Part shown: piece by piece, positions 1 through 64,000 of the stretch | How the letters are laid out: the number at the start of each line of letters is the position of its first letter | How positions within the stretch are numbered: position 1 is the stretch's first letter | From: Limosilactobacillus gorillae | GTDB lineage: Bacteria > Pseudomonadota > Alphaproteobacteria > CAAGCB01 > CAG-977 | Length of the DNA stretch: 64,000 nucleotides | NCBI GenBank assembly: GCA_963604715.1 | Contig: CAVCSV010000008.1 | Location: 2,529 to 66,528, forward strand | Reading direction: 5' to 3' | The notes under the pieces: generated by a model | What the model was told of the DNA's origin: nothing | The model's database searches: none | What the model saw: the letters and a program-made list of their open reading frames with translations, nothing else | Position numbers and translations under genes: made by a program

Positions 1-763
1 GCATGTCGAAGGTTCGATTGACCCCGTGCGCGACGCGGACACGATTGAAACAGAATTGATGCTGGCGGACTTGGACAGCTTGGAACGCCGTATTGTTCCG
101 TTTGAAAAGAAAGCGCGCGCGGGCGAAAAAGAAGGCAAGGAAATGGTCGCCGTCATGCAGCCCGTTCTGGACGCTCTGCGCAGCGGCAAACCCGCCCGCA
201 CCGTCCAATTTGAAGACGAAGAACAAAAAAAGATTTACAAACAGCTGTTTTTACTGACTTCCAAACCCGTTTTGTACGTTTGCAACGTGGACGAAGCATC
301 CGCGGCGACGGGCAACGACTTTTCAAAGCGCGTGTTTGAAATGGCGAAAAAGCAGGGCAACGAAGCCGTTGTCGTATCGGCGGCAATCGAATCCGAAGTC
401 GCTTTACTGGAAGACCCGACGGAACAAAAGGAATTTTTGGAAACGCTGGGGCTGGAGGAAACGGGCTTGAACCGCGTGATTAAAGCGGGCTACAAGCTGT
501 TGGATTTGAAAACGTTTTTCACGGTCGGACCCAAGGAATCCAAAGCGTGGACGATTAAAAACGGCATGACCGCGCCGCAAGCCGCGGGCGTTATCCACTC
601 GGACTTTGAAAAGGGCTTCATCCGCGCGGAAGTCATTTCGTATCAAGACTTTGTGGATTGCCAGAGCGAAGCCAAAGCCCGCGAGTTGGGCAAACTGCGC
701 TCCGAAGGCAAAACATATGTCATGCAGGACGGCGACATTTGCCATTTCCTGTTTAACGTCTAA
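1..763 (+). CDS. ychF: Ribosome-binding ATPase YchF (Obg-family GTPase). The 5' end runs off the window; the reading frame is open from nt 2.
   Basis: The C-terminal half matches YchF (…HVEGSIDPVRDADTIETELMLADL…, TGS domain, ending DGDICHFLFNV). There is no stop upstream in frame to the window edge. Confidence 0.9.
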   Translation, partial: HVEGSIDPVRDADTIETELMLADLDSLERRIVPFEKKARAGEKEGKEMVAVMQPVLDALRSGKPARTVQFEDEEQKKIYKQLFLLTSKPVLYVCNVDEASAATGNDFSKRVFEMAKKQGNEAVVVSAAIESEVALLEDPTEQKEFLETLGLEETGLNRVIKAGYKLLDLKTFFTVGPKESKAWTIKNGMTAPQAAGVIHSDFEKGFIRAEVISYQDFVDCQSEAKARELGKLRSEGKTYVMQDGDICHFLFNV

Positions 764-772
764 GGCTTTTCC

Positions 773-1228
773 ATGCGTCTGGCTTTGTACGAACCCGACA
801 TCCCGCAAAACACGGGGACTTTGCTGCGGTTGGCGGCGTGCTTCAACCTGCCTGTCGATATTATCGAGCCGTGCGGTTTTATTTTCGACGACAAGCGCAT
901 GCGCCGCGCGGGTATGGACTATTTGAATATTGTTGACTACACGCGCCACGATTCGTGGGAAAAGTTTTATGCGCAGCATACGGGACGCATTGTTTTGCTG
1001 ACGACCAAAGGCGCCGAACCGCACCACCGCTTTCAATTCCGGGAATCCGACATTCTGCTGTTGGGACGCGAAAGCGCGGGCGTTCCCGACACCGTTCACC
1101 ATGCCGCGGACGCGCGCCTGCGTATTCCGATGCGGGCGGACACGCGCTCCATTAACGTCGCCATGGCGGGCGCGATTGTTTTAAGCGAAGCTTTGCACCA
1201 AACAGGGCATTTCGACACGCTGGTTTGA
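773..1228 (+). CDS. trmL: tRNA (cytidine/uridine-2'-O)-methyltransferase TrmL (SpoU family)
   Basis: The 151 aa product has the SpoU/TrmL signature (LALYEPDIPQNTGTLLRL, RIPMRADTRSINVAMAGAIVL). Confidence 0.85.
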   Translation: MRLALYEPDIPQNTGTLLRLAACFNLPVDIIEPCGFIFDDKRMRRAGMDYLNIVDYTRHDSWEKFYAQHTGRIVLLTTKGAEPHHRFQFRESDILLLGRESAGVPDTVHHAADARLRIPMRADTRSINVAMAGAIVLSEALHQTGHFDTLV

Positions 1229-1230
1229 AA

Positions 1231-1256
1231 AAAGCCCTCTTTCGAGGGCTTTTAAT
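1231..1256. terminator. Bidirectional rho-independent terminator hairpin between convergent trmL and rho
   Basis: The sequence is aaaGCCCTCtttcGAGGGCtttt: a perfect 6–7 bp GC stem flanked by an A-tract and a T-tract. Confidence 0.6.
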
Positions 1257-1257
1257 T

Positions 1258-2511
1258 TTAAGAGTTCATCGCTTCGAAAAAGTCGTGATTGTTTTTCGAC
1301 TGTTTCAACTTTTCCATTAAAAATTCCATAGCGTCCGCCGCACCCATCGGCATCAGAATACGGCGCAAAACCCACATTTTCGACTGCGTGTTTTTATCGA
1401 CCAGCAATTCTTCCTTGCGCGTGCCAGATTTGGTGATGTCGATTGCGGGGAAAATGCGCTTGTCGGACACTTTGCGGTCCAGAATGATTTCGGAGTTGCC
1501 AGTGCCTTTGAATTCTTCAAAGATGACTTCGTCCATGCGCGATCCCGTGTCAATCAACGCGGTGGCGATAATGGTCAGAGAACCGCCTTCCTCGATATTG
1601 CGCGCCGCGCCGAAAAAGCGTTTGGGACGCTGCAGAGCGTTCGCATCGACGCCGCCCGTCAACACCTTGCCCGAGCTGGGAACAACCGTGTTGTACGCGC
1701 GCGCCAAGCGGGTAATGGAGTCCAGCAGAATGACGACATCGCGCTTGTGTTCGACCAAGCGTTTGGCCTTTTCGATGACCATTTCGGCGACTTGGACGTG
1801 GCGGGACGCGGGTTCGTCAAAGGTCGAGCTGATGACTTCGCCTTTAATCGAACGGCTCATTTCCGTTACTTCTTCGGGGCGTTCGTCGATTAACAGCACA
1901 ATCAGATAGATTTCGGGGTTGTTCTGCGTAATCGCGTGGGCGATGTTTTGCAGCATCACCGTTTTACCCGTGCGGGGCGGGGCGACAATCATGCCGCGCT
2001 GTCCTTTGCCCTGCGGACAAATCAAATCGATAATGCGCGACGTCATGTTTTTGTTGTCCAAATCGTTTTCCATTTTAATCTTTTCCGTCGGATGCAACGG
2101 AGTCAGATTGTCGAAATTGATACGGAAACGAACGTTTTCGGGATCGGTAAAGTTGACTTTTGAAATTTTGGCCAGCGAAAAATACTTTTCCCCGTCTTTG
2201 GGCGCGCGGATTTCACCTTCGACCGTGTCGCCCGTGCGCAAACCGAATTTTTTGACCTGAGAGGGGGCGACATAAATATCGTCCGACCCCGCCAGATAGT
2301 TCGATTGCGGCGAACGCAAAAAGCCGAAACCGTCGGGCATGACTTCGATAACGCCTTCGTCCAGCAAAACTTCGTCGTTTTTGGACACTTGTTTCAAAAT
2401 CGCGAACGTCAAATCCTGCGTGCGCATGGTTGAAGCGTTTTCAACGCCCATTTCTTCAGCCAAGCTTAACAGTTCGGCGGGAGATTTCTTTTTCAAATCT
2501 TTTAAATGCAT
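1258..2511 (-). CDS. rho: Transcription termination factor Rho
   Basis: The 417 aa product has a full-length Rho signature (N-terminal RNA-binding domain, Walker [14 protein letters not shown]-terminal ATPase). Confidence 0.95.
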
Positions 2512-2668
2512 GAGTGTGTCTGTTGTTTTAAGGGGAAAACAAGCGGGAGTCCGCTTTTGAAAGATGTTTTTATTTATCCGCTTTCCGTTTCGCCGTCAAG
2601 AACAAAAGCGGCGTCAGCCGCGCCTAAAATATTAAATATTAAAAAAAGTAGTAGTGGGTAGTAGAGCC

Positions 2669-2699
2669 TGTGGATAAGTCGGACGCAATTTTATCCACA
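2669..2699. promoter_or_regulatory. Inverted pair of consensus DnaA boxes
   Basis: TGTGGATAA and TTATCCACA are separated by 13 bp and can be read directly from the sequence. Confidence 0.6.
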
Positions 2700-2794
2700 T
2701 CTTTTGAACAAGATTGTTCACGTCAAAGTTATTCGTAATGCGGCTGTTTCCAAAGCAAAGCGACTCGCCGATTCTTTGACGAGTCGAACAACTT

Positions 2795-2812
2795 TGTGGA
2801 TAACGGGGATAA
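2795..2812. promoter_or_regulatory. A DnaA box plus an adjacent degenerate box
   Basis: The sequence is TGTGGATAAcGGGGATAAc. Confidence 0.5.
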
Positions 2813-2948
2813 CTTTTGATTGCCGTTTTGTCCGTTTGCTGAAAAAATTTTACGCACAGACGCATAAAAAGCAGGACAATTTTGCATAAAAGGGATAAAA
2901 CTAAAGAACGGACGATTTTGTCAGACTTATACACAGGAGTTTCGAAAA

Positions 2949-3539
2949 ATGTTGATATTGGCCTCTCAAAGCAAAAGCAGGCAAGAATTGTTGGATGCCG
3001 CAGGGGTTGATTTTACCAGCGTTTCCGCCCAAATCGACGAAGAAGCGATTAAAAGCGAAATGCGTACCGAGGGGGCTTCCGCCAAGGAAACCAGTATGCG
3101 TTTGGCGGTTGAAAAAGCAATGGCGGTATCCGAAAAACATCCGTCGGCGTATGTTATCGGCGCTGATCAGATTTTGGATTTGAAAGGCGAATGGTTTTCC
3201 AAGCCCGAAAACCTCAGCATCGCGCACAAACATTTGAAAAAACTTCGCAACAAAACGCATTTGCTGGTCAACGGCGCAGCGGTCGTCAAAAACAAAAAGG
3301 TGGTTTGGTGCGAAAATTCCGTCGTTCAAGTGACTATGCGCGATTTTTCGGACAACTTCCTTGACGAATATCTGGCGGAAGCGGGCGAGGAGGTCTGCGA
3401 TTCCGTCGGCGCCTATTATTTGGAAGACTTGGGCGCGCAGCTGGTCAAATCGGTCGAGGGCGACTTCTTTTCCGTTTTGGGATTGCCTTTGCTGCCTTTG
3501 CTGGAATGCCTGCGTTCCTGCGGGGAACTGAAAAAATGA
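2949..3539 (+). CDS. maf: Maf-like nucleoside triphosphate pyrophosphatase (septum formation protein Maf)
   Basis: The N-terminus LILASQSKSRQELL and overall Maf family similarity. Confidence 0.85.
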   Translation: MLILASQSKSRQELLDAAGVDFTSVSAQIDEEAIKSEMRTEGASAKETSMRLAVEKAMAVSEKHPSAYVIGADQILDLKGEWFSKPENLSIAHKHLKKLRNKTHLLVNGAAVVKNKKVVWCENSVVQVTMRDFSDNFLDEYLAEAGEEVCDSVGAYYLEDLGAQLVKSVEGDFFSVLGLPLLPLLECLRSCGELKK

Positions 3540-4333
3540 CCAAAGCCGGCGTTATCGGCTTTCCGATTGCCCATTCCAAGTCGCCGCTGATTCATAATTA
3601 CTGGCTGAAAAAGTATGGCATTGACGCGTCGTATGACAAATACGAGGTGCGCGACCTTGCCGACTTTATGAAAAACGCAGGGGATTTTGCGGGATTCAAC
3701 GTAACCGTGCCGCATAAAACGGCGGTTATCCCCTTTATGAACGATTTGTCCGAACAGGCGCGCAAAGCGGGTGCGGTCAATACCGTTGTCGTGTGTTCCG
3801 ACGGCACTTTGTACGGACACAACACGGACGGCATCGGATTTATCGCCAATGTTTTGGCGCACAATCCCGCTTTTCGTTTAAAGGGAAGTGTCGTTACCGT
3901 TTTAGGAACGGGCGGCGCGGCGCGCGGGATTTGCGCGGCAATGACCGAAGCGGCTGAGATTCGCCTTGTTTACCGCACGCTTGAAAAAGCGCAGAGCATC
4001 AAGCAGGCGATAGGCGACAACGTCGTCCTTGTGCCGTGGGCGGAAAAGCAAGCGGTGCTGAAAGACACGGATTTGCTGGCAAACGCGACGACGCTGGGCA
4101 TGAACGGCTTTGACGAACTGGACATGGACTTGACGCCGTTGAAGCCGTCGGCGACGGTTGCGGATTTGGTTTATGCGCCGCTGAAAACGAAGCTGTTGGA
4201 ACAGGCTGAACAAAAGGGCTTTGCGACAGCCGACGGGCTGGGGATGTTGCTGGAGCAGGCGCGCCCCGCTTTTCAAGCGTTTTTCGGCGTTCTGCCCGAA
4301 ATCACGGATGAACTGCGGGCGTTGGTCGCATGA
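3536..4333 (+). CDS. aroE: Shikimate dehydrogenase AroE
   Basis: MTKAGVIGFPIAHSKSPLIHNYW…GTGGAARG (NADP-binding). The start is taken at the ATGA overlap with the maf stop, not at the longer track ORF. Confidence 0.9.
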   Translation: MTKAGVIGFPIAHSKSPLIHNYWLKKYGIDASYDKYEVRDLADFMKNAGDFAGFNVTVPHKTAVIPFMNDLSEQARKAGAVNTVVVCSDGTLYGHNTDGIGFIANVLAHNPAFRLKGSVVTVLGTGGAARGICAAMTEAAEIRLVYRTLEKAQSIKQAIGDNVVLVPWAEKQAVLKDTDLLANATTLGMNGFDELDMDLTPLKPSATVADLVYAPLKTKLLEQAEQKGFATADGLGMLLEQARPAFQAFFGVLPEITDELRALVA

Positions 4334-4905
4334 TAATCGGCTTGACGGGCGCGATGGGCGCGGGCAAAACGACGACGGCGGGCTTGATGACGGAACTGGG
4401 GTGGACTGTTTTTGACGCGGATGCGGAAATCCATGCCCTTATGACGGACAAAGCGGTTGTCGGCTTGTTTGCCGAACAAATTCCGCAAAGCATTGTCGAC
4501 GGTGTTGTCGACCGCGCTGCTTTAAGCCGTTTACTCACCGAAAAACAGTTGACGACGGAACGGCTGGAATCGCTGTTGTATCCATTTTTGCGGCAAAAGG
4601 CGGAAGCTTTCATTGCCGCGAATCCCGACGGTGTTTTGGATGTGCCTTTGTTGTTCGAAGCGGGCTGGGACAAGCTGTGCGGCAAAATCATCTATGTCAC
4701 CGCCGATGCCGCTTTGTTGAAGCAAAGGGTTTTCGCCCGCCCGAATATGACAGAGGAAAAATACAAGGTTTTGACAAGCCGCTTTTGGACCGAGCGGGAA
4801 AAAATTTCGCGCGCCGATTACGTTATTCGCACCGATAACGGCATCCCGCCCGTCAAAGCCCGATTGATACAAATAAAGGAAGAATTATGCGCGAAGTCGT
4901 TTTAG
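4330..4905 (+). CDS. coaE: Dephospho-CoA kinase
   Basis: MIIGLTGAMGAGKTT P-loop and family similarity, with an ATGA overlap with aroE. Confidence 0.9.
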   Translation: MIIGLTGAMGAGKTTTAGLMTELGWTVFDADAEIHALMTDKAVVGLFAEQIPQSIVDGVVDRAALSRLLTEKQLTTERLESLLYPFLRQKAEAFIAANPDGVLDVPLLFEAGWDKLCGKIIYVTADAALLKQRVFARPNMTEEKYKVLTSRFWTEREKISRADYVIRTDNGIPPVKARLIQIKEELCAKSF

Positions 4906-5579
4906 ATACGGAAACAACGGGGCTTGACCCGTACAAAGGGCATCGTTTGGTTTCAATCGGCTGTGTCGAGCTGGAAAACCACATGCCGACGGGCAACAAG
5001 TATTATCAGCTCATCAATCCCGAACGCGACGTGCCCGAAGAAGTCGTCAAAGTTCACGGTTTGACCAACGAGATTTTGGACAAGGAACCGCCGTTTCGGG
5101 ATATTGTGGACGAATTTTTGGCTTTCATCGGGGATTCGCCGCTGGTCATTCACAACGCCGAATTCGATATGAAGTTCATCAATGCGGAACTTTCATGGCT
5201 GAAACGCGATCCGATTCCCATGGACAGGGCAATCGACACGCTGTTGATTGCGCGTCAAAAGTTCCCCGGATCGCGCGTCAATTTGGACGAACTGTGCCGC
5301 CGGTTCGGCGTGGACAACTCCAAACGCACGACGCACGGGGCTTTGCTGGACTCCGAACTGCTCGCCGACGTGTATCTGGAGTTGCTGGGCGGCAAAGAAC
5401 CCGCGTTTTTGTTTGACGACAAAAAGAAAAACGCGCTGGAAATCAAAGCCGCCGAAACGGCGAACACGCAAACGAAAAAGCCCCGGATTGAACCGCGTCC
5501 CCCCGTTTTTTTGGAAGGCGAGCTGGAAAATCACGAGGCTTTCGTCAAAAAGCTGAAAAATCCGATTTGGCTCAGTTGA
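4887..5579 (+). CDS. dnaQ: DNA polymerase III epsilon subunit (3'-5' proofreading exonuclease)
   Basis: Exo I–III motifs (VVLDTETTGL, HNAEFDMKFI, HGALLDSELL). Confidence 0.9.
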   Translation: MREVVLDTETTGLDPYKGHRLVSIGCVELENHMPTGNKYYQLINPERDVPEEVVKVHGLTNEILDKEPPFRDIVDEFLAFIGDSPLVIHNAEFDMKFINAELSWLKRDPIPMDRAIDTLLIARQKFPGSRVNLDELCRRFGVDNSKRTTHGALLDSELLADVYLELLGGKEPAFLFDDKKKNALEIKAAETANTQTKKPRIEPRPPVFLEGELENHEAFVKKLKNPIWLS

Positions 5580-6057
5580 GCGTTTTGTTTTCAGCCGCTT
5601 TCTGTTTCTGCAATTCGGCCAAACGCTGGTGATACAAACCGACAAAATCAATCGGGTTGATCATCAACGGCGGGAACCCGCTTTCACGCGTCAAATCGGC
5701 GATGATGTTGCGCACGAACGGGAACAGCAAGCGCGGAATTTCAATCAGCAAAATCGGTTCGACGTGTTCGGCGGGAACGTTGACCGTCGCCACGCAGCCG
5801 TATTCGACTTCACACAAAAAAGCTACCTTGTCTTCAACCTTGGCTTCGGCTTTAATTTTCAAAGCGACCTGAAACAAAGCGTCCTGCAGTTTGCTTGCCT
5901 GAACGTCGACGGACACCGCGATTTCGGGATTGGCTTTCAATTCCGTGAAAATTTGGGGGACGTGCGGCGCTTCGAACGAAATGTCCTTGACGAATTGCGC
6001 GTTAATTGTGATGGCGGGTTGCTGTTGAGTATTGTTTTCGGTTTGATTTTCGGTCAT
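5572..6057 (-). CDS. secB: Protein-export chaperone SecB
   Basis: The 161 aa product matches the SecB family (ITINAQFVKDISFEAP…). Confidence 0.9.
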   Translation of the reverse strand: MTENQTENNTQQQPAITINAQFVKDISFEAPHVPQIFTELKANPEIAVSVDVQASKLQDALFQVALKIKAEAKVEDKVAFLCEVEYGCVATVNVPAEHVEPILLIEIPRLLFPFVRNIIADLTRESGFPPLMINPIDFVGLYHQRLAELQKQKAAENKTLN

Positions 6058-6131
6058 AGTATTCTCCTGATTTGAAAATTATCCTACTGTATCCCATTCG
6101 GGACGGAATTGAAAGACGGAAGGTTAAAAAT

Positions 6132-6812
6132 ATGCAGCAGTTTCAATTTATGGACCTTGTTTTTCTGGGCATTATCGTTTTGCTGTTGATAAACCGCTTG
6201 CGCAGCGTTTTGGGCACACGCCCCGAAAAGGACGAAACGTCCGAACAGCCGAAAGTCGTGGACATTTCCGAATACAGAACATTGGAAAACGGGACAAACG
6301 TCCGCTTGGAACAGGATTTGAGCGCGGCGGGCGATTTTGAACAGGACGCCGAAATTCTGAAAACCCTGAATAAAATCAAAGAAACGCACCCGACGTTCGA
6401 TTTGGCGGACTTTATGCACAAAGCTCCGCGCGCATTCGAATACATCGCGCAGGCGTTTGCAAAGGGCAACAAAACCGATTTGTCCCCGATGCTGTCGCGC
6501 GACATTTACAAACGTTTCGAAAAAGTTATCGACGACCGCGCGGCGCGCAAAGAAACGGCGGAATTCAGCCTTATCGGCTTTAAAAGCATCAAATTGACGC
6601 AGGCGAATTTAATCGGCAATCTGGTGGAATTGACGGTTGAGTTTGAAACGGAACAAACAAACATTTTGAAAAACGAACAGGGCGAAGTCGTTTTGGGCGA
6701 TCCGACTTACATTGAAACGGTAACGGATGTTTGGACGTTCCGCCGCGATATGAAATCGTCCAGTCCTGTTTGGGTGCTGACGGCAACGCATCACAAAACG
6801 CCCGCAGAATGA
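6132..6812 (+). CDS. Tim44-like domain membrane protein
   Basis: An N-terminal TM helix followed by a Tim44-like C-terminal domain, in the usual alphaproteobacterial position next to secB. The start is taken at MQQFQF because it is preceded by an SD. Confidence 0.7.
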   Translation: MQQFQFMDLVFLGIIVLLLINRLRSVLGTRPEKDETSEQPKVVDISEYRTLENGTNVRLEQDLSAAGDFEQDAEILKTLNKIKETHPTFDLADFMHKAPRAFEYIAQAFAKGNKTDLSPMLSRDIYKRFEKVIDDRAARKETAEFSLIGFKSIKLTQANLIGNLVELTVEFETEQTNILKNEQGEVVLGDPTYIETVTDVWTFRRDMKSSSPVWVLTATHHKTPAE

Positions 6813-7879
6813 ACAGATTTCCTTTTTACTGCTTCATTGTTTCGTTTGCGCTGGCATGCTGGCTGTTCAAGCCCTGCAAACAGCCGCAAACCGCGTGGAC
6901 GCCCGTCGGGTTTGAAGCATTGAACGGATTTGAAGACGATGAAGTGATTCACGCTTTGCCCGCTTTGAAAAAATCGTGCGCCGTTTTGAAAAAACAAACC
7001 GAATGGAAAAAGTTTTGCAAAAAACTGAATAGCAAAAACTTTGAAAATTCGGCGGAACTGCGCGCCTTCATCAAATCGGAGATGCGTCCCTTCGCCGTCG
7101 GGCAAACGGGGTTGTTTACGGGATATTTCAAACCCGAAATCGACGGAGCTTTGGAAAAGACGGACAAATACGCGGTTCCCGTTTTCGGTGTTCCCGCCGA
7201 CATGGTCAAAGTCGATTTGGGAAAATTTTATCCCGAACTGAAAGGCAAAACGATTTTCGGACGCGTGAACAACGGCACGCTTGTTCCGTACTTTACGCGC
7301 CGCGAAATCGAAAACGGCAAAGCCGACGCCGCGGCGGTGGCTTGGGTGGAACACAAAGCCGATTTGTTCACCGCGCAGGTGCAGGGGTCGACCGTTCTTG
7401 TCTTGCCCGACGGGCGGCGGATTTCTTTGCACTTTGCGGGACATAACGGGCATCCTTTTTACGGTATCGGCAGGGATTTAGCGAAAAAAGGCATCCATTC
7501 CATGCAAGCCATCCGCAAATGGCTGATTGAAAATCCGAAACACGGCGAACAGCTGATGCATAAAAACAAACGCTACATCTTTTTCAAAGCGGGCGACGAT
7601 ACGGATGCCATGGGGTCGATGGGCGTTGCTTTGACGCCGCGCAGAAGCTTGGCAGTCGATACGGATTTTATTCCGCTCGGCAGTTTTTTGTGGCTGGACA
7701 CGCTTGCGCCCGACGGTAGTACGCCCTTGCGGCGGCTGATGACCGCGCAGGATACGGGGGCGGCAATCAAAGGCGCGGTGCGCGGCGACTTTTTTTGGGG
7801 AACGGGTGAAAAAGCTTTAAAAGAAGCTGGACGAATGAAGTCAAAAGGGACATATTTCATCTTGAAGCCAAAGGACTGA
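6809..7879 (+). CDS. mltA: Membrane-bound lytic murein transglycosylase A (lipoprotein)
   Basis: MltA family similarity (3D domain region GDTDAMGSMGVALTPRRSLAVD…). The signal peptide ends in the lipobox FALAC. There is an ATGA overlap with the upstream gene. Confidence 0.85.
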   Translation: MNRFPFYCFIVSFALACWLFKPCKQPQTAWTPVGFEALNGFEDDEVIHALPALKKSCAVLKKQTEWKKFCKKLNSKNFENSAELRAFIKSEMRPFAVGQTGLFTGYFKPEIDGALEKTDKYAVPVFGVPADMVKVDLGKFYPELKGKTIFGRVNNGTLVPYFTRREIENGKADAAAVAWVEHKADLFTAQVQGSTVLVLPDGRRISLHFAGHNGHPFYGIGRDLAKKGIHSMQAIRKWLIENPKHGEQLMHKNKRYIFFKAGDDTDAMGSMGVALTPRRSLAVDTDFIPLGSFLWLDTLAPDGSTPLRRLMTAQDTGAAIKGAVRGDFFWGTGEKALKEAGRMKSKGTYFILKPKD

Positions 7880-7882
7880 AAA

Positions 7883-8368
7883 ATGACCAAAACACCCATT
7901 CAACCGCCGACCAGACAGGATTTGCTGATATTCCAAGGGTTGCAGCGCGCGCTTGTCGACAACAAGGCTTTTGTCAAAATCGACTTCAAAGCATTGAACA
8001 AAATCGGTTCGCCGTTTTTCAATCCGTGGGAAAACGTGGTGCCTTTGCTGGTGATTTTGACGCTGTCGCTGGCAACGATGATTGTCGACAATCTGATGAC
8101 GGGAACGGTCGTTTTAACGGTTTTGACTTTGGGATACGCTTTTTTAATGCCGTTTTTTTTGGAACCGTTCATGCAAAACCGTGTGGTCAAACGTGTTGTT
8201 CCCAGAATTGAAAAGTTCTTGATTGCGTGGCGGTACGGCGGGTTTTCGATTTGCCTTTCCGCCGACGCGCGTGTATCTTGCGCCGCGCCGCAGGGCGATT
8301 GGCGGAGTTTTACGGAATCTTATTTTCCCGATTTGATTCCCGCGGACAAGACGGACGCCGAACAATGA
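7883..8368 (+). CDS. Hypothetical small membrane protein
   Basis: The ORF is tightly packed between mltA and smr and has two predicted TM helices (LLVILTLSLATMIV, VVLTVLTLGYAFLM). No family was recognised. Confidence 0.45.
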   Translation: MTKTPIQPPTRQDLLIFQGLQRALVDNKAFVKIDFKALNKIGSPFFNPWENVVPLLVILTLSLATMIVDNLMTGTVVLTVLTLGYAFLMPFFLEPFMQNRVVKRVVPRIEKFLIAWRYGGFSICLSADARVSCAAPQGDWRSFTESYFPDLIPADKTDAEQ

Positions 8369-8886
8369 CCGAAGACAACGATTTGTGGCAAGCCGTCGCC
8401 GAAACGGTGCGTCCTTTGGGGTCGAAACAGCCGCAGCCGAAAGCGAAAACGGTTTCCGTTTCCAAAAAATTGACGCTGAAAATCAAACCCTTGCGCCAAG
8501 AACCGCAGGAAGATTTTACCAAATACAAAGAATTGGAAGCGGGCGACATCGAATTTTTGGACAGGAAAAACGGCTTGCGTTTCCGCAACGGCGAAATGCC
8601 GATGCAGGCGACCCTCGATTTGCATGGTCACACGCTGGAAAGCGGGGAAAAAGCTTTTAAAGACTTTATTGTTTCGGCATCGAAACGGCATTTGCGCTGC
8701 TTGCTGATTATCACGGGACGCGGCGGGTTTTTCGGGCGCGGGGTGTTGCGCGCCGATTTGCCGCGGTGGATTAACTCGCCCGAAGTCAGGGGGTTGATTT
8801 TGGCTTTTGCGCCCGCACAGCCCAAAGACGGCGGCGACGGCGCGTTTTATGTGCTGCTGAAACGTCACAGAAAGGACAGAAGATGA
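8365..8886 (+). CDS. Smr-domain protein
   Basis: C-terminal Smr domain (LDLHGHTLESGEKAFKDFI…LLIITGRG). The start is at MTEDNDLW, not at the longer track ORF. Confidence 0.75.
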   Translation: MTEDNDLWQAVAETVRPLGSKQPQPKAKTVSVSKKLTLKIKPLRQEPQEDFTKYKELEAGDIEFLDRKNGLRFRNGEMPMQATLDLHGHTLESGEKAFKDFIVSASKRHLRCLLIITGRGGFFGRGVLRADLPRWINSPEVRGLILAFAPAQPKDGGDGAFYVLLKRHRKDRR

Positions 8887-10190
8887 ATTCAACCATTTTT
8901 GCGCCTGCAACCGCTCAAGGAAAAGCGGGGGTCGCCATTGTCAGAATTTCGGGACCGAATGCCAAGCTTGCCTGCGAAAAGCTGTGCGGGCTGAAAAATC
9001 CGACTCCGCGCAAAGCGGTTTTCACCAAAATCCATACCGCCGACGGCACGCCGATTGACGATGCTTTGATGCTGTTTTTTCCGCATCCGCACAGCTTTAC
9101 GGGCGAAGACGTGGTTGAATTGCAAACCCATGGTGGACGCGCGATTTTGGCGGCTGTTTTGAAAGAATTGGCGGCGTTGGACGATTTCAGACCCGCGGAC
9201 AGGGGCGAATTCACCCGCCGCGCCGTCGAAAACGGCAAAATGGATTTGACCGCGGCGGAAGGTTTGGCGGATTTGGTCGACGCCGAGACCGAACAGCAGC
9301 GGCGGCAGGCTTTGCGCCAGATGAACGGCGCGCTGGCGGGGCTGTACGACGGCTGGCGCGAAGAATTGGTGCATTTGCTGGCATGGATGGAAGCTTACAT
9401 TGATTTTCCGGAGGAAGAAGTCCCCCCGGAAGTCGCCGATTCAATCCGCACCAAAATCGTCGCTTTGCAAACCAAAATCGGCAATCACCTGAAAGACGGC
9501 CGCCGCGGCGAACGGCTGCGCGACGGCTTTCAAATCGCGATTATCGGCGCGCCGAACGCGGGCAAATCCAGTCTGATGAACAAGCTGGCTCAGCGCGACG
9601 TGGCGATTGTGTCGTCGACGGCGGGGACGACGCGCGACATTATCGAAGTGCGCATGGACATTCGCGGCTATCCCGTCGTTATTGCGGACACGGCAGGGTT
9701 GCGAAAGACCGACGAAGAAATCGAAGCAGAGGGGGTTCGCCGCGCCAAAAAACGCGCCGAGGAAGCCGACCTGATTTTGGCGGTTTATGATGCGTCCGAA
9801 AATCAGAACGATTCCGAAACGAAATCGTTTCAAGGTCGAAACGTTTTGACGGTAATGAATAAAAAAGATAAAGTTTCCAATATGTTGTCGGACGGGCTTT
9901 GGGTGTCGGCAAAGACGGGCGACGGCATTGAAACGCTGTTGGAACGCATCGGAACGTTTGTGGAGGATACCTTGTCGATGCGTGAAGAACCGTCCCTGAC
10001 GCGTGTCCGTCACAGACAATCATTAGAAGAATGTTACGCGCTTTTGACACAATCGCTGACCGCTCCCGCCATTGAATTGACGGCGGAGGATTTGCGGCTG
10101 GCGATGCGGGCACTGGGCAAAATCACGGGACAGGTTCGCGTGGACGAACTGCTGGATATTATTTTCAAAGATTTTTGCATAGGAAAGTAA
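8883..10190 (+). CDS. mnmE: tRNA modification GTPase MnmE (TrmE)
   Basis: G-domain motifs ([16 protein letters not shown]) and the C-terminal CIGK. Confidence 0.95.
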
Positions 10191-10194
10191 GAAA

Positions 10195-12054
10195 ATGTTT
10201 GATGTAATCGTTGTGGGCGGCGGTCACGCCGGTTGTGAAGCGGCTGCCGCCGCGGCGCGCATGGGCGCAAATACGCTGCTGTTGACGCACAGAATTGAAA
10301 CAATCGGCGAAATGTCGTGTAATCCCGCCATCGGCGGATTGGGCAAAGGGCATTTGGTTCGCGAAATCGATGCTTTGGACGGCTTAATCGGGCGCGTTGC
10401 GGACAAGGCGGGTATTCAGTTCCGCATGCTCAACAGCTCGAAAGGTCCCGCCGTGCAGGGATTGCGCACACAGGCGGACAGAAAGCTTTACAGACAAGCC
10501 ATGCAGGACGAACTGCTGCACAACACGCCGAATTTGACGGTGGAAGCGGGCGCGGTCGAACATTTGCTTTATAAAGACGAAAACGGGCGGAAAATTGTTT
10601 TCGGAATCGAAACGAAGGACGGCAAACAGTATACGGCGAAAGCCGTTGTTTTGACGGCGGGAACGTTTTTGCACGGGTTGATGCATGTCGGCGACAAAAA
10701 AACTGTCGGCGGACGCGTCGGAGATATTTCATGCGAAAATCTGACGGATTCCCTGATAAAATTGGGATTACGCGTCGGGCGGCTGAAGACGGGAACACCC
10801 GCGCGGCTGGACGGAACGACGATTGATTATTCCAAAACGCAAAAACAGCTGGGCGACGAAAACCCCGAACCGTTTTCGTTTATGGATACGGCAATCGACG
10901 TGCCGCAAATTGCTTGTTACGTTACCGCAACAAACAAGGAAACACACCAAATCATCCGTGACAACATGTATCGCGCTCCGTTGTTTTCGGGGCAGATTAA
11001 AGGTATCGGTCCGCGCTATTGTCCCAGTATCGAAGACAAGCTGGTCAAATTCGCGGACAGGGATTCTCATCACGTCTTTTTGGAACCCGAAGGGCTGGAC
11101 GACGATACGGTTTATCCGAACGGCATTTCGACTTCTTTGCCCGAGGACGTGCAGGATGCGATGATTCACAGTATTGCGGGGCTGGAAAACGTGCGCATTA
11201 TCCGCCCCGGCTATGCGATTGAATACGATTATATCGACCCGCTGGAAATGCGCCGCACGCTGGAAACCAAAAAAGTGTCGGGATTGTTTGTCGCGGGACA
11301 GCTAAACGGCACGACGGGATACGAGGAAGCGGCGGCTTTGGGGCTGGTTGCGGGCGTCAACGCCGCGCTGAAAGCGTCGGGAAGCGGCAAAGAGTTCATT
11401 TTGGACAGGGCGGACGCTTATATCGGTGTGATGATTGACGATTTGACGACCAAAGGTGTTGACGAACCGTACCGTATGTTTACGTCGCGCGCCGAATACC
11501 GTTTGTTGCTGCGTTCGGACAATGCGGATTTGCGTTTGACGCAAAAAGGCATCGACATCGGCTGTGTCGGCGAAAAACGGCAAAAACTGTTTAGTGAAAA
11601 GCTTGCCGCTTTGCAAGAAGCCCGTGAAAAACTGGAAAAAATCGGCGGCACGCCGCGCGAATTGGAATTGTTGGGCTTTGCGGTCAACAAAGACGGCGCG
11701 CACCGCAGCGGCATGGATTTGCTGGCGTACGGGGAAATCGACTGGGACAAGCTTGCCGCCGTGTGGACGGAACTGCAAGGCACACGCCGCGATGTTGTGG
11801 AACAGCTGGAAATCGAAGCCAAATACAAAGGCTATTTGCAGCGGCAGGAAGCCGACATTCGCGCTTTCCGCAAAGACGAAGCGCTGAAAATCCCCATGGA
11901 TTTGGATTACAAAAAAATCGGCGGGCTGTCGAACGAAGTGATTATCAAACTGTCAAAAGTCCGCCCCGAAACCATCGGCGCGGCTTCGCGCGTGTCGGGC
12001 ATTACCCCCGCCGCGATTACGGCGATTTTGGGATATATAAAATCGGCTAAATAA
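10195..12054 (+). CDS. mnmG: tRNA uridine 5-carboxymethylaminomethyl modification enzyme MnmG (GidA)
   Basis: FAD-binding N-terminus ([17 protein letters not shown]) and full-length GidA similarity. Confidence 0.95.
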
Positions 12055-12060
12055 CGAAAA

Positions 12061-13305
12061 TCAGCGATGCGTAAAATGTTTGATATGCGCGTTGATGAAA
12101 TTTTCAAGCCACTTCAAATCGTCTTTGGGCAAACCGCGTCCGATATGCGTGGTTTGTCCGTCCGCGCCGATAACCAAAGAATATTTAAAGTCGTAACTGT
12201 TGTGCACGACATGTAAAGATTCCAGTTTATCCATCGGAATCAAAAAACCGAATGACGGAATTCCCAGCCATTTGGATTTGATGCGGATTCCGTTTTTTGA
12301 AACGACAATTCTTTTTTTGCGGAAAAACAGGGCAAGGGGAATCAAGACAAACAAAACGACCGCCGCAAACAGCAAAGGAATGTACGGCAAGGGCGCATGC
12401 TGTCCGACCGTGCGTACGAAACCGAAAAACGCCGTTGCGAAAAACGCGCACAGACACAGCAAAGCGGATGTTTTCGAAAAAGCGCTGTCGCGGACTAACG
12501 GATCAATTTGGCAGGAATCGGCTTCTTCGACGATATTGAAAGAATGCGGGACCTTGTACAAATCCTTTTCATTGACTTTGATTTTTCCTTCGCGAATCAG
12601 CTGATGTAGCGGTTTTTGAATGTCTTCGGGGGCGATTTCGATAATGCCGTCCGCCGTGTTGAAAATGGCGGGCATTTGCATTTGGCGCGTTAATTCCTCC
12701 CATTTTTTGGAAACGCCGTCGCCGTTGTTCGAAATGTACAGGGGAATGGTTTTTGTTTCGTTGGGATGCTGCAAATCGATGATGTGCTGTGTAAACGACG
12801 TCAATCCCAAAACGTTGACGATGCGGGAACGGTAGCGCACGCCGATATAGCCGTCCAGAGAATCCGCCTGCCTTTGACCTGTTTCAAAAGGCTTTTGAAT
12901 GACAACGGCGGCGAATTTGTGCCCGATGAAAAAATCGCGTCCGTAAAACATCAGCAAAGTGCGCGTCACAATGATGAACAGCCCCAGACCGACAAACAGC
13001 CACGAAGCCGAAAAAGCCGTTTTCAGCGAAATCGACGCGTCCGTGTCGGGAATGTTCAGAAACGAAGACGGCGAATTGAAATTGACCAGCAGTCCCATGC
13101 CGATCATCAGCAGACCGAACGCAATGCCCAGCCAGACGCGTTGGGGCGAAATTCTGTCGCGCGCCTGCGTCGGGCGGTGCGACAAATCGAAATCCAAGTA
13201 TGATGTCAAGGGGCGCAGACGGCGCTTTTCAACCTTTTCGTTGCTTAAAGAAAGTCCTTCGATTTCATCCAGATCTTTGACGGGAGAGTTGTCTTCCTGA
13301 ATCAT
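12061..13305 (-). CDS. Hypothetical membrane protein, about 414 aa, with two pairs of TM helices
   Basis: The start MIQEDN is preceded by aagggg. TM pairs are predicted near residues 50-110 and 300-345. No family was recognised. Confidence 0.5.
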   Translation of the reverse strand: MIQEDNSPVKDLDEIEGLSLSNEKVEKRRLRPLTSYLDFDLSHRPTQARDRISPQRVWLGIAFGLLMIGMGLLVNFNSPSSFLNIPDTDASISLKTAFSASWLFVGLGLFIIVTRTLLMFYGRDFFIGHKFAAVVIQKPFETGQRQADSLDGYIGVRYRSRIVNVLGLTSFTQHIIDLQHPNETKTIPLYISNNGDGVSKKWEELTRQMQMPAIFNTADGIIEIAPEDIQKPLHQLIREGKIKVNEKDLYKVPHSFNIVEEADSCQIDPLVRDSAFSKTSALLCLCAFFATAFFGFVRTVGQHAPLPYIPLLFAAVVLFVLIPLALFFRKKRIVVSKNGIRIKSKWLGIPSFGFLIPMDKLESLHVVHNSYDFKYSLVIGADGQTTHIGRGLPKDDLKWLENFINAHIKHFTHR

Positions 13306-13425
13306 TTCGACCCCTTGAAAGTATGTTTTTTTTCTATTTATGACAAATTCGGCTTTGCTCTGCAAGGGCATTATACTATAACATAGAGGATAAAAGAATA
13401 TTTTTGTGCGGATAAAAGGAAAACG

Positions 13426-15735
13426 ATGGTAGCAACCTCAGGCTTAATCCCGATGCTGTTTGCTTTGGCGGGCGTAATGGTGACGCTGCGCTATTTGAAA
13501 GGCGTGTCCGATTCCGTCGCGGCGATTCGCTATCTGTTTTTCGGGGTTTTGTTTGTTTTCCTGTCCAAACTGCTGATGTTCGGCGTCGGTTTTTTGGGTG
13601 AAACGTACTATTACTTTGCCGCTTTGTCCTGCCGTTTGACGGCCGCCGTTTTGATTGCCGCCGCCGCTTGCGGCATTAAAGGAATGAAGCTTAATTTAAC
13701 GGCGGTTATTTTGATTTTGATGCTTGCCGTCGGGTGGAGCTGGTATGTCGTCGTTTTGACGGGAGACGGTTCGGCGATGCAGCTGTCTTTGGCGGCGTCG
13801 ACGCTGGGGTACGCGGCTTTGGCGGCGGCTTTGTGGCGGCGCAAAGGTCTGCGCAACGCGCTGGGATTTGTGGTAACGGGCTGGGTGTGCATCTTTTTGG
13901 TCGTATACAACATCATCGGGTTGATGTCGTGGGGACAAAGTCTGCTTTCGCCTGTTTTCGAAACGTTTCTGTATATTGCGCTGATGTGCGGGCTGCTGCT
14001 GATTTCCAACAACATCATGGCGCATCAATTTGACGCTTTGGTCAAAGAAATCAAGGAAAACAAGGAACGTCTGCGCTTGATGGTGCAGTTGTCGCCGTTC
14101 CCGATTATCATTTCGCGTTTGAAGGGCGACCAGCTGATTTTGATGAATGAAAGCGCCGCGAAGCTGTTTCGGCTGGACAAGAAAAACATTGCGGGCTTCA
14201 AGATGGTCGATTATTTCGCCGAACCGTCAAAGCGAACCGAACTGCTGGCAAAGCTTGAAAAGCATCCCGTTGTCGACGATTTCGAATTTATGGTCAAGCC
14301 GCGGCAGGGCGAACCGTTCTGGCTGCTGCTGAGCGCGCGCGTGTTCGATTACGAATACGATGTTGCGCTGTATATGGCTTTCCAAGACATTACGGACCGC
14401 AAGAAAAAAGAACTGCAGCTGTTCGATCAGGCGACCCGCGACCCGCTGACAAAATGCTACAACCGCCGCCAGTTCGAAGAATTGGCAAAGAAAGAGGTTC
14501 AGCGTTCCCGCCGCTACAACCATCCGTTCTGTCTGTTTATGATTGACGCGGACCACTTCAAAAACGTCAACGACACGCACGGTCACGCCGTCGGGGATTT
14601 GGTTTTGCAGGCTTTGGCGGACTGTTGCCGCAGAACTTTGCGCGAATCCGACATTGTCGCGCGTTTCGGCGGTGAGGAATTTGTCATTCTGTTGCCCGAA
14701 GCGTCGATTGAAAACGCGCATCGCGTCGCCGAACGGCTTCGCATCAAAATTTCCAAGCTGGTTGTGAAAAACGAACAAAACGAAGACGTTCAATTTACGG
14801 TCAGCATCGGGCTGGTGTCGTCGACGGTGACGGACAACATCGCCGAAATGCTGAAAATGTCCGACGAAGCGCTGTACGAAGCCAAAGAACACGGCAGAAA
14901 CCAAGTCGTTGTGTTCGGTGCGAACGGACCCGACCGCTCCATTCCCGTTCCCGACGGCGAAGACATCGAAAAGGTCAAAAACGAACCGCTGTATTACTTT
15001 ACGCCGGCAAACGCGCCCGTCATCCGCAATCAGGAAGAAGAACCGCAGGAAACGGGCGTTGTCGGGTTGGACGGCACGGCTGTTTCCCAAAAATACGAAG
15101 AATTGGACCATGACGAGGATAAAGTGGGGCATGAGGGTGTTTCGCTGAATTCGCTGTATGAAGACGATTCTTCCGATGAAACGTTTACTCCCGCCGTTTT
15201 GGCGGAACAAACGGACGAAGAACCTGCTTACGACGTCGGAATTCCTGCCGTCGAAGACAATGAAACCGTTGATTTCCCCGCGGTCGAACCGCCCGAAGCG
15301 GATTATGAAATTCCGGTTCCGGAAACGGAAGCCGAAGCGGCCGAACCCGACGAAAACGAATTCGTCCCTCCGCCCGAACCGGAGTTGCCTGCGGAGGAGG
15401 AGCCCGAACCGTCAATGAGCGATGACGACATTGACGCTTTGTTGCGTGACGCTCTGCCTGCGGACGAAGCCGAGCCGCCGCCCGTTTTATCGGCGGCCGA
15501 ACCCGAAGCGCTTGAGGAAACGCCTTTATCGGTTGACGAAGAAGCGGCTGAAATTTCCGTTCCCGCCGTTCCCGTTTCTCAGCCCGTTCCCGTCCGTAAG
15601 GCGGTGATGATAAAGAAAATTCCCGTCAAAATTCCCGCGGGAATGGTAAAAGTTCCGAAAATGCCGGGGGTTGTCCGCGTCAAGATTCCCAAAGCGCTGC
15701 ATCAGGCGCCGATTCCCCCGAAACCGCAGGAATAA
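13426..15735 (+). CDS. Membrane-anchored PAS–GGDEF diguanylate cyclase with a roughly 270 aa acidic, proline-rich C-terminal tail
   Basis: Six N-terminal TM helices, a PAS domain, and an active GGEEF motif with an upstream RESD I-site (RESDIVARFGGEEF). The tail is E/D/P/A-rich and ends in a basic KIPxK repeat. Confidence 0.85.
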   Translation: MVATSGLIPMLFALAGVMVTLRYLKGVSDSVAAIRYLFFGVLFVFLSKLLMFGVGFLGETYYYFAALSCRLTAAVLIAAAACGIKGMKLNLTAVILILMLAVGWSWYVVVLTGDGSAMQLSLAASTLGYAALAAALWRRKGLRNALGFVVTGWVCIFLVVYNIIGLMSWGQSLLSPVFETFLYIALMCGLLLISNNIMAHQFDALVKEIKENKERLRLMVQLSPFPIIISRLKGDQLILMNESAAKLFRLDKKNIAGFKMVDYFAEPSKRTELLAKLEKHPVVDDFEFMVKPRQGEPFWLLLSARVFDYEYDVALYMAFQDITDRKKKELQLFDQATRDPLTKCYNRRQFEELAKKEVQRSRRYNHPFCLFMIDADHFKNVNDTHGHAVGDLVLQALADCCRRTLRESDIVARFGGEEFVILLPEASIENAHRVAERLRIKISKLVVKNEQNEDVQFTVSIGLVSSTVTDNIAEMLKMSDEALYEAKEHGRNQVVVFGANGPDRSIPVPDGEDIEKVKNEPLYYFTPANAPVIRNQEEEPQETGVVGLDGTAVSQKYEELDHDEDKVGHEGVSLNSLYEDDSSDETFTPAVLAEQTDEEPAYDVGIPAVEDNETVDFPAVEPPEADYEIPVPETEAEAAEPDENEFVPPPEPELPAEEEPEPSMSDDDIDALLRDALPADEAEPPPVLSAAEPEALEETPLSVDEEAAEISVPAVPVSQPVPVRKAVMIKKIPVKIPAGMVKVPKMPGVVRVKIPKALHQAPIPPKPQE

Positions 15736-15757
15736 AGCAAAAGCGGACGCTCTTTGT

Positions 15758-15786
15758 TTGACCGACGGGTTTTTAAGCGTTATACT
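15758..15786 (+). promoter_or_regulatory. Putative sigma70 promoter for the GGDEF-EAL gene
   Basis: TTGACC-N17-TATACT lies about 30 nt upstream of the ATG at 15817, and an SD (aaggggga) is present. Confidence 0.35.
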
Positions 15787-15816
15787 GATTGCGTTCAGTT
15801 TTATCAAGGGGGACGC

Positions 15817-17859
15817 ATGTCCGGTTCAACGTCTGTTTTTTCATACAAAGACGCGCTTTTGCAGTCTAAGGTCATTCCTTTTACGCGGACAAAATCCGCA
15901 GACGGTGTTTTTTCCTATTTTTTGCCCAAATCCGACGGACGGGATGCGTTGGGATTGTGCGAAAACCCGCATGCAGACGCCGACGGCTGTCCGGACGCCA
16001 TTCATTGGAGCGACAAGGAAGCGCTTGTGGAAGCTTTGCATGAATCCGAAACGGGTGAAACCCCTTGTGCCGAAGATTTCCGCATTATTCTGCCGACGGG
16101 GGAAACAAAATGGCTTTACGGGGTTTCCACGCCGAAAAAACGCAAAAACGGCAGTGTTGTTTGGATGAATGTTTCCGCCGAACGTCAAAACGGACATTTC
16201 AGCGAACAGGTTTTGACCGCTTTGCCCGAAGCCGCCGTTATTTTCGACCGTCAAGGCGTCATTTTGAAATCGTCCGACAAATTCCGTTCTTTGGTCCACA
16301 AAGAAGAAACGGATTTGTGCAAAACGTCCGTTTTTGCCGCTTTGTCCGAAAACGTCGCCGAAACATTACGACAGTATTTGCTGCTTTCAACCCTCAAAGA
16401 CAAGACGGTCTTTTACGAAACATTGACTGTTTCGGGGTATCCGCCCGTTGCCGTTGAAATCGAAATCGCGCAAAAAGACAGCTTTTTCATTTGTGTTTTC
16501 CGCGACATCGCCGCTTTTGAACGGCGCGAGGAGCGGCTGAAATATCTGGCGTATCACGATACGGAATCGGGCGTTGAAAACTATGCGTATCTGAAAGAGG
16601 TTTTCCCCAAGGTCGTCGATCAAGCCAAAGTAACGCAAACGCAGATTGCTGTGTTGTCGATTTCTCCCGACAGTCTGGGACAGATAAACGCGGTTTCCGC
16701 CCATTTGGTCAATACCCGTCTGGTGGCGGCTGCCGCGGACAGAATACGGCAATGTTTGAACGATTCCGATGTTTTGGCGCTGACCCGTTCCCACCACTTT
16801 ACGGTTTTGCTGACGGGAATAGAATTTTCGATAGAAATCGAAAAGAAAGTCGAAGCGATTTTAAACGCTTTCAAAGAACCCGTTTTGATTGACGACGTCG
16901 AATTCGATTTTTCCGTCAGTATCGGCGTCTGCTTTTATCCGCAAAACGGCGACAGACTGGAACAGCTGATTGAATTCGCCGATTTGGCGCTGGACAAAGC
17001 GCGGTCGGAATCTCAGTCGTCCATGCGGCTGTACAGCAGCGATTTTTCAATGGCGGCGGCGGTCAACCGCAATATGCGCAGGAATTTGAAAGCGGCAATC
17101 GAAAACGGGGAAATCACCGCCTATTACCAGCCGCAAGTCGCCATTCAAACGGGACAAATCATCGGGTTGGAAGCGCTGGCGCGGTGGAAAACGCCCGACG
17201 GACTGATTCCGCCCGCGGATTTTATCGCCGAAGCCGAAGAATACGGTTTGATAGACGCGCTGACGGAAACGGTTTTGGATCAGGCGTGCAGCTGGAATCA
17301 GAAATGGTATTCCATGGGGCTGTGCAGCGTGCCCGTCGCCGTCAACATTTCGGCGCGTCAATTCCATAACGAAACACAGCTGCTGAAGCTGGTGGACAAC
17401 GCTTTGGACAAGAACGGCTTGCCGCCGTATCTGCTGGAACTGGAACTGACCGAAAGTTCGGCGATGTATGACCCGAAAAACGCGCGCCGCATTATTCAAA
17501 ACCTGTTGGACAACAACATCCGTTGCGCTTTGGACGATTTCGGAACGGGGTATTCCTCCTTAAGCGTTCTGCGCAGTTTTCCGCTGAAAAAACTGAAAAT
17601 CGACCGTTCGTTCATTCTGGATTTGAAAGAAAAGAAAAATCTGGAAATCGTGCGCGCGACGATTGCCATGGCGCATGCGCTGAATCTGACCGTTTTGGCG
17701 GAAGGCGTCGAAACCCGTCAGCACTTTGAAATCCTGAAATCGCTGGACTGTGACGTTATTCAGGGCTACCTGTTCGCCCAGCCTTTGTCGGCGGAGGAAA
17801 CGGAACTGCTGCTGATGCGCTGGGACGCGGGCTTGGCGGCGACGGGCAGGGGGCTGTAA
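15817..17859 (+). CDS. PAS – degenerate GGDEF – EAL protein; likely a c-di-GMP phosphodiesterase
   Basis: The EAL motifs are intact (EALAR, ELTES, DDFGTGYSSL, KIDRSF, EGVET, QGY). The GGDEF-like domain has SHHFT in place of GG[DE]EF. Confidence 0.85.
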   Translation: MSGSTSVFSYKDALLQSKVIPFTRTKSADGVFSYFLPKSDGRDALGLCENPHADADGCPDAIHWSDKEALVEALHESETGETPCAEDFRIILPTGETKWLYGVSTPKKRKNGSVVWMNVSAERQNGHFSEQVLTALPEAAVIFDRQGVILKSSDKFRSLVHKEETDLCKTSVFAALSENVAETLRQYLLLSTLKDKTVFYETLTVSGYPPVAVEIEIAQKDSFFICVFRDIAAFERREERLKYLAYHDTESGVENYAYLKEVFPKVVDQAKVTQTQIAVLSISPDSLGQINAVSAHLVNTRLVAAAADRIRQCLNDSDVLALTRSHHFTVLLTGIEFSIEIEKKVEAILNAFKEPVLIDDVEFDFSVSIGVCFYPQNGDRLEQLIEFADLALDKARSESQSSMRLYSSDFSMAAAVNRNMRRNLKAAIENGEITAYYQPQVAIQTGQIIGLEALARWKTPDGLIPPADFIAEAEEYGLIDALTETVLDQACSWNQKWYSMGLCSVPVAVNISARQFHNETQLLKLVDNALDKNGLPPYLLELELTESSAMYDPKNARRIIQNLLDNNIRCALDDFGTGYSSLSVLRSFPLKKLKIDRSFILDLKEKKNLEIVRATIAMAHALNLTVLAEGVETRQHFEILKSLDCDVIQGYLFAQPLSAEETELLLMRWDAGLAATGRGL

Positions 17860-17862
17860 ACT

Positions 17863-19671
17863 TTGTTCAAGTATGCATTTTTGCTGTTGCTGGCGGCGTG
17901 TTCCGCGCCGATTTATTCGGAAACAGCGCCGTCATGGGTCAATTCTTTGCGCGGCGGCAACAGCACGTTGAAAATGACCAGCGGCGACAAGGTGCTGTTC
18001 CGTTCCAATTTCAAAAGCGCGAAAATCACGGACAGGGAAGACGCTTGCGATGCCGCTTTGAAAAAGAACGAAGAGTTCATTCGCAAAACCTACCCCCGTT
18101 CGGCTGTGATACCGATGACGGTGGAATTGCGCTATTTCGATACGGTTGTCAAAGACTGCTCGACAACCGTCAGCGTGCCGCGTTCGTTTAAAGACGGTGA
18201 CGAAACCGCCAAAAAAACGGTCGGCGCGCAAGGCGGCAATACGGGGATTTTGAATTTGACGACGGCGCCGACGGATTCCGCCAATGTTTTGATTGACGAA
18301 ATGCCGTTTTCCCAAGCCAATTCGAATATCAAAATCGCGTTGAACGCGGGAACGCACACTTTGCGCATTGACCACCCGAATTATGAAGCGTTCGAACAAA
18401 AAATCAAAATCACGCCGCAAAGCGAATTGCCCGTTTCCGTCAAGCTGATTCCTTCCAAAATCAAAATCGCCGTCAACGTTTTAAACGACATTCAGCCCGA
18501 TGTCTGGCTGAACGATGTGAAGCAAGGCAAAACGCCCGTTTCGCTGACGGCGGAAATCAATCAGGACAACACGATTACCTTGCGGCATCCCGAATTTTTG
18601 GAATATACGATTGCGCTGAAAGCCGCCGATATGCGCCGCGGCGACGATGTGAACCTGACCAACGTCGTAATGACCGAAAAGCCCGCGTATGTCGCTTTTA
18701 CAACAGATCCTTCGGGCGCCGAAATTTTTGTCGACGGCAAAAACATCGGAAAAACACCGATTAAAAAGTATGTTGTTTCACGTGGAACACACCGATTTGA
18801 AACATATAAAAACGGCTGGCTGGCAAGCGGCGGAGAAATCGTTGCCGCAGGCGGAAAAACAACGGCGAAGCACATTCGGCTGACCAAAGACGCGGATTCC
18901 CGCTTCGTCGTTTTGGAAACCAAAAGCGAAACGAAACCCGCCGTTGTTGTGCAAAAACAAACCGCCGACATTGTGGCGCGCGACAAATATCATACGTATT
19001 CTTTTGAAGCGTTGCCCGCGACTTTGCCCGTCATTCCGCAGGCGGCGACGCGTGAGGACATTTTGGCGGCTTTGGCGAAATGGGATTATCCCGAAAACTT
19101 TTTGAAAGGCAGCGTGTCCTACAATCCGAACGGCACGTTTTTCGTTCGTTTGTTTTTCGACGCGAATGCGTACAAAACGTTGTTTTACGATAAAATCCAC
19201 GCCGTTTTGAAACGGATTCCGAAAGATTCCGCCGTCTGCAAAATCGAACACAAGCGCGAATGGACGGGAAAATACGATGCGAACAAATACAAGGTTTACA
19301 CGGAAACCGTTACCGACAACTGCAATCACGGAATAGCGGTCGCCAAAACGCCCGACGGCAAAAAGCTGAAAAAGTACGGCATTTCGTATTTGAAGACTTT
19401 GAAAATCAAATCAAAAGCCGTCAGCCGCACGGCGGTTTTAAAGGTCGTCTATGCGGACGGCGGCGTCAAAACGGTTAAATTCCCGATTGTTTTGGGAAAA
19501 GTCAAAACGGACGGCGGATTGACCTTTTCTCCGTCAATCAAAGTCGGCGTTTGCCCGAATTGCAAGGTTGAAACATTGGTACAGAAAAACAATTCCATGG
19601 TTGTCGGAACCGTTCTTGATGCCCGAAACGTTCGGTCCGTGACGCTTTCAATCGAAAGGGATATGCGATGA
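17863..19671 (+). CDS. Lipoprotein with three PEGA domains (602 aa)
   Basis: The signal peptide carries the lipobox LLAAC. PEGA-like motifs include LIDEMPF…GTHTLRIDHPNYE, VWLNDVKQGKTPV and EIFVDGKNIGKTPIKKY…GTHRFETYKNGW. Confidence 0.7.
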   Translation: MFKYAFLLLLAACSAPIYSETAPSWVNSLRGGNSTLKMTSGDKVLFRSNFKSAKITDREDACDAALKKNEEFIRKTYPRSAVIPMTVELRYFDTVVKDCSTTVSVPRSFKDGDETAKKTVGAQGGNTGILNLTTAPTDSANVLIDEMPFSQANSNIKIALNAGTHTLRIDHPNYEAFEQKIKITPQSELPVSVKLIPSKIKIAVNVLNDIQPDVWLNDVKQGKTPVSLTAEINQDNTITLRHPEFLEYTIALKAADMRRGDDVNLTNVVMTEKPAYVAFTTDPSGAEIFVDGKNIGKTPIKKYVVSRGTHRFETYKNGWLASGGEIVAAGGKTTAKHIRLTKDADSRFVVLETKSETKPAVVVQKQTADIVARDKYHTYSFEALPATLPVIPQAATREDILAALAKWDYPENFLKGSVSYNPNGTFFVRLFFDANAYKTLFYDKIHAVLKRIPKDSAVCKIEHKREWTGKYDANKYKVYTETVTDNCNHGIAVAKTPDGKKLKKYGISYLKTLKIKSKAVSRTAVLKVVYADGGVKTVKFPIVLGKVKTDGGLTFSPSIKVGVCPNCKVETLVQKNNSMVVGTVLDARNVRSVTLSIERDMR

Positions 19672-20327
19672 AAAAGCTTTTTGCGGTCTTGTCTTTGTTT
19701 TTGCTGAATGCCTGCGCCGCGCCCGAACATCATACGTTATTCATCGATTCTAACGTTTCCGCCGATGTGTATACGGGCGATGTCAAAATCGGGACGACGC
19801 CGTTTTGGGGTGAAATGTCGGGCAACGACGTTATGCATCTGACACTGCGCAAGCAAGGCTACAAAACAGCGGAAATCAAAGCGGGATACGGTGTGAAAGA
19901 CGGCTATTCCCGCGGCGGCGTTTTTGCGTCGACCAATACGCTTTCATCCGACTGCGATACCAAAACGATGGCTTACGGCGACAAAGAACCGCAAGGCGTT
20001 TGTCAAGTCACGACGTTTTATGCCGTCGCTTCCATGATTTACGGGCTGGGGCTGTCGATTTCGGCGACGGATACTTTTTACCCCAATCCCGTTTTGTTTG
20101 AATTCGACGACAACGAATTTTATGTTGAAATGGTTCCCGAAAACAAAGAAAAATTCACGCAAAACGATTTGGAAAACCTGCGGTTCAAGGCTTTTGTTTT
20201 AAAAAATTTCCCGTCGCTGCAGGCGCAAAAGCCCGAATATGTCGCGGCGTTGAAAAAGCTTGCCCCGACGGCGGCATCGCCCGCCGATTACCGCGCCGCG
20301 ACGGATTATCTGCGGGCGGCTGAATGA
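19668..20327 (+). CDS. Lipoprotein with an N-terminal PEGA-like domain (219 aa)
   Basis: Lipobox LLNAC and the motif DVYTGDVKIGTTPF. It overlaps the upstream gene by ATGA. Confidence 0.65.
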   Translation: MKKLFAVLSLFLLNACAAPEHHTLFIDSNVSADVYTGDVKIGTTPFWGEMSGNDVMHLTLRKQGYKTAEIKAGYGVKDGYSRGGVFASTNTLSSDCDTKTMAYGDKEPQGVCQVTTFYAVASMIYGLGLSISATDTFYPNPVLFEFDDNEFYVEMVPENKEKFTQNDLENLRFKAFVLKNFPSLQAQKPEYVAALKKLAPTAASPADYRAATDYLRAAE

Positions 20328-21223
20328 CAAAGCCGCTGCTTTTGCTGCTGTTTTTGGCGGGGTGTCAGCTTCCTGCGGAAAACGGCACGCCGCTGAAAGT
20401 GGACGCGTATTCGGCGGAAATCCCCGCGGACAAAGCGGCGGTCGTGCGTCTGCAAAACAAAATCATTCGTCAAAGCAGTTTGGAATACAGGGACTTTTAC
20501 CCCAAATTGAAAGCGGTTTTGACCGAAAAAGGCTATCGGATTGTTTCGGAAAACCAACCGCATGCCGTTGTGTTGAAACTTTATTTCGGTGTACGGCGCA
20601 CGAATTACTGGAACGGGCGGTACAGCATCGGAAAAACGTCAAAACCGTCGGCTTATTCGGACGATGTTTTTGCGCAAGCGTTGTCCGTTTACAAAAAAAC
20701 GAATTTGTATTCCAAATTTTTGCGCGTTGTTGCCGTCGATGCCGAAAACCCGAAGCGCGAGCTGTGGAAAGTCAAAGCCGTCAAAGAAGACGAAGCCGAG
20801 GATTTCCGTTCCGCGCAATATGAATTGCTGTATCTGTTCAACCGCTATGCGGAACGGGATTCTTTGCTTCAAATTCGGGGAAATTTGTCGGGCAATGAGG
20901 TTTATCAGCGTTTTATTCGGAAAGTGTCGCCCGCGCAAACGGATATGACCGCTTATTTGCCGATGGAGCTGAAAAACGATTATCAAAAATGGCTGCAAAG
21001 AAAAGTCAACGCCTGCGCAAAGGTTTTTGTTCCGTGCGGTTTGAAAGCGGGAACATGGGCGAGGTTCGAACTGACCGCGTTCGGAACGGTGGAATTTTTT
21101 GAAACAAACGCCGATTCCGAACGGGCGAAGTCCTGCTTGGCGGAAATGTTGGAAAGTTTGGTTTTGGCACCCGTCGGCATTCCCAAGAACGAAACCTATA
21201 CCGTTGTCATTCCGCCGCCATAA
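20324..21223 (+). CDS. Lipoprotein of unknown function (299 aa)
   Basis: Lipobox FLAGC and an ATGA overlap with the upstream gene. No family was recognised. Confidence 0.6.
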   Translation: MTKPLLLLLFLAGCQLPAENGTPLKVDAYSAEIPADKAAVVRLQNKIIRQSSLEYRDFYPKLKAVLTEKGYRIVSENQPHAVVLKLYFGVRRTNYWNGRYSIGKTSKPSAYSDDVFAQALSVYKKTNLYSKFLRVVAVDAENPKRELWKVKAVKEDEAEDFRSAQYELLYLFNRYAERDSLLQIRGNLSGNEVYQRFIRKVSPAQTDMTAYLPMELKNDYQKWLQRKVNACAKVFVPCGLKAGTWARFELTAFGTVEFFETNADSERAKSCLAEMLESLVLAPVGIPKNETYTVVIPPP

Positions 21224-21587
21224 ACGCGTTTTGAATATGCTTCGGAAAACCGTTCGGAGTCATTAAAATCACATCAAAACGAATGTCGAAATCCGCAAAT
21301 TCGGGATGAAGCATCAAATAATACTCCGCCCCCCTGACGCGGCGTTCCCGCACCAAAGGCGACACGGATTCCGCCGCCGCCGTTTCGGTTTGGCGCAGTT
21401 TGACTTCGGCAAAGACCAAAACTTTGCCCTTTCGGACAATCAAATCGATTTCGCCCGCACCCGTTCCGCGCGGCGGTTTGAAGTTTTGTTCAACGACCCG
21501 ATAGCCTTTCAGCCGCAAAAACAAAGCCGCCTTGGTTTCCGCAAGATGCCCCCGTTTGTTGGCTGTTCTGCCCTTTTCGCTGTTCAT
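21207..21587 (-). CDS. yraN: YraN-family endonuclease (UPF0102)
   Basis: The 126 aa product matches YraN (GEIDLIVRKGKVLVFAEVKLR). Confidence 0.8.
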   Translation of the reverse strand: MNSEKGRTANKRGHLAETKAALFLRLKGYRVVEQNFKPPRGTGAGEIDLIVRKGKVLVFAEVKLRQTETAAAESVSPLVRERRVRGAEYYLMLHPEFADFDIRFDVILMTPNGFPKHIQNAFMAAE

Positions 21588-22420
21588 TTCAGTTCCAAAG
21601 CCCGCTTGTACAGTTCTTTTTTGGAAACGCCCGTCTGTTCGGCGACAACGGCGGCGGCGTCCTTGATTCGCATGGTTTCCAGCGCTTTTTTCAGCAAAGC
21701 GTCAATGTCCGCGGCTTCGGCTGGCTTTTCCAAAGGCGGCGCGACGACAATCACGATTTCTCCCTTGGGCTGACCGTTTTGTTCGTAATGCGCCAACAGC
21801 TCCGAAAACGTTCCGCGCACGGTTTGTTCGAATTTTTTGGTCAGCTCGCGCGCGACGGCAGCGGGGCGGTCGCCCAGCACTTTTTTCATCGCTTCCAGCG
21901 TTTCCGTCAAACGGTTCGGGGATTCGTAAAAAATCAAAGTCGCGGGAATGTTTGCCAGCTCGTTCAACTCTTTTTCCTTTGCGGCGGCTTTGGGGGGCAG
22001 AAAGCCCTCGAACAGCCAGCGGTGCGACGGCAGTCCCGACAGCTGCAAAGCCGTCAAAACCGCGCTTGCCCCCGGAATGGCGGTAAAGTAAATATCGTTC
22101 GCGATGCAGTCCTGCACCAGCCGATACCCCGGATCGCTGACAATCGGCGTTCCCGCGTCGGACACTTGCGCAATCATTTCCCCGTTTTTCAGCCGTTCAA
22201 TCAGTTGAGGGCGCACTTTTTCCGCGTTGTGTTCGTGATAGGGCGTCAGTTTCGCCGATATGCCCAGATAAGACAGCAGTTTTGCCGTGACGCGTGTATC
22301 TTCGCACGCGACAAGGTCTGCTTTTTTCAAAACTTCGACGGCGCGGGCGGAAATATCGCCCAAATTGCCGATGGGGGTTGCAACCAGATACAATCCTTTG
22401 ATAAAAGTTTGTTCAGACAT
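21584..22420 (-). CDS. rsmI: 16S rRNA (cytidine1402-2'-O)-methyltransferase RsmI
   Basis: GLYLVATPIGNLGDIS…ACEDTR, a tetrapyrrole-methylase-fold family. Confidence 0.85.
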   Translation of the reverse strand: MSEQTFIKGLYLVATPIGNLGDISARAVEVLKKADLVACEDTRVTAKLLSYLGISAKLTPYHEHNAEKVRPQLIERLKNGEMIAQVSDAGTPIVSDPGYRLVQDCIANDIYFTAIPGASAVLTALQLSGLPSHRWLFEGFLPPKAAAKEKELNELANIPATLIFYESPNRLTETLEAMKKVLGDRPAAVARELTKKFEQTVRGTFSELLAHYEQNGQPKGEIVIVVAPPLEKPAEAADIDALLKKALETMRIKDAAAVVAEQTGVSKKELYKRALELK

Positions 22421-22485
22421 TTGCACTCCTTTGCAAAAACGGTTAAGATGCATCTAATCACATTCTTCAAGCGGGAGCAATTTCT

Positions 22486-24054
22486 TTGCGTACTTTTATT
22501 CGACAGGCGGCAACGGTTTTCCTTATCGGCGTTTTGGCTTCGTGCGGCGGGATTCGTCTGCGCGGCGTGGACAAAAGCGTTTTTAACGCGGCGGATGCCG
22601 ATTTGGCGGAAAAAGGCGAACACGCGGTTCAGCAAACCGCCGAAGCCGCCCCGAAACCGCCCGAACTGATGCGCGTCGGCGTGCTGCTGCCGCTCAGCGG
22701 GGATTCGGCAAAGCTGGGAACGGCGTTGCGCAATGCCGCTTTGATGGCGTTGTTCGATGTGAACAATCCGCGCTTGATTTTGCAGTTCTACGATACCGAA
22801 GGCACGCCCGCCAAGGCCCGCGAAGCCGCCGAACTGGCTATCAGCCAGGGTGTCGAGCTGATTATCGGTCCCGTATTTTCGTCCGCGGTCAAAGCGGTGC
22901 GTCCGTCCACCCATGACGCGCGCGTCGGCGTGATTACGTTTTCGTCGCACCCGTCGAATCTGGGCGACGGCGTGTACACCATCAGTTCTTTGACGTCGCA
23001 ACAGGCGGAACACATCACGCGCTACGCTTGCGACAAAGGGTACAAACGCTTTGCGATTCTCAGTCAGGACAACGCGACGGGCGACATCATTTCTTTGGCG
23101 GTCAAAACGGCGGCGGACGCATGCGGCGCAAAAATCACCAAAGCCGCTTTCTATGATCCGAAACTGGACAATTTGCAGGTTGCCGTTTCCGCGATTATGC
23201 CGCGCATGATGGAAGATTTGGAAAAAGAACGCGACGACGAGGTTGAACGCTTGGAAAAAAGCCGCGAATCCGTCGCCGAGGGTCATCCCGTCAAAATGAA
23301 AAACAAGGAAACGGACGAATGGACGGACGTTCAGATGACGCCCGAAGAATTGGAAGCCGCGATTGAAACGCTGAAAACGACAGAACTTGTCCGCGACCCG
23401 TTTGAATTCGACGCGATTTTCGTTACCGATGAGGGCAGTCGTTTGCGTTCGCTGGGGGCGTTGTTCTCTTATTATGATTTGCCGTCCGAAATCCGCGTTT
23501 TGGGAACGTCGCAATGGGCGGAGGCCCGTCCCGCGCGCGAACCGTCGCTGATTGGCGGGTGGTTTACGAATTTGCCGTCGGCGGGATTCGCCGCGTTTGC
23601 GCGCCGCTATCAGGACGCTTACGGCGACAAACCGCCCCGTATCGCTTCGCAAGCGTACGATGCGGTTGCTTTGGCGGCGGTATTGGCGGAAACGGGCGGA
23701 TTTTCGTATTCGGATTTGACCACGCCGTCGGGCTTTAACGGCATTGACGGGCTGTTCCGCCTGCTGCCGAACGGATTGTCCGAACGCGGATTGCAAGTCC
23801 TTGGCGTGGAAAAGAAAGGCTTTGTAACACTGTCCCCCGCAATCGAAGTGTTTGAAACGGAACCCGTTTACGCGCCCGAAGTGTTCATTAAGGATTTCCG
23901 CAATTCGCCCGATTTGGTGTACATCCCGCCCGAAGAACCCGAAGAAACGGAAAATACCGAGAATACGGAAGCAAATACGGAGGAAAAAATCGAAACCCCC
24001 GTTGAACCCGTGTTCGGCTATTTGGGACAGAAACCCGCTTCAGACGTTTATTAA
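22486..24054 (+). CDS. LpoA/YraM-like lipoprotein (periplasmic-binding-protein fold; a possible penicillin-binding-protein activator)
   Basis: The signal peptide ends VLASC. The Leu/Ile/Val-binding-protein-like domain and the rsmI–lpoA–yraN synteny resemble E. coli. Confidence 0.55.
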   Translation: MRTFIRQAATVFLIGVLASCGGIRLRGVDKSVFNAADADLAEKGEHAVQQTAEAAPKPPELMRVGVLLPLSGDSAKLGTALRNAALMALFDVNNPRLILQFYDTEGTPAKAREAAELAISQGVELIIGPVFSSAVKAVRPSTHDARVGVITFSSHPSNLGDGVYTISSLTSQQAEHITRYACDKGYKRFAILSQDNATGDIISLAVKTAADACGAKITKAAFYDPKLDNLQVAVSAIMPRMMEDLEKERDDEVERLEKSRESVAEGHPVKMKNKETDEWTDVQMTPEELEAAIETLKTTELVRDPFEFDAIFVTDEGSRLRSLGALFSYYDLPSEIRVLGTSQWAEARPAREPSLIGGWFTNLPSAGFAAFARRYQDAYGDKPPRIASQAYDAVALAAVLAETGGFSYSDLTTPSGFNGIDGLFRLLPNGLSERGLQVLGVEKKGFVTLSPAIEVFETEPVYAPEVFIKDFRNSPDLVYIPPEEPEETENTENTEANTEEKIETPVEPVFGYLGQKPASDVY

Positions 24055-25165
24055 CGAACGGCACAGCGCGTTTAAAATCAGCAATCCTTTGGCGGTGGCG
24101 CGCAATCCTTTTTTGTCGCAAACCATCAAGCCGTCCATTTGGTAATCCTGCAAAACTTCGCCGTCTAAAAACGATTCGAAGTCTTGTCCGACAACGGTTT
24201 TGAAGTCTTCCCTGTTCAACCCCTTTTCGGTGCGCAGAGCCATTAAAATCAGCTCTTCCGCCTTTTCTTTCGGTGTCAAAACGATTTCTTCGCCGCCCGT
24301 ATGCCGCATCCATTCGGCGGGAATGCGGCTTTCGGCGGTGGCGATGAATTTGCCGTTTTGCGTAAAACGCCCATGCGCGGCGGGACCGACGCCAATCCAT
24401 TCTCCGCCCTGCCAATACAGCAAATTGTGTCGGCATTCATGCCCTTTTGCGGCGTGATTGGACACCTCGTAACGGGGAAGTCCCGCTTGATAGGTCATGC
24501 GGTCGGTCAGGGTGAACAAATCGGCGCACAAGCCGTCTTCGGGCATTTCCAAGCCCTTTTTGTAGAAATACGTCCCCTCTTCCAACGTCAGCTGATACAG
24601 GGACAAATGCTTTAAATTCAGCGACAGCGCTTGGTCAAGCTCGCTTTGCCATTGGGCGTAGGTTTGTGTCGGACGGGCGTAAATCAAATCCGCCGAAACC
24701 TCGTCAAAAACTTGTTTTGCATCCGAAACAGCCCTTAAAGCCTGCTCGACGGAGTGCAATCGCCCCAAAAATTTCAAATCCGCGTCGTTCAACGCCTGCA
24801 CGCCCAAAGACAGTCGCGTTATCCCCGCCGCGCGGTAAGCTTTCAGCTTGTCCGAATCGACCGAGCAGGGGTTGGCTTCCATGGAAATTTCCATATCGTC
24901 GGCACAAGCCCACAACGCTTTGATTTTGGCGATAACCGAAGCAATCAGTTCGGGCGGCATCAGCGACGGCGTTCCGCCCCCGAAAAACACGCTGGAAACG
25001 GCTTTGTCGGGCAATCGGCGCGCGTAGGCGGTCAAAGCGTCGGCGTACTTTTCGTCCCACAGGGCGAAATCGATGGTTTTCGCGGGATAACTGGCAAAAT
25101 CGCAGTACGGACACTTTGACCGGCAATACGGAAAGTGGATGTAGATTCCGAAGCTCACAAGCACC
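24040..25165 (-). CDS. hemW: Radical-SAM heme chaperone HemW (HemN-like)
   Basis: The CxxxCxxC motif is YIHFPYCRSKCPYCDF. A GTG start overlaps the rdgB stop. The longer track ORF (MARRAH…) is an N-terminal over-extension. Confidence 0.8.
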
Positions 25166-25748
25166 CCTTGACGAATTGATGCAAAGCATCCGCGCGGTGG
25201 CTGATGGTGTTTTTGATTTCGGCGGGCAGTTCGGCAAACGTCTTGTCGTAGCCGTCGGGGATAAACATCGGGTCGTAGCCGAACCCGTCCGAACCGCGCG
25301 GGGTTTTGCTCAATGTGCCGTTGACGCGTCCCTCGAATGTTTCGGTGTGCCCGTCGGGCCACGCAATCGCAATCGCGCAGGCAAAATGCGCCGAACGGTC
25401 GGCGGCGTCGCCCAATTCTTTGTTCAAGCAGTCCATCGCATACGCAAAGCCGTTCTTTTTGGGTTCGTTATAGCGCGCGGAATAAATCCCCGGACGGTTG
25501 CCGAGCGCGTGAACGCACAGTCCAGAATCGTCGGCAAGGGCGGGCATTTTCGCTTTCAACGCCGCAGATTCCGCCTTTAGTTTCGCATTCGCAACGAACG
25601 TATCGCCCGTTTCTTCGGGTTCGGACAGGTGCAAATCGTCGGCGGACAGAACCTTAATGCCATAAGGGGCAAGCATCGCTTGCAGTTCGCGGACTTTGCC
25701 TTGGTTATGGGTTGCCAGAACAACCTCTTTTTCAATCAGTTTGCGCAT
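25155..25748 (-). CDS. rdgB: dITP/XTP pyrophosphatase RdgB (Ham1 family)
   Basis: VLATHNQGKVRE…FGYDPMF. Confidence 0.9.
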   Translation of the reverse strand: MRKLIEKEVVLATHNQGKVRELQAMLAPYGIKVLSADDLHLSEPEETGDTFVANAKLKAESAALKAKMPALADDSGLCVHALGNRPGIYSARYNEPKKNGFAYAMDCLNKELGDAADRSAHFACAIAIAWPDGHTETFEGRVNGTLSKTPRGSDGFGYDPMFIPDGYDKTFAELPAEIKNTISHRADALHQFVKGCL

Positions 25749-26465
25749 TTATTCCCCCAAAGCTTCGTGCTGGATGCGGGCGATTTCGGTCGTGCCTTTC
25801 AACGCCAGAGCGTACAATTCGTGGAATTGGTCAAGCGAAAACGGCTTTCTTTCCGCCGTGCCTTGGATTTCGACGATGCCGCCTTTGCCCGTAATGACAA
25901 AGTTGGAATCGGTTTCGGCGTTGGAATCTTCGATATAATCCAAATCCAGAATCGGCGTTTCTTCGTAAATGCCGCACGAAATCGCCGAAACGGTGTCGAA
26001 CAGCGGCAAAGTGTAAAAGCGCCGGCGTTCCCGCAGTTTCTGCAAAGCCAGATGCAGGGCGACAAAGCCGCCCGTAATCGACGCGGTGCGCGTGCCGCCG
26101 TCGGCTTGAATGACGTCGCAGTCGATTTTGATGCAGATTTCACCCATTGCTTTCAAATCGACGACGGAACGCAAAGCCCGTCCGATCAGGCGTTGGATTT
26201 CTTCGGTGCGTCCCGACTGCCCTTTTTTGGCTTCGCGGTCGGTGCGTGTTCCCGTGGCGCGGGGAATCATGCCGTATTCGGCGGTGACCCAGCCGCGCCC
26301 CGAATTGCGCATCCACATCGGGACTTTGTCCTCGACCGTCGCGGTGCAAATGACGTGCGTGTCGCCGCATTTAATCAGGCAAGACCCCTCGGCGTGTTTG
26401 TTGATGTTCGGTTCAATGACGATTTTTCTGAGTTCGTCAAATTTTCTTTTGGACGGGCGTTCCAT
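25749..26465 (-). CDS. rph: Ribonuclease PH
   Basis: The 238 aa product matches RNase PH ([16 protein letters not shown]…). Confidence 0.9.
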
Positions 26466-26486
26466 AATTTTTAATCTCCTTTAAGC

Positions 26487-26516
26487 GTTGAACGGTTGAC
26501 GTTTGACCTTATGATT
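26487..26516 (+). promoter_or_regulatory. Possible sigma32-type promoter upstream of hrcA-grpE
   Basis: cgTTGAA-N15-CCTTATGAT resembles the alphaproteobacterial RpoH consensus. No CIRCE inverted repeat is present. Confidence 0.25.
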
Positions 26517-26532
26517 ACTACATTTATCGATT

Positions 26533-27582
26533 ATGAGTAAGAAAATATCAATGCTGAGTGAATTAAATCAGCGTTCCCGCGACATTTTCAGGTCGCTGGT
26601 GGACGCTTATTTGGAAAAAGGCGAACCCGTTGGGTCGAAGACTCTGGCGGGATTGTTGGATTTTCCGCTGTCCTCGGCATCGATTCGCGCCGTTATGGCG
26701 GATTTGGAGGAAGCGGGACTGCTGACGTCGCCCCATACCTCGGCGGGACGGATTCCGACCGAAAAGGGGTTGAAGCTGTTTGTCGAGGGGCTGCTGGAAA
26801 TCGGGTCGCTCGACCCCGCGGAACGTCACGCCATTGAAGCGCACTGCAAAACCGCGGGCGACAGTTTGGAAAACATGCTGTCCCAAGCTTCCGCCACGTT
26901 GTCGGGATTGTCCAAATGCGCAGGTGTTGTCATTGCGCCGAAGCTGGACGCACCGCTGAAGCATATCGAGTTTGTTCCTTTAAGCGCGGGGCGGGCTTTG
27001 GTGGTGCTGGTAACCGCGAACGGCGCGGTGGAAAACCGAATCATCGATATTCCGTTGGGAACTTTGCCGTCGTCATTGACCGAAGCGACCAACTATTTGA
27101 ACCGCCGCATGCAGGGCAAAACGGTGGAGGAAGCGTCCGCCATCATCAAAGCCGAAATCAGCGACCGCAAAGCGCAACTGAACGAATCCGCCGAACGGTT
27201 GGTATCGCAAGGTTTGGCGGCGTGGGGCGGCGGCAAAAAAAGCGTCCTTATCGTCAAAGGGCAGGCGAACCTGCTGGACAACATTCAAGCTTTGGACGAT
27301 TTGGAACGCGTGCGCAGTCTTTTCGGCGTGCTGGAAGCGCAGGAAAGCATGGCGAAACTGTTGGATTTGACGCAAACGGCAAACGGCATCCAGATTTACA
27401 TTGGGGCGGAAAATTCGCTGTTTGCGCTTTCGGGCTGTTCGATGATAACCGCGCCTTATCGCGACGGCAGCGAAAAAATCGTCGGAGCGGTGGGCATCAT
27501 CGGTCCGACGCGCATGAATTATGCCAGAATCATTCCCTTGGTGGATTATACGTCAAGAGTGGTAAGCAAGTTGATAGGATAA
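26533..27582 (+). CDS. hrcA: Heat-inducible transcription repressor HrcA
   Basis: The 349 aa product matches the HrcA family over its full length. Confidence 0.9.
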   Translation: MSKKISMLSELNQRSRDIFRSLVDAYLEKGEPVGSKTLAGLLDFPLSSASIRAVMADLEEAGLLTSPHTSAGRIPTEKGLKLFVEGLLEIGSLDPAERHAIEAHCKTAGDSLENMLSQASATLSGLSKCAGVVIAPKLDAPLKHIEFVPLSAGRALVVLVTANGAVENRIIDIPLGTLPSSLTEATNYLNRRMQGKTVEEASAIIKAEISDRKAQLNESAERLVSQGLAAWGGGKKSVLIVKGQANLLDNIQALDDLERVRSLFGVLEAQESMAKLLDLTQTANGIQIYIGAENSLFALSGCSMITAPYRDGSEKIVGAVGIIGPTRMNYARIIPLVDYTSRVVSKLIG

Positions 27583-27586
27583 CGTT

Positions 27587-28204
27587 ATGACACACAAAAA
27601 ACATCACGAACATTTTGAAGAATCCATGGAAAACGACGAACAGCTTCCAGTTGTCGAGGAAGAAACGCCCGAACAAAAACAAGAGGAAGCCAATGCCGAA
27701 TTGGAAGCGCTGAAAGCGGAAGTCGCCAAATTCAAAGACCTTTACGTTCGTGCGGAAGCCGAAATGGAAAATCTGCGCCGCCGCACGCAAAAAGAGCTGG
27801 AAAATCGTTCCAAATTCGCGGTTTCATCGTTCGCCAAGGATTTGCTGCCCGTCGGCGACAATTTGACGCGCGCGATGGCGGCTTTGCCCGAATCCGAACG
27901 CGAAAACGAACAAATCAAAAATCTGATGATAGGGCTTGATTTGACGCAAAAGGATTTGACGCAAGCTTTGGAAAAGAACGGCGTCACGGCAATCGAAAGC
28001 GTCGGTCTGGTGTTCGACCCGAACAAGCACAAAGTCGTGCAGGAAATCGACGACCCGACCAAACCGACGGGAACGATTATTCAGGAATGGCAGAAAGGCT
28101 ACATGATCGGCGGCGACCGCGTGCTACGCGAAGCCGTTGTCGTGGTGACCAAAGGCGGCCCCCGCGCGGATGCGCCCGCGGAACATGTCGACACCGTGGC
28201 GTGA
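27587..28204 (+). CDS. grpE: Nucleotide exchange factor GrpE
   Basis: An acidic N-terminus followed by a GrpE coiled-coil and beta-domain. Confidence 0.9.
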   Translation: MTHKKHHEHFEESMENDEQLPVVEEETPEQKQEEANAELEALKAEVAKFKDLYVRAEAEMENLRRRTQKELENRSKFAVSSFAKDLLPVGDNLTRAMAALPESERENEQIKNLMIGLDLTQKDLTQALEKNGVTAIESVGLVFDPNKHKVVQEIDDPTKPTGTIIQEWQKGYMIGGDRVLREAVVVVTKGGPRADAPAEHVDTVA

Positions 28205-28259
28205 TTAAGCTCGAACTTGCGACACGGCAATCCGGGAATTGGTCGGTACAAAAAAACAT

Positions 28260-28440
28260 AACAAAATCGTCATTGCGAGTCCGCCTTGGCGGGCGAAGCA
28301 ATCCATTGACTCCGCATTTGAGGCTGGCATTTTGCAAATGGATCGCCACAGCCCTAAAGGGCTTCGCGATGACGAATATGGGGAGCACAAGTGCCATTGC
28401 TTGCGCGGGACTGCCGCATAGCGGGTGAAGCAATCTCAGG
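28260..28440. repeat. Intergenic region with two related imperfect hairpin units
   Basis: Unit 1 is ATTGCgagtccgccttggcgggcgaaGCAAT. Unit 2 is ATTGCTTgcgcgggactgccgcatagcgggtgAAGCAAT. The surrounding tcgtcattgcgag / cttcgcgatgacga also form an inverted pair. Confidence 0.35.
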
Positions 28441-28523
28441 ATTTGTCGGCACCAAACAAAGCGTTCGTCTATATGGACGTTTGAGGCAAAAACGGGTATC
28501 TTTCCACAAGAAAGAGAGGGCAA

Positions 28524-28853
28524 ATGGAACCTTTGAAAAACATCGCGAAAGCGCGCGTTTTGACGCTGAAAGACCAAGTGGACTATCAAGCGGGACAGAT
28601 TGTCAGCAAAACGCTGGTGCAAAACAGCGCCGTCAGCATTACCCTATTCGCTTTTGAAGCGGGCGAGGAAATCAGCACGCACCAATCCGACGGCGATGCG
28701 TTTGTGACGTGTCTGGACGGCGTCGGCATTTTAACCATTGACGGCAAAGATTTCGAACTGAACGCGGGCGAAAGCATCGTCATGCCCGCGCATCACCCCC
28801 ACGCCGTCAAAGGCAAAGAACGCTTTAAAATGATGCTGACGGTCGTGTTTTGA
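28524..28853 (+). CDS. Cupin-domain protein
   Basis: The 109 aa product has a cupin fold (conserved-His motifs HQSDGDAF…HHPHAV). Confidence 0.7.
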   Translation: MEPLKNIAKARVLTLKDQVDYQAGQIVSKTLVQNSAVSITLFAFEAGEEISTHQSDGDAFVTCLDGVGILTIDGKDFELNAGESIVMPAHHPHAVKGKERFKMMLTVVF

Positions 28854-28860
28854 CCTGAAA

Positions 28861-29373
28861 TTAGCCGATGCGGTAAACTTTTCTGTACAGCGCGGTTTTT
28901 ATTTTTTGAAATCTCTGTTCGCTTGCGGCTTTGCCCGAAGTCATAACGTGCATGGCGACGGCTTTTTTGCCGCGCGACATAGGCGGCTGTTCATACGGGT
29001 AGGTGTTCAGGAAAAAACCGTTCCGTTCGTAAAATCCGATACGCCGCCGCGCTATGTCCGTATTGGGCGGGTCGACTTCCAAACAAACGGGTTTTCCCAG
29101 TTTTTCGACCAAATCTTTCAGCATTTTTCCGCCGATGCCGTTGTTGCGGAAAGCGGGATTGACCGCAAAGTGTTCGATAAACACGAAATCGTCGAACCGC
29201 CATGTCGAAATGAACGCTTTTATCGCCGTTCCGTCTTTCAGTCCGTATACCGCATAGTCGGAATCGGCAAACAAAGCTTGCTGTTCCGCGCGACTGCGGT
29301 ATTCGTCGGCGGGAAAGCTTTTTTCCATCAAGGAAAACAAAGCGTCAAAGTCGTTTTTTGTCAAACGTTGCAT
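28861..29373 (-). CDS. GNAT-family N-acetyltransferase
   Basis: Acetyl-CoA-binding motif (FAVNPAFRNNGIGGKML). Confidence 0.75.
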   Translation of the reverse strand: MQRLTKNDFDALFSLMEKSFPADEYRSRAEQQALFADSDYAVYGLKDGTAIKAFISTWRFDDFVFIEHFAVNPAFRNNGIGGKMLKDLVEKLGKPVCLEVDPPNTDIARRRIGFYERNGFFLNTYPYEQPPMSRGKKAVAMHVMTSGKAASEQRFQKIKTALYRKVYRIG

Positions 29374-29382
29374 AAGGATTTT

Positions 29383-30675
29383 TTATCCGAACACTTTTTT
29401 GAAAATGAAATCGATTTGCGCGGTGTAGAAGTTCAAATCGAACAGGGATTCCAACTGTTCCTTGGTGATGACTTTCATCACGTCCGCATCGGATTCCAGC
29501 AAATCCTTGAACGTTCCTTCGTTCGCCCAAACTTTCATCGCGTTTCTTTGCGTCAGCTTGTACGCGTCTTCGCGCTTCAGCCCCAAATCGACCAAAGCCA
29601 GCATGACGCGTTGCGAGAAAATCAACCCCTTCAAGCGGTTCAGATTGTTCATCATGTTTTCGGGGTAAACCAGCAGCTTTTCAATGATGCCCGCCAAGCG
29701 GTTCAGGCAGAAATCCAGCCCTATCATCGCGTCGGGGGCGATGATGCGTTCGTTCGACGAATGCGAAATGTCGCGTTCGTGCCACAAAGCGACGTTTTCC
29801 ATTGCGGGAATCGTATAGGAACGCAACAGCCGCGCCAATCCCGTCAGATTTTCCGACAACACGGGGTTGCGTTTGTGCGGCATGGCGGACGATCCTTTTT
29901 GTCCCGCGGAAAAGTATTCTTCGGCTTCGCGGACTTCTGTGCGCTGCAAGTGGCGGATTTCAATCGCCAAGCGTTCAATCGACGACGCGACGACGCCGAC
30001 GGTCGCGAACAAAACGGCGTAGCGGTCGCGGGGGATGACTTGGGTCGAAACGGGTTCGGGGGTCAATCCCAGTTTGTCCGCGACATATTGCTCGACGCGC
30101 GGGTCAATGGTCGCGAACGTGCCGACCGCGCCCGAAATCGCGCAAGTCGAAACTTCCTTGCGCGCCAGTTCCAAGCGGTGCTTGTTGCGTTTGAATTCGG
30201 CGTAAAAACCCAGCATTTTCAACCCGAAAGTCGTCGGTTCGGCGTGGATGCCGTGACTGCGCCCGATGCAAAGCGTGAATTTGTGTTCCTCGGCGCGTTT
30301 TTTCAAAGCCGCCAGCAGTCTGTCCATGTCTTTGAGCAGAATGTCAACCGATTGGGTCAGGCGCATGTTGAACGACGTGTCCAAAACGTCCGAAGACGTC
30401 ATGCCTTGGTGCATATAACGCGCGCTTTCGCCGACGTTTTCGCCGACGTTGGTCAGAAAAGCGATGACGTCGTGTTTGACTTCGGCTTCAATTTCGTCAA
30501 TGCGTTTGGGGTCGAATTTGCCCTTGGCGCGGATGTCGTCGACGGCTTTTTGCGGGATTTTTCCAAGCTTCGCAAGGGCTTCGCACGCGCACGCTTCGAT
30601 TTCGAACCATGTTTGGAATTTGTTTTCGTCCGACCAGATTTTTGCCATTTCGGGGCGCGAGTAACGGGGAATCAT
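29383..30675 (-). CDS. purB: Adenylosuccinate lyase
   Basis: Fumarate-lyase signature (GSSAMPHKRNP) and full-length PurB similarity. The start is at MIPRYSRPEM. Confidence 0.9.
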   Translation of the reverse strand: MIPRYSRPEMAKIWSDENKFQTWFEIEACACEALAKLGKIPQKAVDDIRAKGKFDPKRIDEIEAEVKHDVIAFLTNVGENVGESARYMHQGMTSSDVLDTSFNMRLTQSVDILLKDMDRLLAALKKRAEEHKFTLCIGRSHGIHAEPTTFGLKMLGFYAEFKRNKHRLELARKEVSTCAISGAVGTFATIDPRVEQYVADKLGLTPEPVSTQVIPRDRYAVLFATVGVVASSIERLAIEIRHLQRTEVREAEEYFSAGQKGSSAMPHKRNPVLSENLTGLARLLRSYTIPAMENVALWHERDISHSSNERIIAPDAMIGLDFCLNRLAGIIEKLLVYPENMMNNLNRLKGLIFSQRVMLALVDLGLKREDAYKLTQRNAMKVWANEGTFKDLLESDADVMKVITKEQLESLFDLNFYTAQIDFIFKKVFG

Positions 30676-30743
30676 TGTTTTTTCCTTTAACCGAGTTTCA
30701 AAAATGATTACAATACAATGTAATATGACTGAAGGAGAAAAAA

Positions 30744-31049
30744 ATGCAAACACAAACCGTCATTCGCGCCGTTGATTATGTTCCGACCAAAGCGGATTTG
30801 GCTGAAAATCCCGATGTGGTCGCCGAAGACGTTGTTACGCGTTTGTTCGGGGCGTCCCCCGATTACACGCAGCCCGAATACGAAAAATTGTGGCAGGAAG
30901 TCTTTGACGCCGACGAATCCGCGACAATCGCCTATTGCCGCGAAAAGGGCATCGACGTTTTGGACGACGCCGAAAATCCCGTCGAAAAATGGCGCGATAT
31001 TGCCGTGATGCTCAAAGCCGTCGATTCAGGTCTGCTGAAAAAAGACTAA
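30744..31049 (+). CDS. Hypothetical small acidic protein (101 aa)
   Basis: A clean ORF between purB and the DUF1015 gene. No family was recognised with confidence. Confidence 0.5.
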   Translation: MQTQTVIRAVDYVPTKADLAENPDVVAEDVVTRLFGASPDYTQPEYEKLWQEVFDADESATIAYCREKGIDVLDDAENPVEKWRDIAVMLKAVDSGLLKKD

Positions 31050-32275
31050 ATCGGATTGGACACCAGTCCGTCAACCAGCTTCGGTTCAAACCATGTCGAT
31101 TTCGGGGGCATGACCTGTCCCGAATCCGCAACGGCGGTCAATTCCGTCATCTGCGTCGGATAAAGCGCGAACGCGACAGCCATTTCCCCGCTGTCCACGC
31201 GCTTTTTCAGTTCTTTCAACCCGCGCATGCCGCCGACAAAGTCGATGCGTTTGTCGGTGCGCGGGTCTTTGATTCCCAACAGCGGCGTCAATACCAAATC
31301 GGACAGGATGCTGACGTCCAGCGCTTTGACGGGATCGGCGGGTGCGGCATGCTTGGTTTTCAGTTCGTACCACTGCCCCGCCAGATACATGCCGAACATT
31401 CCTTTTTCGGACGGTTTTGCTTGATTAACCAAAGAAACCGTAAAGCTTTCCTTTAAGCTTTCCAAAAACTTTTGCACGGTTAATCCGTTCAAGTCTTTGA
31501 CAACGCGATTGTAATCCAGAATTTTCATTTCGGAAATCGGAAAAGCCACCGCCAAAAAGTAATTGTAATCTTCGTTTCCCGTGTGGTTCGGATTGGCTTT
31601 GGCGCGGGCTTTCGCAACGCGGGACGCGGCGGCGGAACGGTGATGCCCGTCGGCGATGTAAACGACGTCCTGTTTGTCGAAAGCGGCAGTAATCGCGGCG
31701 ATGTCCGCGTCGTCGTCAATCACCCACAAAGCGTGGCGAATGGCGTTGTCGCCCGTGATTTCGTAAGCGGGGGCGGCTTTAACCGTTTTTTTGATAATCG
31801 CGTCGATTTCGGGAATTTGTCTGTACGCCAGCAAAGCGGGACCCGTTTGTGCGTTCAAAGCGTCGATTTGACGCACGCGGTCGTCCTCTTTGTCGATGCG
31901 GGTGAATTCGTGGCGGCGGATGCGGTTTTTATCGTATTCGGCAACGCTTGCCGCGACCGCCAGTCCCGTTTGGACGTGGTCGCCCATAATCGCACGGTAA
32001 ACGTAATAGCAGGGCTTTTCATCCTGCTTCAAGACGCCTTTTTCCAGCAAAGCGCGGTAATTTTCGGCGGATTTGGCGTAAACGGCGGGCGAATACGGGT
32101 CGGTGTTTTCGGGCAAATCGATTTCCGCCTTAGAAATATGTAGAAAAGAGTACGGTTTTCCGTTAGCCTTTTGGCGGGCTTCCTCGGCGTTCAAAACGTC
32201 GTAAGGGGGCGCGGCGACTTCCTGCGCGAAGGCGGGAACGGGACGGACGGCTTTAAAGGGACGGAACAAAGGCAT
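31046..32275 (-). CDS. DUF1015-family protein
   Basis: The canonical N-terminus MPLFRPFKAVRPVPAFAQEVAAPPYDV. The start is preceded by aggag. Confidence 0.8.
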   Translation of the reverse strand: MPLFRPFKAVRPVPAFAQEVAAPPYDVLNAEEARQKANGKPYSFLHISKAEIDLPENTDPYSPAVYAKSAENYRALLEKGVLKQDEKPCYYVYRAIMGDHVQTGLAVAASVAEYDKNRIRRHEFTRIDKEDDRVRQIDALNAQTGPALLAYRQIPEIDAIIKKTVKAAPAYEITGDNAIRHALWVIDDDADIAAITAAFDKQDVVYIADGHHRSAAASRVAKARAKANPNHTGNEDYNYFLAVAFPISEMKILDYNRVVKDLNGLTVQKFLESLKESFTVSLVNQAKPSEKGMFGMYLAGQWYELKTKHAAPADPVKALDVSILSDLVLTPLLGIKDPRTDKRIDFVGGMRGLKELKKRVDSGEMAVAFALYPTQMTELTAVADSGQVMPPKSTWFEPKLVDGLVSNPI

Positions 32276-33227
32276 GACATACTCCTGTGAAAACGATAAT
32301 GCTTGTTGTAGCGCAAATTCGTCCGAAAAAAAAGCGATTCTTGTCGCAGGGGCGACGGCGTCGGGAAAATCGGGTTTGGCGTTGGAACTGGCGGAAAAAA
32401 TCGGCGGAGTTGTTGTCAACGCCGACAGTATGCAGGTGTACGCGGACGTGCCGACTTTGACCGCCCGCCCGACGGCGGAGGAGATGAGGGGCATTCCTCA
32501 CCGTTTATACGGATTTTTGCCGCCCGACGCGTCTTTTTCCGCCGTCAAGTGGGTGCAGGCGGCAAAAGCGGAACTAAAACGCGTTTGGCAAAGCGGGAAA
32601 ACGCCGATTGTCGTCGGCGGCACGGGGCTTTATTTTCAAACGCTGACGGACGGCATATCGCCCGTTCCCGAAACCGCACCAGAAATCCGCGCGAAAATCC
32701 GCGGGGAAATCGAAAAAATCGGTTTTGAAAAATTCGCCGCCGCTTTTCGGGAAAAAGATCCGACTTTCGCCTTTACCGACCCGCAAAGAATTGTCCGCGC
32801 GGCGGAAGTGCTGGAACAAACGGGCGAAAGCATTACGGTTTGGCAGAAAAAGCCGTATCAAAAGCAGGTCGATGCCCGTTTTTGGTCGATTTTTTTGAAT
32901 CCCGACCGCGCCGAGCTTTACAATCGCTGCAACGAACGGTTTTTGCGGATGATGAACGGCGCGGCGGTGGCGGAGGTCGAAACGCTGCTTGCCAGGCATC
33001 CGCCGCGGGATTCCTTGATAATGAAAGCCATCGGCGTTGCGGAAATCGCGGCGATGCTCAACGGCGAAATTTTCAAAGCTCAAGCCGTCGAACACGCGCA
33101 GCAGATGACCCGCAACTACGCAAAAAGACAAATAACGTGGTTTAGCCGTAGATTTCACGCGGATTTTGTTGTATTAAATCAGAAAACGGATGATATATTA
33201 ACCAACGTTTTACACTTCTTGGGCTAA
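32274..33227 (+). CDS. miaA: tRNA dimethylallyltransferase MiaA
   Basis: P-loop (AILVAGATASGKSG) and full MiaA similarity. No alternative in-frame start exists downstream of 32274. Confidence 0.85.
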   Translation: MTYSCENDNACCSANSSEKKAILVAGATASGKSGLALELAEKIGGVVVNADSMQVYADVPTLTARPTAEEMRGIPHRLYGFLPPDASFSAVKWVQAAKAELKRVWQSGKTPIVVGGTGLYFQTLTDGISPVPETAPEIRAKIRGEIEKIGFEKFAAAFREKDPTFAFTDPQRIVRAAEVLEQTGESITVWQKKPYQKQVDARFWSIFLNPDRAELYNRCNERFLRMMNGAAVAEVETLLARHPPRDSLIMKAIGVAEIAAMLNGEIFKAQAVEHAQQMTRNYAKRQITWFSRRFHADFVVLNQKTDDILTNVLHFLG

Positions 33228-33289
33228 ATTAACGCAAAGGCATCCGCCGTTCCGACGGGTGCGAATCGGGATGAAACTTTAGAATTTAA

Positions 33290-34339
<1,050 letters not shown>

Positions 34340-34359
34340 TCCGATTTAGGGATTAAGTC

Positions 34360-35226
34360 ATGGCAAAACAGAGCGGCACGACATCGCTGTATCAGCTGAA
34401 ATCGAAACTGCAGCGTTTCGGTTTGCTGGCTTTGGTCATGGCGGCGTTCGGGCTGATGCTGTTGGGCAAAGCCGATACGATTCTGGTCGAAAAAGGGCGT
34501 ATTTTGTTCAACGACATTACGACGCCCGTTTTGGCTTTGCTGTCGAAGCCTGCCGAAACCGTATCGGGCTTTATACAGAACATCCATGAATTGGTTTCCA
34601 TCCGTCAGGAAAACAACCGTTTGCGCGACGAAAATCAGCGGTTGAATCTGATAAAGCTGGAAACGGAAAGACTGCGCAAGGAAAACGCGTATCTGAGCGG
34701 TTTGCTGAACTATGTCCCGCCCCCCGAAGCCGTGTCGATTTCGTCGCGCGTCATTGCCGACACGGGAAATTCGTTTGCGCAGTCTTTGATTGCTTTTGTC
34801 GGGGCGAAACAGGAAATCGAAAAAGGCAACGTCGTTTTGACGGGCGACGGGCTGGTCGGTCGGATTGCGTCCGTCGGCGTAAACGCGGCGCGGATTTTGT
34901 TGATTACGGACATCAACTCGCGCGTGCCCGTGAAAATCGAACCGATTGACGTTCCCGCGATTTTGGCGGGGGACAATACCGAATATCCGCAGCTGATTTC
35001 TTTCCCGAACAATGTTCGCGTGTCCGTCGGCGACAGAATTGCAACGTCGGGGCTGGCAGGGGTGTATCCCGCGGGATTGCCCGTCGGAACGGTGATTTCC
35101 GTCAACGACGGCGTGGTCAAAGTCCGTCCTTTTGTCAACAGAAACCACTTGGAAGTGGTGCGTATCGTCGATTATGGTCTGTCGGGACTGATTGCGGATC
35201 CGAAATGCGAAACAGTTTTGCCGTAA
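34360..35226 (+). CDS. mreC: Rod shape-determining protein MreC
   Basis: N-terminal TM helix, coiled coil and beta domains, in the mreBCD order. Confidence 0.85.
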   Translation: MAKQSGTTSLYQLKSKLQRFGLLALVMAAFGLMLLGKADTILVEKGRILFNDITTPVLALLSKPAETVSGFIQNIHELVSIRQENNRLRDENQRLNLIKLETERLRKENAYLSGLLNYVPPPEAVSISSRVIADTGNSFAQSLIAFVGAKQEIEKGNVVLTGDGLVGRIASVGVNAARILLITDINSRVPVKIEPIDVPAILAGDNTEYPQLISFPNNVRVSVGDRIATSGLAGVYPAGLPVGTVISVNDGVVKVRPFVNRNHLEVVRIVDYGLSGLIADPKCETVLP

Positions 35227-35750
35227 AACAAACTTTTGTGCAATCGCTGGTCGAACGGTTTTGGGTTGAATCGCCGAAATTGCTGACTGCGCTGATTTTG
35301 CTGTTTTCCGTCGCGCCGACGTATTTGCCGGGGTATTCGTCCGTCCGTCCCGCCATGACGCTGATTCCGATTTTTTATTGGGCGATATACAGGTCGTACA
35401 GTTTTTCGATTATTTGCGCGTTTTTGTTTGGGCTGGCGCTGGATTTGCTGGACAGTACGCCGCTGGGGGTCAACACGTTTGTTTTTACCGTGTTTTATTT
35501 GCTTGCCGATTCCCAGCGCCGTTTTTTGAACGGAAAGCCGTTCGGTTTTGTTTGGTTCGGATTCGCGGTGCTGTCGCTGGCGGCTTATTTTTTGAAGTGG
35601 CTGTTCGTTTCGATTAACTATGCGGCGTTTACGCCCGTCGGCATTGCGCTGTTAAGCTGGTTTTTGCTGACAATCGTTTATCCGCTGCTGGTTTTTCCGT
35701 GCGCAAAACTGCATCTGTACCTGTTGGACAAAGAAAATGATAACGCGTGA
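35205..35750 (+). CDS. mreD: Rod shape-determining protein MreD
   Basis: A small polytopic membrane protein sitting between mreC and mrdA. Confidence 0.75.
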   Translation: MRNSFAVKQTFVQSLVERFWVESPKLLTALILLFSVAPTYLPGYSSVRPAMTLIPIFYWAIYRSYSFSIICAFLFGLALDLLDSTPLGVNTFVFTVFYLLADSQRRFLNGKPFGFVWFGFAVLSLAAYFLKWLFVSINYAAFTPVGIALLSWFLLTIVYPLLVFPCAKLHLYLLDKENDNA

Positions 35751-37617
35751 CGGTGACAAAGGCAAAATGTTGACGCGCCGCGCCGCTATGGTTGCGGGCG
35801 GAGAGCTGTTTTTGTCGTCGATTCTGCTGGGGCGGATGTACTGGCTGCAGGTTTTGGAATCCGACCGTTACAAAACGCTGGCGGAGGAAAACCGCATCAG
35901 CACGCGCCTGCTTGCCCCGCCGCGCGGGCTGATTTACGACAGATTCGGCAAAGTGCTGGCGGACAACAACCAAAACTTCCGCGCTTTGGTGATTTCCGAA
36001 CAGACCGAGGGCAATTTGAACGCGACATTGGAAGCGCTGAACAAAATCCTGCCGCTGACCGACAACGAAATTCAGCGCATCCGCCGCGAAGTTCGCCGTT
36101 CCCGCGACTTTACGCCCGTAACCGTCCGCGAAAACCTGTCTTGGGAAGATATGGCGGCGATTCAGCTGAACGCGCCCGATTTGCCGGGGATTATCATTGA
36201 CGAGGGACTGAGCCGCTATTACCCCTGTCATGAGGAAAACGCCCATGTTTTGGGCTATGTCGGCGTCGTGTCCGAACAGGAAATCGCAAACAGCAGCAAT
36301 CCTTTGTGGAAACTGCCGGGATTCCGCATCGGCAAAGCGGGCATTGAACTGCAGTACAACACCGAACTGTGCGGCAAAGAGGGTGCCCAGCGTGTCGAAG
36401 TCAACGCCGTCGGGCGCGTGATTCGCGAAATCGAACGCGACGAAGGGGCGGCGGGAAAATCGCTGCCTTTGACCATTGACGAGCGGCTGCAGGAAATCGC
36501 TTACAAAAAAATGAAAGGTCACAGCGGCAGCGCGGTTTTGCTGGATATTTACACGGGTGAAGTGCTGATGATGGCGTCGACGCCCGCTTTCGACCCGAAT
36601 GCGTTCAACCGCGGCTTGACGCCCGAAGAATGGAAAGCCCTGTCGAACAACGACAAAAAACCGTTGATGAACAAAGCGTTGGGCGGGCTGTATTCCCCCG
36701 GTTCGACGTTTAAAATGGTGGTGGCGCTGGCGGCGCTGGAAGCGGGCGTCATCCGTCCCGATACAAAAATCGACTGCCGCGGCTATACCATGATGGGCAA
36801 CCACCGCTTTCATTGTTGGAAAGGCGGCGGACACGGCGAATTGAATCTGAAAGAAGCGCTGATGCATTCATGCGACATTTACTTTTATGAAATCGCGCGG
36901 CGCACGGGCATCGACAAGATTGCGGCAATGGCGAAAAAATTCGGATTCGGGTCTTTGACGGGCATCAATCTGCCGGGGGAAAAAGCAGGACTGATGCCAA
37001 CCCGCCATTGGAAAGAAATGGTGCTGGGCGAACAATGGCTGCAGGGCGACACCTACAACGTCGGCATCGGTCAGGGGGCGATTTTGGCGACGCCCTTGCA
37101 GCTGGCGGTCATGGTCGCGGCTTTGGCGAACGACGGCATTAAAGTCAAACCGACGCTGATTGTTCCCGAAAACAGAAATCCGAACGCGACGCAGGGCGAG
37201 TATCTGAATATCTCGAAAAACTATTTGCAGCTGATGCGCGACGGAATGTTCGAAGTCGTCAATAATCCCAAAGGTACGGCGAAATGGGCGCATGTCGACG
37301 TTGACGGCAAGCTGATTGCGGGCAAAACGGGCACAACGCAGGTCAAGCGCATTTCCATGAAAGAACGCGAACAGGGATTGAAACGGCAGGAAGATTTGCC
37401 GTGGGAGGACAGAAACCACGCATTGTTCGTAACATTCGGACCGACGGACAATCCGCGCTATGCTTTGGCGGTTGTGATTGAACACGGCGGCGGCGGTTCG
37501 ACGTCCGCGGCGCCGATTGCGCGCGACATTATGCGCGCCGCGCTGAAGCTTGACCCCGCCGCGAAACCGCCCGTCAAACCGCATAAAACCATCATTTCTT
37601 CGGGAGGAAACAAATGA
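35737..37617 (+). CDS. mrdA: Penicillin-binding protein 2 (peptidoglycan D,D-transpeptidase MrdA)
   Basis: Transpeptidase motifs (STFK, SCD, KTGT). The start may instead be the downstream MLTRR. Confidence 0.9.
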   Translation: MITRDGDKGKMLTRRAAMVAGGELFLSSILLGRMYWLQVLESDRYKTLAEENRISTRLLAPPRGLIYDRFGKVLADNNQNFRALVISEQTEGNLNATLEALNKILPLTDNEIQRIRREVRRSRDFTPVTVRENLSWEDMAAIQLNAPDLPGIIIDEGLSRYYPCHEENAHVLGYVGVVSEQEIANSSNPLWKLPGFRIGKAGIELQYNTELCGKEGAQRVEVNAVGRVIREIERDEGAAGKSLPLTIDERLQEIAYKKMKGHSGSAVLLDIYTGEVLMMASTPAFDPNAFNRGLTPEEWKALSNNDKKPLMNKALGGLYSPGSTFKMVVALAALEAGVIRPDTKIDCRGYTMMGNHRFHCWKGGGHGELNLKEALMHSCDIYFYEIARRTGIDKIAAMAKKFGFGSLTGINLPGEKAGLMPTRHWKEMVLGEQWLQGDTYNVGIGQGAILATPLQLAVMVAALANDGIKVKPTLIVPENRNPNATQGEYLNISKNYLQLMRDGMFEVVNNPKGTAKWAHVDVDGKLIAGKTGTTQVKRISMKEREQGLKRQEDLPWEDRNHALFVTFGPTDNPRYALAVVIEHGGGGSTSAAPIARDIMRAALKLDPAAKPPVKPHKTIISSGGNK

Positions 37618-38765
37618 AATTGTCCTCTTTTCGCTTCAATCGGACGGAAATGACGCTGAAAGACCGCTTTTTGCGGCTCAGCTGGTTTTATGTTTTTCTG
37701 ATTTGCATGGTTGCCGCAACGGGATTGGTGGTTTTGTACGCCGCCGCGAACGGCAGTTGGAATCCGTGGGCGTCCAAACAGTTTGTCCGCTTTTGTTTGG
37801 GATTCTGCGTGATGATTGTCGTCGGAATGACGAATTTGCGCTTTTGGCTGAAATACGCCTATGCTTTTTACACCGTCGCCGTGATTATGCTGTTCATCGT
37901 CGAATTTTTCGGGCACGATGCAATGGGGGCGCAGCGGTGGCTGAATCTGGGATTTATCAAAGTTCAGCCGTCCGAATTGATGAAAATCGCGCTGATTTTG
38001 GCACTGTCGCGGTATTTTCACGGCGGGTCTTTGCAGGATGCGCAAAGCATGTCGTATATTGTCGCGCCGACTTTGATGGTGCTGCTGCCCGTTGCGCTGG
38101 TGTTGAAACAGCCCGATTTGGGAACGGCGGTTTTAATGGCGTCGGGGGCGGTCGTTTTGTTTTTTCTGGTCGGCGTCCAGATATGGAAATTCGGCGTTGT
38201 GGGCTTTTTGGGGCTGTTGTCGTTGCCGATTGGCTGGCGGTTCCTGCACGATTATCAAAAGGAGCGCGTTTACACGTTCCTTGACCCCGAACGCGACCCG
38301 CTGGGCAAAGGATACCATATTCTGCAATCCAAAATCACGCTCGGTTCGGGCGGTATTTTCGGCAAGGGATTTTTGCAGGGAACGCAAAGCCGCTTAAACT
38401 TTCTGCCCGAAAAGCAGACGGACTTCATCTTTACCGTTTTGGCGGAAGAGTTCGGTTTGGTCGGTTCCGTTTCGCTGCTGATGCTGTACTTGGCTTTGAT
38501 TTTTTACGGATGCCTGATTGCGTTCCGTTCCACCAGCTTTTTCGGGCGGATATTGGCGTTGGGGTTGTCGGCAAACCTGTTTTTGTACGTTTTCATCAAT
38601 ATCGCGATGGTAATGGGACTGCTGCCCGTCGTGGGCGTGCCTTTGCCGATGATTTCATATGGTGGCACGGTGATGCTGACGCTGATGTTTTCGTTCGGAT
38701 TGATTGAGTGCGTCAACGTCAACCGCGACGTCCAAATCGGACGCCGCGGCGCATACGACGATTAG
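37614..38765 (+). CDS. mrdB: Peptidoglycan glycosyltransferase RodA (SEDS family)
   Basis: A 10-TM SEDS protein in the mreBCD-mrdA-rodA order, with an ATGA overlap. Confidence 0.9.
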   Translation: MKLSSFRFNRTEMTLKDRFLRLSWFYVFLICMVAATGLVVLYAAANGSWNPWASKQFVRFCLGFCVMIVVGMTNLRFWLKYAYAFYTVAVIMLFIVEFFGHDAMGAQRWLNLGFIKVQPSELMKIALILALSRYFHGGSLQDAQSMSYIVAPTLMVLLPVALVLKQPDLGTAVLMASGAVVLFFLVGVQIWKFGVVGFLGLLSLPIGWRFLHDYQKERVYTFLDPERDPLGKGYHILQSKITLGSGGIFGKGFLQGTQSRLNFLPEKQTDFIFTVLAEEFGLVGSVSLLMLYLALIFYGCLIAFRSTSFFGRILALGLSANLFLYVFINIAMVMGLLPVVGVPLPMISYGGTVMLTLMFSFGLIECVNVNRDVQIGRRGAYDD

Positions 38766-39469
38766 TCTTTGGCGGCTTTCGCGGCGGCTTTGGCTTCCTC
38801 GCGCGCCTTTTGTTCGGCGGCTTTCTTGGCGGCGGCTTCGCGTTCGGCTTGGTCGCGGATAAGCGCGTCAATCAAGGGGTTTCCCGCGCTTTGCGGCGCT
38901 TTTTCTTCGACTTCGTTTTTGAATTCCGACACATCGACGCCGAAATCGCGGTATTCCTGTTCAACGTCCTTTTCGTATTGTTCGATTTCTTTCTGCCGGT
39001 GGGCGTCGTACATTTCAATCAGCTGCAGCGTGCTTTGAATCAAAGGATTCGCCATTGAAATTTCGTCCAGATTCATTTTGGTTTCAATGGAGTTGCGGAA
39101 CGGAATGGCTTTTTCGTTGCCCAGCAGAACGGCGGTTTGGAACCATTTGTACGCAAAGATGTTGCTGAACGGCACGCCTTTGCCCGATTCGTACAGTTGC
39201 CCCAATTCGATTTGCGCGTCCGTATGGTTGCGCATGGCGGCGGACGTAAAGCAGTCGGCGGCGGCGATGTAGGATTCTTCTGCGTTGTCTTCCAGCAGCA
39301 TTTTTCCGCGTTCGTACAAAGCGGCGGGGTCGGTCATTTTTGCGCAAACGGCGGCGGCATTGATGTATTTCGACAGCATGGCTTCCGACGAATCCTGCAG
39401 GTTTGTCTGAGCGACGGCGGCGGCGCTTTGAACAAAAAACGGCAACGAGAAAAGAAATACCTTGAACAC
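38762..39469 (-). CDS. Secreted Sel1-repeat protein (235 aa)
   Basis: A signal peptide followed by Sel1-like repeats (AQIELGQLYESGKGVP…). The C-terminus is a lysine/alanine/glutamate-rich tail. Confidence 0.7.
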   Translation of the reverse strand: MFKVFLFSLPFFVQSAAAVAQTNLQDSSEAMLSKYINAAAVCAKMTDPAALYERGKMLLEDNAEESYIAAADCFTSAAMRNHTDAQIELGQLYESGKGVPFSNIFAYKWFQTAVLLGNEKAIPFRNSIETKMNLDEISMANPLIQSTLQLIEMYDAHRQKEIEQYEKDVEQEYRDFGVDVSEFKNEVEEKAPQSAGNPLIDALIRDQAEREAAAKKAAEQKAREEAKAAAKAAKD

Positions 39470-39548
39470 GAACCCATATCCTTAAATAATGTAAAACAAT
39501 CGGCGACAGACGCCGCCTTTTGTGGATTCTAAGCTAAAAGAGCGAAAA

Positions 39549-41561
39549 ATGAAACGGCTTTTATCTGTTTTTTGTTTATTTTCGGTGTTGTTTGCCTTTA
39601 AAGCGTCCGCTCAGGCGTCGATTCAGGCGGATTTAATCACGCAAAAGGAAGGTGTTTTGCCCGCGGGCGAATTGGTCGCCGCTTTGAAACTGACAATGCC
39701 CGACGGCTGGCACGTTTACTGGAAAAACGCGGGGGATGCGGGCGAGCCGACGGAAACAAAACTGACTTTGCCCGACGGTTTTTCCGAAACGGGACGGCTG
39801 TGGACGGTGCCCGAAAAATTTTCCGTCGGCACGCTGACGGAATACGGCTATCACGGACAGGCGTATTTTCCGATTAAAATCAAAGCCCCCGAACAACTGA
39901 AAACGGGCGAGATTCTGCAAATCAAAGCCAAAGCGACATGGCTGGCGTGCAAAGACGTGTGCGTTCCGATGCAGGCGGAGCCGACGGCGTTTGTCACAGC
40001 GGGAATCGAGGGGGATGAAAACGCGGAATTGACGGCAGTTTTGAATGAATTGGCACAGCCGCAGCAAGAAGGCGTTTTTTACGAAACGAACGGCGGGCTG
40101 GTTTTGCGTCTGCCCAAACCCGCCAAAGCCGAAAACGCCTATTTTTTCCCCGACAGCGGCAAAGTGCTGATGCACAACGCGCTCCAAACGCTGAAAACCA
40201 AAGACGGCGACGCGTTTTTGTTTTTGACAAAAGCCTTGCCCGAAGATTTCGAAAGTCCCGAAAAGTTGACGGGAACGGTTGTTTTTTATAACGGCTTGGG
40301 GGACAAAACGGCGGCGTTCGAGGTCGCCGCCGAACGCACGGCGGAACCTTTGCCCGTGTTTGAAACTTTTGTCTGGCGCGAATTTTTAAGCGCGCTGTTG
40401 TTCGCTTTGCTGGGCGGATTTTTGCTGAATCTGATGCCGTGCGTGTTCCCCGTTTTATCGCTGAAAGCGTTCAGTCTATTGTCCGCAAAAACGGACAAAG
40501 CCCAGATGAAACGCGAATCTCTGCTGTATACGGCGGGGGTTCTGGCGTCTTTTGCCGTCATCGGCGCGTTTTTGGTCGCTTTGCGCAAAGCGGGGGCGGA
40601 GCTGGGCTGGGGATTCCAGCTGCAATATCCGCCGTTCGTGCTGTTTTTAAGCCTGTTTATGTTCTTTTTAGGCTTGCTGTTTTCCGACATGGTTACCGTG
40701 GGCGAAGCTTTGTCGGGATTCGGCATGAATTTCAAGCACGGATTGGGACACTTCGGGACGGGAATTTTGGCGGTGTTCGTCGCCAGTCCCTGCGCCGCGC
40801 CGTTTATGGGGGTGGCTTTGGGATACGGGCTGATGAACCCCGCGCCCGTGACCATGGCGGTTTTGCTGATGATGGGGGTCGGATTGGCGGTGCCGTTCCT
40901 TGTTTTGGGATTTTTCCCGCAAACCGCGAAGTTTTTGCCCAAACCGGGGGCGTGGCTAATGCTGTTCCGCCGTTTTCTGGCTTTTCCGCTGTTCGGCGCG
41001 GCGGCGTGGCTGTTGTGGGTGCTGGCGGCGCAGGAGGGGTCCGTGGCGCTGGCGTGGGCGCTGACCTGCCTGATTTCGGTTGCTTTCGCGACATGGCTGT
41101 GCGGTGTGGCGCAAAGCGCGCCGAAATTCAAGCTGTGGGCGGGCTTTGCGGTCGCTTTGACGGTTTTGGGCATCGGATACGCTTTGACGGCTGTTTCGCC
41201 CAAGCGGGAAGCTGCGGCGGACAAAATCGAATGGATGGAATATCGGGCGGACGAGGTTGAAAATTTCCGCAAACAGGGTTTCCCCGTGTTTTTGAAATTT
41301 TCGGCGAAATGGTGTTTGACGTGTTTGGTCAACGACAAAACGACGTTCGCCGCCGCCGATACGGTTGAAGCGTTCAAAGAAAAAGGCGTCGCGGCGTTTT
41401 TCGGGGATTGGACGACGCGCGACGACAACATCACAGCGGCAATCGAAAGTTTCGGGCGCGGCGGTATTCCGCTGTATGTGTATTATGCGCCGAACGCCGA
41501 AAAGCCCGTGATTTTGCCGCAAATCGTAACGCCGTCCGAAATTCGGGCTTTATTGCGGTAG
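39549..41561 (+). CDS. dsbD: Thiol:disulfide interchange protein DsbD (protein-disulfide reductase)
   Basis: Three modules: an alpha domain (WLACKDVCVP), a CcdA-like TM core (LMPCVFPV) and a C-terminal thioredoxin domain (AKWCLTC). The start is taken at MKRLL. Confidence 0.85.
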   Translation: MKRLLSVFCLFSVLFAFKASAQASIQADLITQKEGVLPAGELVAALKLTMPDGWHVYWKNAGDAGEPTETKLTLPDGFSETGRLWTVPEKFSVGTLTEYGYHGQAYFPIKIKAPEQLKTGEILQIKAKATWLACKDVCVPMQAEPTAFVTAGIEGDENAELTAVLNELAQPQQEGVFYETNGGLVLRLPKPAKAENAYFFPDSGKVLMHNALQTLKTKDGDAFLFLTKALPEDFESPEKLTGTVVFYNGLGDKTAAFEVAAERTAEPLPVFETFVWREFLSALLFALLGGFLLNLMPCVFPVLSLKAFSLLSAKTDKAQMKRESLLYTAGVLASFAVIGAFLVALRKAGAELGWGFQLQYPPFVLFLSLFMFFLGLLFSDMVTVGEALSGFGMNFKHGLGHFGTGILAVFVASPCAAPFMGVALGYGLMNPAPVTMAVLLMMGVGLAVPFLVLGFFPQTAKFLPKPGAWLMLFRRFLAFPLFGAAAWLLWVLAAQEGSVALAWALTCLISVAFATWLCGVAQSAPKFKLWAGFAVALTVLGIGYALTAVSPKREAAADKIEWMEYRADEVENFRKQGFPVFLKFSAKWCLTCLVNDKTTFAAADTVEAFKEKGVAAFFGDWTTRDDNITAAIESFGRGGIPLYVYYAPNAEKPVILPQIVTPSEIRALLR

Positions 41562-42992
41562 CTTTCCGTCCGATATAGAAACCGTCAAAGTGTGCGCGAA
41601 TCCGTTTTCGGCTGTCGGGATGAAGCGGATTTTGGCGATTCCTGGCTTTTTGGCTTCGAAAACCTGACTCAGCCACGTTTCAGAATCGCGGGTTTCAATC
41701 GACAACGGCGTCAAAACGGGTTTGTAGTCGGTAATCAAGGCGTCGTCCGCGCTTTCCAAAACGATTTTGTAGTCGGTGTTGTCGATGTACTTGTGCGCGC
41801 CTTTCAGCGTCGAGGCGGTTTCGTGCAGCTTTGTGTAAACGATGATTTCGAACACGTCGCCCGTCATGACGGGAATGGCGCTTTCGGGTTTGTCCAGCGT
41901 CAGATGAATCGTCGACGGATTGGCGACGCGGAAATACAGCGCGCGGATGACTTCGTCGCTTTCGGGAAAGGGGGCGGGCGGCGTTTTTCCCGCCAAAGCG
42001 GGATTGGACGGCTGGTCGATGTCGAACGGCGCCCAAGCGGGCATAAAAGGAAAAAACTTTTTGTATTTGCCGTCGAACGCGTCGCGCTTCAGCGGAAACA
42101 GAAACGTTGTTTCGCGCACCATGTCAACGGGCGGCAAAGGCAGCTTTTTGGGATAAATCCTGCCGTTCAAATCGTCTTTGGTCAAAACGTCCGACAGCCA
42201 GAACGGCAGAAAACGCGTCAAGTACGCCGCTTGCAAAGGCGACAGTTTTTTTTGCGCTTTTTTGGCGATTTCCAAAAAACGGACGTTTTCCTTGCGGGGG
42301 GCGGTTTTGCTCAGGTGATTGCGGCCGACATCCGCCAAAATGAACGCCTGAACGTAGTCTTTCTTGTCCAGATAATACTGCGCCAGATTGTAAAAGGCAT
42401 AAGGGTTGTTCAGTAAAACGGCTTGCTTGAAGTATTGTTCCGCTTTTGCTTCGTCGGCTTTTGCGCCGATGCCGAACCGCGTGTACAGTCCAATGGAATT
42501 CAGCGCGTTCAGATGTCCTTTTTCGGCGGCGGCTTTGAAATTTTCGGCGGCGGCTGTGAAGTTGCGCGGGACGCCGATGCCCTCCTGATACAGCAAAGCC
42601 AGACTGTATTTTGCGGCAATGTCGCCGCGCTTGGCGTTGCCGACAAGCGTGTTGACGTACATACTGCCCGAAATCCCCGACAAGTCGGCTTTGTAACGCG
42701 GAACGATGCCCAGTCTGTCCAGCATGTCGGTTTCGCCTTTGTACAGGCGTTCCAGCCAAACGGAATAGGACGGCGCGTCGATTTTCTTTTCTTTGCGCAA
42801 AGCCTTAATCAGCCGCAGCAGGTAAACCGCGCTCGGCTGTTCTTTGGCATGCAGTTTCAGAATGCGTTCGGCTTCGTCGTAATCGCCTGCGACAAAAGCG
42901 TTCGCGCCGTCGTCAAAGGTGTCTTTTTCCGCTTCGGCGGCAGCGGCGGGAAAACAAAACAGCAAAGCCGACAAAAACAGGATTGTTTTCAT
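41550..42992 (-). CDS. Secreted Sel1-repeat protein with a C-terminal domain of unknown function (about 480 aa)
   Basis: Signal peptide MKTILFLSALLFCFPAAAA, followed by Sel1 repeats (LALLYQEGIGVPRN…), then a roughly 200 aa C-terminal region with no recognised family. Confidence 0.7.
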   Translation of the reverse strand: MKTILFLSALLFCFPAAAAEAEKDTFDDGANAFVAGDYDEAERILKLHAKEQPSAVYLLRLIKALRKEKKIDAPSYSVWLERLYKGETDMLDRLGIVPRYKADLSGISGSMYVNTLVGNAKRGDIAAKYSLALLYQEGIGVPRNFTAAAENFKAAAEKGHLNALNSIGLYTRFGIGAKADEAKAEQYFKQAVLLNNPYAFYNLAQYYLDKKDYVQAFILADVGRNHLSKTAPRKENVRFLEIAKKAQKKLSPLQAAYLTRFLPFWLSDVLTKDDLNGRIYPKKLPLPPVDMVRETTFLFPLKRDAFDGKYKKFFPFMPAWAPFDIDQPSNPALAGKTPPAPFPESDEVIRALYFRVANPSTIHLTLDKPESAIPVMTGDVFEIIVYTKLHETASTLKGAHKYIDNTDYKIVLESADDALITDYKPVLTPLSIETRDSETWLSQVFEAKKPGIAKIRFIPTAENGFAHTLTVSISDGKLPQ

Positions 42993-43618
42993 TCGCCCAG
43001 CTTTTTCATCAGCGTTTTTTGTTTTTTGATGATTTTTTGCCACCGCCCCGCCGCAAAAACATTCGGCGCATAATCCATTCTGCCGTTTTTGTTAATCAGC
43101 AGCAACGCCATTTTGGCGTTCAAATCGCCGTTTTTCGCCGCCATTTCATAAAAGCGGACGGCTTTGTGCGTGTCGGCGCGTCCGCCGCGTCCGTTTTCGT
43201 ACCACCCGCCCAGCAGCATTTGCGCTTCGGCGTCGTTTTGCAAAGCGGCGGATTCGGCATAAGCGTAAGCTTTGTCCCAATCGCCTTTTTGCGCGTACAA
43301 AACGGCAAGGGTCGTCTGCGCGGGAACATAGTTGAACAAAGCCGCCTTTTCGTAATACAGAAACGCGCGGCGTTCGTCGGGGGCAACGCCTTTGCCCGCA
43401 TAATACATCGCGCCCAGAATGAACGAAGCTTCGGGATTCGACATCAAATCCTGATTGCGGAACATCCGCAAAGCCGTTTTGTAATCGCCTTGTTCGTAAG
43501 CCGTCAGTCCGCGCGTCATTTCCGGTGCGGGCTGTTTTCGGGCAAAGGTGCAAAATCCCCCTGCGGCAAGGACGAAAACGGCGGCAAAAATCTGCAATTT
43601 TTTCTTCATACGCGCCAT
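42989..43618 (-). CDS. Secreted Sel1-repeat protein (about 209 aa)
   Basis: Signal peptide plus Sel1 repeats (ILGAMYYAGKGVAPD…, LLGGWYENGRGG). It overlaps the downstream Sel1 gene by ATGA. Confidence 0.7.
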   Translation of the reverse strand: MARMKKKLQIFAAVFVLAAGGFCTFARKQPAPEMTRGLTAYEQGDYKTALRMFRNQDLMSNPEASFILGAMYYAGKGVAPDERRAFLYYEKAALFNYVPAQTTLAVLYAQKGDWDKAYAYAESAALQNDAEAQMLLGGWYENGRGGRADTHKAVRFYEMAAKNGDLNAKMALLLINKNGRMDYAPNVFAAGRWQKIIKKQKTLMKKLGE

Positions 43619-43699
43619 ATTAAGCCCTTTCGTCAAAAAAGCCATTGTTTTTTTGCCAAGCGGTGTATAATACCCGCTTTAAAACAAAAGGGGATAAGG

Positions 43700-45037
43700 A
43701 TGTTTCCCGACAGGGCGCAGGTAAAAAGTTTCCGTTTCAAACGCTGTTTCTTTGATGAAACGGCGATGACGGCGCATTTGGTTTACGGTTTCGACGACTT
43801 TGTCGAATTCGATGAAACCGTGTCGTTTTTGAGCGCGCCCGCTTTCAACGAAACACGCCGCGCGGCGGTAAACGCGTGCCTGCGCCTGTTGCACTTGGCG
43901 GCGGGAGTCAGCTATTACAAGGCGTACATTCCCGAACGAATCGGCGTTGAATCGACGACGCTTTCAAAAAAGGAAGCGGATTTTTTCAATCTGTTCTACC
44001 AATCGGGATTGGGCGAGTTTTCCTATCGCAACCGCGTTGAACCGCACATTGATTTTCCCTTTGGCGATGTCACACCCGAACAGGCGGAAATCCGTTTGAA
44101 AAAACGGACAATCGTTCCCGTCGGCGGCGGCAAGGATTCGATTGTGACTTTGGAAACGCTGAAATCGGCGGGAATTTCACCCGTGCTGTTTTCCGTCGGC
44201 TTGCCGCGTCCGATAAAGGATACGATTGCGGTTTCGGGACAGGAATCGATTCAAGTCGTCCGCAAAATTTCGCCGAATTTGAAAGCGCTGAACGACGCGG
44301 GCGCGCTGAACGGGCATGTTCCCGTGACGGGGATTATCGCTTTTATTCTGATGCTGGCGGCGGTGATTTACGATTTTTCGGACGTCACGATGTCGAACGA
44401 ACGGTCGGCGAACGTCGGCAACACGACGCTGAACGGACGCACGGTCAATCATCAATGGAGCAAATCGCTGGAATTCGAGCGCGCTTTTGCCGACTTGACG
44501 GCGGACATTCTGCCCGATTTCCGTTATTTTTCGTTTTTGCGCCCGCTGTCCGAACTGTCGATTGCCCGCAAATTTGCAGAAATCAAAAAATACGATGCGG
44601 TTTTCACCAGCTGCAACAAAGCGTTCAGATTGGACGAATCCAAACGGCTTGACCGCTGGTGCGGGGATTGCGACAAATGCCGCTTTGTGTTTTTGGCTCT
44701 TGCCCCGTTTATGGGCAAAGAGCGCGTTACCGCCGTTTTTGCCCGCAACCCTTTGAACGAACCCGAACAAACCGAGGGTTTCCGCCAGCTGTTGGGGCTG
44801 AGCGCGTTCAAGCCGTTTGAATGTGTCGGGGAAATCGACGAATCCGCTTGGGCGTTTTTGCAGCTGTGCCGCCGCCCCGAATGGGAATCGGACGCCGTTG
44901 TCGCCGCTTTGAAGCCGTTAGTGATGGAAAAATACGCCGCGCGGGAAAAGGAAATGAAAGACAGGATTTTTTCCTTTTCATCCGCGCACTTGATTCCGAA
45001 AGGATACGAAAATGCTGTTGGAAAGCTTGAAGAATAG
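43700..45037 (+). CDS. PP-loop ATPase-like protein; a candidate UDP-MurNAc-L-Ala-L-Glu epimerase (MurL-like)
   Basis: PP-loop motif VPVGGGKDSIV and a C-terminal Cys cluster (WCGDCDKC). Its 3' end overlaps the start of a standalone MurD homologue. The track ORF starting at 42983 is over-extended. Confidence 0.55.
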   Translation: MFPDRAQVKSFRFKRCFFDETAMTAHLVYGFDDFVEFDETVSFLSAPAFNETRRAAVNACLRLLHLAAGVSYYKAYIPERIGVESTTLSKKEADFFNLFYQSGLGEFSYRNRVEPHIDFPFGDVTPEQAEIRLKKRTIVPVGGGKDSIVTLETLKSAGISPVLFSVGLPRPIKDTIAVSGQESIQVVRKISPNLKALNDAGALNGHVPVTGIIAFILMLAAVIYDFSDVTMSNERSANVGNTTLNGRTVNHQWSKSLEFERAFADLTADILPDFRYFSFLRPLSELSIARKFAEIKKYDAVFTSCNKAFRLDESKRLDRWCGDCDKCRFVFLALAPFMGKERVTAVFARNPLNEPEQTEGFRQLLGLSAFKPFECVGEIDESAWAFLQLCRRPEWESDAVVAALKPLVMEKYAAREKEMKDRIFSFSSAHLIPKGYENAVGKLEE

Positions 45038-46280
45038 TCCCGTTACCGTGTGGGGCGCGGGGCGCGAGGGCAATGCCTGCGCCGAATTTTTGCAAAAGCG
45101 CGGTTGCGCGGTCAAAATCGTTGAAGACCCGCTGACCGAACCGTTGCAGGGCGTTGTCGTCAAATCCCCCGGAATCAGCCGCTACCGTCCCGAAATCGCG
45201 GCGGCGAAGCAGGCGGGCGCGATCTTTACCACCGCGACGAATCTGTTTATCCAAGCCGCGCGGTTAAGTCCGAAAAAGCCTTTGCTGATTGGTGTGACGG
45301 GGACGAAAGGCAAATCGACGACCTCGTCCCTTATTGCGCATTTGCTGCGCGAACAGGGCAAAAAGGTTGCTTTGTGCGGCAATATCGGCGTTCCGTCGAT
45401 TTCGTATGCCGACAAAATCGACGACTTCGACATTTTTGTTTTGGAAGTGTCCAGCTATCAGGCGGCTGATTTGGAACAGGGATTCGACATCAGCGTCGTT
45501 TTGAACCTGTATCCCGAACATATCGACTGGCACGGAACGCACGAACGCTATTATCAGGACAAGCTGAACATCGTGCGTGTTCGTCCCGACGGCGCGCCCG
45601 TGATTTTGAACGCGAACGACCCGCGGCTGTCGCGTTATCTGCCCGCCGCTCAAAACGCCGTTTATTTCGACGCGCCCGATGCGATTCATATCGAAAACGG
45701 GCTGTTTTACGACGGCATCGAAAAGCTGTTTGCAACGTCCGCCGTCAACTTGAAGGGCGAACACAATCTGAAGAACGTGTGCGCGGCTTTGACGGCTGTC
45801 AAGCTGGCGGGCGGCGACCTGTTTTTGTGTGAAGACGCGCTGAAAACGTTTCACGCTTTGCCGCACCGTTTGCAGGAACTGCCCGTCAAGCACGGCTTGC
45901 GTTTCGTGGACGACAGCATAGCGACCACGCCCGAATCGACTCTGGCGGCGCTGAAGTCGTTTCCCGAAACGAAAATCGTTTTGATTGCGGGCGGGTATGA
46001 CAGAAAGCAAGATTATACAGAGCTTTCCGACTTTGTCGTGCGCAAAGGCATTCAAGTTGTGACTTTGCCGCCGACGGGCGAACGTCTGGCGCGCATGATT
46101 CGGGAAAAAGGCGGTTTTGCCGTCGAAGCGACCGATATGACAAACGCGGTCGAAACCGCCGCCAAAGCTGCCAACGCGGGCGATTTGGTGCTGTTGTCGC
46201 CCGCCGCGCCCAGCTACGGGGTTTACAAGAATTTCGAGGAACGGGGCGACATTTTCGCCCAATGCGTTACCGCGCTTTAA
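45012..46280 (+). CDS. MurD-family Mur ligase outside any dcw cluster; a candidate MurD2 (UDP-MurNAc-L-Ala:L-Glu ligase)
   Basis: Mur ligase motifs (GVTGTKGKSTT and a C-terminal domain). It is not flanked by mraY or ftsW and is translationally coupled to the upstream PP-loop gene. Confidence 0.6.
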   Translation: MLLESLKNSPVTVWGAGREGNACAEFLQKRGCAVKIVEDPLTEPLQGVVVKSPGISRYRPEIAAAKQAGAIFTTATNLFIQAARLSPKKPLLIGVTGTKGKSTTSSLIAHLLREQGKKVALCGNIGVPSISYADKIDDFDIFVLEVSSYQAADLEQGFDISVVLNLYPEHIDWHGTHERYYQDKLNIVRVRPDGAPVILNANDPRLSRYLPAAQNAVYFDAPDAIHIENGLFYDGIEKLFATSAVNLKGEHNLKNVCAALTAVKLAGGDLFLCEDALKTFHALPHRLQELPVKHGLRFVDDSIATTPESTLAALKSFPETKIVLIAGGYDRKQDYTELSDFVVRKGIQVVTLPPTGERLARMIREKGGFAVEATDMTNAVETAAKAANAGDLVLLSPAAPSYGVYKNFEERGDIFAQCVTAL

Positions 46281-46858
46281 CGCCGCGCCCTTAACGCGGT
46301 TTGGATTGTGCCGTCGTCCAGATAGTCCAATTCGCCGCCGACGGGGATGCCCTGCGCCAATGACGAGATTTTCAGCGGCAAATCCTTGAACCGTTCGGCG
46401 ATGTAATGCGCGGTCGTTTGCCCGTCGACGGTGGCGGGCAAAGCCAAAATCAGCTCTGCCGTGTTGTTTTCGCGAATCCGCCGTTCAAGGGCGGGCAGGC
46501 GCAGTTCTTCGGGACCCGTGCCGTCAATCGCGGACAACAGTCCGCCCAAAACGTGATAACGCCCCTTGAACGCGCCCGAACGGTCGATAGCCCACAAATC
46601 CGCAACATCCTGCACGACGCAAATCGTCGAATCGTCGCGGCGCGGGTCGGCGCAGACGGCGCACGGGCTTTGCGAATCCAGATTGCCGCAAATCGGGCAA
46701 ACCTGCACAGTGTCGATGACGTCTTGAATCGCTTTTTCCAGCGGAATCAGCTGCGATTCGCGCCGTTTTATCAAATACAGAACCGTGCGGCGCGCGGAAC
46801 GCGTCCCGAACCCCGGCAAACGGGAAAACAGACGAATCAGCGTTTCGATTTCGGACAT
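46277..46858 (-). CDS. recR: Recombination protein RecR
   Basis: Zinc finger CPICGNLDSQSPCAVC and a Toprim domain. Confidence 0.95.
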   Translation of the reverse strand: MSEIETLIRLFSRLPGFGTRSARRTVLYLIKRRESQLIPLEKAIQDVIDTVQVCPICGNLDSQSPCAVCADPRRDDSTICVVQDVADLWAIDRSGAFKGRYHVLGGLLSAIDGTGPEELRLPALERRIRENNTAELILALPATVDGQTTAHYIAERFKDLPLKISSLAQGIPVGGELDYLDDGTIQTALRARR

Positions 46859-46862
46859 TTTA

Positions 46863-47174
46863 TCAGAACGGCAGTTTAAAGGGCAGATTCAAGCCGCTTT
46901 TCATCGCATCGGTTTTCTGCGCGACCAGTTCGTCGGCTTTTTGCCGCGCGTCGTTGATTGCGACGACCAGCAGGTCTTCCAACACTTCGGTATCCTGCGC
47001 GACGGACGGGTCGATGCTGACTTTGCGCACCTTGCCGTCGCCCGTCATGACGACCTGCACCATGCCCGCGCCCGCCGCGCCTGTGACCTCGGCGGATTCA
47101 AGCTCTTTTTGCATATCGGTCATTTTCTGCTGCATTTGCTGCGCTTTTTTCATAATGTCGGCAAAGTTTTTCAT
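46863..47174 (-). CDS. ybaB: Nucleoid-associated protein YbaB/EbfC
   Basis: A 103 aa product of the YbaB family in the dnaX-ybaB-recR order. Confidence 0.9.
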   Translation of the reverse strand: MKNFADIMKKAQQMQQKMTDMQKELESAEVTGAAGAGMVQVVMTGDGKVRKVSIDPSVAQDTEVLEDLLVVAINDARQKADELVAQKTDAMKSGLNLPFKLPF

Positions 47175-48856
47175 TCTTCATCCTCCGCATTGGAAGTTTC
47201 TTCGTTTTCGTCAATCCGTTCGCGAATCGAATCGATTTTCGCCCCCGGAAAAGCCATGATGACCGCGGAAACAACAGGATTCGCCGACATCGTTTTGCGC
47301 AGGTTCGCTTTGGTTTCCTGCGCTTCCTGCAGCAATGTCTTGCCGCCCTGTTTGTTGACGACGGAAATCAGCCATGTTTGCCCCGTCCACGCTTTCAGCT
47401 TTTCAGCCATGTCGGACGCCAGGTTCGCAGGCGTGTTTTCCATGGGGTAGAATTCAATTTTGCCCTGCTCGAACGACACCAGACTGACGCAGTTTTGCAG
47501 GTTGTAGGCGAAGAGCATTTCCTTTTGTTTGTACGCGTACGCCACAACGTCCGCCAAGGTGTTGAACATCACCGTTCCCTGCGGCGCGGGTGTCGCCTGC
47601 GGCATCGGAGAACCGCCCGCGACGGCGCGCACGCCGCCCCAGTCGGACGATGCGACGGGGGTAGAAGAGTGACTCGGCGCAAAAGCGGGCGCGGGGGCGT
47701 TTTTGATGTCTTTCACCAAATCGGCGGGGGACGGCAAATCGGCGGCGTACGCCAAGCGAATCAAAACCATTTCGGCGGCTTGTTTCGCGGACGGCGCGGT
47801 CAGAACTTCGCCGACGCCTTTCAGCAGCATTTGCCAGTCGCGGGTCAGAACGCCCATGGACAGCGATTTGGCAAGCTCGGCGCAGCGGTCGCGCTCGGTT
47901 TGCGCCATGGACGGATCGTCCGCCAGTTCGGGCGCGATTTTCACGCGCGTAATCCAATGTGTCAAATCCAACAGGTCTTGCAGGACAATCATCGGGTCGG
48001 CGCCTGACGCGTATTGACGGTTGAACAAATCCAAAGCGGCGTGAATGTCGCCTTTCATCAATGTTTCGAACAAATCGACAATCGCCGCCCTGTCCGCCAA
48101 ACCAATCATCGCGCGCACGAATTCCGCCGTGACTTTTCCGCCGCCGTGGGCAATCGCTTGGTCCAGCAGGGACAGCCCGTCGCGCACCGAACCGTCGGCG
48201 GCTTTGGCAATCAGGCGCAAAGCCTCGTCTTCGGCTTCGACGTTTTCCTTTTGCACGATGTTTTTGAAGTGAACGGTCAAAAGCTCGGGTTCGACGCGGC
48301 GCAAATCGAAACGCTGGCAGCGCGACAGAACGGTCGTCGGCACTTTGCGGATTTCCGTCGTCGCGAAAATGAATTTGACGCGTTCGGGCGGTTCTTCCAG
48401 CGTTTTCAGCAAAGCGTTGAACGCTTCGTTGGTCAGCATGTGCACTTCGTCGATGATGTAGATTTTAAAGCGCGCGGACGTCGGATTGTAGCGCGTCGTT
48501 TCGATGATTTCGCGAATGTTGTCGATGCCGCGGTTGCTTGCCGCGTTCATTTCGATGACGTCGACGTGGCGGTCTTCCGCAATGGCGCGGCAATGTTCGC
48601 AAACGCCGCAGGGTTCGGTTGTCATGCCGCCCTTGCCGTCGGGACCGACGCAGTTCAAAGCGCGGGCGATGATGCGCGCGGACGTCGTTTTGCCCACGCC
48701 GCGGATGCCCGTCAGCATGTAAGCCTGCGCGACGCGACCCGTTTCGATGGCGTTTTTCAAAGTGCGGACAAGGGCTTCCTGTCCGACCAAATCCGCGAAC
48801 GTGGCGGGACGGTACTTGCGCGCCAAAACGCGGTAGGTGTTAGCTGAATCAGTCAT
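47171..48856 (-). CDS. dnaX: DNA polymerase III subunits gamma/tau
   Basis: AAA+ motifs (GIRGVGKTTSARI) and a zinc module (CGVCEHC). Confidence 0.95.
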   Translation of the reverse strand: MTDSANTYRVLARKYRPATFADLVGQEALVRTLKNAIETGRVAQAYMLTGIRGVGKTTSARIIARALNCVGPDGKGGMTTEPCGVCEHCRAIAEDRHVDVIEMNAASNRGIDNIREIIETTRYNPTSARFKIYIIDEVHMLTNEAFNALLKTLEEPPERVKFIFATTEIRKVPTTVLSRCQRFDLRRVEPELLTVHFKNIVQKENVEAEDEALRLIAKAADGSVRDGLSLLDQAIAHGGGKVTAEFVRAMIGLADRAAIVDLFETLMKGDIHAALDLFNRQYASGADPMIVLQDLLDLTHWITRVKIAPELADDPSMAQTERDRCAELAKSLSMGVLTRDWQMLLKGVGEVLTAPSAKQAAEMVLIRLAYAADLPSPADLVKDIKNAPAPAFAPSHSSTPVASSDWGGVRAVAGGSPMPQATPAPQGTVMFNTLADVVAYAYKQKEMLFAYNLQNCVSLVSFEQGKIEFYPMENTPANLASDMAEKLKAWTGQTWLISVVNKQGGKTLLQEAQETKANLRKTMSANPVVSAVIMAFPGAKIDSIRERIDENEETSNAEDEE

Positions 48857-48884
48857 GGAATCCCCGCGGGAAAATCTTTAAAGG

Positions 48885-48970
48885 AAATCGGACGCGACCC
48901 GCCGCAAAATCGTTACGGCTGCTTTCTTCCGAACCTGACCGGGTTGGCGACCGCCGCGTCCGCGCCGACT
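48885..48970 (-). ncRNA. ffs: Signal recognition particle RNA (4.5S RNA, ffs)
   Basis: The minus strand reads …GGACGCGGCGGUCGCCAACCCGGUCAGGUUCGGAAGAAAGCAGCCGUAACGAUUUUGCGGCGGGUCGCGUCC…. This carries the conserved domain-IV motif (GGUCAGGUxCGGAAGnAAGCAGCC) and a closing helix GGACGCG/CGCGUCC. It sits in the conserved position upstream of dnaX. The ends are approximate. Confidence 0.7.
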
Positions 48971-49143
48971 TCCGACATCTATTTACCCGAATTTCGTTCA
49001 AAAACGCAAGCGTTACTTTTTTATTAACGAAAAAAAGAGGATGCAAAGCCTTATTTTCAGCCGTTTTTTCAACAATGCTTGACAAACGGGGAAAAGTTGG
49101 TCTTTTCTGTTTTCCAATTTGTTTCTGGTAAGGAGAAAATTTG

Positions 49144-50085
49144 ATGGCTTCAGCTCTGGTTTTTCCCGGACAAGGGTCGCAATTCGTCGGCATGGGCAAA
49201 GATTTGGCGGACGCGTTCACGGTCGCGCGCGAAGTCTTTTTGGAGGTCGACGACGCTTTGAACGAAAATTTAAGCGCGATGATGTTTGACGGCGACGCGC
49301 AGGATTTGATGCTGACGCAAAACGCCCAGCCCGCTTTGATGGCGGTCAGCATGGCGGTCGTCCGCGTCCTGCAGCAGGAAGGCAAAATCTCGCTTGCCGA
49401 AACGTTCAAATACGCCGCGGGACATTCCTTGGGCGAATACTCGGCGCTGTGCGCGGCGGGGGCGTTCGACATCACGACGGCGGCGCGCCTGCTCAGAACG
49501 CGCGGCAAGGCGATGCAGGAAGCCGTTCCCGTGGGCAAAGGCGGCATGGCGGCTTTAATCGGCGCGAACGTTGAAATCGCCCGTGAAATCGCCGCGGAAG
49601 CCGCCGAAGGCGACGTTTGCGTCGCGGCGAACGACAACGCCCCGGGGCAGGTCGTTATCAGCGGTTCAATGGCGGCGATTGACCGCGCCGTTGAAATCGC
49701 GGGGAAAAAGGGATTGAAACGCGCCGTCAAACTGGCGGTCAGCGCGCCGTTCCACAGCCCGATGATGCAGCCCGCGGCTGTCGTCATGGAACAGGCTTTG
49801 GCGGCGGCCGACATCAAGGACTTGCGCTTTCCCGTCATTGCGAACGTAACGGCCGCCCCCGTGGTCAAAGCCGACGACATCCGCAAACTGCTGACGGCGC
49901 AGGTAACGGGCGCGGTCAGATGGCGCGAAAGCATGCTGTTCGCCATGGAAAACGGTGTCGACACGATTGTCGAAGCCGGCGCGGGCAAAGTTTTGTCGGG
50001 CTTGGCAAAACGCATTTCGCCCGATTTGAAAGCGGTGACGCTCAACACGCCCGCCGACATCGAAGCTTTTTTGAAAACGCTTTAA
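49144..50085 (+). CDS. fabD: Malonyl-CoA:ACP transacylase
   Basis: Active-site motif GHSLGE. An SD (aaggag) lies 8 nt upstream of the ATG at 49144. Confidence 0.9.
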   Translation: MASALVFPGQGSQFVGMGKDLADAFTVAREVFLEVDDALNENLSAMMFDGDAQDLMLTQNAQPALMAVSMAVVRVLQQEGKISLAETFKYAAGHSLGEYSALCAAGAFDITTAARLLRTRGKAMQEAVPVGKGGMAALIGANVEIAREIAAEAAEGDVCVAANDNAPGQVVISGSMAAIDRAVEIAGKKGLKRAVKLAVSAPFHSPMMQPAAVVMEQALAAADIKDLRFPVIANVTAAPVVKADDIRKLLTAQVTGAVRWRESMLFAMENGVDTIVEAGAGKVLSGLAKRISPDLKAVTLNTPADIEAFLKTL

Positions 50086-50103
50086 ACCGAAAGGAAAAAG
50101 AGA

Positions 50104-50838
50104 ATGGATTTTACAGGGAAATGCGCTCTGGTAACGGGCGCGACGGGCGGTATCGGACGCGTGATTGCGAAAAAACTGCATGACGCGGGCGCGACGGTCA
50201 TCCTGACGGATATGAATCAGGAAAAACTGGACGCTTACGCCGCCGAATTGAAAGACAGGGTTTTTGCTTTTTCGTGCAATCTGGGCGACGGCGCCGATAT
50301 CGACGCTTTGGTCGCCAAAGCCGAAAAAGCCGCCGGTGCGATTGACATTCTGGTCAACAACGCCGGTCTGACCAAAGACAATCTGTTTATGCGTATGAAA
50401 GACGAAGATTGGGATTTGGTTTTGAAAGTGAACTTGACGGCCGGTTTCCGTCTGGCTCGCGCCGCCATTCGCGGGATGATGAAGCGCCGCTACGGCCGCA
50501 TCGTCAGCATGGCGTCGATTGTGGGCGTGACGGGCAACCCCGGACAGGCGAACTACGCCGCATCCAAAGCGGGCATGATTGCGATGACAAAATGTCTGGC
50601 TGCGGAAGTCGCTTCGCGCGGCATTACGGCAAACTGCGTTGCGCCGGGCTTTATCAAAACCCCGATGACCGACGCTTTGCCCGAAGAAGCAAAAGAAAAA
50701 CTGACCCGCAACATTCCGATGGCGCGCTTGGGTTTGCCCGAAGACGTCGCGAACGCCGTGGTGTTCCTTGCCAGCGACGAAGCGTCGTACATCACGGGAC
50801 AGACCATCCACGTCAACGGCGGGATGTCGATGATTTGA
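50104..50838 (+). CDS. fabG: 3-oxoacyl-ACP reductase
   Basis: SDR motifs (TGATGGIG, YAASKAG). Confidence 0.9.
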   Translation: MDFTGKCALVTGATGGIGRVIAKKLHDAGATVILTDMNQEKLDAYAAELKDRVFAFSCNLGDGADIDALVAKAEKAAGAIDILVNNAGLTKDNLFMRMKDEDWDLVLKVNLTAGFRLARAAIRGMMKRRYGRIVSMASIVGVTGNPGQANYAASKAGMIAMTKCLAAEVASRGITANCVAPGFIKTPMTDALPEEAKEKLTRNIPMARLGLPEDVANAVVFLASDEASYITGQTIHVNGGMSMI

Positions 50839-50951
50839 CGATATGTCCTTTTTTTCTGGTCAAATCGAAAAATCTGTGCTAAAAGATGTTGCTTTCGTGA
50901 GTGCATCGGCTCTTTGAACCCCTGCACCGTGTTTAACAAGAGGAATTAAAA

Positions 50952-51185
50952 ATGAGTGATATTGCCGAACGCGTAAAGAAAATTGTCGTTGAACACTTGG
51001 GAGTTGACGCTTCCAAAGTGACGGATTCGTCCAGCTTCATCGACGACTTGAACGCAGACAGCCTGGATACCGTCGAATTGGTTATGGCTTTCGAAGAAGA
51101 ATTTTCCGTCGAAATCCCCGACGATGCCGCGGAAAAAATTCTGACGGTTCAGGACGCTATTGACTACATCAGCAAACACGTCTAA
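50952..51185 (+). CDS. acpP: Acyl carrier protein
   Basis: Phosphopantetheine-attachment site [12 protein letters not shown]. Confidence 0.95.
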
Positions 51186-51274
51186 GAACAATCTGTAACG
51201 GTGCCGGTTTTCCGTCTTGGGCGGGGAATCGGCATTTGTTCTTTTAACCCAATCTTGCATCACAAGGTGAAAAT

Positions 51275-52534
51275 ATGAGAAGAGTCGTCGTAACCGGTAT
51301 GGGTCTGCTGTCCCCGATGGGGCGCGGAGTGGACAAAACGTGGCAGGGACTGATTCACGGAAAATCGGGAATCTCGAAAGTCCAGAAATACGATGTGTCC
51401 GACATGACCGCCAAAATCGCAGGGCAGGTGTTTTTCGGCAAGGGCGAAAACGAATTCGACCCCGATACCGTCATGTCGCCCAAAGACCAGCGCCGCGTCG
51501 ACCCGTTCATCTTGTACGGTGTGTGCGCGGGTATTGACGCCGTCGAAGATTCGGGATGGAAGCCCGAAACCGACGAAGACCGTTTCCGCACGGGTGTGAT
51601 GATCGGGTCGGGCATCGGCGGTTTGAGCGCGATTTCCGACAGCGCCGTGACCCTCAAGGAACACGGTCCGCGCCGCATCAGCCCGTTCTTTATTCCGTCT
51701 TGCCTGATTAACCTGATTTCGGGTCAGCTGTCGATTAAATACGGCTTCTACGGTCCGAACCACGCCTGCGTTACGGCGTGCGCGACGGGGACTCACGCCA
51801 TCGGCGACGCCGCCCGTCTGATTATGTGGGGCGACGCCGACGTCATGGTCGCGGGCGGTGCCGAAGCCGCGGTTCATCCGCTGGCGATGGCGGGCTTTGC
51901 GCAGGCGAAAGCGCTGTCCACAAGCTATAACGATACCCCCGAAAAGGCGTCCCGTCCGTGGGACAAAGGGCATGACGGCTTCGTCATGGGCGAAGGCGCG
52001 GGCGTTGTCGTGTTGGAAGAATACGAACACGCCAAAAAGCGCGGCGCGAAAATTTACGGCGAAGTCGCTGGCTACGGTTTGTCGGGCGACGGCTATCACG
52101 TCACGGCTCCCGCCGCGGACAGCCGCGGTTCAAAGCACGCGATGCGCATGGCGTTGAAAAACGCGGGGATGAACGTCGAACAAATCGGCTACATCAACGC
52201 GCACGGCACGTCGACCCCCGCGGGCGACATTCTGGAAGTCAACGCGGTCAAAGCCGTTTTCGGCGACTATGCGACGAAAGTGTCCATGTCGTCCACAAAG
52301 TCCAGCATCGGGCATTTGCTGGGCGCGGCGGGCGCCGTCGAAGCGATTTTCTGCTTGAAAGCGCTGAACGAAGGTCTTTTGCCGCCGACTTTGAATCTGG
52401 AAGATCCCATTGAAGGCGCGGAAGACATGGACTTGGTGCCGCTGAAAGCCAAAGAACGCAAGCTTGAAGCCGTGATGTCCAACTCGTTCGGCTTCGGCGG
52501 GACGAACGCCTCTGTCATTTTCAAAGCCGTGTAA
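51275..52534 (+). CDS. fabF: 3-oxoacyl-ACP synthase II
   Basis: Catalytic-triad region (ACATGTH, HGTSTPAGD, GHLLGAAG). Confidence 0.95.
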   Translation: MRRVVVTGMGLLSPMGRGVDKTWQGLIHGKSGISKVQKYDVSDMTAKIAGQVFFGKGENEFDPDTVMSPKDQRRVDPFILYGVCAGIDAVEDSGWKPETDEDRFRTGVMIGSGIGGLSAISDSAVTLKEHGPRRISPFFIPSCLINLISGQLSIKYGFYGPNHACVTACATGTHAIGDAARLIMWGDADVMVAGGAEAAVHPLAMAGFAQAKALSTSYNDTPEKASRPWDKGHDGFVMGEGAGVVVLEEYEHAKKRGAKIYGEVAGYGLSGDGYHVTAPAADSRGSKHAMRMALKNAGMNVEQIGYINAHGTSTPAGDILEVNAVKAVFGDYATKVSMSSTKSSIGHLLGAAGAVEAIFCLKALNEGLLPPTLNLEDPIEGAEDMDLVPLKAKERKLEAVMSNSFGFGGTNASVIFKAV

Positions 52535-52536
52535 GA

Positions 52537-53706
52537 ATGAAAGCGGGCGGACGCTTTTTATTGAAATTGCTGGTTCTGCTCGCCATTTTGCTGACGGGCG
52601 GAAGCGTCTTCAGTTATTATTCGCTGCTTTACGAACAAAACGACGCGGTTGAACCGACAATCGTTTTGGTGGAAAAAGGCGACAGTCTGGGGCGCATTGC
52701 CGTTCGTTTGAAAAAGGACGGCTTGCTGAAAAGCGTTGCCGTTTTCAAAGTCGCCGCCCGTTTGTCGGGCAAATCGACTCAGCTGAAAACGGGCGAATAC
52801 CGCATCCCCGCGCATGCCAGCGCGAAAGAAATTCTGGATGTTTTGACGGGCGGGCAGACTTTGGTGCGCCGCGTCACGATTCCCGAAGGCAAAACCAGCC
52901 GCCAGATTTACGATATGCTGTTGGAAACGGCGGGGCTGTTCGGCGATTTGCCCGAACCGCCCGCAAACGGGTCTTTGCTGCCTGAAACATATGTATTCGG
53001 CTACGGCGTGCCGCGCAAAGTCATCGTCGACAGAATGCGCGAATCCATGCAAAAAACAATCGATGATTTGTGGGAATACCGCGCCGACGATTTGCCTTAT
53101 AAAACCAAGGCGGAAGCGTTGGTCATGGCGTCGATTGTGGAAAAGGAAACATCCGTTCCCGCCGAACGTCCGCGGATTGCCGCCGTTTTTGTGAACCGTT
53201 TGCGCAAAGGCATGCGTCTGCAAACCGACCCGACGGTGATTTACGCCGTAACGGACGGCACGATGGAACTGAACCGCCGCTTGACGCACAAGGATTTAAG
53301 AACGCCGCATCCGTTCAACACTTATGTCAATCGCGGACTGCCCCCCGCGCCGATTTGCAATCCGGGGCGCGATTCGATTTTGGCGGTCTTGCAGCCGTTG
53401 AAAACCAACGAGCTTTATTTTGTCGCTGACGGAACGGGCGGTCACGTCTTTTCGCAGACATTCGACCAGCATCGGCGCAACATCGCGGCATGGAAAAAGG
53501 CGCGTGTTCAAAAACGGCTGGCGCGGCGCAAAGCCCGCTTGGCGGCGATAAAAGCCAAAGAAAAGGCGGCGGCAAAGAAAAACAAAAAAACAGCCGCGCC
53601 GCAGCCCGCCCCCGTTGTTCACGAAGAAATCGAGGAACCGCTTGACCCCGAAGACGTTTCGCTGGACATTGTCGATTCGATTCCCGTGGAACAGCCGAAA
53701 CAATAG
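52537..53706 (+). CDS. mltG: Endolytic murein transglycosylase MltG (YceG-like) with a roughly 60 aa charged C-terminal extension
   Basis: A TM anchor, the YceG domain, and a K/A/E-rich tail. It is translationally coupled to fabF. Confidence 0.85.
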   Translation: MKAGGRFLLKLLVLLAILLTGGSVFSYYSLLYEQNDAVEPTIVLVEKGDSLGRIAVRLKKDGLLKSVAVFKVAARLSGKSTQLKTGEYRIPAHASAKEILDVLTGGQTLVRRVTIPEGKTSRQIYDMLLETAGLFGDLPEPPANGSLLPETYVFGYGVPRKVIVDRMRESMQKTIDDLWEYRADDLPYKTKAEALVMASIVEKETSVPAERPRIAAVFVNRLRKGMRLQTDPTVIYAVTDGTMELNRRLTHKDLRTPHPFNTYVNRGLPPAPICNPGRDSILAVLQPLKTNELYFVADGTGGHVFSQTFDQHRRNIAAWKKARVQKRLARRKARLAAIKAKEKAAAKKNKKTAAPQPAPVVHEEIEEPLDPEDVSLDIVDSIPVEQPKQ

Positions 53707-53715
53707 GAGGGCGGT

Positions 53716-54432
53716 ATGCCTTTTCTGCTTTTGTTGTTGTTGATTTTTTCGACCCCCGCTGCTGCCGATTTTGAATCGGGGCGCAAGGCGTTTGCGCAAG
53801 GAAATTACGAACTTGCTTTTACCGAATGGCAAGCCGCGGCGGAACAGGGCGACGCGTCGGCTCAGCGCAACGTCGGGCATTTGTACCGCTGGGGAAAAGG
53901 CGTGCCGCAGGATTTGACCCAAGCCGCCTATTGGTACTTTACGGCGGCGAAAAACGGATCGGCGGGCGCGCAATACAATTTGGGCGTGATGTACCTGCGC
54001 GGCGAGGGCGTGCCCCGCAACGAAGAGGAAGGAACGCTTTGGCTGGAACGGTCTGCGGAACAGGGCTATGCGAAAGCCAAAAAACGGCTGCAGGATTTGA
54101 AAGCCGATTTGGACGATTTCCCCGCTGACGAAGAAATTTTGTCGCCCGTCAAACAGCCCGTAAAACCCCGCAAGGAAACAAAACGCAAAGAACCGCCCCT
54201 TTATGCGCATTTGGCGTCTTATTACACGCAGGAAACGCTGGAGAAGGGGTGGAAAGAGCTGAAGCAGACCTATCCCGAACTGAAAACCTTTAAAACGGTT
54301 GAAACGCAGGTTTCCCTGCCGGAAAAGGGAAAATACATCCGCCTGTATATCAAAGGAAAACCCGCGGACGTCAAACGCGTCTGCGGGCTGTTGAACGATA
54401 AAAAACAGTACTGCTTAATCAGCTATCCGTAG
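53716..54432 (+). CDS. Sel1-repeat protein fused to a C-terminal SPOR domain
   Basis: A signal peptide, Sel1 repeats (NVGHLYRWGKGVPQD, NLGVMYLRGEGVPRN), and a C-terminal SPOR-like domain (YAHLASYYTQETLEKGWKEL…YIRLYIKGKPADVKRVCG). Confidence 0.65.
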   Translation: MPFLLLLLLIFSTPAAADFESGRKAFAQGNYELAFTEWQAAAEQGDASAQRNVGHLYRWGKGVPQDLTQAAYWYFTAAKNGSAGAQYNLGVMYLRGEGVPRNEEEGTLWLERSAEQGYAKAKKRLQDLKADLDDFPADEEILSPVKQPVKPRKETKRKEPPLYAHLASYYTQETLEKGWKELKQTYPELKTFKTVETQVSLPEKGKYIRLYIKGKPADVKRVCGLLNDKKQYCLISYP

Positions 54433-55489
54433 GCTGTTCAGGCGCTACGACATTGACTTTCAGGGATTTGTCCTTTTGCCGTTTGGTCGTCCAAACCATT
54501 TTGGCGTAAGTCCGCATATCGGGGACTTTGTCCGTTTCGTCAAGGATTTCCTGCCCCAAAATGGTTTCAAGGATGTCCTCAAGCGTAACAATGCCCAGCC
54601 ACGTTCCCAGTTCGTCGAACACGACGCCGATATGGTTATGGGTGCGCAACATTTCCGTAAACACATAATCCGCGTTGGACGACGACGCGATTTCCAAAAT
54701 CGGGCGGATTAAGCCTTTGATGCTCAGCGACGGGTCTTTGCCGATTAAATCGGATTTGTGAACATAGCCGACAAAGACTTCTTCGTCCTCGTTTTTCATA
54801 ACGGGATAGCGCGAAAACGAATGCTGAGTCGCCGTTTCGATGAATTCGCGGATGCTGATGTCCGCCAAAACGGTGGCGCATACGTTGCGCGGGGTCAGCA
54901 AATCCTTGATTTTGATGTTGTCCATGTTCAGCGTGTTGCTGATGACGTGGTATTCGTCCTCGTCCAGCATTTTTTCCGTGTAGCCCATTTTTGTCAGCGC
55001 GGCGATTTCTTCGCGAATGTTGTTTTTGGGCGCGGTTTTGGGCTTAATCAAGTTGGTTAAAATTTCAAACAGCTTGATGAACGGCGCCAGACAAAACAGC
55101 ATGATGGACAGCATAAAGCACAAAAAGCTCAGCAATTTCTGCCAATACGTCGCGCCGATGGTTTTGGGCAGGATTTCGCTGCACGACAAAATCAGAACGG
55201 TCATTATCGCGGACGCCCAGCCGACCCATTCCTGCCCCAAAACGGAAGCAACCTGCGCGCCGATGCACGCCGCGCCCGCAGTATTCGCGACGGTGTTCAA
55301 AATCAAAATCGCGGACAACGGGCGGTCGATGTGGGCTTTAAGGCTTGAAATTTTTTTGTAAAGCGTCGGTTTGGTTTCCTCCAAACTGGCGATATAACTG
55401 GGGGTAACCGACAACAACGTTGCTTCCATCAGCGAGCAGGTGAACGAAATGCCGACGGTCAGAACCACCAAAATAACTAAAAGAGTCAT
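54419..55489 (-). CDS. CNNM/DUF21-CBS transporter-associated protein (hemolysin-family, CorC-like)
   Basis: An N-terminal DUF21 region with four TM helices plus a CBS pair. The start is taken at MTLLVIL, and the N-terminal extension in the track is rejected. Confidence 0.7.
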   Translation of the reverse strand: MTLLVILVVLTVGISFTCSLMEATLLSVTPSYIASLEETKPTLYKKISSLKAHIDRPLSAILILNTVANTAGAACIGAQVASVLGQEWVGWASAIMTVLILSCSEILPKTIGATYWQKLLSFLCFMLSIMLFCLAPFIKLFEILTNLIKPKTAPKNNIREEIAALTKMGYTEKMLDEDEYHVISNTLNMDNIKIKDLLTPRNVCATVLADISIREFIETATQHSFSRYPVMKNEDEEVFVGYVHKSDLIGKDPSLSIKGLIRPILEIASSSNADYVFTEMLRTHNHIGVVFDELGTWLGIVTLEDILETILGQEILDETDKVPDMRTYAKMVWTTKRQKDKSLKVNVVAPEQPTDS

Positions 55490-55587
55490 GGAATCCTCTG
55501 TAAAAACAAACTTTTTACAGGATAGCACCGAACAGGTCGCGGGACAAGCGGGAAAACGGCGGTTTTGCCCGCCGCTTTCCGATTTTT

Positions 55588-57036
55588 TCATATCTCCAGA
55601 ACGCCGCGTGAAAACAAAAACACGGCAATCAGAGCAGCGGCAATCAACAGCCCCGCCGCCCACGGTTCGCGCCCTTTGAACACGGGTTCGTTCGGGGCGT
55701 TTTCACGTCTTGCCCAAACGAAAACGGGTATGCCGCAGGCAAGGAACAACACCGCCATTAACAGATATTGCAAGCCCGCCGCGTAAATCAGCCATACGGC
55801 ATAAGCCGACCCGAACATTGACGACAACAGCGCTTCGGAACGCGGAGAAACGGCGGTTTTCGGGTATTCACCGTCTTCGCACATTTTCCACAAAAATCCC
55901 ATGCTGACCAGATAGGCGGGCAGAACCATCACGCCCGTAATCGACAGCATGGTGCTCCACGCGTCACGGGAAAAATACACCATGAAAATCGCCGCCTGCA
56001 TCAGCGCGCTGCTGACCCACAGGGATACGGACGGCGAACCGTTTTTGTTTTCACGGGCAAAGACGCGCGGAAAAGCGCCGTTTTTCGCGGCGGCGAACGG
56101 AATTTCAGCCGCAATCATCGTCCATGCCAGCCAGCTGGCAAGAACCGCAATCAGCAGCCCGCCGTTCATCAGCCGCGCGCCCCATTTGCCGACGGCGGCT
56201 TCCAAAACGCCCGCGGTGGACGGATTGGGCAGGGCGGCAAGTTCGGTTTGGCTCATAAAGCCGTACGGCAGAACGGACAGCAGGACGTAAATTGTCAAAC
56301 AGCCCAAAAATCCGATGAAAGTCGCTTTGCCGACGTCGTTTTTGTTTTGCGCGCGATCGGACAGAACGACCGCCCCCTCAATCCCGATGAAAGCCCAAAG
56401 CGTTACCAGCATGGTGCTTTTGATTTGTTCGGGAACGGAACCCAGTCCTTTGCCGTGCGAAGCCAGTTTGCCCCAGAAATCAGCGTCGAACGTGTCCGCT
56501 TTGAACATGAAAGCCGTTATCAGAATGAAAATCAGCAAAGGCACGATATTGCACACCGTGCCGATGATGTTGACAAAGCTTGCCCTTCGCACGCCGCGCA
56601 GAACAACGGCGTTGAACCCCCAAATCAGCAATGAACCGCCGATAATGGAATAAAGCCCGTTGCCGCCCGCGAAATACGGCGGGAAAAAGTAATTCAGCGC
56701 GTCCATGGTGATGACGGCATAGCCGACGTTTCCGAAAATCTGACACAGCCAGTACCCCCACCCGATTGTGAAGCCCGCGAACGACCCGAAGCCCGCGCGG
56801 GCGTACATATATACCCCCGCGGTCAAATCGGATCGCGCGTCGGACAGGATTCTGAACGAATTGGCAAGGAAATACATGCCGACGCCCGTAATCAGCCACG
56901 CCAGCAGCACCGCGCCGACGCTCGCCCCCGCCGCCATGTTTTGGGGCAGGCTGTAAATCCCGCCCCCGACCATGGAGCTGACCACGACGCACGACAGCGC
57001 CGCCAATCCCAGCTTGTTGCTTTGTTGTTCAGCCAT
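55588..57036 (-). CDS. APC-family basic amino acid antiporter (ArcD/YdgI-like); a candidate arginine:agmatine antiporter
   Basis: Strong resemblance to ArcD/YdgI (GIYSLPQNMAAGAS, WGYWLC, IKSTMLVTLW, RAQNKNDVGKATF) with 12–13 TM helices. It lies immediately downstream of a pyruvoyl decarboxylase gene. Confidence 0.8.
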   Translation of the reverse strand: MAEQQSNKLGLAALSCVVVSSMVGGGIYSLPQNMAAGASVGAVLLAWLITGVGMYFLANSFRILSDARSDLTAGVYMYARAGFGSFAGFTIGWGYWLCQIFGNVGYAVITMDALNYFFPPYFAGGNGLYSIIGGSLLIWGFNAVVLRGVRRASFVNIIGTVCNIVPLLIFILITAFMFKADTFDADFWGKLASHGKGLGSVPEQIKSTMLVTLWAFIGIEGAVVLSDRAQNKNDVGKATFIGFLGCLTIYVLLSVLPYGFMSQTELAALPNPSTAGVLEAAVGKWGARLMNGGLLIAVLASWLAWTMIAAEIPFAAAKNGAFPRVFARENKNGSPSVSLWVSSALMQAAIFMVYFSRDAWSTMLSITGVMVLPAYLVSMGFLWKMCEDGEYPKTAVSPRSEALLSSMFGSAYAVWLIYAAGLQYLLMAVLFLACGIPVFVWARRENAPNEPVFKGREPWAAGLLIAAALIAVFLFSRGVLEI

Positions 57037-57047
57037 TGTCCGTCCCT

Positions 57048-57629
57048 TTACAGCTTGACGGGATCGGCTGTTTCAAAGTTCAAAAAGCCCAAGCACGTCA
57101 AGCAATAGCCGAATTGCTGCGTGATGTTGATATAGTTGTGAAACAGCTGGAATTCGCTGTGTTTTTCGACGCCGCGGATTTCCAGTTCGTGATTCAAAGA
57201 CTTGTTCAGCCACATTTCGGCGTGCCCTTTGGCAATATCGTCGTCAATGTAGGTCGGGAAGTATTCGACATATTCCGCCGCCCAGCCGCCGATAAGCTTG
57301 CCAGTTTTGTCCTTGCCCCAGCAAACGCCGACGCCCGTCGCGATTGCGCGGTGGTCGTTGCGGTTCGCGCCGTTGCCCGCCATGATGACTTCCAACACCG
57401 CGCCGTGTTTGAAGAATTTGGACACTTTGTCGACGGGAACGATGTTGCCTTTCAATTCGGGCGGCAGAACGGACGTGTACGGAATGACGTTGAAGTCTTG
57501 AATTTTCGCCTGCGCCAAAGCCGAGTCGTAACAGAACGTTTCAAACGGCTGCGGCGGAATACCGTCGTCCGATTGCCCCGCGCCGCCCGTATGAAAAGCC
57601 AATGTCGGATAACGAGTGCCTACTAACAT
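57048..57629 (-). CDS. Pyruvoyl-dependent arginine decarboxylase family protein (PvlArgDC/AaxB-like)
   Basis: The 193 aa product has a self-processing-site region NVIPYTS|[12 protein letters not shown] that aligns with the archaeal and chlamydial PvlArgDC NLIRISS|IMPPEAEIVP. Confidence 0.7.
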
Positions 57630-57775
57630 GTTTAATCTCCTTAAAAAAGTGAATTGCGTCTTTAACGGTACGGAGTTTCAAAAGGGAAAAACAGCTGGAC
57701 TTGTTTTTATAACCGTATTGCCGACTGTTTGAATTTGCGCGCTTTGCCTAAGCTGAAATAAAAAAGGAGCGGACG

Positions 57776-58843
57776 ATGCGGATAAAAACGGCGGCGGTTT
57801 TAATACTTTCGGCGGCGAATGCGCAGGCGGCGGATTACGCGGATTTCAAACGGGATTTGTCAGAAAATTACGGCTTCGATTACAGCTTGGACGTGTCCGT
57901 TTTGGGGCAAAAGGGAACGCCGAACAACGAAAAAAGCGCGACGCAGACGATTTACGCCCCGTCGGCAAGCTGGCAATCGTACGACGGCGGAACGATTGAT
58001 TTTTCCTATAATCTGGTGCGGTATTGGGGCGGAAATGCGGCGCGGGTGCAGAATGATTTGGGACTGGCGAATCCGATAAACGATTATGCAAACCGCCAAA
58101 GTTCGTTCGACCAGCTGACTTTTACGCACAGTTTCGGCAAAGCGGCGGTTACCGTCGGACAGTTTCCTTTGTACAACTTTGACGGCACGGCGTACGATTC
58201 CAATCAGCAAACGAATTTTATCAGCGACGCTTTGGCGCAAAACGGCGCGGAAACATATCCGACCGCGGGGTTGGGCGCATATGTGCAGTTCAATCCGAAC
58301 AATGAATTTTCGGTTGCGGCGGGCTTTCAAAACGCCGCAAACGTCGACGCCAGAGCTTTGTCGACAAAAGGCTGGGGACAACACCGTTTCACAAGCTTCG
58401 GGCAAATCGCTTACACGCCGCGGTCGGGGACTTATTCGGTATTGGTGTACAACCAGCCGTCGGTCAAGGCGCAACCTCAAAACTCGACAGGTGTTTCGGT
58501 GAATTTGATGCGGAATTTGTCCGACAACACCGCCGTTTTTATGCGAATCGGCGGGGTTTCGGGGGCTTCCGTTCCGTTAAAGCGCTCGTATGTGCTGGGC
58601 GGGGTCGTGAACTTTGCGAAAAATAATCAAATCGGGCTGGCGGCGGCGATCAACAAAGTGGCGAAAAAGTATTACAATACGCCAGTTCGCGCCTACGAAT
58701 CCGTGATAGAAGGTTATTGGAACATCGGCGTCGGCAGGTATTTGACGATTACGCCCGATATGCAGGTTTATATCAATCCCGCTTTGGACAGGTCGGCGAA
58801 AACGGCGACGGTGTTTTCCCTACGCGGCACAATCCAGCTGTAA
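57776..58843 (+). CDS. Outer-membrane beta-barrel porin-like protein
   Basis: Signal peptide (…SAANAQA|AD), alternating amphipathic beta-strand patterning, and an aromatic-rich C-terminal strand. It is divergent from the decarboxylase-antiporter pair. Confidence 0.55.
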   Translation: MRIKTAAVLILSAANAQAADYADFKRDLSENYGFDYSLDVSVLGQKGTPNNEKSATQTIYAPSASWQSYDGGTIDFSYNLVRYWGGNAARVQNDLGLANPINDYANRQSSFDQLTFTHSFGKAAVTVGQFPLYNFDGTAYDSNQQTNFISDALAQNGAETYPTAGLGAYVQFNPNNEFSVAAGFQNAANVDARALSTKGWGQHRFTSFGQIAYTPRSGTYSVLVYNQPSVKAQPQNSTGVSVNLMRNLSDNTAVFMRIGGVSGASVPLKRSYVLGGVVNFAKNNQIGLAAAINKVAKKYYNTPVRAYESVIEGYWNIGVGRYLTITPDMQVYINPALDRSAKTATVFSLRGTIQL

Positions 58844-59341
58844 AGCGGCGGCGGCTTTGCGTTCCGCCCGCTTCATGGCGTAAATCGTGTACAGGTAAAC
58901 GGAAATGTTGGTGATGTCCTGCACCGTTCCCGCATACGACCCTTTGGCGGTGTCGTGAATCAGCCAGCAGAAGCAACAGCAAAGCAAAATGACGCGCAGT
59001 TTGATACCTTTGGTGTACGCGGTGCCGATTGTTGCGACCAAAACGGCGGTCAAAGGCATCAGGCTGTAAAAATCCTGATAAGTGAAATACGCCAGAACGC
59101 ACGCGGCAATCGAAAACGGAACGGCGATAATCAGTCCGTTCAGCGTGCGGTTCAAGTACATGCGAATACCAATCAGCAACGCGGACGCCGCCGCCATTTG
59201 ATTGTTCAGCAGCCAATGGTGCGCGGTGAAAAACAAAAATGCGACGCTGAATCCCAAAAACAGGCGGTCGTCTTTTTTCTGCAAACCCGCCCACAGTCCG
59301 ATAAGGTAGCCTACGAACCCGATGCCTTGGATGTAATCCAT
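58820..59341 (-). CDS. YgjV-like inner membrane protein
   Basis: A 173 aa product with five TM helices, the last gene of the ubiA-hisH-hisF-membrane operon. Confidence 0.5.
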   Translation of the reverse strand: MDYIQGIGFVGYLIGLWAGLQKKDDRLFLGFSVAFLFFTAHHWLLNNQMAAASALLIGIRMYLNRTLNGLIIAVPFSIAACVLAYFTYQDFYSLMPLTAVLVATIGTAYTKGIKLRVILLCCCFCWLIHDTAKGSYAGTVQDITNISVYLYTIYAMKRAERKAAAALQLDCAA

Positions 59342-60432
59342 TGTTTTGCTCCTTGGAAAATTCGCAAAAGGTTATAAAACAAAGCAAGGGCGATTAAAAC
59401 AAAAATCGGCAGGGGAGCGAACGAAACGATGTCTTTTTCGGAAAAAACGAAATCCGTGTACGGGTTGAGCGTGAAAAACGCGGGGATGAACAGCCAAAGC
59501 GGCGGATTTTTACCCGATTCGCTTTTTTCAAGCGTTGCCGCCGACACAACCCACGCCGCCAAAATCAAGCTTTCCCACCGTCCCCAGTTCGGCAGGGAAA
59601 ACAGCAATAAAGGCGCGTAAACGGCGGGATGTTTGAACAGCTTTTTCGGTAAACACCAAACAATCGGCACGGCGGTCAGGATTATCGCAAGCAAACTGAG
59701 CGGCACAATCCGCGTTTTGAAAAACGACAGCCAGTCCGCATAGGAATCGGCAAAATTCGCGTAATATTTCATCGACAAAGCAAACGGATTCGCTTCGCCC
59801 GTGATATATTTGACCGCCAGTCCCAAATCCGCATCCCAAGCCGTTTCCACCGCTTGTTCGACATCGCGGGGAAAGGCGGTCAAGGCGGCATAAACCACGC
59901 CGAACACTAAAAAATACGGAATCGTTTTTTTGTGCCGCGTCATGACCAAAGGGGCGAAAAACAGCGCTTCTTCGTGAATCAAAGTCGCCAAAGTCATCCA
60001 CACGGCGGCGGCGAGCGGCTTTTGCGCGCGCATGGCGGCGATGAAGCCCAACAAAACAAAAGCGTCCTTGCGCAATCCCGCCGTCGGGTAAACAACGCCG
60101 TACAGCAATACGGACGATGACAGCAAAATCAACAGACGCGTCCGTGGATTCGGCAGGTCAAGCGCCGTTTTCGCAAACAAAAAAACGGCGGCGGCATACG
60201 ACAAGCAAATCAGACCGCACAACGCTTCGGCGGCATACGGGCGGCAAAGCAGTCCGATTTCACCCAGCAGTCCGCGGCGGATAAAGCCGCCCCGCCAGTT
60301 CAGCATCAGCTCCTGCCACGGATAAGTCGTCGGAAAATCGGTAATCAGCGGCACGACGGACAGCGCGAAAAATACCGTGAAAACAGCCGTCCACGCCCAA
60401 GCGGACTTGGGATTTTCACACCAATCGAACAT
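59311..60432 (-). CDS. Polytopic membrane protein (373 aa, nine or more TM helices); a possible GT-C-like glycosyltransferase
   Basis: Multiple TM helices with a conserved-looking first periplasmic loop. Its start overlaps the hisF stop. No family was recognised with confidence. Confidence 0.5.
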   Translation of the reverse strand: MFDWCENPKSAWAWTAVFTVFFALSVVPLITDFPTTYPWQELMLNWRGGFIRRGLLGEIGLLCRPYAAEALCGLICLSYAAAVFLFAKTALDLPNPRTRLLILLSSSVLLYGVVYPTAGLRKDAFVLLGFIAAMRAQKPLAAAVWMTLATLIHEEALFFAPLVMTRHKKTIPYFLVFGVVYAALTAFPRDVEQAVETAWDADLGLAVKYITGEANPFALSMKYYANFADSYADWLSFFKTRIVPLSLLAIILTAVPIVWCLPKKLFKHPAVYAPLLLFSLPNWGRWESLILAAWVVSAATLEKSESGKNPPLWLFIPAFFTLNPYTDFVFSEKDIVSFAPLPIFVLIALALFYNLLRIFQGAKQWITSKASGS

Positions 60433-61177
60433 TGACGCCGCAGTCTTTCAGGGCTTGTTTCAAAACGGGGACGGGCAAAGTGCCGAAATGGAAAATCGAT
60501 GCCGCCAAAGCCGCGTCGGCGCATCCTTTTTCAAACACGTCGACAAAGTGCTGCAGATTCGCCCCCGCGCCGCCCGAAGCGATGACGGGGATACGGACGC
60601 TTTGCGATATTTCGGCGGTAATCGGCAAATCGAATCCCTGCTGCGTGCCGTCCGCGTCCATTGACGTTAACAGGATTTCCCCCGCCCCAAAACTTTCGAC
60701 CGTTTTCGCCCAGTCAAGCGCTTTCAGCTCTGTTTTATGCTTGCCCGCGCGGGTGACGACGAAATATTCGCCGTCGTATTTTTTGACGTCTATGGCAACC
60801 GTAATGCATTGCGACCCGAACTTGCCCGCGGCTTGTTCGATTAAAGCGGGTTTTTCGACGGCGGCGGAATTGACGGACACTTTGTCCGCGCCCGCCATCA
60901 ATAAATTGTGAATGTCGTCCAAAGTGCGGATTCCGCCCCCGACGGCAAAGGGGATAAAGACGTTTTTGGCGACTTGCTCCACAACGTCCAGCATGGTTTT
61001 GCGCCCGTCGTTCGTCGCGGTGATGTCCAGCAAAACCAGTTCGTCCGCCCCCTGTTCCGAATAGCGTTTCGCCAGTTCCACGGCATTGCCCGCATAGCGC
61101 AGGTTTTCAAAGTTGACGCCTTTGACCGTTTGCCCGTCCTTGACGTCCAAGCACGGAATAATGCGTTTCGTAATCAT
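60416..61177 (-). CDS. hisF: Imidazole glycerol phosphate synthase cyclase subunit HisF (or a paralogue)
   Basis: [11 protein letters not shown]…SGGAG (beta-alpha)8 barrel. The start is taken at the ATG overlapping the hisH stop (ATGA). Confidence 0.85.
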
Positions 61178-61758
61178 GCGAACACCCACCTTTTCAGCGT
61201 ATCGCGCCCGACTTGCCCGCTTTTTTCGGGATGAAACTGTGTCGCCGTAACGTTTTTGTGCTGAATCGCCGCCGTAAAAGGAACATGATAGTCGGCGACG
61301 GCGGATATAATCGCCGAATCGGCGGGGACAACGTGGTACGAGTTCACAAAGTAATAAAAATCGTTGCTTAAAAAAGTGTTTGCCGCCGCGGTTTGAATTT
61401 TGTTCCAGCCGATTTGGGGGACTTTTCCCGTTTGAAAACGGACGGCTTTTCCTTTGAATATCTTCAATCCTTGGACGTTCGGCGCTTCCTCGGACGAATC
61501 GAACAGGACTTGCAGTCCGACGCAGATTCCGAAAAACGGCACGCCTTTTTCAATCACGGCTTTCAAAGGGGCGGTCAGCCCTTTTTGATTCAGCGACTCC
61601 ATGACTTGCCCGAAATGACCCTGTCCGGGGAACAGCAGTTTTTCTGCCTGTTCGATTTTGTCGGCTTTGTCTGTCAAAACAAACGGAACGCCGAAGCTTT
61701 CCAACAAATTGACGACGCTTTTCAAATTGCCGCCGCCGTAATCCAATACCGTCAGCAT
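61174..61758 (-). CDS. hisH: Imidazole glycerol phosphate synthase glutaminase subunit HisH (or a paralogue)
   Basis: Class-I glutamine amidotransferase (GICVGLQ, catalytic HPEKS). It is directly adjacent to hisF with no hisA between. Confidence 0.85.
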   Translation of the reverse strand: MLTVLDYGGGNLKSVVNLLESFGVPFVLTDKADKIEQAEKLLFPGQGHFGQVMESLNQKGLTAPLKAVIEKGVPFFGICVGLQVLFDSSEEAPNVQGLKIFKGKAVRFQTGKVPQIGWNKIQTAAANTFLSNDFYYFVNSYHVVPADSAIISAVADYHVPFTAAIQHKNVTATQFHPEKSGQVGRDTLKRWVFA

Positions 61759-61759
61759 T

Positions 61760-62605
61760 TTATCCCCAATACAGCAATCCGAGCATGACCAGCCCGTACA
61801 AAGCAACCAAACCGCACAGCGTTTTGTCGCTGAGCAGCACGTCGACGGGATCGGCGTATTTTTGCGTTTCGACGTTCAAGCCGTACTTCATGCAAATCAC
61901 AATGACCAAAGGCACCGTCCAAATCGTTCCGACGGAGTGCAAAGCGGACGGCGACATCGCCCACAGCGCATAAAAAGCAATCGTCAGCGTTTGGCAAACG
62001 GTCATATACTTGTCCAGAAAATCGGGCGTGTAGAACTTTAAAACGCCTTTGCTTTCGCCCGCCAGCAAATCGTTGCGCCGCTTGCCCAGCGCCAGATAAC
62101 ACGCCATTGTCATTACGGTCATATACAGCCATGGCGACACTTCTTCGTCAATCAGCGCCGCGCCGTAAAACAGACGGACGATAAAGCCCGACACCAGCAA
62201 AACGATGTCCAGAACGGGAATTTTCTTTGCCCCGCGGCTGTAGGCGAGGTTGACCAGAAAATACGCAACCAGCAAGGCTTCCGCCGTGCCGTTTTGCAAA
62301 GCCGCCGCGCCGCCGAACGCCGCAAGCATCAGCAAAGCAAACAAAGCTTTTGCCGTTTTTTCCGAAACGGTTTTTGCGGCAAGAGGGCGGAATTTTTTGA
62401 CTTCGTGCAGTCGGTCGGATTCCATGTCCGCCAAATCGTTCATCACATAAACCGCCGAAGCAAGGAAGCAAAAACACAGTGTTCCCGCCGCCGTTGCAAT
62501 CAAATCTGCGGGATTTGTCAGCCGACCGCCGAAAATCAGCGGCAAAAAAATCAGTCCGTTTTTTATCCAATGGTGCGGGCGCAGCAGTTTCAAGACGGGA
62601 AGCAT
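61760..62605 (-). CDS. UbiA-family decaprenyl-phosphate 5-phosphoribosyltransferase-like protein (DPPR synthase/Rv3806c/NoeC-like)
   Basis: LRPHHWIKNGLIFLPLIFG…ASAVYVMNDLADMESDRLHEVKKFRPLAAK closely parallels the DPPR synthase signature (…VNDxxDxExDRxHxxKxxRPxAAG). Seven to eight TM helices. The start is at MLPVLKLL. Confidence 0.7.
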   Translation of the reverse strand: MLPVLKLLRPHHWIKNGLIFLPLIFGGRLTNPADLIATAAGTLCFCFLASAVYVMNDLADMESDRLHEVKKFRPLAAKTVSEKTAKALFALLMLAAFGGAAALQNGTAEALLVAYFLVNLAYSRGAKKIPVLDIVLLVSGFIVRLFYGAALIDEEVSPWLYMTVMTMACYLALGKRRNDLLAGESKGVLKFYTPDFLDKYMTVCQTLTIAFYALWAMSPSALHSVGTIWTVPLVIVICMKYGLNVETQKYADPVDVLLSDKTLCGLVALYGLVMLGLLYWG

Positions 62606-62815
62606 TGATTTCTCCTTTTTCCAAAGAATAGAAATTTTCGGCGCACAAGGCAATTTTTTTATTTTGGCGGAAAAGGACGCATTCCTTGGGAGCATTATCC
62701 TGTCAAATCAAACGGTCATTTGATTTAGAGAAAATTCAAGATTGTATTTGCAAACAAAACCGCGGGGTGCTATGCAAAAAGTCTAATGACCGTTTGTTCT
62801 ATAGGGGAAAATCCA

Positions 62816-64000
62816 TGAAACTGTCAAAAACCGCTTTGCGTGAACTGTCCGCGAAATACCGTGCCGTATTGATGAAATGCGCGCTGATGAATATGATGAT
62901 TTTTGCAGGCGCGCTGATGCCGCACACGGCGGAAGCAAGGGAATTGACAGCAGACGATAAAAGAGAAAACAATTCTATCGTCTTTACGACCGAAGACAGC
63001 ATTTTTGACGGAAAGGGCAAATACACCGTTTCCAGCACGAACGATACCACAATGACCGTCATAGGTGACGGCACGTTGAAAAACATCACGTTGGAAGCAA
63101 AAAAAATTGATGCGTCCCAATCTTTGACATTGAACATTATCGACTCTACCCTGAACTCCGACTCGATTGAGGCAAAGAACATCAACGTAAACGGCACATT
63201 GACCGTTACAGATACGGATACTTTTTCTGCCGACTGCATTACGGGTGCGGACGGTGCAGAGGTTCATTTTCGGTCAAAAAGCACCATGAGCCTGAAAAGC
63301 AGTAATGGAAAACTGAAAATCTCGAATGTTTTACTGGATTTTGAGAAGACGGATATCAATTTTCAAGATGCCGATTTTACGAACACTCGAATGAAAACGA
63401 GTCTGGAGCTTCCCGACTCCATCAGGTTTGGTTATGCCTCGTTTAACGGAAACAACACCATAACAGCTAACAGTATTTTGGCGCCTTCAATTACCGTTTC
63501 AGTCAACGGCAGCCTGACGTTGAAAAATCTGGACGGCACGGGCAACGGTTTGCTGACGGGCGGATTAAATCTGTACGGGCATTTCACGGGCGACATGAAG
63601 GACGGAATATTAAACCTTAACGCTTGTTCCGACTGGTCGTTCAATGGAAAATTGAATGTTGACAAGGTTGATGCTTATTTTATCGATGGCGACGCCCTCG
63701 ATATGTCAAATTTAAAATTGGCGGCGGGTTCGTCCATAAACGTTCTGTCAATCAGCAACAAAATCAGCAACGAATCCAGCATCACGACGTCCCGCATGAT
63801 TGTCAATTCCGACCTTTCTGTTAATGAATTACAGATTTATAACTCCAATACTTCTGCGAAAACCGTAGCACAGATCACCGGAACGGGAACGTTGAAAACG
63901 GAAACCATTTATCAAGAGGACTACGCGCATTCAAACGATGTAACCGTTCATTTCGACGGGATCAACATCTCCGCCCTGAAGAACGATCTGACGTTTGACG
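62816..64000 (+). CDS. Large surface protein with an autotransporter-like extended signal peptide and a repetitive beta-helical passenger region. It is partial: the 3' end runs off the window.
   Basis: The frame is open from the ATG at 62816 to the window end (over 394 codons) and is absent from the ORF track. The N-terminus is MKLSKTALRELSAKYRAVLMKCALMNMMIFAGAL. T/N/S/G-rich repeats are present (TLKN…, NGTLTVTDTDT…). Its AT content is visibly higher than its surroundings. Confidence 0.6.

What the first reader, a model, noticed from the sequence alone, without database searches (positions are those of the whole stretch)
17863..21223. Three translationally coupled lipoproteins (two with PEGA domains) directly downstream of the c-di-GMP enzymes
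Three consecutive genes each encode a signal peptide with a lipobox cysteine and overlap by ATGA (19668 and 20324). The first begins 4 nt after the PDE stop. The first lipoprotein carries three PEGA domains and the second has an N-terminal PEGA-like domain. PEGA domains occur in S-layer and envelope-complex proteins. I recognise no characterised system with this architecture. The tight coupling to a diguanylate cyclase and a phosphodiesterase suggests a c-di-GMP-controlled periplasmic or outer-membrane lipoprotein complex, such as a surface-layer, adhesion or secretion accessory.
Basis: partly seen in the sequence, partly recalled or inferred. Interest (0 to 1): 0.6.

Follow-up and report, generated by a model that had tools for sequence, protein, structure and literature searches.

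The report
Orphan gut-alphaproteobacterial lipoprotein operon
Three real, co-translated envelope lipoprotein genes sit behind c-di-GMP enzymes, but only the first two form a conserved pair, and in other uncultured gut Alphaproteobacteria that pair occurs without any c-di-GMP genes, so the c-di-GMP link is local to one genus and the function remains unknown.

Summary
Genes at 17863-19671, 19668-20327 and 20324-21223 each encode a lipobox signal peptide. They overlap by ATGA, start 3 nt after an EAL phosphodiesterase gene, and are under purifying selection (dN/dS 0.10-0.29).

LipoA (unique N-domain, three PEGA-type beta-sandwiches, unique C-domain) and LipoB (PEGA domain, conserved hydrophobic segment, helical tail) form a tightly coupled pair. 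The pair is found in about seven uncultured gut/rumen alphaproteobacterial species among 185,579 species genomes. More distant versions occur on gut metagenome contigs.

GGDEF/EAL genes are adjacent only in the window's own genus (LipoA 81-93% identical). One species there has only the phosphodiesterase next to the operon. Every more distant lineage has different neighbours and no c-di-GMP genes within 8-10 kb.

LipoC is genus-specific and fast-evolving. Its N-terminal half is a remote DUF4136 relative.

No characterised family, solved structure, defence model, phage or riboswitch matches. My best reading is a membrane-anchored periplasmic LipoA-LipoB scaffold that one genus placed in an operon with a phosphodiesterase. 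This is an undescribed but narrow lipoprotein cassette with no demonstrated mechanism, so interest is modest.

The parts
13426..15735 (+). Membrane-bound PAS-GGDEF diguanylate cyclase. It has a multi-TM N-terminus, a GGEEF active site with an RESD I-site, and a ~270-aa acidic/Pro-rich tail. It is adjacent to the operon in two of the three species of the genus.
   Evidence: Pfam GGDEF 156 bits and PAS_9; NCBIfam GGDEF domain; sequence motifs. 86% identical in L014/L026 and absent next to the operon in L025.
15754..17859 (+). Cytoplasmic PAS-GGDEF(degenerate)-EAL phosphodiesterase. The likely true start is the ATG at 15817. It is the first gene of the conserved EAL-A-B-C unit in this genus.
   Evidence: Pfam EAL 232 bits and GGDEF 77 bits. 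EAL, DDFGTG, ELTES and EGVE motifs are present, while GGDEF is replaced by RSHHF. 79-84% identical and directly upstream of LipoA in L005/L009/L025 and L006/L014/L026.
17863..19671 (+). LipoA, a 602-aa lipoprotein. Residues 1-13 hold the lipobox (Cys13). Residues 18-122 form a clade-specific N-domain with conserved C62/C99. Residues ~123-346 form three PEGA-type beta-sandwiches (window 18229-18900). A short linker follows. Residues 370-602 form a family-specific C-domain (window 18970-19668) with conserved DKYH..F, ATRE, WDYP and SYN motifs and C459/C487.
   Evidence: Homology to the distant cassette proteins covers residues 117-502 (L018_675: 36% identity, E 3e-70).
19668..20327 (+). LipoB, a 219-aa lipoprotein (Cys16). 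Residues 18-75 form a PEGA domain (window 19719-19892). Residues ~108-135 form a conserved hydrophobic YG.G segment (window 19989-20072). A YYVEMxPE strand motif packs back on the PEGA sandwich. Residues 160-219 form a helical tail. Its ATG overlaps the LipoA stop codon (ATGA).
20324..21223 (+). LipoC, a 299-aa lipoprotein (Cys14). Residues ~20-190 form a remote DUF4136-like domain (window 20381-20893). Residues 195-299 form a family-specific C-domain with invariant C238/C271. It is found only in this genus, evolves fast, and overlaps LipoB by ATGA.
21207..21587 (-). Convergent yraN (UPF0102) gene. Its 3' end overlaps the LipoC 3' end by 17 nt, which marks the end of the operon.
   Evidence: ORF list; UPF0102 annotation of the syntenic genes in L006 and L001; tblastn 86% to L014.

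Best explanation
Shown: LipoA and LipoB are a conserved, translationally coupled pair of extracytoplasmic lipoproteins. The pair is restricted to uncultured gut and rumen Alphaproteobacteria.

Inferred: the two proteins most likely form a membrane-anchored periplasmic hetero-complex. LipoA would supply an elongated stalk of three PEGA beta-sandwiches between two family-specific globular domains. LipoB would supply one more PEGA module, which may pair with LipoA's PEGA modules, plus a hydrophobic segment that dips into or crosses a membrane. I take the role to be structural, scaffolding or binding in the envelope rather than enzymatic.

Shown: in the window's genus a third, fast-evolving lipoprotein was added downstream. 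This is LipoC, which has a DUF4136-like domain and a unique C-domain. The unit was also placed directly behind a GGDEF*-EAL phosphodiesterase gene and, in two of three species, a membrane PAS-GGDEF cyclase.

Inferred: the lipoproteins are therefore co-transcribed with c-di-GMP turnover enzymes. Since the pair functions elsewhere without such genes, c-di-GMP is not intrinsic to the module. The link is a lineage-specific operon recruitment. It could mean simple co-expression, or the lipoproteins could act as an envelope-side partner of the signalling enzymes.
For: - Lipoboxes are conserved in every homologue. Invariant Cys pairs in A, B and C are consistent with an oxidising compartment (same calls).
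- A-to-B coupling is conserved across all lineages. The genes overlap, or are separated by at most 9 nt, in L001, L002, L003, L007, L018, L020, L021 and L023.
- The family is extremely narrow. There are about 16 full-length LipoA clusters among 5.8 billion proteins and 7 of 185,579 species genomes, all gut/rumen alphaproteobacterial MAGs.
- PEGA modules are present in both proteins and are related to each other.
- A hydrophobic segment is conserved in the LipoB family. KD19 is 1.2-1.8 in the full-length forms (1.2-1.5 in the window's own clade) and 2.2-2.7 in the short forms.
- Purifying selection acts on all three genes.
- LipoC is present only in the genus. Its remote relatives are DUF4136 lipoproteins.
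- EAL-A-B-C stayed intact through a genus-level rearrangement, seen by comparing L025 with the window and L026.
- There are no c-di-GMP genes within 8-10 kb in the other lineages.
Against: - No direct evidence exists for an A-B complex. AF-multimer was not available.
- The AF2 model of LipoA is poor (mean pLDDT 54.9), and the N-domain and much of the C-domain are unresolved.
- Localisation in the outer or inner membrane, or on the surface, is not determinable from sequence.
- The 'structural or binding role' is argued from the absence of catalytic signatures, not from any positive match.
- The conserved fusion to the EAL gene within the genus could mean a closer functional tie to c-di-GMP than I allow.
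Confidence: 0.5

Rival explanations
1. The three lipoproteins form an output complex, such as a surface layer, adhesin or secretion accessory. Its assembly or activity is controlled by c-di-GMP made and degraded by the two upstream enzymes.
For: A 3-nt gap separates the EAL gene from LipoA, and the EAL-A-B-C order is conserved in all three species of the genus, even after a rearrangement. The cyclase has an intact GGEEF motif and the EAL domain has intact motifs.
Against: The A+B core occurs in at least four other lineages with no GGDEF, EAL or PilZ gene within 8-10 kb. A, B and C have no c-di-GMP-binding domain and are exported, while c-di-GMP is cytoplasmic. No LapD-like transmembrane receptor and no c-di-GMP riboswitch is present. 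One congener lacks the adjacent cyclase.
Confidence: 0.15
2. The lipoproteins act as envelope-side sensory input to the c-di-GMP enzymes. This would be analogous to the YfiB lipoprotein in YfiBNR, or to the DUF4136 lipoprotein that ends the Burkholderia RR-LysM/FecR-HK 'BiofilmReg' operon. Under this reading they report envelope state to the membrane cyclase in this genus.
For: Operon organisation with a multi-TM cyclase. There is a precedent for a DUF4136 lipoprotein as the last gene of a signalling operon (PMC5192318). LipoC is DUF4136-like and exists only where the c-di-GMP genes are adjacent. LipoB has a membrane-active segment that could contact the cyclase's TM domain.
Against: The cyclase appears to have only short extracytoplasmic loops and no periplasmic domain. 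The conserved upstream partner is the soluble EAL protein, not the cyclase. There is no OmpA/Pal-like or YfiR-like domain. A+B exist without signalling genes elsewhere.
Confidence: 0.15
3. The lipoproteins are a surface-exposed, host- or phage-facing module, acting as an adhesin or in receptor masking. They would be under diversifying pressure in gut symbionts.
For: The family is restricted to gut/rumen organisms. The cluster evolves faster than its flanking housekeeping genes: C is 53-66% and A 81-88% identical, against 90-97% for the neighbours. Distant cassettes sit beside ankyrin-repeat proteins and restriction or defence-type genes.
Against: dN/dS is well below 1 for all three genes. There are no PADLOC hits and no copies on viral contigs. 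In the window's clade and in L021 the genes lie in housekeeping neighbourhoods near the replication-origin gene set. Surface exposure of lipoproteins cannot be predicted here.
Confidence: 0.15

Closest known systems
PEGA-domain proteins (Pfam PF08308; S-layer-like/transthyretin-like beta-sandwich modules)
   Same: LipoA has PEGA modules well above the Pfam cut-off. LipoB's N-domain is homologous to them. The fold hits are carboxypeptidase-D transthyretin-like and SusC NTE-type sandwiches.
   Different: PEGA is only a generic module. The N- and C-domains of LipoA and the rest of LipoB match nothing known. No PEGA lipoprotein system has been characterised.
DUF4136 lipoproteins (PF13590), e.g. 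the fourth gene of the Burkholderia 'BiofilmReg' two-component operon (PMC5192318)
   Same: The LipoC N-terminal half retrieves DUF4136 lipoproteins in a profile search. Like the Burkholderia protein, it is the terminal lipoprotein gene of a signalling operon linked to biofilm-type regulation.
   Different: LipoC itself does not reach any Pfam threshold. It carries an extra family-specific, Cys-containing C-domain. DUF4136 has no known function, so the comparison gives no mechanism.
YfiBNR (TpbB) system of Pseudomonas/E. coli: outer-membrane lipoprotein, periplasmic repressor and membrane diguanylate cyclase in one operon (from my knowledge of the literature)
   Same: Lipoprotein genes are co-operonic with a membrane-bound GGDEF cyclase. 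It offers a plausible logic of envelope-to-c-di-GMP signalling.
   Different: There is no OmpA/Pal-like domain and no YfiR-like protein. The cyclase lacks a periplasmic domain. The invariably adjacent enzyme is a soluble EAL protein. The lipoprotein pair is conserved elsewhere without any cyclase.
LapD-LapG-LapA inside-out c-di-GMP control of a surface adhesin (from my knowledge of the literature)
   Same: It shares the idea of cytoplasmic c-di-GMP governing a periplasmic or outer-membrane protein.
   Different: There is no LapD-type HAMP-GGDEF-EAL receptor with a periplasmic domain, no LapG protease and no RTX adhesin in the locus.
LPP20-family lipoproteins (H. pylori Lpp20 operon; FlgP-type)
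   Same: LipoA has an 'APSWV' motif just after the lipobox, and the small upstream lipoproteins of distant cassettes have PSW or PDWV motifs. These resemble the 'APDWV' of Lpp20, as I recall it.
   Different: Homology is not supported. There was no Pfam LPP20 hit and no PDB sequence hit. hhalign probability against the remembered Lpp20 sequence was about 1%.

Membership tests
Bacterial lipoproteins (SPase II substrates) | N-terminal signal peptide ending in a lipobox [LVI][ASTVI][GAS]C with an invariant Cys | tested here: met
   LLAAC, LNAC and LAGC in the three proteins. The Cys is invariant in alignments A1, A2 and A3.
PEGA domain (PF08308), LipoA | Score above the Pfam gathering cut-off (20.8 bits) | tested here: met
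   73.7 bits in two stretches. A third, upstream beta-sandwich is only PEGA-like.
PEGA domain (PF08308), LipoB | Score above the Pfam gathering cut-off, or demonstrable homology to PEGA modules | tested here: inconclusive
   LipoB's own score is 11.9 bits, E 0.22. However, hhalign gives 89-91% probability to LipoA PEGA2/3, the AF2 sandwich is confident, and the homologues L020_260 and L020_274 score 24.2 and 24.8 bits.
DUF4136 (PF13590), LipoC | Score above the Pfam gathering cut-off (32.8 bits) | tested here: not met
   There was no Pfam hit for LipoC. Only a remote link exists. The LipoC profile finds proteins at E 7e-9 to 1e-3, of which 8 of 10 tested carry DUF4136 matches. Four of those (P0078, P0080, P0085, P0086) are above the 32.8-bit cut-off, as is P0091 at 36.7 bits.
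c-di-GMP effector/output systems | A c-di-GMP receptor element in or next to the output proteins, such as PilZ, a degenerate GGDEF/EAL receptor with a transmembrane link, MshEN or a riboswitch | tested here: not met
   LipoA, LipoB and LipoC have no such domain. Rfam found no c-di-GMP riboswitch in the window or in four related loci. The degenerate GGDEF lies in the soluble EAL enzyme itself.
c-di-GMP effector/output systems | Phylogenetic co-occurrence of the lipoprotein module with GGDEF/EAL genes | tested here: not met
   Adjacency is seen only in the window's genus. It is absent within 8-10 kb in all other lineages. Genome-wide co-occurrence was not testable.
YfiBNR-type lipoprotein-DGC signalling | OmpA/Pal-like lipoprotein (YfiB), periplasmic YfiR, and a DGC with a periplasmic sensor domain | tested here: not met
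   None of these domains appears in Pfam or NCBIfam scans. The cyclase N-terminus is polytopic without a sizeable periplasmic domain.
LPP20 family (PF02169) | Pfam match or profile similarity to Lpp20 | tested here: not met
Anti-phage defence systems (PADLOC) | Match to a PADLOC model | tested here: not met
   There were no hits for A, B, C or the distant cassette proteins, and no copies on viral contigs.

The most novel reading that the evidence does not exclude
LipoA-LipoB, with a variable third lipoprotein, is an undescribed envelope machine specific to gut-associated Alphaproteobacteria. In the window's genus it would be wired directly to c-di-GMP signalling. It could act as a trans-envelope sensor feeding the membrane cyclase and phosphodiesterase. 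Alternatively, its assembly could depend on the co-translated phosphodiesterase through LipoB's membrane segment and helical tail.
Probability: 0.12. Interest if true: 0.6.

Novelty: new variant of a known kind. Interest (0 to 1): 0.33.

Why it matters
If the LipoA-LipoB pair is a discrete envelope complex, it would be a lineage-specific surface or periplasmic structure of a poorly known, uncultured group of gut and rumen Alphaproteobacteria. It would also assign a first context to two domains of unknown function, namely the LipoA C-domain and the LipoB body. The genus-specific fusion to an EAL phosphodiesterase gives a natural experiment on how envelope modules get recruited into c-di-GMP operons. 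As it stands, this is a well-delimited orphan gene family, not a demonstrated new mechanism.

Tried and rejected
1. LipoA N-domain as LPP20/FlgP-like: only the PxWV motif is shared. There was no Pfam hit, no PDB hit, and about 1% hhalign probability.
2. LipoC C-domain as TonB_C-like: hhalign probability 1.3% against a remembered E. coli TonB C-terminus.
3. Defence or phage origin, suggested by WYL, PDDEXK, RT and R-M neighbours in distant cassettes: no PADLOC hits and no relatives on IMG/VR contigs.
4. c-di-GMP riboswitch control in this or other lineages: none found at Rfam gathering thresholds.
5. Solved-structure relatives by sequence: none for the A, B or C profiles at E<=10, apart from a chance GerM hit at E 0.32.
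7. The 251/252-aa convergent gene downstream of LipoB in L003 and L007 as a LipoC analogue: no similarity. It is a Gly/Ala-rich hydrophobic protein.
8. ORF 21306-21773 (155 aa) as a fourth operon gene: rejected, because it lies antisense to yraN/rsmI and has no family match.
9. Promoter and terminator scans gave nothing above the shuffled expectation.
Full report
**Observation**

The + strand carries three ORFs: 17863-19671 (602 aa, TTG start), 19668-20327 (219 aa) and 20324-21223 (299 aa).
- Each begins with a short basic/hydrophobic leader ending in a lipobox: LLAAC, LNAC and LAGC.
- The lipobox Cys is invariant in every homologue collected.
- The two ATGA start/stop overlaps are present.
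- LipoA's TTG follows the TAA of the upstream gene after 3 nt.
- Upstream lie a polytopic PAS-GGDEF protein with GGEEF and an RESD I-site (13426-15735), and a PAS-GGDEF*-EAL protein with a degenerate GGDEF (RSHHF) but intact EAL, DDFGTG and EGVE motifs (15754-17859).
- The operon ends against a convergent yraN gene (21207-21587, minus strand), which overlaps LipoC by 17 nt. rsmI and an lpoA-like gene follow.
- All three lipoprotein genes are under purifying selection against two congeneric genomes. dN/dS is 0.10-0.20 for A, 0.12-0.18 for B and 0.22-0.29 for C, against 0.04-0.06 for mnmG and trmE.

**Anatomy of LipoA**

Pfam gives PEGA at 73.7 bits in two stretches. The AF2 model is poor overall (mean pLDDT 54.9). 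It is usable for residues ~125-270 and parts of 400-600. The domains are:
- The model shows three consecutive beta-sandwich modules. hhalign relates modules 2 and 3 at 74% probability. Module 1 is only weakly related.
- An N-domain (residues 18-122) is very highly conserved, with invariant C62/C99.
- A C-domain (residues 370-602) carries the motifs DKYH..F, ATRE, WDYP and SYN, with invariant C459/C487.
- The N- and C-domains match no Pfam, NCBIfam or PDB sequence.

**Anatomy of LipoB**

The AF2 model has mean pLDDT 66.7. It is confident in the N-terminal sandwich and the C-terminal helices. The domains are:
- The N-domain is homologous to LipoA's PEGA2 and PEGA3 at 89-91% hhalign probability.
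- A poorly modelled middle region contains a conserved hydrophobic YG.G segment. KD19 is 1.2-1.5 in the window's clade. It is 2.2-2.7 in the short distant forms, where it looks like a true membrane helix.
- A conserved YYVEMxPE strand packs back onto the sandwich.
- The protein ends in a helical tail.

**Anatomy of LipoC**

LipoC has no direct family match. A profile search of 1.84 billion representatives retrieved, beyond its own small family, proteins matching its first ~190 residues. Of ten of these tested, eight are DUF4136 lipoproteins by Pfam, and some carry PDZ domains. The C-terminal ~100 residues, with invariant C238/C271, are unique.

**Distribution**

LipoA has only about 16 full-length clusters among 5.8 billion proteins. 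It occurs in 7 of 185,579 species-representative genomes. All seven are uncultured Alphaproteobacteria or Rhodospirillales MAGs from human gut, rumen, roe deer rumen and horse faeces. LipoC has seven clusters. One is labelled 'Acetobacter sp.' MAG. No relative lies on viral contigs. A metagenome scan added only the same lineages.

**Comparative context (the decisive evidence)**

| Lineage | LipoA identity | Loci | Arrangement |
|---|---|---|---|
| Window's genus | 81-93% (housekeeping 90-97%) | L005/L009/L025 (UBA2903-like), L006/L014/L026 (HGM16787-like) | EAL-A-B-C always contiguous |
| Second lineage | ~58% | L003, L007, L010, L011, L028, L030 | A-B, overlapping, after a SulP-STAS transporter and before an unrelated convergent gene |
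| Third lineage | ~52% | L001, L002, L012, L013 | A-B among GerE, acyltransferase_3 and rho |
| Distant cassettes | 36% over residues 117-502, E 3e-70 | L018/L019/L023/L024, L020, L021 | A different small lipoprotein precedes an A homologue with a different N-domain, followed by one or two LipoB-type genes |

- Within the window's genus, the HGM16787-like species also keeps the PAS-GGDEF gene and the divergent 436-aa membrane protein.
- The UBA2903-like species instead has restriction-modification genes upstream of EAL and an inverted mnmG downstream, with no adjacent cyclase.
- The distant cassettes lie next to ankyrin-repeat proteins, WYL/PDDEXK, R-M genes, or recA/ileS.
- None of the non-genus loci has a GGDEF or EAL gene within 8-10 kb, whether judged by precomputed Pfam or by tblastn.
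- LipoC occurs only in the window's genus.
- The conserved unit is therefore A (PEGA stalk plus C-domain) followed immediately by B.
- The third lipoprotein and the neighbourhood are variable.

**Interpretation**

The tight, universally conserved A-to-B coupling and the shared PEGA modules support a stoichiometric extracytoplasmic A-B complex anchored by lipid and by LipoB's hydrophobic segment. So do the conserved Cys pairs and the lipoboxes. The absence of catalytic signatures argues for a structural or binding role. This step is inferred, not shown.

The c-di-GMP link is real but genus-restricted. The EAL gene, rather than the cyclase, is the constant partner, and the unit survived a rearrangement. 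This suggests co-transcription has some value in that genus. The lipoproteins have no c-di-GMP receptor domain and are exported. No riboswitch is present. A direct 'c-di-GMP-controlled complex' is therefore not supported.

A sensor-type relationship remains possible, as with YfiB in YfiBNR. Another parallel is the DUF4136 lipoprotein that ends a Burkholderia biofilm-regulating two-component operon (PMC5192318). This reading is untested. It is weakened because the cyclase lacks a periplasmic domain.

A host- or phage-facing surface role is suggested by gut restriction and the faster evolution of the cluster. LipoC is 53-66% identical where neighbours are 90-97%. Against it stand dN/dS values below 0.3, the lack of PADLOC hits and the lack of viral copies.

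**Comparison with known systems**

The only secure family assignments are 'lipoprotein' for all three proteins and 'PEGA' for LipoA. LipoB is PEGA by homology. LipoC is at best a remote DUF4136 relative and fails the Pfam threshold. The features that define YfiBNR, LapDG and LPP20 were tested and not met. The TonB_C guess for the LipoC C-domain was also rejected. No paper describes a PEGA lipoprotein system.

**Verdict**

This is a genuine, well-delimited but narrow orphan lipoprotein cassette. It is built partly from known module types, and I class it as a new variant of a known kind. The headline idea of c-di-GMP control rests on a genus-specific gene order and is not supported by comparative genomics. 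Interest is modest (0.33). It would rise only if an A-B(-C) complex with a defined envelope function, or a physical link to the c-di-GMP enzymes, were shown.

Noticed in passing
window 14930-15735 (C-terminal ~270 aa of the PAS-GGDEF protein): After the GGDEF domain, the cyclase carries a long acidic, proline-rich, low-complexity tail. The tail ends in a basic repeat-like stretch (IKKIPVKIPAGMVKVPKMPGVVRVKIPK). It has no family match, which is unusual for a diguanylate cyclase.
   Followed up: no
window 12061-13371 (-): A 436-aa membrane protein with two hydrophobic hairpins and no family match (only a weak EXS hit) is divergently transcribed from the cyclase. It is 91% identical in the HGM16787-like species. 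It was not seen in the UBA2903-like locus, where the cyclase is also missing, so it may belong with the cyclase.
   Followed up: partly
window 17863-21223 versus 8883-12054: Synonymous divergence of the EAL-A-B-C cluster against congeners (dS 0.59-1.29) is about two- to three-fold higher than that of the adjacent trmE and mnmG (dS 0.31-0.48). This hints at different codon constraints or at recombination or exchange of the cluster within the genus.
   Followed up: no
L015 2475-3290 (+), horse-faeces alphaproteobacterial MAG: The LipoA N-domain (50% identical over residues 6-111) is reused in a 271-aa lipoprotein. There it is followed by a coiled coil and a Cys-rich C-terminus, with no PEGA stalk. 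An ankyrin-repeat membrane protein lies upstream, a Gly/Ala-rich hydrophobic protein lies downstream, and a 1127-aa flagellin-like gene is nearby.
   Followed up: partly
L018/L019/L023/L024 and L020: Distant versions of the cassette (small lipoprotein, PEGA lipoprotein, LipoB-type) are repeatedly flanked by large ankyrin-repeat proteins and by defence-type genes. These include WYL/WCX, PDDEXK_4, RVT_1 with PRTase-CE, Dcm-HATPase-Vsr, and a type III R-M system. The ankyrin association recurs in three independent contexts.
   Followed up: partly
window 48879-48974 (-): A bacterial small SRP RNA is present (Rfam RF00169, 61 bits). The 403-aa ORF 48849-50060 (-), which has no Pfam match, overlaps it and is therefore probably not a real gene, at least at its 3' end.
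   Followed up: no
window 38762-39469 (-), 41550-43043 (-), 42983-45037 (+): Two Sel1-repeat proteins flank a DsbD-like gene (39522-41561). A 684-aa ORF with no Pfam match follows them. The rest of the window is housekeeping: mreB, miaA, purB, murD-like, dnaX, fabG/fabF, mltG and an OprB-like porin.
   Followed up: no
L025 66-3355 (-): In the UBA2903-like species, an HNH endonuclease and two C5-cytosine methylase genes lie directly upstream of the EAL-A-B-C operon, where the window has the cyclase. The operon's upstream boundary is therefore a site of gene turnover.
   Followed up: partly

Follow-up and report, generated by a model that had tools for sequence, protein, structure and literature searches.

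Two overlapping genes of a gut-associated, uncultured alphaproteobacterium very probably form a murL-murD2 operon, which would supply peptidoglycan with D-glutamate by an alternative route that needs no racemase. Homology, specificity residues, predicted folds, gene linkage and natural fusions all lead to this reading. The pair lies within a 64-kb window (the whole stretch of DNA that was analysed), and an earlier note on this DNA had already proposed it as a candidate MurL and MurD2; family models, specificity residues, conserved pairing and the grouping of the ligase in a tree agree with that identity. The locus is a well-supported but ordinary example of a pathway already described, a confirmation and not a discovery. 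The earlier note also anticipated an extension of the pathway's range into Alphaproteobacteria. This does not hold at class level, as the genera Devosia, Pelagibacterium and Parvularcula are on record in a 2021 review (PMC8788868). What is new here is the lineage only: curated models already exist, and the papers searched contained no earlier report for gut-associated uncultured Alphaproteobacteria.

In the proposed pathway, MurD2 would first turn the L-Ala carboxylate of UDP-MurNAc-L-Ala into an acyl phosphate at the expense of ATP, and would then couple L-glutamate, not D-glutamate, to it. MurL is a PP-loop enzyme that resembles QueC but has an additional domain at its N terminus. It would consume one ATP, with release of AMP, in converting the alpha-carboxylate of the terminal L-Glu into an adenylate. 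This would acidify the alpha-proton, allowing the centre to be inverted before the adenylate is hydrolysed. We infer this adenylate mechanism, which the discoverers of the pathway likewise only propose. Both reactions, the formation of AMP and the one-way conversion from L to D have been shown only for the enzymes of X. oryzae, Micromonospora and Salinispora, with the biochemistry of the X. oryzae enzyme reported in PMC8788868 and PMC5808125.

The gene pair and its surroundings

Both open reading frames are found on the forward strand where the earlier note had placed them (Table 1). The long frame that holds murL opens earlier, at 42983. On sequence grounds, the true start of murL is the ATG at 43700, since it lies just past a divergent gene ending at 43645, has a GGGGA Shine-Dalgarno sequence ahead of it, and opens a run of 20 residues that is conserved among homologues. 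A TATAAT hexamer further upstream may be a -10 box of murL, albeit one without a properly spaced -35 element. It is absent from the output of a consensus promoter and terminator scan of positions 43300-46900, in which sites were no commoner than in shuffled sequence and none lay upstream of murL.

Table 1. Features of the murL-murD2 locus, in positions of the window
Feature	Position	Strand	Basis
Possible -10 box TATAAT, perfect hexamer, 28 nt 5' of murL start	43666-43671	+	By eye
Shine-Dalgarno-like AAGGGGA of murL	43688-43694	+	Sequence
murL, predicted MurL-type PP-loop epimerase, 445 aa	43700-45037	+	ORF call, NF041275, Pfam, identity, AF2
PP-loop-like ATP-binding motif VGGGKDS, residues 141-147	44120-44140	+	Alignment
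Four cysteines: C305 in SCN; C321, C324 and C327 in WCxxCxKC	44612-44680	+	Alignment
KPFECVGE motif, residues 371-378, with C375	44810-44833	+	Alignment
Shine-Dalgarno AAGGA of murD2, within murL 3' end	45000-45004	+	Sequence
Overlap of murL 3' end and murD2 5' end, 26 nt	45012-45037	+	Sequence
murD2, ligase of the MurD fold carrying L-Glu-type specificity residues, 422 aa	45012-46280	+	ORF call, Pfam, TIGR01087, AF2
Glu169 (E. coli MurD Asp182; X. oryzae MurD2 Glu197), stereospecificity determinant	45516-45518	+	Alignments, PMC8788868
Ile303 (E. coli MurD Lys319)	45918-45920	+	Alignments
Arg331 (E. coli MurD Lys348; X. oryzae MurD2 Arg358), stereospecificity determinant	46002-46004	+	Alignments, PMC8788868
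Pro400-Ser401-Tyr402 (E. coli Ala414-Ser415-Leu416; X. oryzae MurD2 Pro433/Phe435)	46209-46217	+	Alignments

As previously described, the ligase gene overlaps the 3' end of its upstream neighbour, and its own Shine-Dalgarno sequence sits 7 nt ahead of the ATG. The overlap suggests a single operon, possibly with translational coupling. The junction in the closest gut relatives is likewise an overlap or a very short gap. This linkage is also seen more widely: in all 77 loci with room for it, a ligase gene comes after murL in the same orientation, and among the 150 best representatives of MurL, 13 are natural MurL-MurD2 fusion proteins.

Sel1 and dsbD genes border the pair on one flank, and recR borders it on the other. 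The description of the ligase as far from any dcw cluster stands within the 64-kb window, where a tblastn search with MurI and 14 dcw proteins of E. coli returned only the ligase itself and PBP2/RodA paralogues (35.8-38.8 kb), but mreB-mreC-mreD-PBP2-rodA sits only ~5 kb upstream of the pair. This closeness is probably coincidental, since synteny comparison found a shared neighbourhood (dsbD, Sel1, recR and dnaX) in the three closest relatives only. No murI, D-amino-acid transaminase gene or second murD was found in the window, which says little about the whole genome. The earlier note would have counted the lack of a second murD partly against its own proposal. However, the gene annotated as MurD in the published system was the MurD2 gene itself (PMC8788868), so a single murD-like gene is no argument against the murL-murD2 reading. 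Exact-protein look-ups for the rest of the window returned only short Logan contigs from run SRR13434659.

Features of the two proteins

The product of the upstream gene matches the NCBIfam model for MurL, NF041275, over its full length (E 1.7e-139, 465 bits, residues 4-438 on profile positions 3-441 of 447). The score is under the model's equivalog cut-off of 700 bits, so MurL orthology rests on context and residues. The cut-off is specific to Xanthomonadales: MurL of X. hortorum reaches 828 bits, and the window protein scores as do homologues from Emcibacter (456) and Solirubrobacteraceae (490). The Pfam domains MurL_N (PF26299) and MurL_epimerase_C (PF26298) are both assigned to an identical protein (precomputed, unmarked hits, E <=1e-5), and likewise to 120 of 120 homologues listed. 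Compared with the MurL of Xanthomonadales, the window protein shows full-length homology (41-45% identity), equal length, the same two domains and the same gene position directly 5' of the ligase, as well as the motifs GGGKDS, NGH, NERSA, NHQxSK, LRPxSE, SCN, WCxxCxKC and KPFECVGE. It differs in its sub-700-bit score and in coming from an uncultured gut alphaproteobacterium, known here from sequence. It keeps every one of the 51 residues found to be invariant in an alignment of 80 MurL homologues that takes in Xanthomonas and Stenotrophomonas.

The PP-loop and C-terminal cysteine cluster that first drew attention to this protein are both present. Within VGGGKDS, which lines up with the PP-loop SGGQDS in QueC of E. 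coli, G142-D146 are invariant among the 80 homologues and S147 is at least 95% conserved. C305, C321, C324, C327 and C375 are invariant in 80/80. The first four form a probable structural metal (Zn) site, by analogy with the Cys4 zinc site of QueC and given the QueC-like fold. In the KPFECVGE motif, K371, P372, F373, E374, C375, V376 and G377 are invariant in 80/80 and E378 is conserved in at least 95%; C375 might, speculatively, act as a catalytic acid/base.

The AF2 model of MurL (pLDDT 94.4) finds its best PDB folds by Foldseek in QatC (9y02_B, E 2.3e-5) and QueC (E 6.8e-4), with TtuA also matched. These PP-loop folds would fit an AMP-forming activation of a carboxylate by MurL. MurL and the QueC/QatC ATP pyrophosphatases share the core fold, the position of the PP-loop and a Cys-rich C-terminal segment, and the activation of carboxylates with release of AMP by QueC (7-cyano-7-deazaguanine synthase) and QatC sets a precedent for the proposed adenylation. 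The likeness is at the level of fold only, without significant sequence similarity past the PP-loop. MurL also has an extra N-terminal domain of ~125 residues and a C-terminal helical extension, and its predicted substrate and reaction are different. A PDB sequence search with MurL gave nothing meaningful, and no solved structure of MurL or MurD2 was found among the sequence and fold matches.

The downstream protein is a MurD-family ligase, as had been claimed: it matches Pfam Mur_ligase_M and Mur_ligase_C and scores 318.5 bits against TIGR01087 (murD; curated cut-off 211.95), a model that does not tell MurD from MurD2. Its AF2 model (pLDDT 93.6) superposes on E. coli MurD (b0088) with a TM-score of 0.86-0.88, and the equivalents of the catalytic and ATP-binding residues K115, N138, E157, H183 and K198 are retained. 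The acceptor substrate is expected to be identical to that of canonical MurD. The N-terminal domain has only a faint Pfam match; in the gut clade, ~27 residues of this UDP-binding domain are deleted relative to both E. coli MurD and Xanthomonas MurD2.

The ligase departs from canonical MurD in its D-Glu pocket. At the positions of E. coli Asp182, Lys319, Lys348, Ala414 and Leu416 it has E/I/R/P/Y, whereas the pattern in five structurally solved canonical MurDs is (D or T)/K/(K or R)/A/(L, F or W). Among ligases linked to MurL, X. hortorum and S. maltophilia included, the pattern is E/I/R/P/(F or Y) in all but three, a count that sets aside L026, L079 and two truncated sequences. At the Lys319 position specifically, Ile is found in 75 of the 76 MurL-linked ligases that cover the site, versus Lys in 5/5 canonical MurDs. 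Mutagenesis gives these positions functional meaning: the double mutant E197D/R358K of X. oryzae MurD2 uses D-Glu, and E. coli MurD gains acceptance of L-Glu through K319T (PMC8788868). In common with X. oryzae MurD2, the window ligase has the Mur ligase fold of three domains, Glu and Arg at both specificity positions defined by mutagenesis, Ile for Lys319, a C-terminal Pro-Ser-aromatic motif and a gene directly after murL. It differs in its shorter length (422 versus ~469 aa), in the 26-nt overlap and in having Tyr for Phe435, two residues that alternate among MurL-linked ligases.

Overall identity separates the two families less clearly, with 37-38% to Xanthomonas MurD2 versus 28-33% to canonical MurDs, a modest gap. 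In a neighbour-joining tree, which bears on the earlier question of whether the ligase clusters with canonical MurD, all 76 MurL-linked ligases fall into a single group that excludes canonical MurD and MurC/E/F. The bootstrap for this group is moderate (67% of 300 replicates), and canonical MurD is sampled by only five sequences.

Alternative readings of the pair

It is very improbable that the ligase adds D-Glu as an ordinary MurD, located by chance outside dcw and next to an unrelated PP-loop enzyme of the QueC or tRNA-thiolation type. Such a reading could draw on the TIGR01087 score, which exceeds the curated cut-off (318 versus 212 bits), on the NCBI name of the homologues, D-glutamate ligase, and, for the neighbour, on the nearest solved folds (QatC, QueC and TtuA) and the JGI call of QueC for one homologue. 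However, both residues that determine D-Glu specificity are of the L-Glu type, Lys319 is replaced by Ile, and the gene is coupled to one for a predicted epimerase. Nor does the neighbour fall into an unrelated family such as tRNA modification enzymes, as the earlier note had considered: its full-length match is to the MurL model, it has no Pfam QueC match, and the constant pairing and the fusion proteins tie it to the ligase. Alignment with E. coli QueC is limited to the PP-loop; in hhalign, the MurL profile and QueC shared 34 columns around this motif (E 0.016), and membership of MurL in QueC at the sequence level was rejected. Still harder to credit is a QatC-like role for the PP-loop protein in anti-phage defence. 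QatC of QatABCD is the top Foldseek match, but with a TM-score of only 0.41-0.43 and 16% identity. Genes resembling qatA, qatB or qatD are missing nearby, where Sel1/dsbD and recR are found instead, and the constant partner of the protein is a Mur ligase. PADLOC gave no match to MurL, the ligase or either of the two Sel1 neighbours, and the defence reading was rejected.

A third alternative accepts a functional MurD2/MurL pair but makes it auxiliary: the operon would serve as a back-up in a genome that also encodes murI or a D-amino-acid transaminase, possibly along with a canonical murD. This is unlikely, though it deserves more weight than the other two, as the view is confined to a window that says nothing about the rest of the genome. 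Against it, the review reports that taxa known for MurD2/MurL have no genes to form D-Glu (PMC8788868). In size and in catalytic residues the ligase resembles a housekeeping MurD, and it is tightly conserved across the gut clade, with the E/I/R/P/Y signature present in 118 of its 120 closest homologues. The murL-murD2 operon as a racemase-independent route to D-glutamate remains the preferred reading.

Distribution and implications

The literature describes the pathway as a trait of 'relatively few genera'. Nevertheless, when proteins are clustered at 50% identity, 1,199 clusters or more match MurL, and the protein is encoded in at least 593 GTDB species genomes. The clade of gut-associated uncultured Alphaproteobacteria is represented in human, horse, ruminant and rabbit samples. 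There is perhaps an even chance that the whole clade depends solely on MurD2/MurL, with a shortened 'mini' MurD2, and that the pathway is a widespread bacterial alternative, not a niche one; the numbers above and the recurrent MurL-MurD2 fusions support the second, broader view. Such a spread would be hidden by public annotation, as in records for the gut lineage the ligase goes by the name D-glutamate ligase, while MurL is listed as an "endonuclease domain" or as hypothetical. One MurL homologue is named QueC by JGI.

This highlights a systematic annotation gap, in which the curated model for MurL is fitted to Xanthomonadales and MurD2 has no model to split it from MurD. Consequently, metabolic reconstructions of these genomes would wrongly report a missing source of D-Glu together with a D-Glu-specific ligase. 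The locus places the route in commensal gut Alphaproteobacteria, beyond the pathogens of Xanthomonas and Stenotrophomonas. MurD2/MurL has been proposed as a narrow-spectrum antibiotic target because the organisms that use it are without glutamate racemase. How widely the route really occurs among bacteria therefore determines in part where such drugs would act.

Gene structure and MurL identity

The earlier note read a PP-loop protein and a MurD-family ligase as candidate MurL and MurD2, a pair in which MurD2 attaches L-Glu onto UDP-MurNAc-L-Ala, after which MurL epimerises it to D-Glu, bypassing glutamate racemase (murI). The observations behind this reading were confirmed: two same-strand reading frames, a VGGGKDS motif (MurL residues 141-147) and a cysteine cluster. 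The pair is very probably a murL-murD2 operon. The long reading frame containing murL opens at 42983, and the start was set at the ATG at 43700 because it lies just past a divergent Sel1-repeat gene, is preceded by an AAGGGGA ribosome-binding site and leaves homologue conservation beginning at residue 9. The same start was chosen independently when genes were called on an identical metagenomic contig. Between murL and the ligase gene there is a 26-nt overlap, with AAGGA 7 nt upstream of the ligase start, and recR is convergent with the ligase, the two stops overlapping by 4 nt.

Features of the murL-murD2 region and its surroundings (coordinates within the window)
Feature	Coordinates	Strand	Remarks
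murL	43700-45037	+	445 aa
murD2 (ligase)	45012-46280	+	422 aa
mreB-mreC-mreD-PBP2(mrdA)-rodA	33299-38765	+	complete cell-elongation cluster, ~5 kb upstream of murL
Sel1-repeat gene	41550-43043	-	upstream of murL, divergent
Sel1-repeat gene	42989-43645	-	directly upstream of murL, divergent
Sel1-repeat gene	53716-54432	+	third Sel1-repeat protein in the window
Bacterial small SRP RNA	48879-48974	-	Rfam RF00169, 61 bits
YceG/MltG gene	about 52561-53706	+	
Amino-acid permease	55588-57036	-	adjoins PvlArgDC
Pyruvoyl-dependent arginine decarboxylase (PvlArgDC)	57048-57629	-	
PAS-GGDEF protein (diguanylate cyclase-type)	13426-15735	+	769 aa

The PP-loop protein is a MurL homologue. Its sole NCBIfam match is NF041275, "MurL_Xanthmoales" (UDP-N-acetyl-alpha-D-muramoyl-L-alanyl-L-glutamate epimerase), at E 1.7e-139 and 465 bits over profile positions 3-441 of 447. 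The curated threshold for equivalogs, 700 bits, lies above this score. X. hortorum MurL scores 828 bits, against 456 for an alphaproteobacterial homologue (Emcibacter) and 490 for an actinobacterial one (Solirubrobacteraceae); what the threshold singles out is thus Xanthomonadales, and the score of the window MurL is like those of other members outside that group. Precomputed Pfam assignments place MurL_N (PF26299) and MurL_epimerase_C (PF26298) on the identical protein and on all 120 homologues listed; our local Pfam copy gave no match because it predates both models. Finally, 80 MurL homologues were aligned from GTDB genomes, Xanthomonas, Stenotrophomonas, Lysobacter and Rhodanobacter among them; 51 positions are invariant, and the window MurL keeps every one. 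The 51 comprise, among others, G142-D146 (PP-loop), C305, C321, C324, C327 and K371-G377 (KPFECVGE motif).

No solved MurL structure was found in the PDB by Foldseek with a confident AlphaFold2 model of the window protein (57 sequences; mean pLDDT 94.4, pTM 0.94). The closest folds were the QueC-like protein QatC (9y02_B, E 2.3e-5), QueC (2pg3, E 6.8e-4, TM 0.60 on target) and, more weakly, TtuA, all three PP-loop ATP pyrophosphatases. Membership of the QueC family was considered and rejected: in a profile comparison E. coli QueC aligns only at the PP-loop (VPVGGGKDS in MurL, VVFSGGQDS in QueC), which makes MurL a distant relative by structure. According to the published biochemistry, the enzyme uses up one ATP, yields AMP and works only in the L-to-D direction, and its discoverers proposed that it adenylates the Glu alpha-carboxylate (PMC8788868; PMC5808125). 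The modelled fold fits these findings. The clustered C305/C321/C324/C327 may form a QueC-like zinc site, and C375, invariant and apart from the cluster, may be a catalytic acid/base.

Type of the partner ligase

The partner has two Mur ligase domains in Pfam, the middle and the C-terminal one; it scores above the TIGR01087 murD cut-off, superposes as a model on E. coli MurD (TM 0.86-0.88) and keeps the catalytic K115, N138, E157, H183 and K198 (E. coli numbering). Four pocket differences separate E. coli MurD from X. oryzae MurD2 (D182 to E197, K348 to R358, A414 to P433, L416 to F435); an E197D/R358K double mutant of the latter is a D-Glu ligase, and K319T in E. coli MurD confers L-Glu acceptance (PMC8788868). 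At these positions the window ligase was compared with MurL-linked ligases, including those of X. hortorum and S. maltophilia, and with five canonical MurDs of known structure (E. coli, P. aeruginosa, A. baumannii, T. maritima, S. agalactiae).

Pocket residues of the window ligase, MurL-linked ligases and canonical MurDs
E. coli position	Window ligase	MurL-linked ligases	Five canonical MurDs
D182	Glu169	E	D or T
K319	Ile303	I	K
K348	Arg331	R	K or R
A414	Pro400	P	A
L416	Tyr402	F or Y	L, F or W

Every MurL-linked ligase covering these positions has the signature, bar two: L026, from Deltaproteobacteria MAG OFTM245 (E/L/R/A/G), and L079, with Asp at the first position. Among the 120 database homologues nearest to the window ligase, 118 have exactly E/I/R/P/Y. 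In a neighbour-joining tree (419 columns; outgroup E. coli MurC/E/F), all 76 MurL-linked ligases separate from the canonical MurDs, of which only the same five were included, with 67% bootstrap, which is moderate support. The window ligase is 37-38% identical to Xanthomonas/Stenotrophomonas MurD2 and 28-33% to canonical MurDs. Judged by sequence, it is thus of MurD2 type, as the earlier note proposed, and not a canonical MurD, with Glu169 and Arg331 as its specificity residues.

Ligases of the gut clade, the uncultured gut-associated Alphaproteobacteria closest to the window organism, are 416-437 aa long (window, L002, L005, L012). Compared with both E. coli MurD and Xanthomonas/Stenotrophomonas MurD2, their N-terminal (UDP-binding) domain is shorter by about 27 residues. 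In the window ligase the deletion lies at residues about 38-47, a region across which the AF2 model is still confident.

Linkage, fusions and genomic setting

The two genes are also paired in other genomes. With each GTDB species represented by one genome, a scan found at least 593 that encode a MurL relative; among the best 80, a MurD-type ligase lies 3' of murL on the same strand in all 77 loci that extend far enough, the other three stopping at a contig edge. At the junction the genes overlap by up to 22 nt or stand as much as a few hundred nt apart. Furthermore, among the top 150 MurL representatives in a library of 1.84 billion proteins, 13 join MurL and MurD2 in one polypeptide of about 800-914 aa. 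Twelve have the order MurL-MurD2 (P0244, P0247, P0265, P0267, P0268, P0310, P0345, P0350, P0354, P0355, P0373, P0387) and one the reverse (P0368), and the majority carry the MurL-linked ligase signature. Gene-calling artefacts may account for some of them, but such repeated occurrence speaks for real fusions and a functional couple. Neither review (PMC8788868, PMC5808125) mentions such proteins.

Neither murI nor dcw genes occur within the 64-kb window, a span too short to bear much on the predicted lack of murI in the genome. The mre/PBP2/rodA cluster is near murL-murD2 in the three closest relatives only, and its proximity was therefore treated as coincidental. Elsewhere, the small SRP RNA lies directly upstream of minus-strand dnaX-ybaB-recR, an OprB-type porin gene is near the permease/PvlArgDC pair, and a search of the whole window found no tRNA genes.

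Lineage, range and annotation

A contig of sequencing run SRR13434659 also encodes the exact MurL protein. Among species genomes the closest is a human-gut MAG, "Alphaproteobacteria bacterium HGM16787" (MurL 91%, ligase 94% identical), followed by uncultured Alphaproteobacteria whose isolate labels indicate horse faeces, rumen and rabbit samples. The proposed extension to a new class did not stand, because a 2021 review already records MurD2/MurL in Alphaproteobacteria (Devosia, Pelagibacterium, Parvularcula), as well as in several Gammaproteobacteria and rare actinobacteria (PMC8788868). Cyanobacteria, a fungus and an amoeba have orthologues of low similarity according to an earlier review (PMC5808125). 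The present gut lineage is not mentioned in the literature searched.

One Firmicutes bin includes a 10.9-kb contig (L009, CAVDQP010000029.1, labelled Holdemanella biformis) that carries an alphaproteobacterial-type murL-murD2 pair, 50% (MurL) and 44% (ligase) identical to the window proteins. Its ligase sits among gut alphaproteobacterial ligases in the neighbour-joining tree, and the contig is probably a binning contaminant.

The MurL family has at least 1,199 representatives at 50% identity (E <=1e-30), and the pair goes unrecognised in public annotation. Non-Xanthomonadales MurL homologues, at about 450-490 bits, are left out by the NF041275 cut-off and are named "endonuclease domain-containing protein" or hypothetical at NCBI, and their partners D-glutamate ligases.

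In summary, what is new is a lineage-level member of a pathway already known, biochemically characterised and covered by curated family models. The finding is confirmatory and holds no surprise. It is of value because it records the pathway in Alphaproteobacteria that are gut commensals, brings out the annotation gap and, incidentally, turned up the fusion proteins.

What the first reader, a model, noticed from the sequence alone, without database searches (positions are those of the whole stretch)
58820..62605. Five-gene operon joining a DPPR-synthase-like UbiA phosphoribosyltransferase to a standalone HisH/HisF pair and two membrane proteins
Five genes on the minus strand are packed with overlaps or 1-nt gaps. 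The first is a UbiA-family protein with the decaprenyl-phosphate 5-phosphoribosyltransferase (Rv3806c/NoeC) signature. Next come hisH and hisF with no hisA between them and no hisB, hisD or hisE nearby. Then comes a 373 aa membrane protein with nine or more TM helices, possibly a GT-C glycosyltransferase, and finally a YgjV-like membrane protein. DPPR synthases make polyprenyl-P-ribose-5-P for arabinan or arabinosylated glycans, but the DprE1/DprE2 epimerase genes are absent here. HisH/HisF paralogues are otherwise known to donate ammonia for amidino-sugar formation in LPS and flagellin glycan clusters, but the WbpG-type amidotransferase partner is also absent. I do not recognise this combination. 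It could define a new lipid-linked phosphoribosyl or ribofuranosyl (possibly aminated) donor pathway for a surface glycan. The alternative is that these are the housekeeping IGP synthase genes in an unusual context.
Basis: inference. Interest (0 to 1): 0.7.

Follow-up and report, generated by a model that had tools for sequence, protein, structure and literature searches.

The report
Histidine-enzyme genes sharing operon with glycolipid genes
The five tightly packed genes are real, but they are most likely an ordinary histidine-pathway enzyme pair (HisH/HisF) co-transcribed with optional cell-surface sugar-lipid genes and a small membrane protein, in an uncultured gut alphaproteobacterium, not one new pathway.

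Summary
Five minus-strand genes (62605 to 58820) are packed with a 1-nt gap and overlaps of 4, 17 and 31 nt.

- **UbiA protein:** a polyprenyl-phosphate 5-phosphoribosyltransferase-like enzyme. It keeps the PRPP- and Mg-binding residues of M. tuberculosis Rv3806c.
- **HisH/HisF:** by model scores, catalytic residues and divergence they cannot be told apart from canonical imidazole glycerol phosphate synthase. They do not look like WbuY/WbuZ-type glycan-amidation paralogues.
- **373-aa protein:** it has a GT-C glycosyltransferase fold and belongs to a family with no Pfam model.

About 40 related contigs show that the invariant unit is hisH-hisF-ygjV. The UbiA gene is present or absent exactly between a conserved leader and hisH. 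The GT-C gene occurs only in the window's own clade and one more distant relative, and it is a deletion pseudogene in the UBA6411-type relatives.

The operon is therefore best read as a mosaic. It combines canonical IGP synthase, an always-linked YgjV protein of unknown role, and an optional lipid-linked pentofuranose module.

I could not check whether the rest of the histidine pathway exists in these apparently genome-reduced bacteria, so an orphan HisHF-YgjV function remains possible. Interest is moderate.

The parts
61760..62605 (-). UbiA-superfamily gene, 281 aa. It is a putative polyprenyl-phosphate 5-phosphoribosyltransferase (PPPRS/DPPR-synthase-like) and the first gene of the operon.
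   Evidence: - PF01040 at 77.3 bits.
- The best NCBIfam models are NF008977 (182.7 bits, cut-off 234) and NF008978 (177.3 bits, cut-off 207), both decaprenyl-phosphate phosphoribosyltransferase.
- The best solved structure is Rv3806c (8j8j), E 6.9e-29.
- Residues named in PMC10994848 map as follows: K28 to K15, Y70 to Y53, N73 to N56, D77 to D60, D81 to D64, Q135 to N119, Y138 to Y122, Y157 to F141.
- The gene is present or absent among relatives at exactly this position.
61174..61758 (-). hisH, 194 aa. Glutaminase subunit of imidazole glycerol phosphate synthase.
   Evidence: - TIGR01855 at 192.6 bits, above the cut-off of 105.4.
- The best solved structure is T. thermophilus HisH (1ka9_H), E 7e-47.
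- The GICVG catalytic Cys, the FHPEKSG His/Glu and the PGQGHFG oxyanion strand are all present.
60416..61177 (-). hisF, 253 aa. Cyclase subunit of imidazole glycerol phosphate synthase.
   Evidence: - TIGR00735 at 350.5 bits, above the cut-off of 294.55. WbuZ at 285.1 bits is below its cut-off of 299.7. This is the same score pattern as canonical operon HisFs.
- Score against reconstructed HisF-LUCA is 321 bits, and about 281 bits against T. maritima and T. thermophilus HisF.
- R5, D11, K19, K99, D130, E167, the DGT motif, the SGGAG motif and the AASIFHF motif are all kept.
59311..60432 (-). Gene for a 373-aa polytopic membrane protein with a GT-C glycosyltransferase fold. The family is unnamed. 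This gene is an accessory member of the operon.
   Evidence: - No Pfam or NCBIfam hit.
- Only 6 word-indexed homologues were found. An exhaustive profile search found 246 distant relatives, and the ten of these that were scanned have no Pfam hit.
- AlphaFold model: pLDDT 85.4, pTM 0.88.
- Conserved residues are E41 in the first loop, R52-R53, R121-K122-D123, E154 and D/N282-x-G284-R285.
- In L017, L010, L011 and L100 it is a pseudogene: the first 13 codons, then a stop, then about 253 codons deleted.
58820..59341 (-). ygjV-family gene, 173 aa. Small inner-membrane protein and last gene of the operon. Its 3' end overlaps convergent aaxA by 24 nt.
   Evidence: - PF10688, E 1.4e-31.
- 23% identical to E. 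coli YgjV over the full length, E 4e-15.
- It follows hisF in every related locus recovered, including loci that lack UbiA, and it is tandemly duplicated in some.
- There are 35 invariant residues across 7 lineages.
62606..62814 (-). Upstream leader and promoter region of the operon. It is shared with a divergent plus-strand ORF.
   Evidence: - Shine-Dalgarno AAGGAG lies 7 nt before the UbiA ATG.
- No Rfam family matches this region.
- In relatives, the equivalent leader is conserved whether UbiA or hisH is the first gene (A4).
- Homology of the window's own leader to those leaders was seen by eye only and was not tested.

Best explanation
This is a mosaic operon in an uncultured, gut-associated alphaproteobacterium. 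It is transcribed as one unit from a leader upstream of the first gene.

1. **HisH/HisF.** This pair is the ordinary imidazole glycerol phosphate synthase. It converts glutamine and PRFAR to IGP, AICAR and glutamate, which is the fifth step of histidine biosynthesis. By inference, hisA and the other his genes lie elsewhere in the genome.
2. **YgjV.** This small membrane protein always travels with hisHF in this lineage. Its role is unknown. It may be a transporter, or a flippase when UbiA is present. Neither role is shown.
3. **UbiA and the GT-C protein.** These are optional passengers forming a lipid-linked pentofuranose module of the kind described by Kelly et al. 2024. The UbiA enzyme would transfer ribose-5-phosphate from PRPP to a polyprenyl phosphate. 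The GT-C protein would then use the lipid-linked sugar, after dephosphorylation and flipping, to decorate a periplasmic glycan.

**Shown:** the gene identities, the conserved catalytic residues, the GT-C fold and the presence/absence pattern.
**Inferred:** the enzyme activities, the lipid, the acceptor, the missing phosphatase and flippase, and the existence of the rest of the histidine pathway.
For: **HisH/HisF are canonical**
- HisF passes the TIGR00735 cut-off and fails the WbuZ cut-off, with the same score pattern as HisF from complete his operons.
- All catalytic, gate and phosphate-binding residues of HisF are intact, and so is the HisH triad.
- HisF is 59-63% identical to Paenibacillus HisF and HisH is 37-41% identical to Paenibacillus HisH. 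Canonical genes from the other-phylum loci (mainly Bacteroidota) fall in similar ranges, 55-66% and 35-52%, so there is no sign of accelerated evolution.
- Each of the six gut alphaproteobacterial species genomes recovered shows only one hisF locus among the 80 best hits.

**The module is modular**
- hisH-hisF-ygjV is invariant.
- UbiA is present in L006-9, L017, L019, L020, L100, L102, L104, L107, L108, L114 and L118. It is absent in L018, L021, L029, L105, L106, L109, L110, L112 and L113.
- The same divergent tRNA-Lys(CTT) and a homologous leader precede whichever gene comes first.
- The GT-C gene is a deletion pseudogene in UBA6411-type contigs, while UbiA there remains intact.

**UbiA is PPPRS-like**
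- Five of seven PRPP-contact residues of Rv3806c are identical and two are conservative.
- Firmicutes homologues at 47-48% identity sit in glycan clusters, with a HAD-GtrA fusion or with small membrane proteins. None has hisHF beside it.

**The 373-aa protein is GT-C**
- A distant homologue lies beside a GT2 gene, an LPG_synthase_TM gene and an SMR-like gene.
- The PPPRS + flippase + GT-C scheme is described in PMC11127046.

**Composition**
- All five genes have the window's GC content.
Against: - The other histidine genes were not found in the 64-kb window or in any 10-20 kb flank of about 40 related contigs. The whole genomes could not be searched.
- If these MAGs belong to order RF32 (not verified), that order is described as genome-reduced with very low biosynthetic capacity (PMC13155120, PMC13196213). 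That raises the chance that the pathway is incomplete.
- hisH-hisF-ygjV has stayed together through several flank rearrangements, and ygjV has been duplicated in place. This hints at a functional tie that the mosaic reading does not explain.
- No phosphatase and no recognised flippase accompany UbiA. In the 56%-identity clade no GT-C gene is nearby, so the pentofuranose module is incomplete as seen.
- UbiA scores fall below all NCBIfam equivalog cut-offs.
- Placing UbiA between the promoter and hisH, with a 1- to 10-nt gap, enforces co-expression. That may not be accidental.
Confidence: 0.55

Rival explanations
1. Orphan module. These genome-reduced gut bacteria lack the rest of the histidine pathway. 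HisH/HisF together with YgjV perform a different, still unknown task, for example acting on an imported or alternative phosphoribosyl compound, with YgjV as its transporter. UbiA would be an occasional add-on that also draws on PRPP.
For: - hisH-hisF-ygjV is the invariant unit in all 19 informative metagenome loci and all genome loci of this lineage, despite changing flanks, and ygjV is duplicated in place in some.
- No other his gene lies in any flank.
- The closest HisF relatives outside the lineage are from gut Gastranaerophilales. There hisF is a solitary gene with no his gene within 10 kb. This suggests exchange of hisF alone between gut lineages.
- RF32 is reported to have very low metabolic capacity.
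Against: - Every PRFAR-contacting and catalytic residue is kept, and divergence is no faster than in canonical HisF and HisH. The only known source of PRFAR is HisA.
- Scattered his genes are common. The Rickettsiales MAGs L093 and L095 and the Gastranaerophilales loci show this.
- E. coli YgjV sits downstream of uxaCA, so the family has no general link to histidine.
- No riboswitch or histidine-related leader was found.
Confidence: 0.22
2. One integrated new pathway. The UbiA enzyme makes polyprenyl-P-ribose-5-P. HisH/HisF then aminate or rearrange this lipid-linked sugar. The GT-C protein and YgjV deliver it to a surface glycan.
For: - The genes are tightly, translationally coupled.
- The UbiA-hisH adjacency is kept between clades whose UbiA proteins are only 55% identical.
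- No phosphatase is present, so the 5-phosphate that HisF-type barrels bind would still be on the lipid (inference).
Against: - UbiA is absent from many lineages that keep hisHF-ygjV under the same leader.
- The GT-C gene has decayed in a sister species in which UbiA is intact.
- HisF is a soluble barrel with a canonical PRFAR site. In canonical enzymes the glutaminase is switched on by PRFAR binding (established knowledge).
- UbiA homologues in Firmicutes have no hisHF beside them.
- No WbuX/PseA-type amidotransferase is present.
Confidence: 0.08
3. HisH/HisF are WbuY/WbuZ- or HisH2/HisF2-type ammonia donors for acetamidino or amidino sugar formation in an LPS or flagellin glycan.
For:
- The WbuZ model scores 285.1 bits.
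Against: - The WbuZ score is below its cut-off of 299.7 and the AglZ/HisF2 score of 231.9 is below 310. Canonical HisFs give the same sub-threshold scores.
- The TIGR00735 cut-off is passed.
- No PP-loop amidotransferase partner lies in the operon or its flanks.
Confidence: 0.03
4. The UbiA protein is an aromatic prenyltransferase for ubiquinone, menaquinone or heme O, not a phosphoribosyltransferase.
For: - It hits PF01040 in general.
- It falls below the cut-offs of the DPPR-synthase equivalogs.
Against: - Scores against ubiA (36 bits), heme O synthase (22 bits) and the other prenyltransferase models are far lower than the 183 bits against the DPPR synthase model.
- The residues that bind the 5-phosphate and ribose of PRPP in Rv3806c are conserved.
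- Named homologues are annotated as decaprenyl-phosphate phosphoribosyltransferase.
Confidence: 0.02

Closest known systems
Three-component extracytoplasmic pentofuranose glycosylation systems (Kelly, Whitfield et al., PNAS 2024, PMC11127046). Prototype: Citrobacter youngae O1/O2 ORF15 (PRP-PPPRS), ORF14 (MATE flippase) and ORF12 (GT-C, GT136). Related to mycobacterial Rv3806c, Rv3807c, Rv3789 and the Aft/Emb enzymes.
   Same: - A UbiA-type polyprenyl-phosphate phosphoribosyltransferase with conserved NDxxDxxxD and PRPP contacts.
- It is encoded together with a GT-C-fold membrane protein.
- There are no DprE1/E2 genes, so ribofuranose would be the default sugar.
   Different: - No HAD/PRP or PAP2 phosphatase is present, and no MATE or SMR/GtrA flippase.
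- The GT-C protein is small (373 aa), has no carbohydrate-binding domain and belongs to an unnamed family. Its membership of GT136 was not tested.
- The two genes are separated by hisH and hisF.
- Both genes are dispensable among close relatives.
Canonical imidazole glycerol phosphate synthase HisH/HisF (T. maritima 1GPW, T. thermophilus 1KA9; TIGR01855 and TIGR00735)
   Same: - The model cut-offs are passed.
- All catalytic and ammonia-gate residues are kept.
- It is a two-subunit enzyme with a 4-nt overlap between the genes.
- Divergence is normal.
   Different: - hisA is not between the two genes. It is there in 52 of 61 comparison loci.
- No other his gene lies within the flanks examined.
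- The pair is flanked by a UbiA gene and by membrane-protein genes.
- The nearest relatives are from gut Gastranaerophilales, not from other Alphaproteobacteria.
WbuY/WbuZ (HisH2/HisF2, AglZ) glycan-amidation pairs
   Same: A stand-alone hisH-hisF-like pair without hisA, in a cluster that contains glycan-type genes.
   Different: - Scores fall below the WbuZ and AglZ cut-offs and above the HisF cut-off.
- The cyclase residues are intact.
- No WbuX/PseA-type amidotransferase is present.
E. coli YgjV (b3090), Pfam PF10688
   Same: The same family, with 23% identity over the full length, similar size, and a multi-span inner-membrane protein.
   Different: - The E. coli gene lies downstream of uxaCA, the hexuronate catabolism genes. 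Here the gene always follows hisF.
- No function is known for either protein.

Membership tests
Imidazole glycerol phosphate synthase (HisH/HisF) | HisF matches the equivalog model above its curated cut-off and better than the paralogue models | tested here: met
   - TIGR00735 gives 350.5 bits against a cut-off of 294.55.
- WbuZ gives 285.1 bits, below its cut-off of 299.7. AglZ/HisF2 gives 231.9 bits, below 310.
- Calibration with operon HisFs shows the same pattern.
Imidazole glycerol phosphate synthase (HisH/HisF) | Cyclase catalytic Asp11 and Asp130, ammonia-gate residues R5, E46, K99 and E167, and the two phosphate-binding sites | tested here: met
   - The alignment to HisF-LUCA and T. 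thermophilus HisF shows [40 protein letters not shown] and AASIFHF conserved.
- E46, in GADELV, is also conserved.
Imidazole glycerol phosphate synthase (HisH/HisF) | HisH class-I glutaminase triad (Cys84, His178, Glu180) and oxyanion strand | tested here: met
   GICVGLQ, QFHPEKSG and PGQGHFG are present, and TIGR01855 gives 192.6 bits against a cut-off of 105.4.
Imidazole glycerol phosphate synthase (HisH/HisF) | The rest of the histidine pathway, which supplies PRFAR, is present in the same genome | not testable with these tools
   Only the window and flanks of up to 20 kb of relatives could be read, and none holds hisG, hisIE, hisA, hisB or hisD.
Polyprenyl-phosphate 5-phosphoribosyltransferase (DPPR synthase/PPPRS; Rv3806c, NoeC, C. 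youngae ORF15-C) | UbiA fold with the NDxxDxxxD motif that binds Mg-pyrophosphate | tested here: met
   N56-D57-x-x-D60-x-x-x-D64 aligns with N73, D74, D77 and D81 of Rv3806c. The roles of these residues come from PMC10994848 and PMC11127046.
Polyprenyl-phosphate 5-phosphoribosyltransferase (DPPR synthase/PPPRS; Rv3806c, NoeC, C. youngae ORF15-C) | Residues that contact the ribose and 5-phosphate of PRPP (K28, Y70, Q135, Y138, Y157 in Rv3806c) | tested here: met
   K15, Y53 and Y122 are identical. Q135 becomes N119. Y157 becomes F141, and Phe also occurs there in some mycobacteria.
Polyprenyl-phosphate 5-phosphoribosyltransferase (DPPR synthase/PPPRS; Rv3806c, NoeC, C. youngae ORF15-C) | Score above the curated cut-off of an NCBIfam equivalog model | tested here: not met
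   The scores are 182.7 against a cut-off of 234, 177.3 against 207, 166.8 against 351 and 126.2 against 474. These are the best-matching models by a wide margin, but all fall below their cut-offs.
Polyprenyl-phosphate 5-phosphoribosyltransferase (DPPR synthase/PPPRS; Rv3806c, NoeC, C. youngae ORF15-C) | PRPP-dependent transfer of ribose-5-P to a polyprenyl phosphate | not testable with these tools
   A biochemical assay is needed.
Three-component pentofuranose system (PMC11127046) | A phosphoribose phosphatase (HAD PRP domain or PAP2) fused to the synthase or encoded beside it | tested here: not met
   There is no HAD or PAP2 gene in the operon or among its immediate neighbours. The Firmicutes homologue does have a HAD-GtrA fusion gene.
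Three-component pentofuranose system (PMC11127046) | A dedicated flippase (MATE, or SMR/GtrA type) | tested here: inconclusive
   - None of these families is present.
- YgjV is the only small membrane protein in the operon, but it persists in lineages that lack UbiA.
- YgjV has no detectable similarity to any solved structure.
GT-C glycosyltransferases | Polytopic membrane module with the GT-C fold | tested here: met
   - Model quality: pLDDT 85.4, pTM 0.88.
- Foldseek found nothing significant (best E 0.55). Its highest-probability hits were ALG9, ArnT and Pmt1.
GT-C glycosyltransferases | Conserved acidic residue in the first extracytoplasmic loop | tested here: met
   E41 is Glu in 45 and Asp in 14 of 60 family members. 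It lies in the short helix just after TM1. A catalytic role is inferred, not shown.
GT-C glycosyltransferases | Membership of a named sequence family (Pfam or CAZy, for example GT136) | tested here: not met
   There is no Pfam or NCBIfam hit for this protein or for the 10 distant relatives that were scanned. It was not compared with GT136 sequences, which were not available here.
WbuY/WbuZ glycan amidation pair | WbuZ/HisF2 model above its cut-off, and a partner WbuX/PseA-type amidotransferase | tested here: not met
   WbuZ gives 285.1 bits, below its cut-off of 299.7, and no such partner gene lies in the operon or its flanks.

The most novel reading that the evidence does not exclude
In a genome-reduced order of uncultured gut Alphaproteobacteria, the rest of histidine biosynthesis has been lost. 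A fully intact HisH/HisF enzyme is nevertheless retained as a fixed three-gene unit with a YgjV membrane protein, often behind a PRPP-using UbiA enzyme. This would reveal a second physiological role for IGP synthase, or a new substrate for it, tied to a membrane transporter or a lipid-linked ribosyl phosphate.
Probability: 0.15. Interest if true: 0.8.

Novelty: new variant of a known kind. Interest (0 to 1): 0.38.

Why it matters
**If the favoured reading holds**
- It adds a stripped-down variant of the lipid-linked pentofuranose systems that decorate bacterial surface glycans. The variant has no fused phosphatase and no known flippase.
- It identifies an unnamed GT-C family of a few hundred members.
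- It shows that such genes can be slipped into, and lost from, a housekeeping operon in abundant but uncultured gut bacteria.

**The more interesting open point**
- The hisH-hisF-ygjV unit never varies. A simple whole-genome check would show whether these genome-reduced bacteria keep IGP synthase without the rest of the pathway.
- If they do, that would point to an unknown use of a textbook enzyme and give the first functional handle on the YgjV family.

Tried and rejected
- **First structure prediction.** The 373-aa protein folded with only 7 close sequences gave pLDDT 46.9, which is unusable. It was redone with 60 distant relatives.
- **Fold libraries.** Foldseek against the PDB gave no significant match. 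The afdb50 library was not available.
- **YgjV structure and repeats.** A YgjV profile against PDB sequences found nothing even at E 10. hhalign of the N-terminal half against the C-terminal half found no internal repeat. A SWEET- or PnuC-like architecture is therefore not supported and is not claimed.
- **Literature.** Searches for YgjV, PF10688, UbiA together with hisHF, and RF32 histidine or auxotrophy gave nothing specific.
- **RNA elements.** Rfam found no riboswitch or attenuator (ZTP, PRPP, glutamine or His leader) upstream of the operon in the window or in seven relatives. Only tRNAs were found.
- **More contexts for the GT-C family.** Two further look-ups were uninformative.
- **A coincidence checked.** A HisF hit and a UbiA hit listed with the same longest-contig length (5700 bp) turned out not to mark a UbiA-hisF locus: the HisF contig is a Gastranaerophilales contig that carries no UbiA gene.
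- **Readings rejected.** Recent horizontal acquisition of the five genes is not supported, because their GC and GC3 match their neighbours. The WbuY/WbuZ reading and the quinone or heme prenyltransferase reading were rejected for the reasons given under the rival explanations.

Full report
**1. What is in the sequence**

Five minus-strand ORFs fill 62605 to 58820:

| Gene | Coordinates | Length |
|---|---|---|
| UbiA | 61760-62605 | 281 aa |
| HisH | 61174-61758 | 194 aa |
| HisF | 60416-61177 | 253 aa |
| Membrane protein | 59311-60432 | 373 aa |
| YgjV | 58820-59341 | 173 aa |

- The junctions are a 1-nt gap, a 4-nt ATGA overlap, a 17-nt overlap and a 31-nt overlap.
- A strong Shine-Dalgarno (AAGGAG) precedes the first ATG.
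- Upstream, a divergent plus-strand adhesin or autotransporter-like ORF starts near 62815 and runs off the window.
- Downstream, a convergent porin gene (aaxA-like) overlaps the end of ygjV by 24 nt. It is followed by a pyruvoyl-dependent arginine decarboxylase gene and a basic amino acid antiporter gene.
- GC and GC3 of the five genes match the rest of the window.
- The other genes in the window include rho, maf-aroE-coaE-dnaQ, secB, mnmE/G, hrcA-grpE, mreBCD-pbp2-rodA, dnaX-ybaB-recR and fabG/F. Together with the named relatives, they place the window in an uncultured gut alphaproteobacterial lineage. The nearest species genome is Alphaproteobacteria bacterium UBA6411, with 91% HisF identity.
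- I suspect GTDB order RF32 or a neighbouring order, but I did not verify this.

**2. The individual genes**

*UbiA*
- It matches PF01040. By a wide margin its best NCBIfam models are the decaprenyl-phosphate phosphoribosyltransferase models, at 183 bits. Quinone and heme prenyltransferase models score only 20-40 bits. All scores are below the curated cut-offs.
- The closest solved structure is M. tuberculosis Rv3806c, E 7e-29.
- I mapped the residues the structure paper identifies as contacting Mg-PRPP (PMC10994848) onto that alignment. K28, Y70, N73, D77, D81 and Y138 are identical. Q135 is Asn and Y157 is Phe.
- PRPP-dependent phosphoribosyl transfer to a polyprenyl phosphate is therefore the likely chemistry.

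*HisF and HisH*
- HisF passes the HisF equivalog cut-off (350.5 against 294.55) and fails the WbuZ and AglZ/HisF2 cut-offs.
- HisFs taken from complete his operons of Paenibacillus and Chitinophaga give the same pattern: 378.9/276.2 and 354.6/266.8. The sub-threshold WbuZ score is therefore simply what a normal HisF gives.
- The HisF alignment keeps R5, D11, K19, E46, K99, D130, E167 and both phosphate sites. HisH keeps its Cys-His-Glu triad and oxyanion strand.
- Identity to Paenibacillus HisF and HisH falls within the ranges of canonical genes from other phyla, mainly Bacteroidota. Neither subunit has evolved faster than normal.

*The 373-aa protein*
- It has no Pfam or NCBIfam hit. It has only six close homologues among 5.8 billion proteins.
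- An exhaustive profile search found 246 distant relatives of about 390-410 aa. The ten of these that were scanned have no Pfam hit either.
- With 60 of them as the alignment, AlphaFold gave a confident model: pLDDT 85.4, pTM 0.88.
- The family conserves an acidic residue in the first loop (E41). It also conserves R52-R53, R121-K122-D123, E154 and D/N282-x-G-R285.
- One distant member sits next to a GT2 gene, an LPG_synthase_TM gene and an SMR-like gene. That is the usual company of enzymes that use polyprenyl-phosphate sugars.

*YgjV*
- It is a clear PF10688 member, 23% identical to E. coli YgjV. The E. coli gene lies downstream of uxaCA.
- No function is known for the family. I found no similarity to solved structures and no internal repeat.

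**3. Comparative genomics**

I read about 40 related contigs from context look-ups, a genome-collection scan with HisF and a metagenome scan with YgjV.

- **All five genes.** They occur in the window's own clade: L002, L003/4 and L102 carry all five, and the truncated contigs L001, L101, L103 and L104 carry the same order as far as they extend (UbiA 78-99% identical).
- **GT-C gene in a more distant relative.** L005 has hisF, the GT-C gene (53% identical) and ygjV on a short contig.
- **GT-C pseudogene.** In UBA6411-type contigs (L010, L011, L017, L100) the GT-C gene is a pseudogene. Its first 13 codons are followed by a stop, about 253 codons are deleted, and the last 107 codons remain. UbiA is intact there.
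- **UbiA without a GT-C gene.** A second clade, with UbiA 52-56% identical, has UbiA-hisH-hisF-ygjV and no GT-C gene.
- **No UbiA.** Several other clades have hisH-hisF-ygjV with no UbiA at all, sometimes with two tandem ygjV copies. The upstream neighbours are unrelated: an MBL-fold gene, a DUF308 gene and a DUF1015 gene.
- **A shared leader.** In both UbiA-plus and UbiA-minus loci the same divergent tRNA-Lys(CTT) and a homologous leader of about 130 nt precede whichever gene comes first. UbiA has therefore been inserted into, or deleted from, one conserved transcription unit.
- **Direction of the change.** A rough HisF tree puts the window clade as sister to all the others, with the second UbiA clade nested among UbiA-less clades. 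Ancestral presence followed by repeated loss is the simpler scenario, but the tree is weak.
- **ygjV always follows hisF.** Every ygjV relative recovered from metagenomes with enough flank (19 of 19) lies directly after hisF.
- **UbiA elsewhere.** UbiA homologues in Firmicutes (47-48% identical) lie in wall-glycan clusters, with a HAD-GtrA fusion or two small membrane proteins. None has hisHF nearby.

**4. Housekeeping or not**

- tblastn with a full set of Paenibacillus His proteins found hisA directly upstream of hisF in 52 of 61 loci from other phyla, usually with hisB, hisD, hisG and hisIE as well. The probes are therefore sensitive across phyla.
- They found none of these genes in the 64-kb window or in any flank of the gut alphaproteobacterial loci.
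- Each of the six species genomes of the lineage appears only once among the 80 best HisF loci, so there is no sign of a second copy. That search was seeded by short peptide patterns and is not exhaustive.
- The nearest HisF relatives outside the lineage (61-70% identical) belong to gut Gastranaerophilales. There hisF is a lone gene among unrelated housekeeping genes. This shows that his genes can be scattered. It also hints at exchange between gut lineages.
- Two recent papers describe RF32 as genome-reduced with very low metabolic capacity. If the lineage assignment is right, that keeps the orphan possibility open.
- My inference rests on the enzyme itself. An unaltered PRFAR site evolving at the normal rate implies the normal substrate, and that substrate needs HisA and the earlier enzymes.

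**5. Most likely mechanism**

- One promoter drives the operon.
- HisH/HisF carry out the normal fifth step of histidine synthesis.
- Where present, the UbiA enzyme makes polyprenyl-P-ribose-5-P from PRPP. After dephosphorylation and flipping by proteins not identified here, the GT-C protein would add the pentofuranose to a periplasmic glycan. This follows the three-component scheme of Kelly et al. 2024.
- YgjV is either an unrelated passenger, a transporter linked to hisHF, or the missing flippase. Its persistence without UbiA argues against an exclusive flippase role.
- Gene identities, conserved residues, the fold and the presence/absence pattern are shown. All activities, the lipid, the acceptor and the existence of the remaining his genes are inferred.

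**6. Verdict**

- The proposed single new pathway is not supported.
- An orphan HisHF-YgjV function is the main rival, at about 0.2.
- I classify the finding as a new variant of known kinds, of moderate interest.

Noticed in passing
window 55588-58843: An AaxABC-like acid-resistance cluster lies next to the operon. It has an OprB/AaxA-like porin (57776-58843, plus strand; NF051888 272.8 bits, below the cut-off of 600). It also has a pyruvoyl-dependent arginine decarboxylase (57048-57629, minus strand) and a basic amino acid/polyamine antiporter (55588-57036, minus strand). The system is best known from Chlamydia. Here it is conserved beside ygjV in most relatives but is missing in L018.
   Followed up: partly
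window 62815-64000 (+), runs off the end: A long ORF has a signal-like N-terminus and repetitive Thr/Asn/Ser-rich sequence, and looks like an adhesin or autotransporter. It is divergent from the operon and lies in the lowest-GC part of the window (0.467).
   Followed up: no
L017 7690-8010; also L010, L011, L100: The GT-C gene is a deletion pseudogene in UBA6411-type genomes. The sequence [13 protein letters not shown] is followed by a stop, about 253 codons are missing and the last 107 codons are retained. The neighbouring UbiA, hisH, hisF and ygjV genes stay intact.
   Followed up: yes
L105 5483-6498, L106 1710-2735, L113 5463-6501, L111: Two tandem, diverged ygjV copies follow hisF in some UbiA-less lineages. 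They are 36-38% and 49-50% identical to the window protein.
   Followed up: partly
L006 7787-7862, L021 9197-9272, L110 3769-3844, L107 1075-1150 and others: A divergent tRNA-Lys(CTT) gene and a conserved leader of about 130 nt sit just upstream of the first operon gene, whether that gene is UbiA or hisH. The leader has TTTGCAATAA and CTTTCCTTTT...TGCTAT blocks. The window itself has no tRNA there.
   Followed up: partly
L022-L035, L086, L097: HisF of these gut Alphaproteobacteria is closest (61-70% identical) to HisF of gut Gastranaerophilales (Melainabacteria). In those genomes hisF is a solitary gene, for example next to pheS, with no hisH or other his gene within 10 kb. This may reflect gene exchange between gut lineages.
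   Followed up: partly
L080 6525-7909: A mouse-gut Lachnospiraceae MAG also has adjacent hisH-hisF with no hisA and no other his gene nearby. The pair sits among sulfatase, radical-SAM and HAD genes, and its HisF is fully canonical (TIGR00735 390 bits).
   Followed up: partly
window 13426-21223 (+): A run of plus-strand genes encodes a PAS-GGDEF protein, a PAS-GGDEF-EAL protein, a 602-aa PEGA-domain lipoprotein and two small lipoprotein-like ORFs with no family hit. It may be a surface module controlled by c-di-GMP.
   Followed up: no
L098 6093-9606: A distant member of the new GT-C family (407 aa, E 3e-20 to the profile) is encoded directly after a GT2 gene and an LPG_synthase_TM gene, next to a 115-aa EamA/SMR-like protein. 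This suggests the family as a whole uses polyprenyl-phosphate sugar donors.
   Followed up: partly
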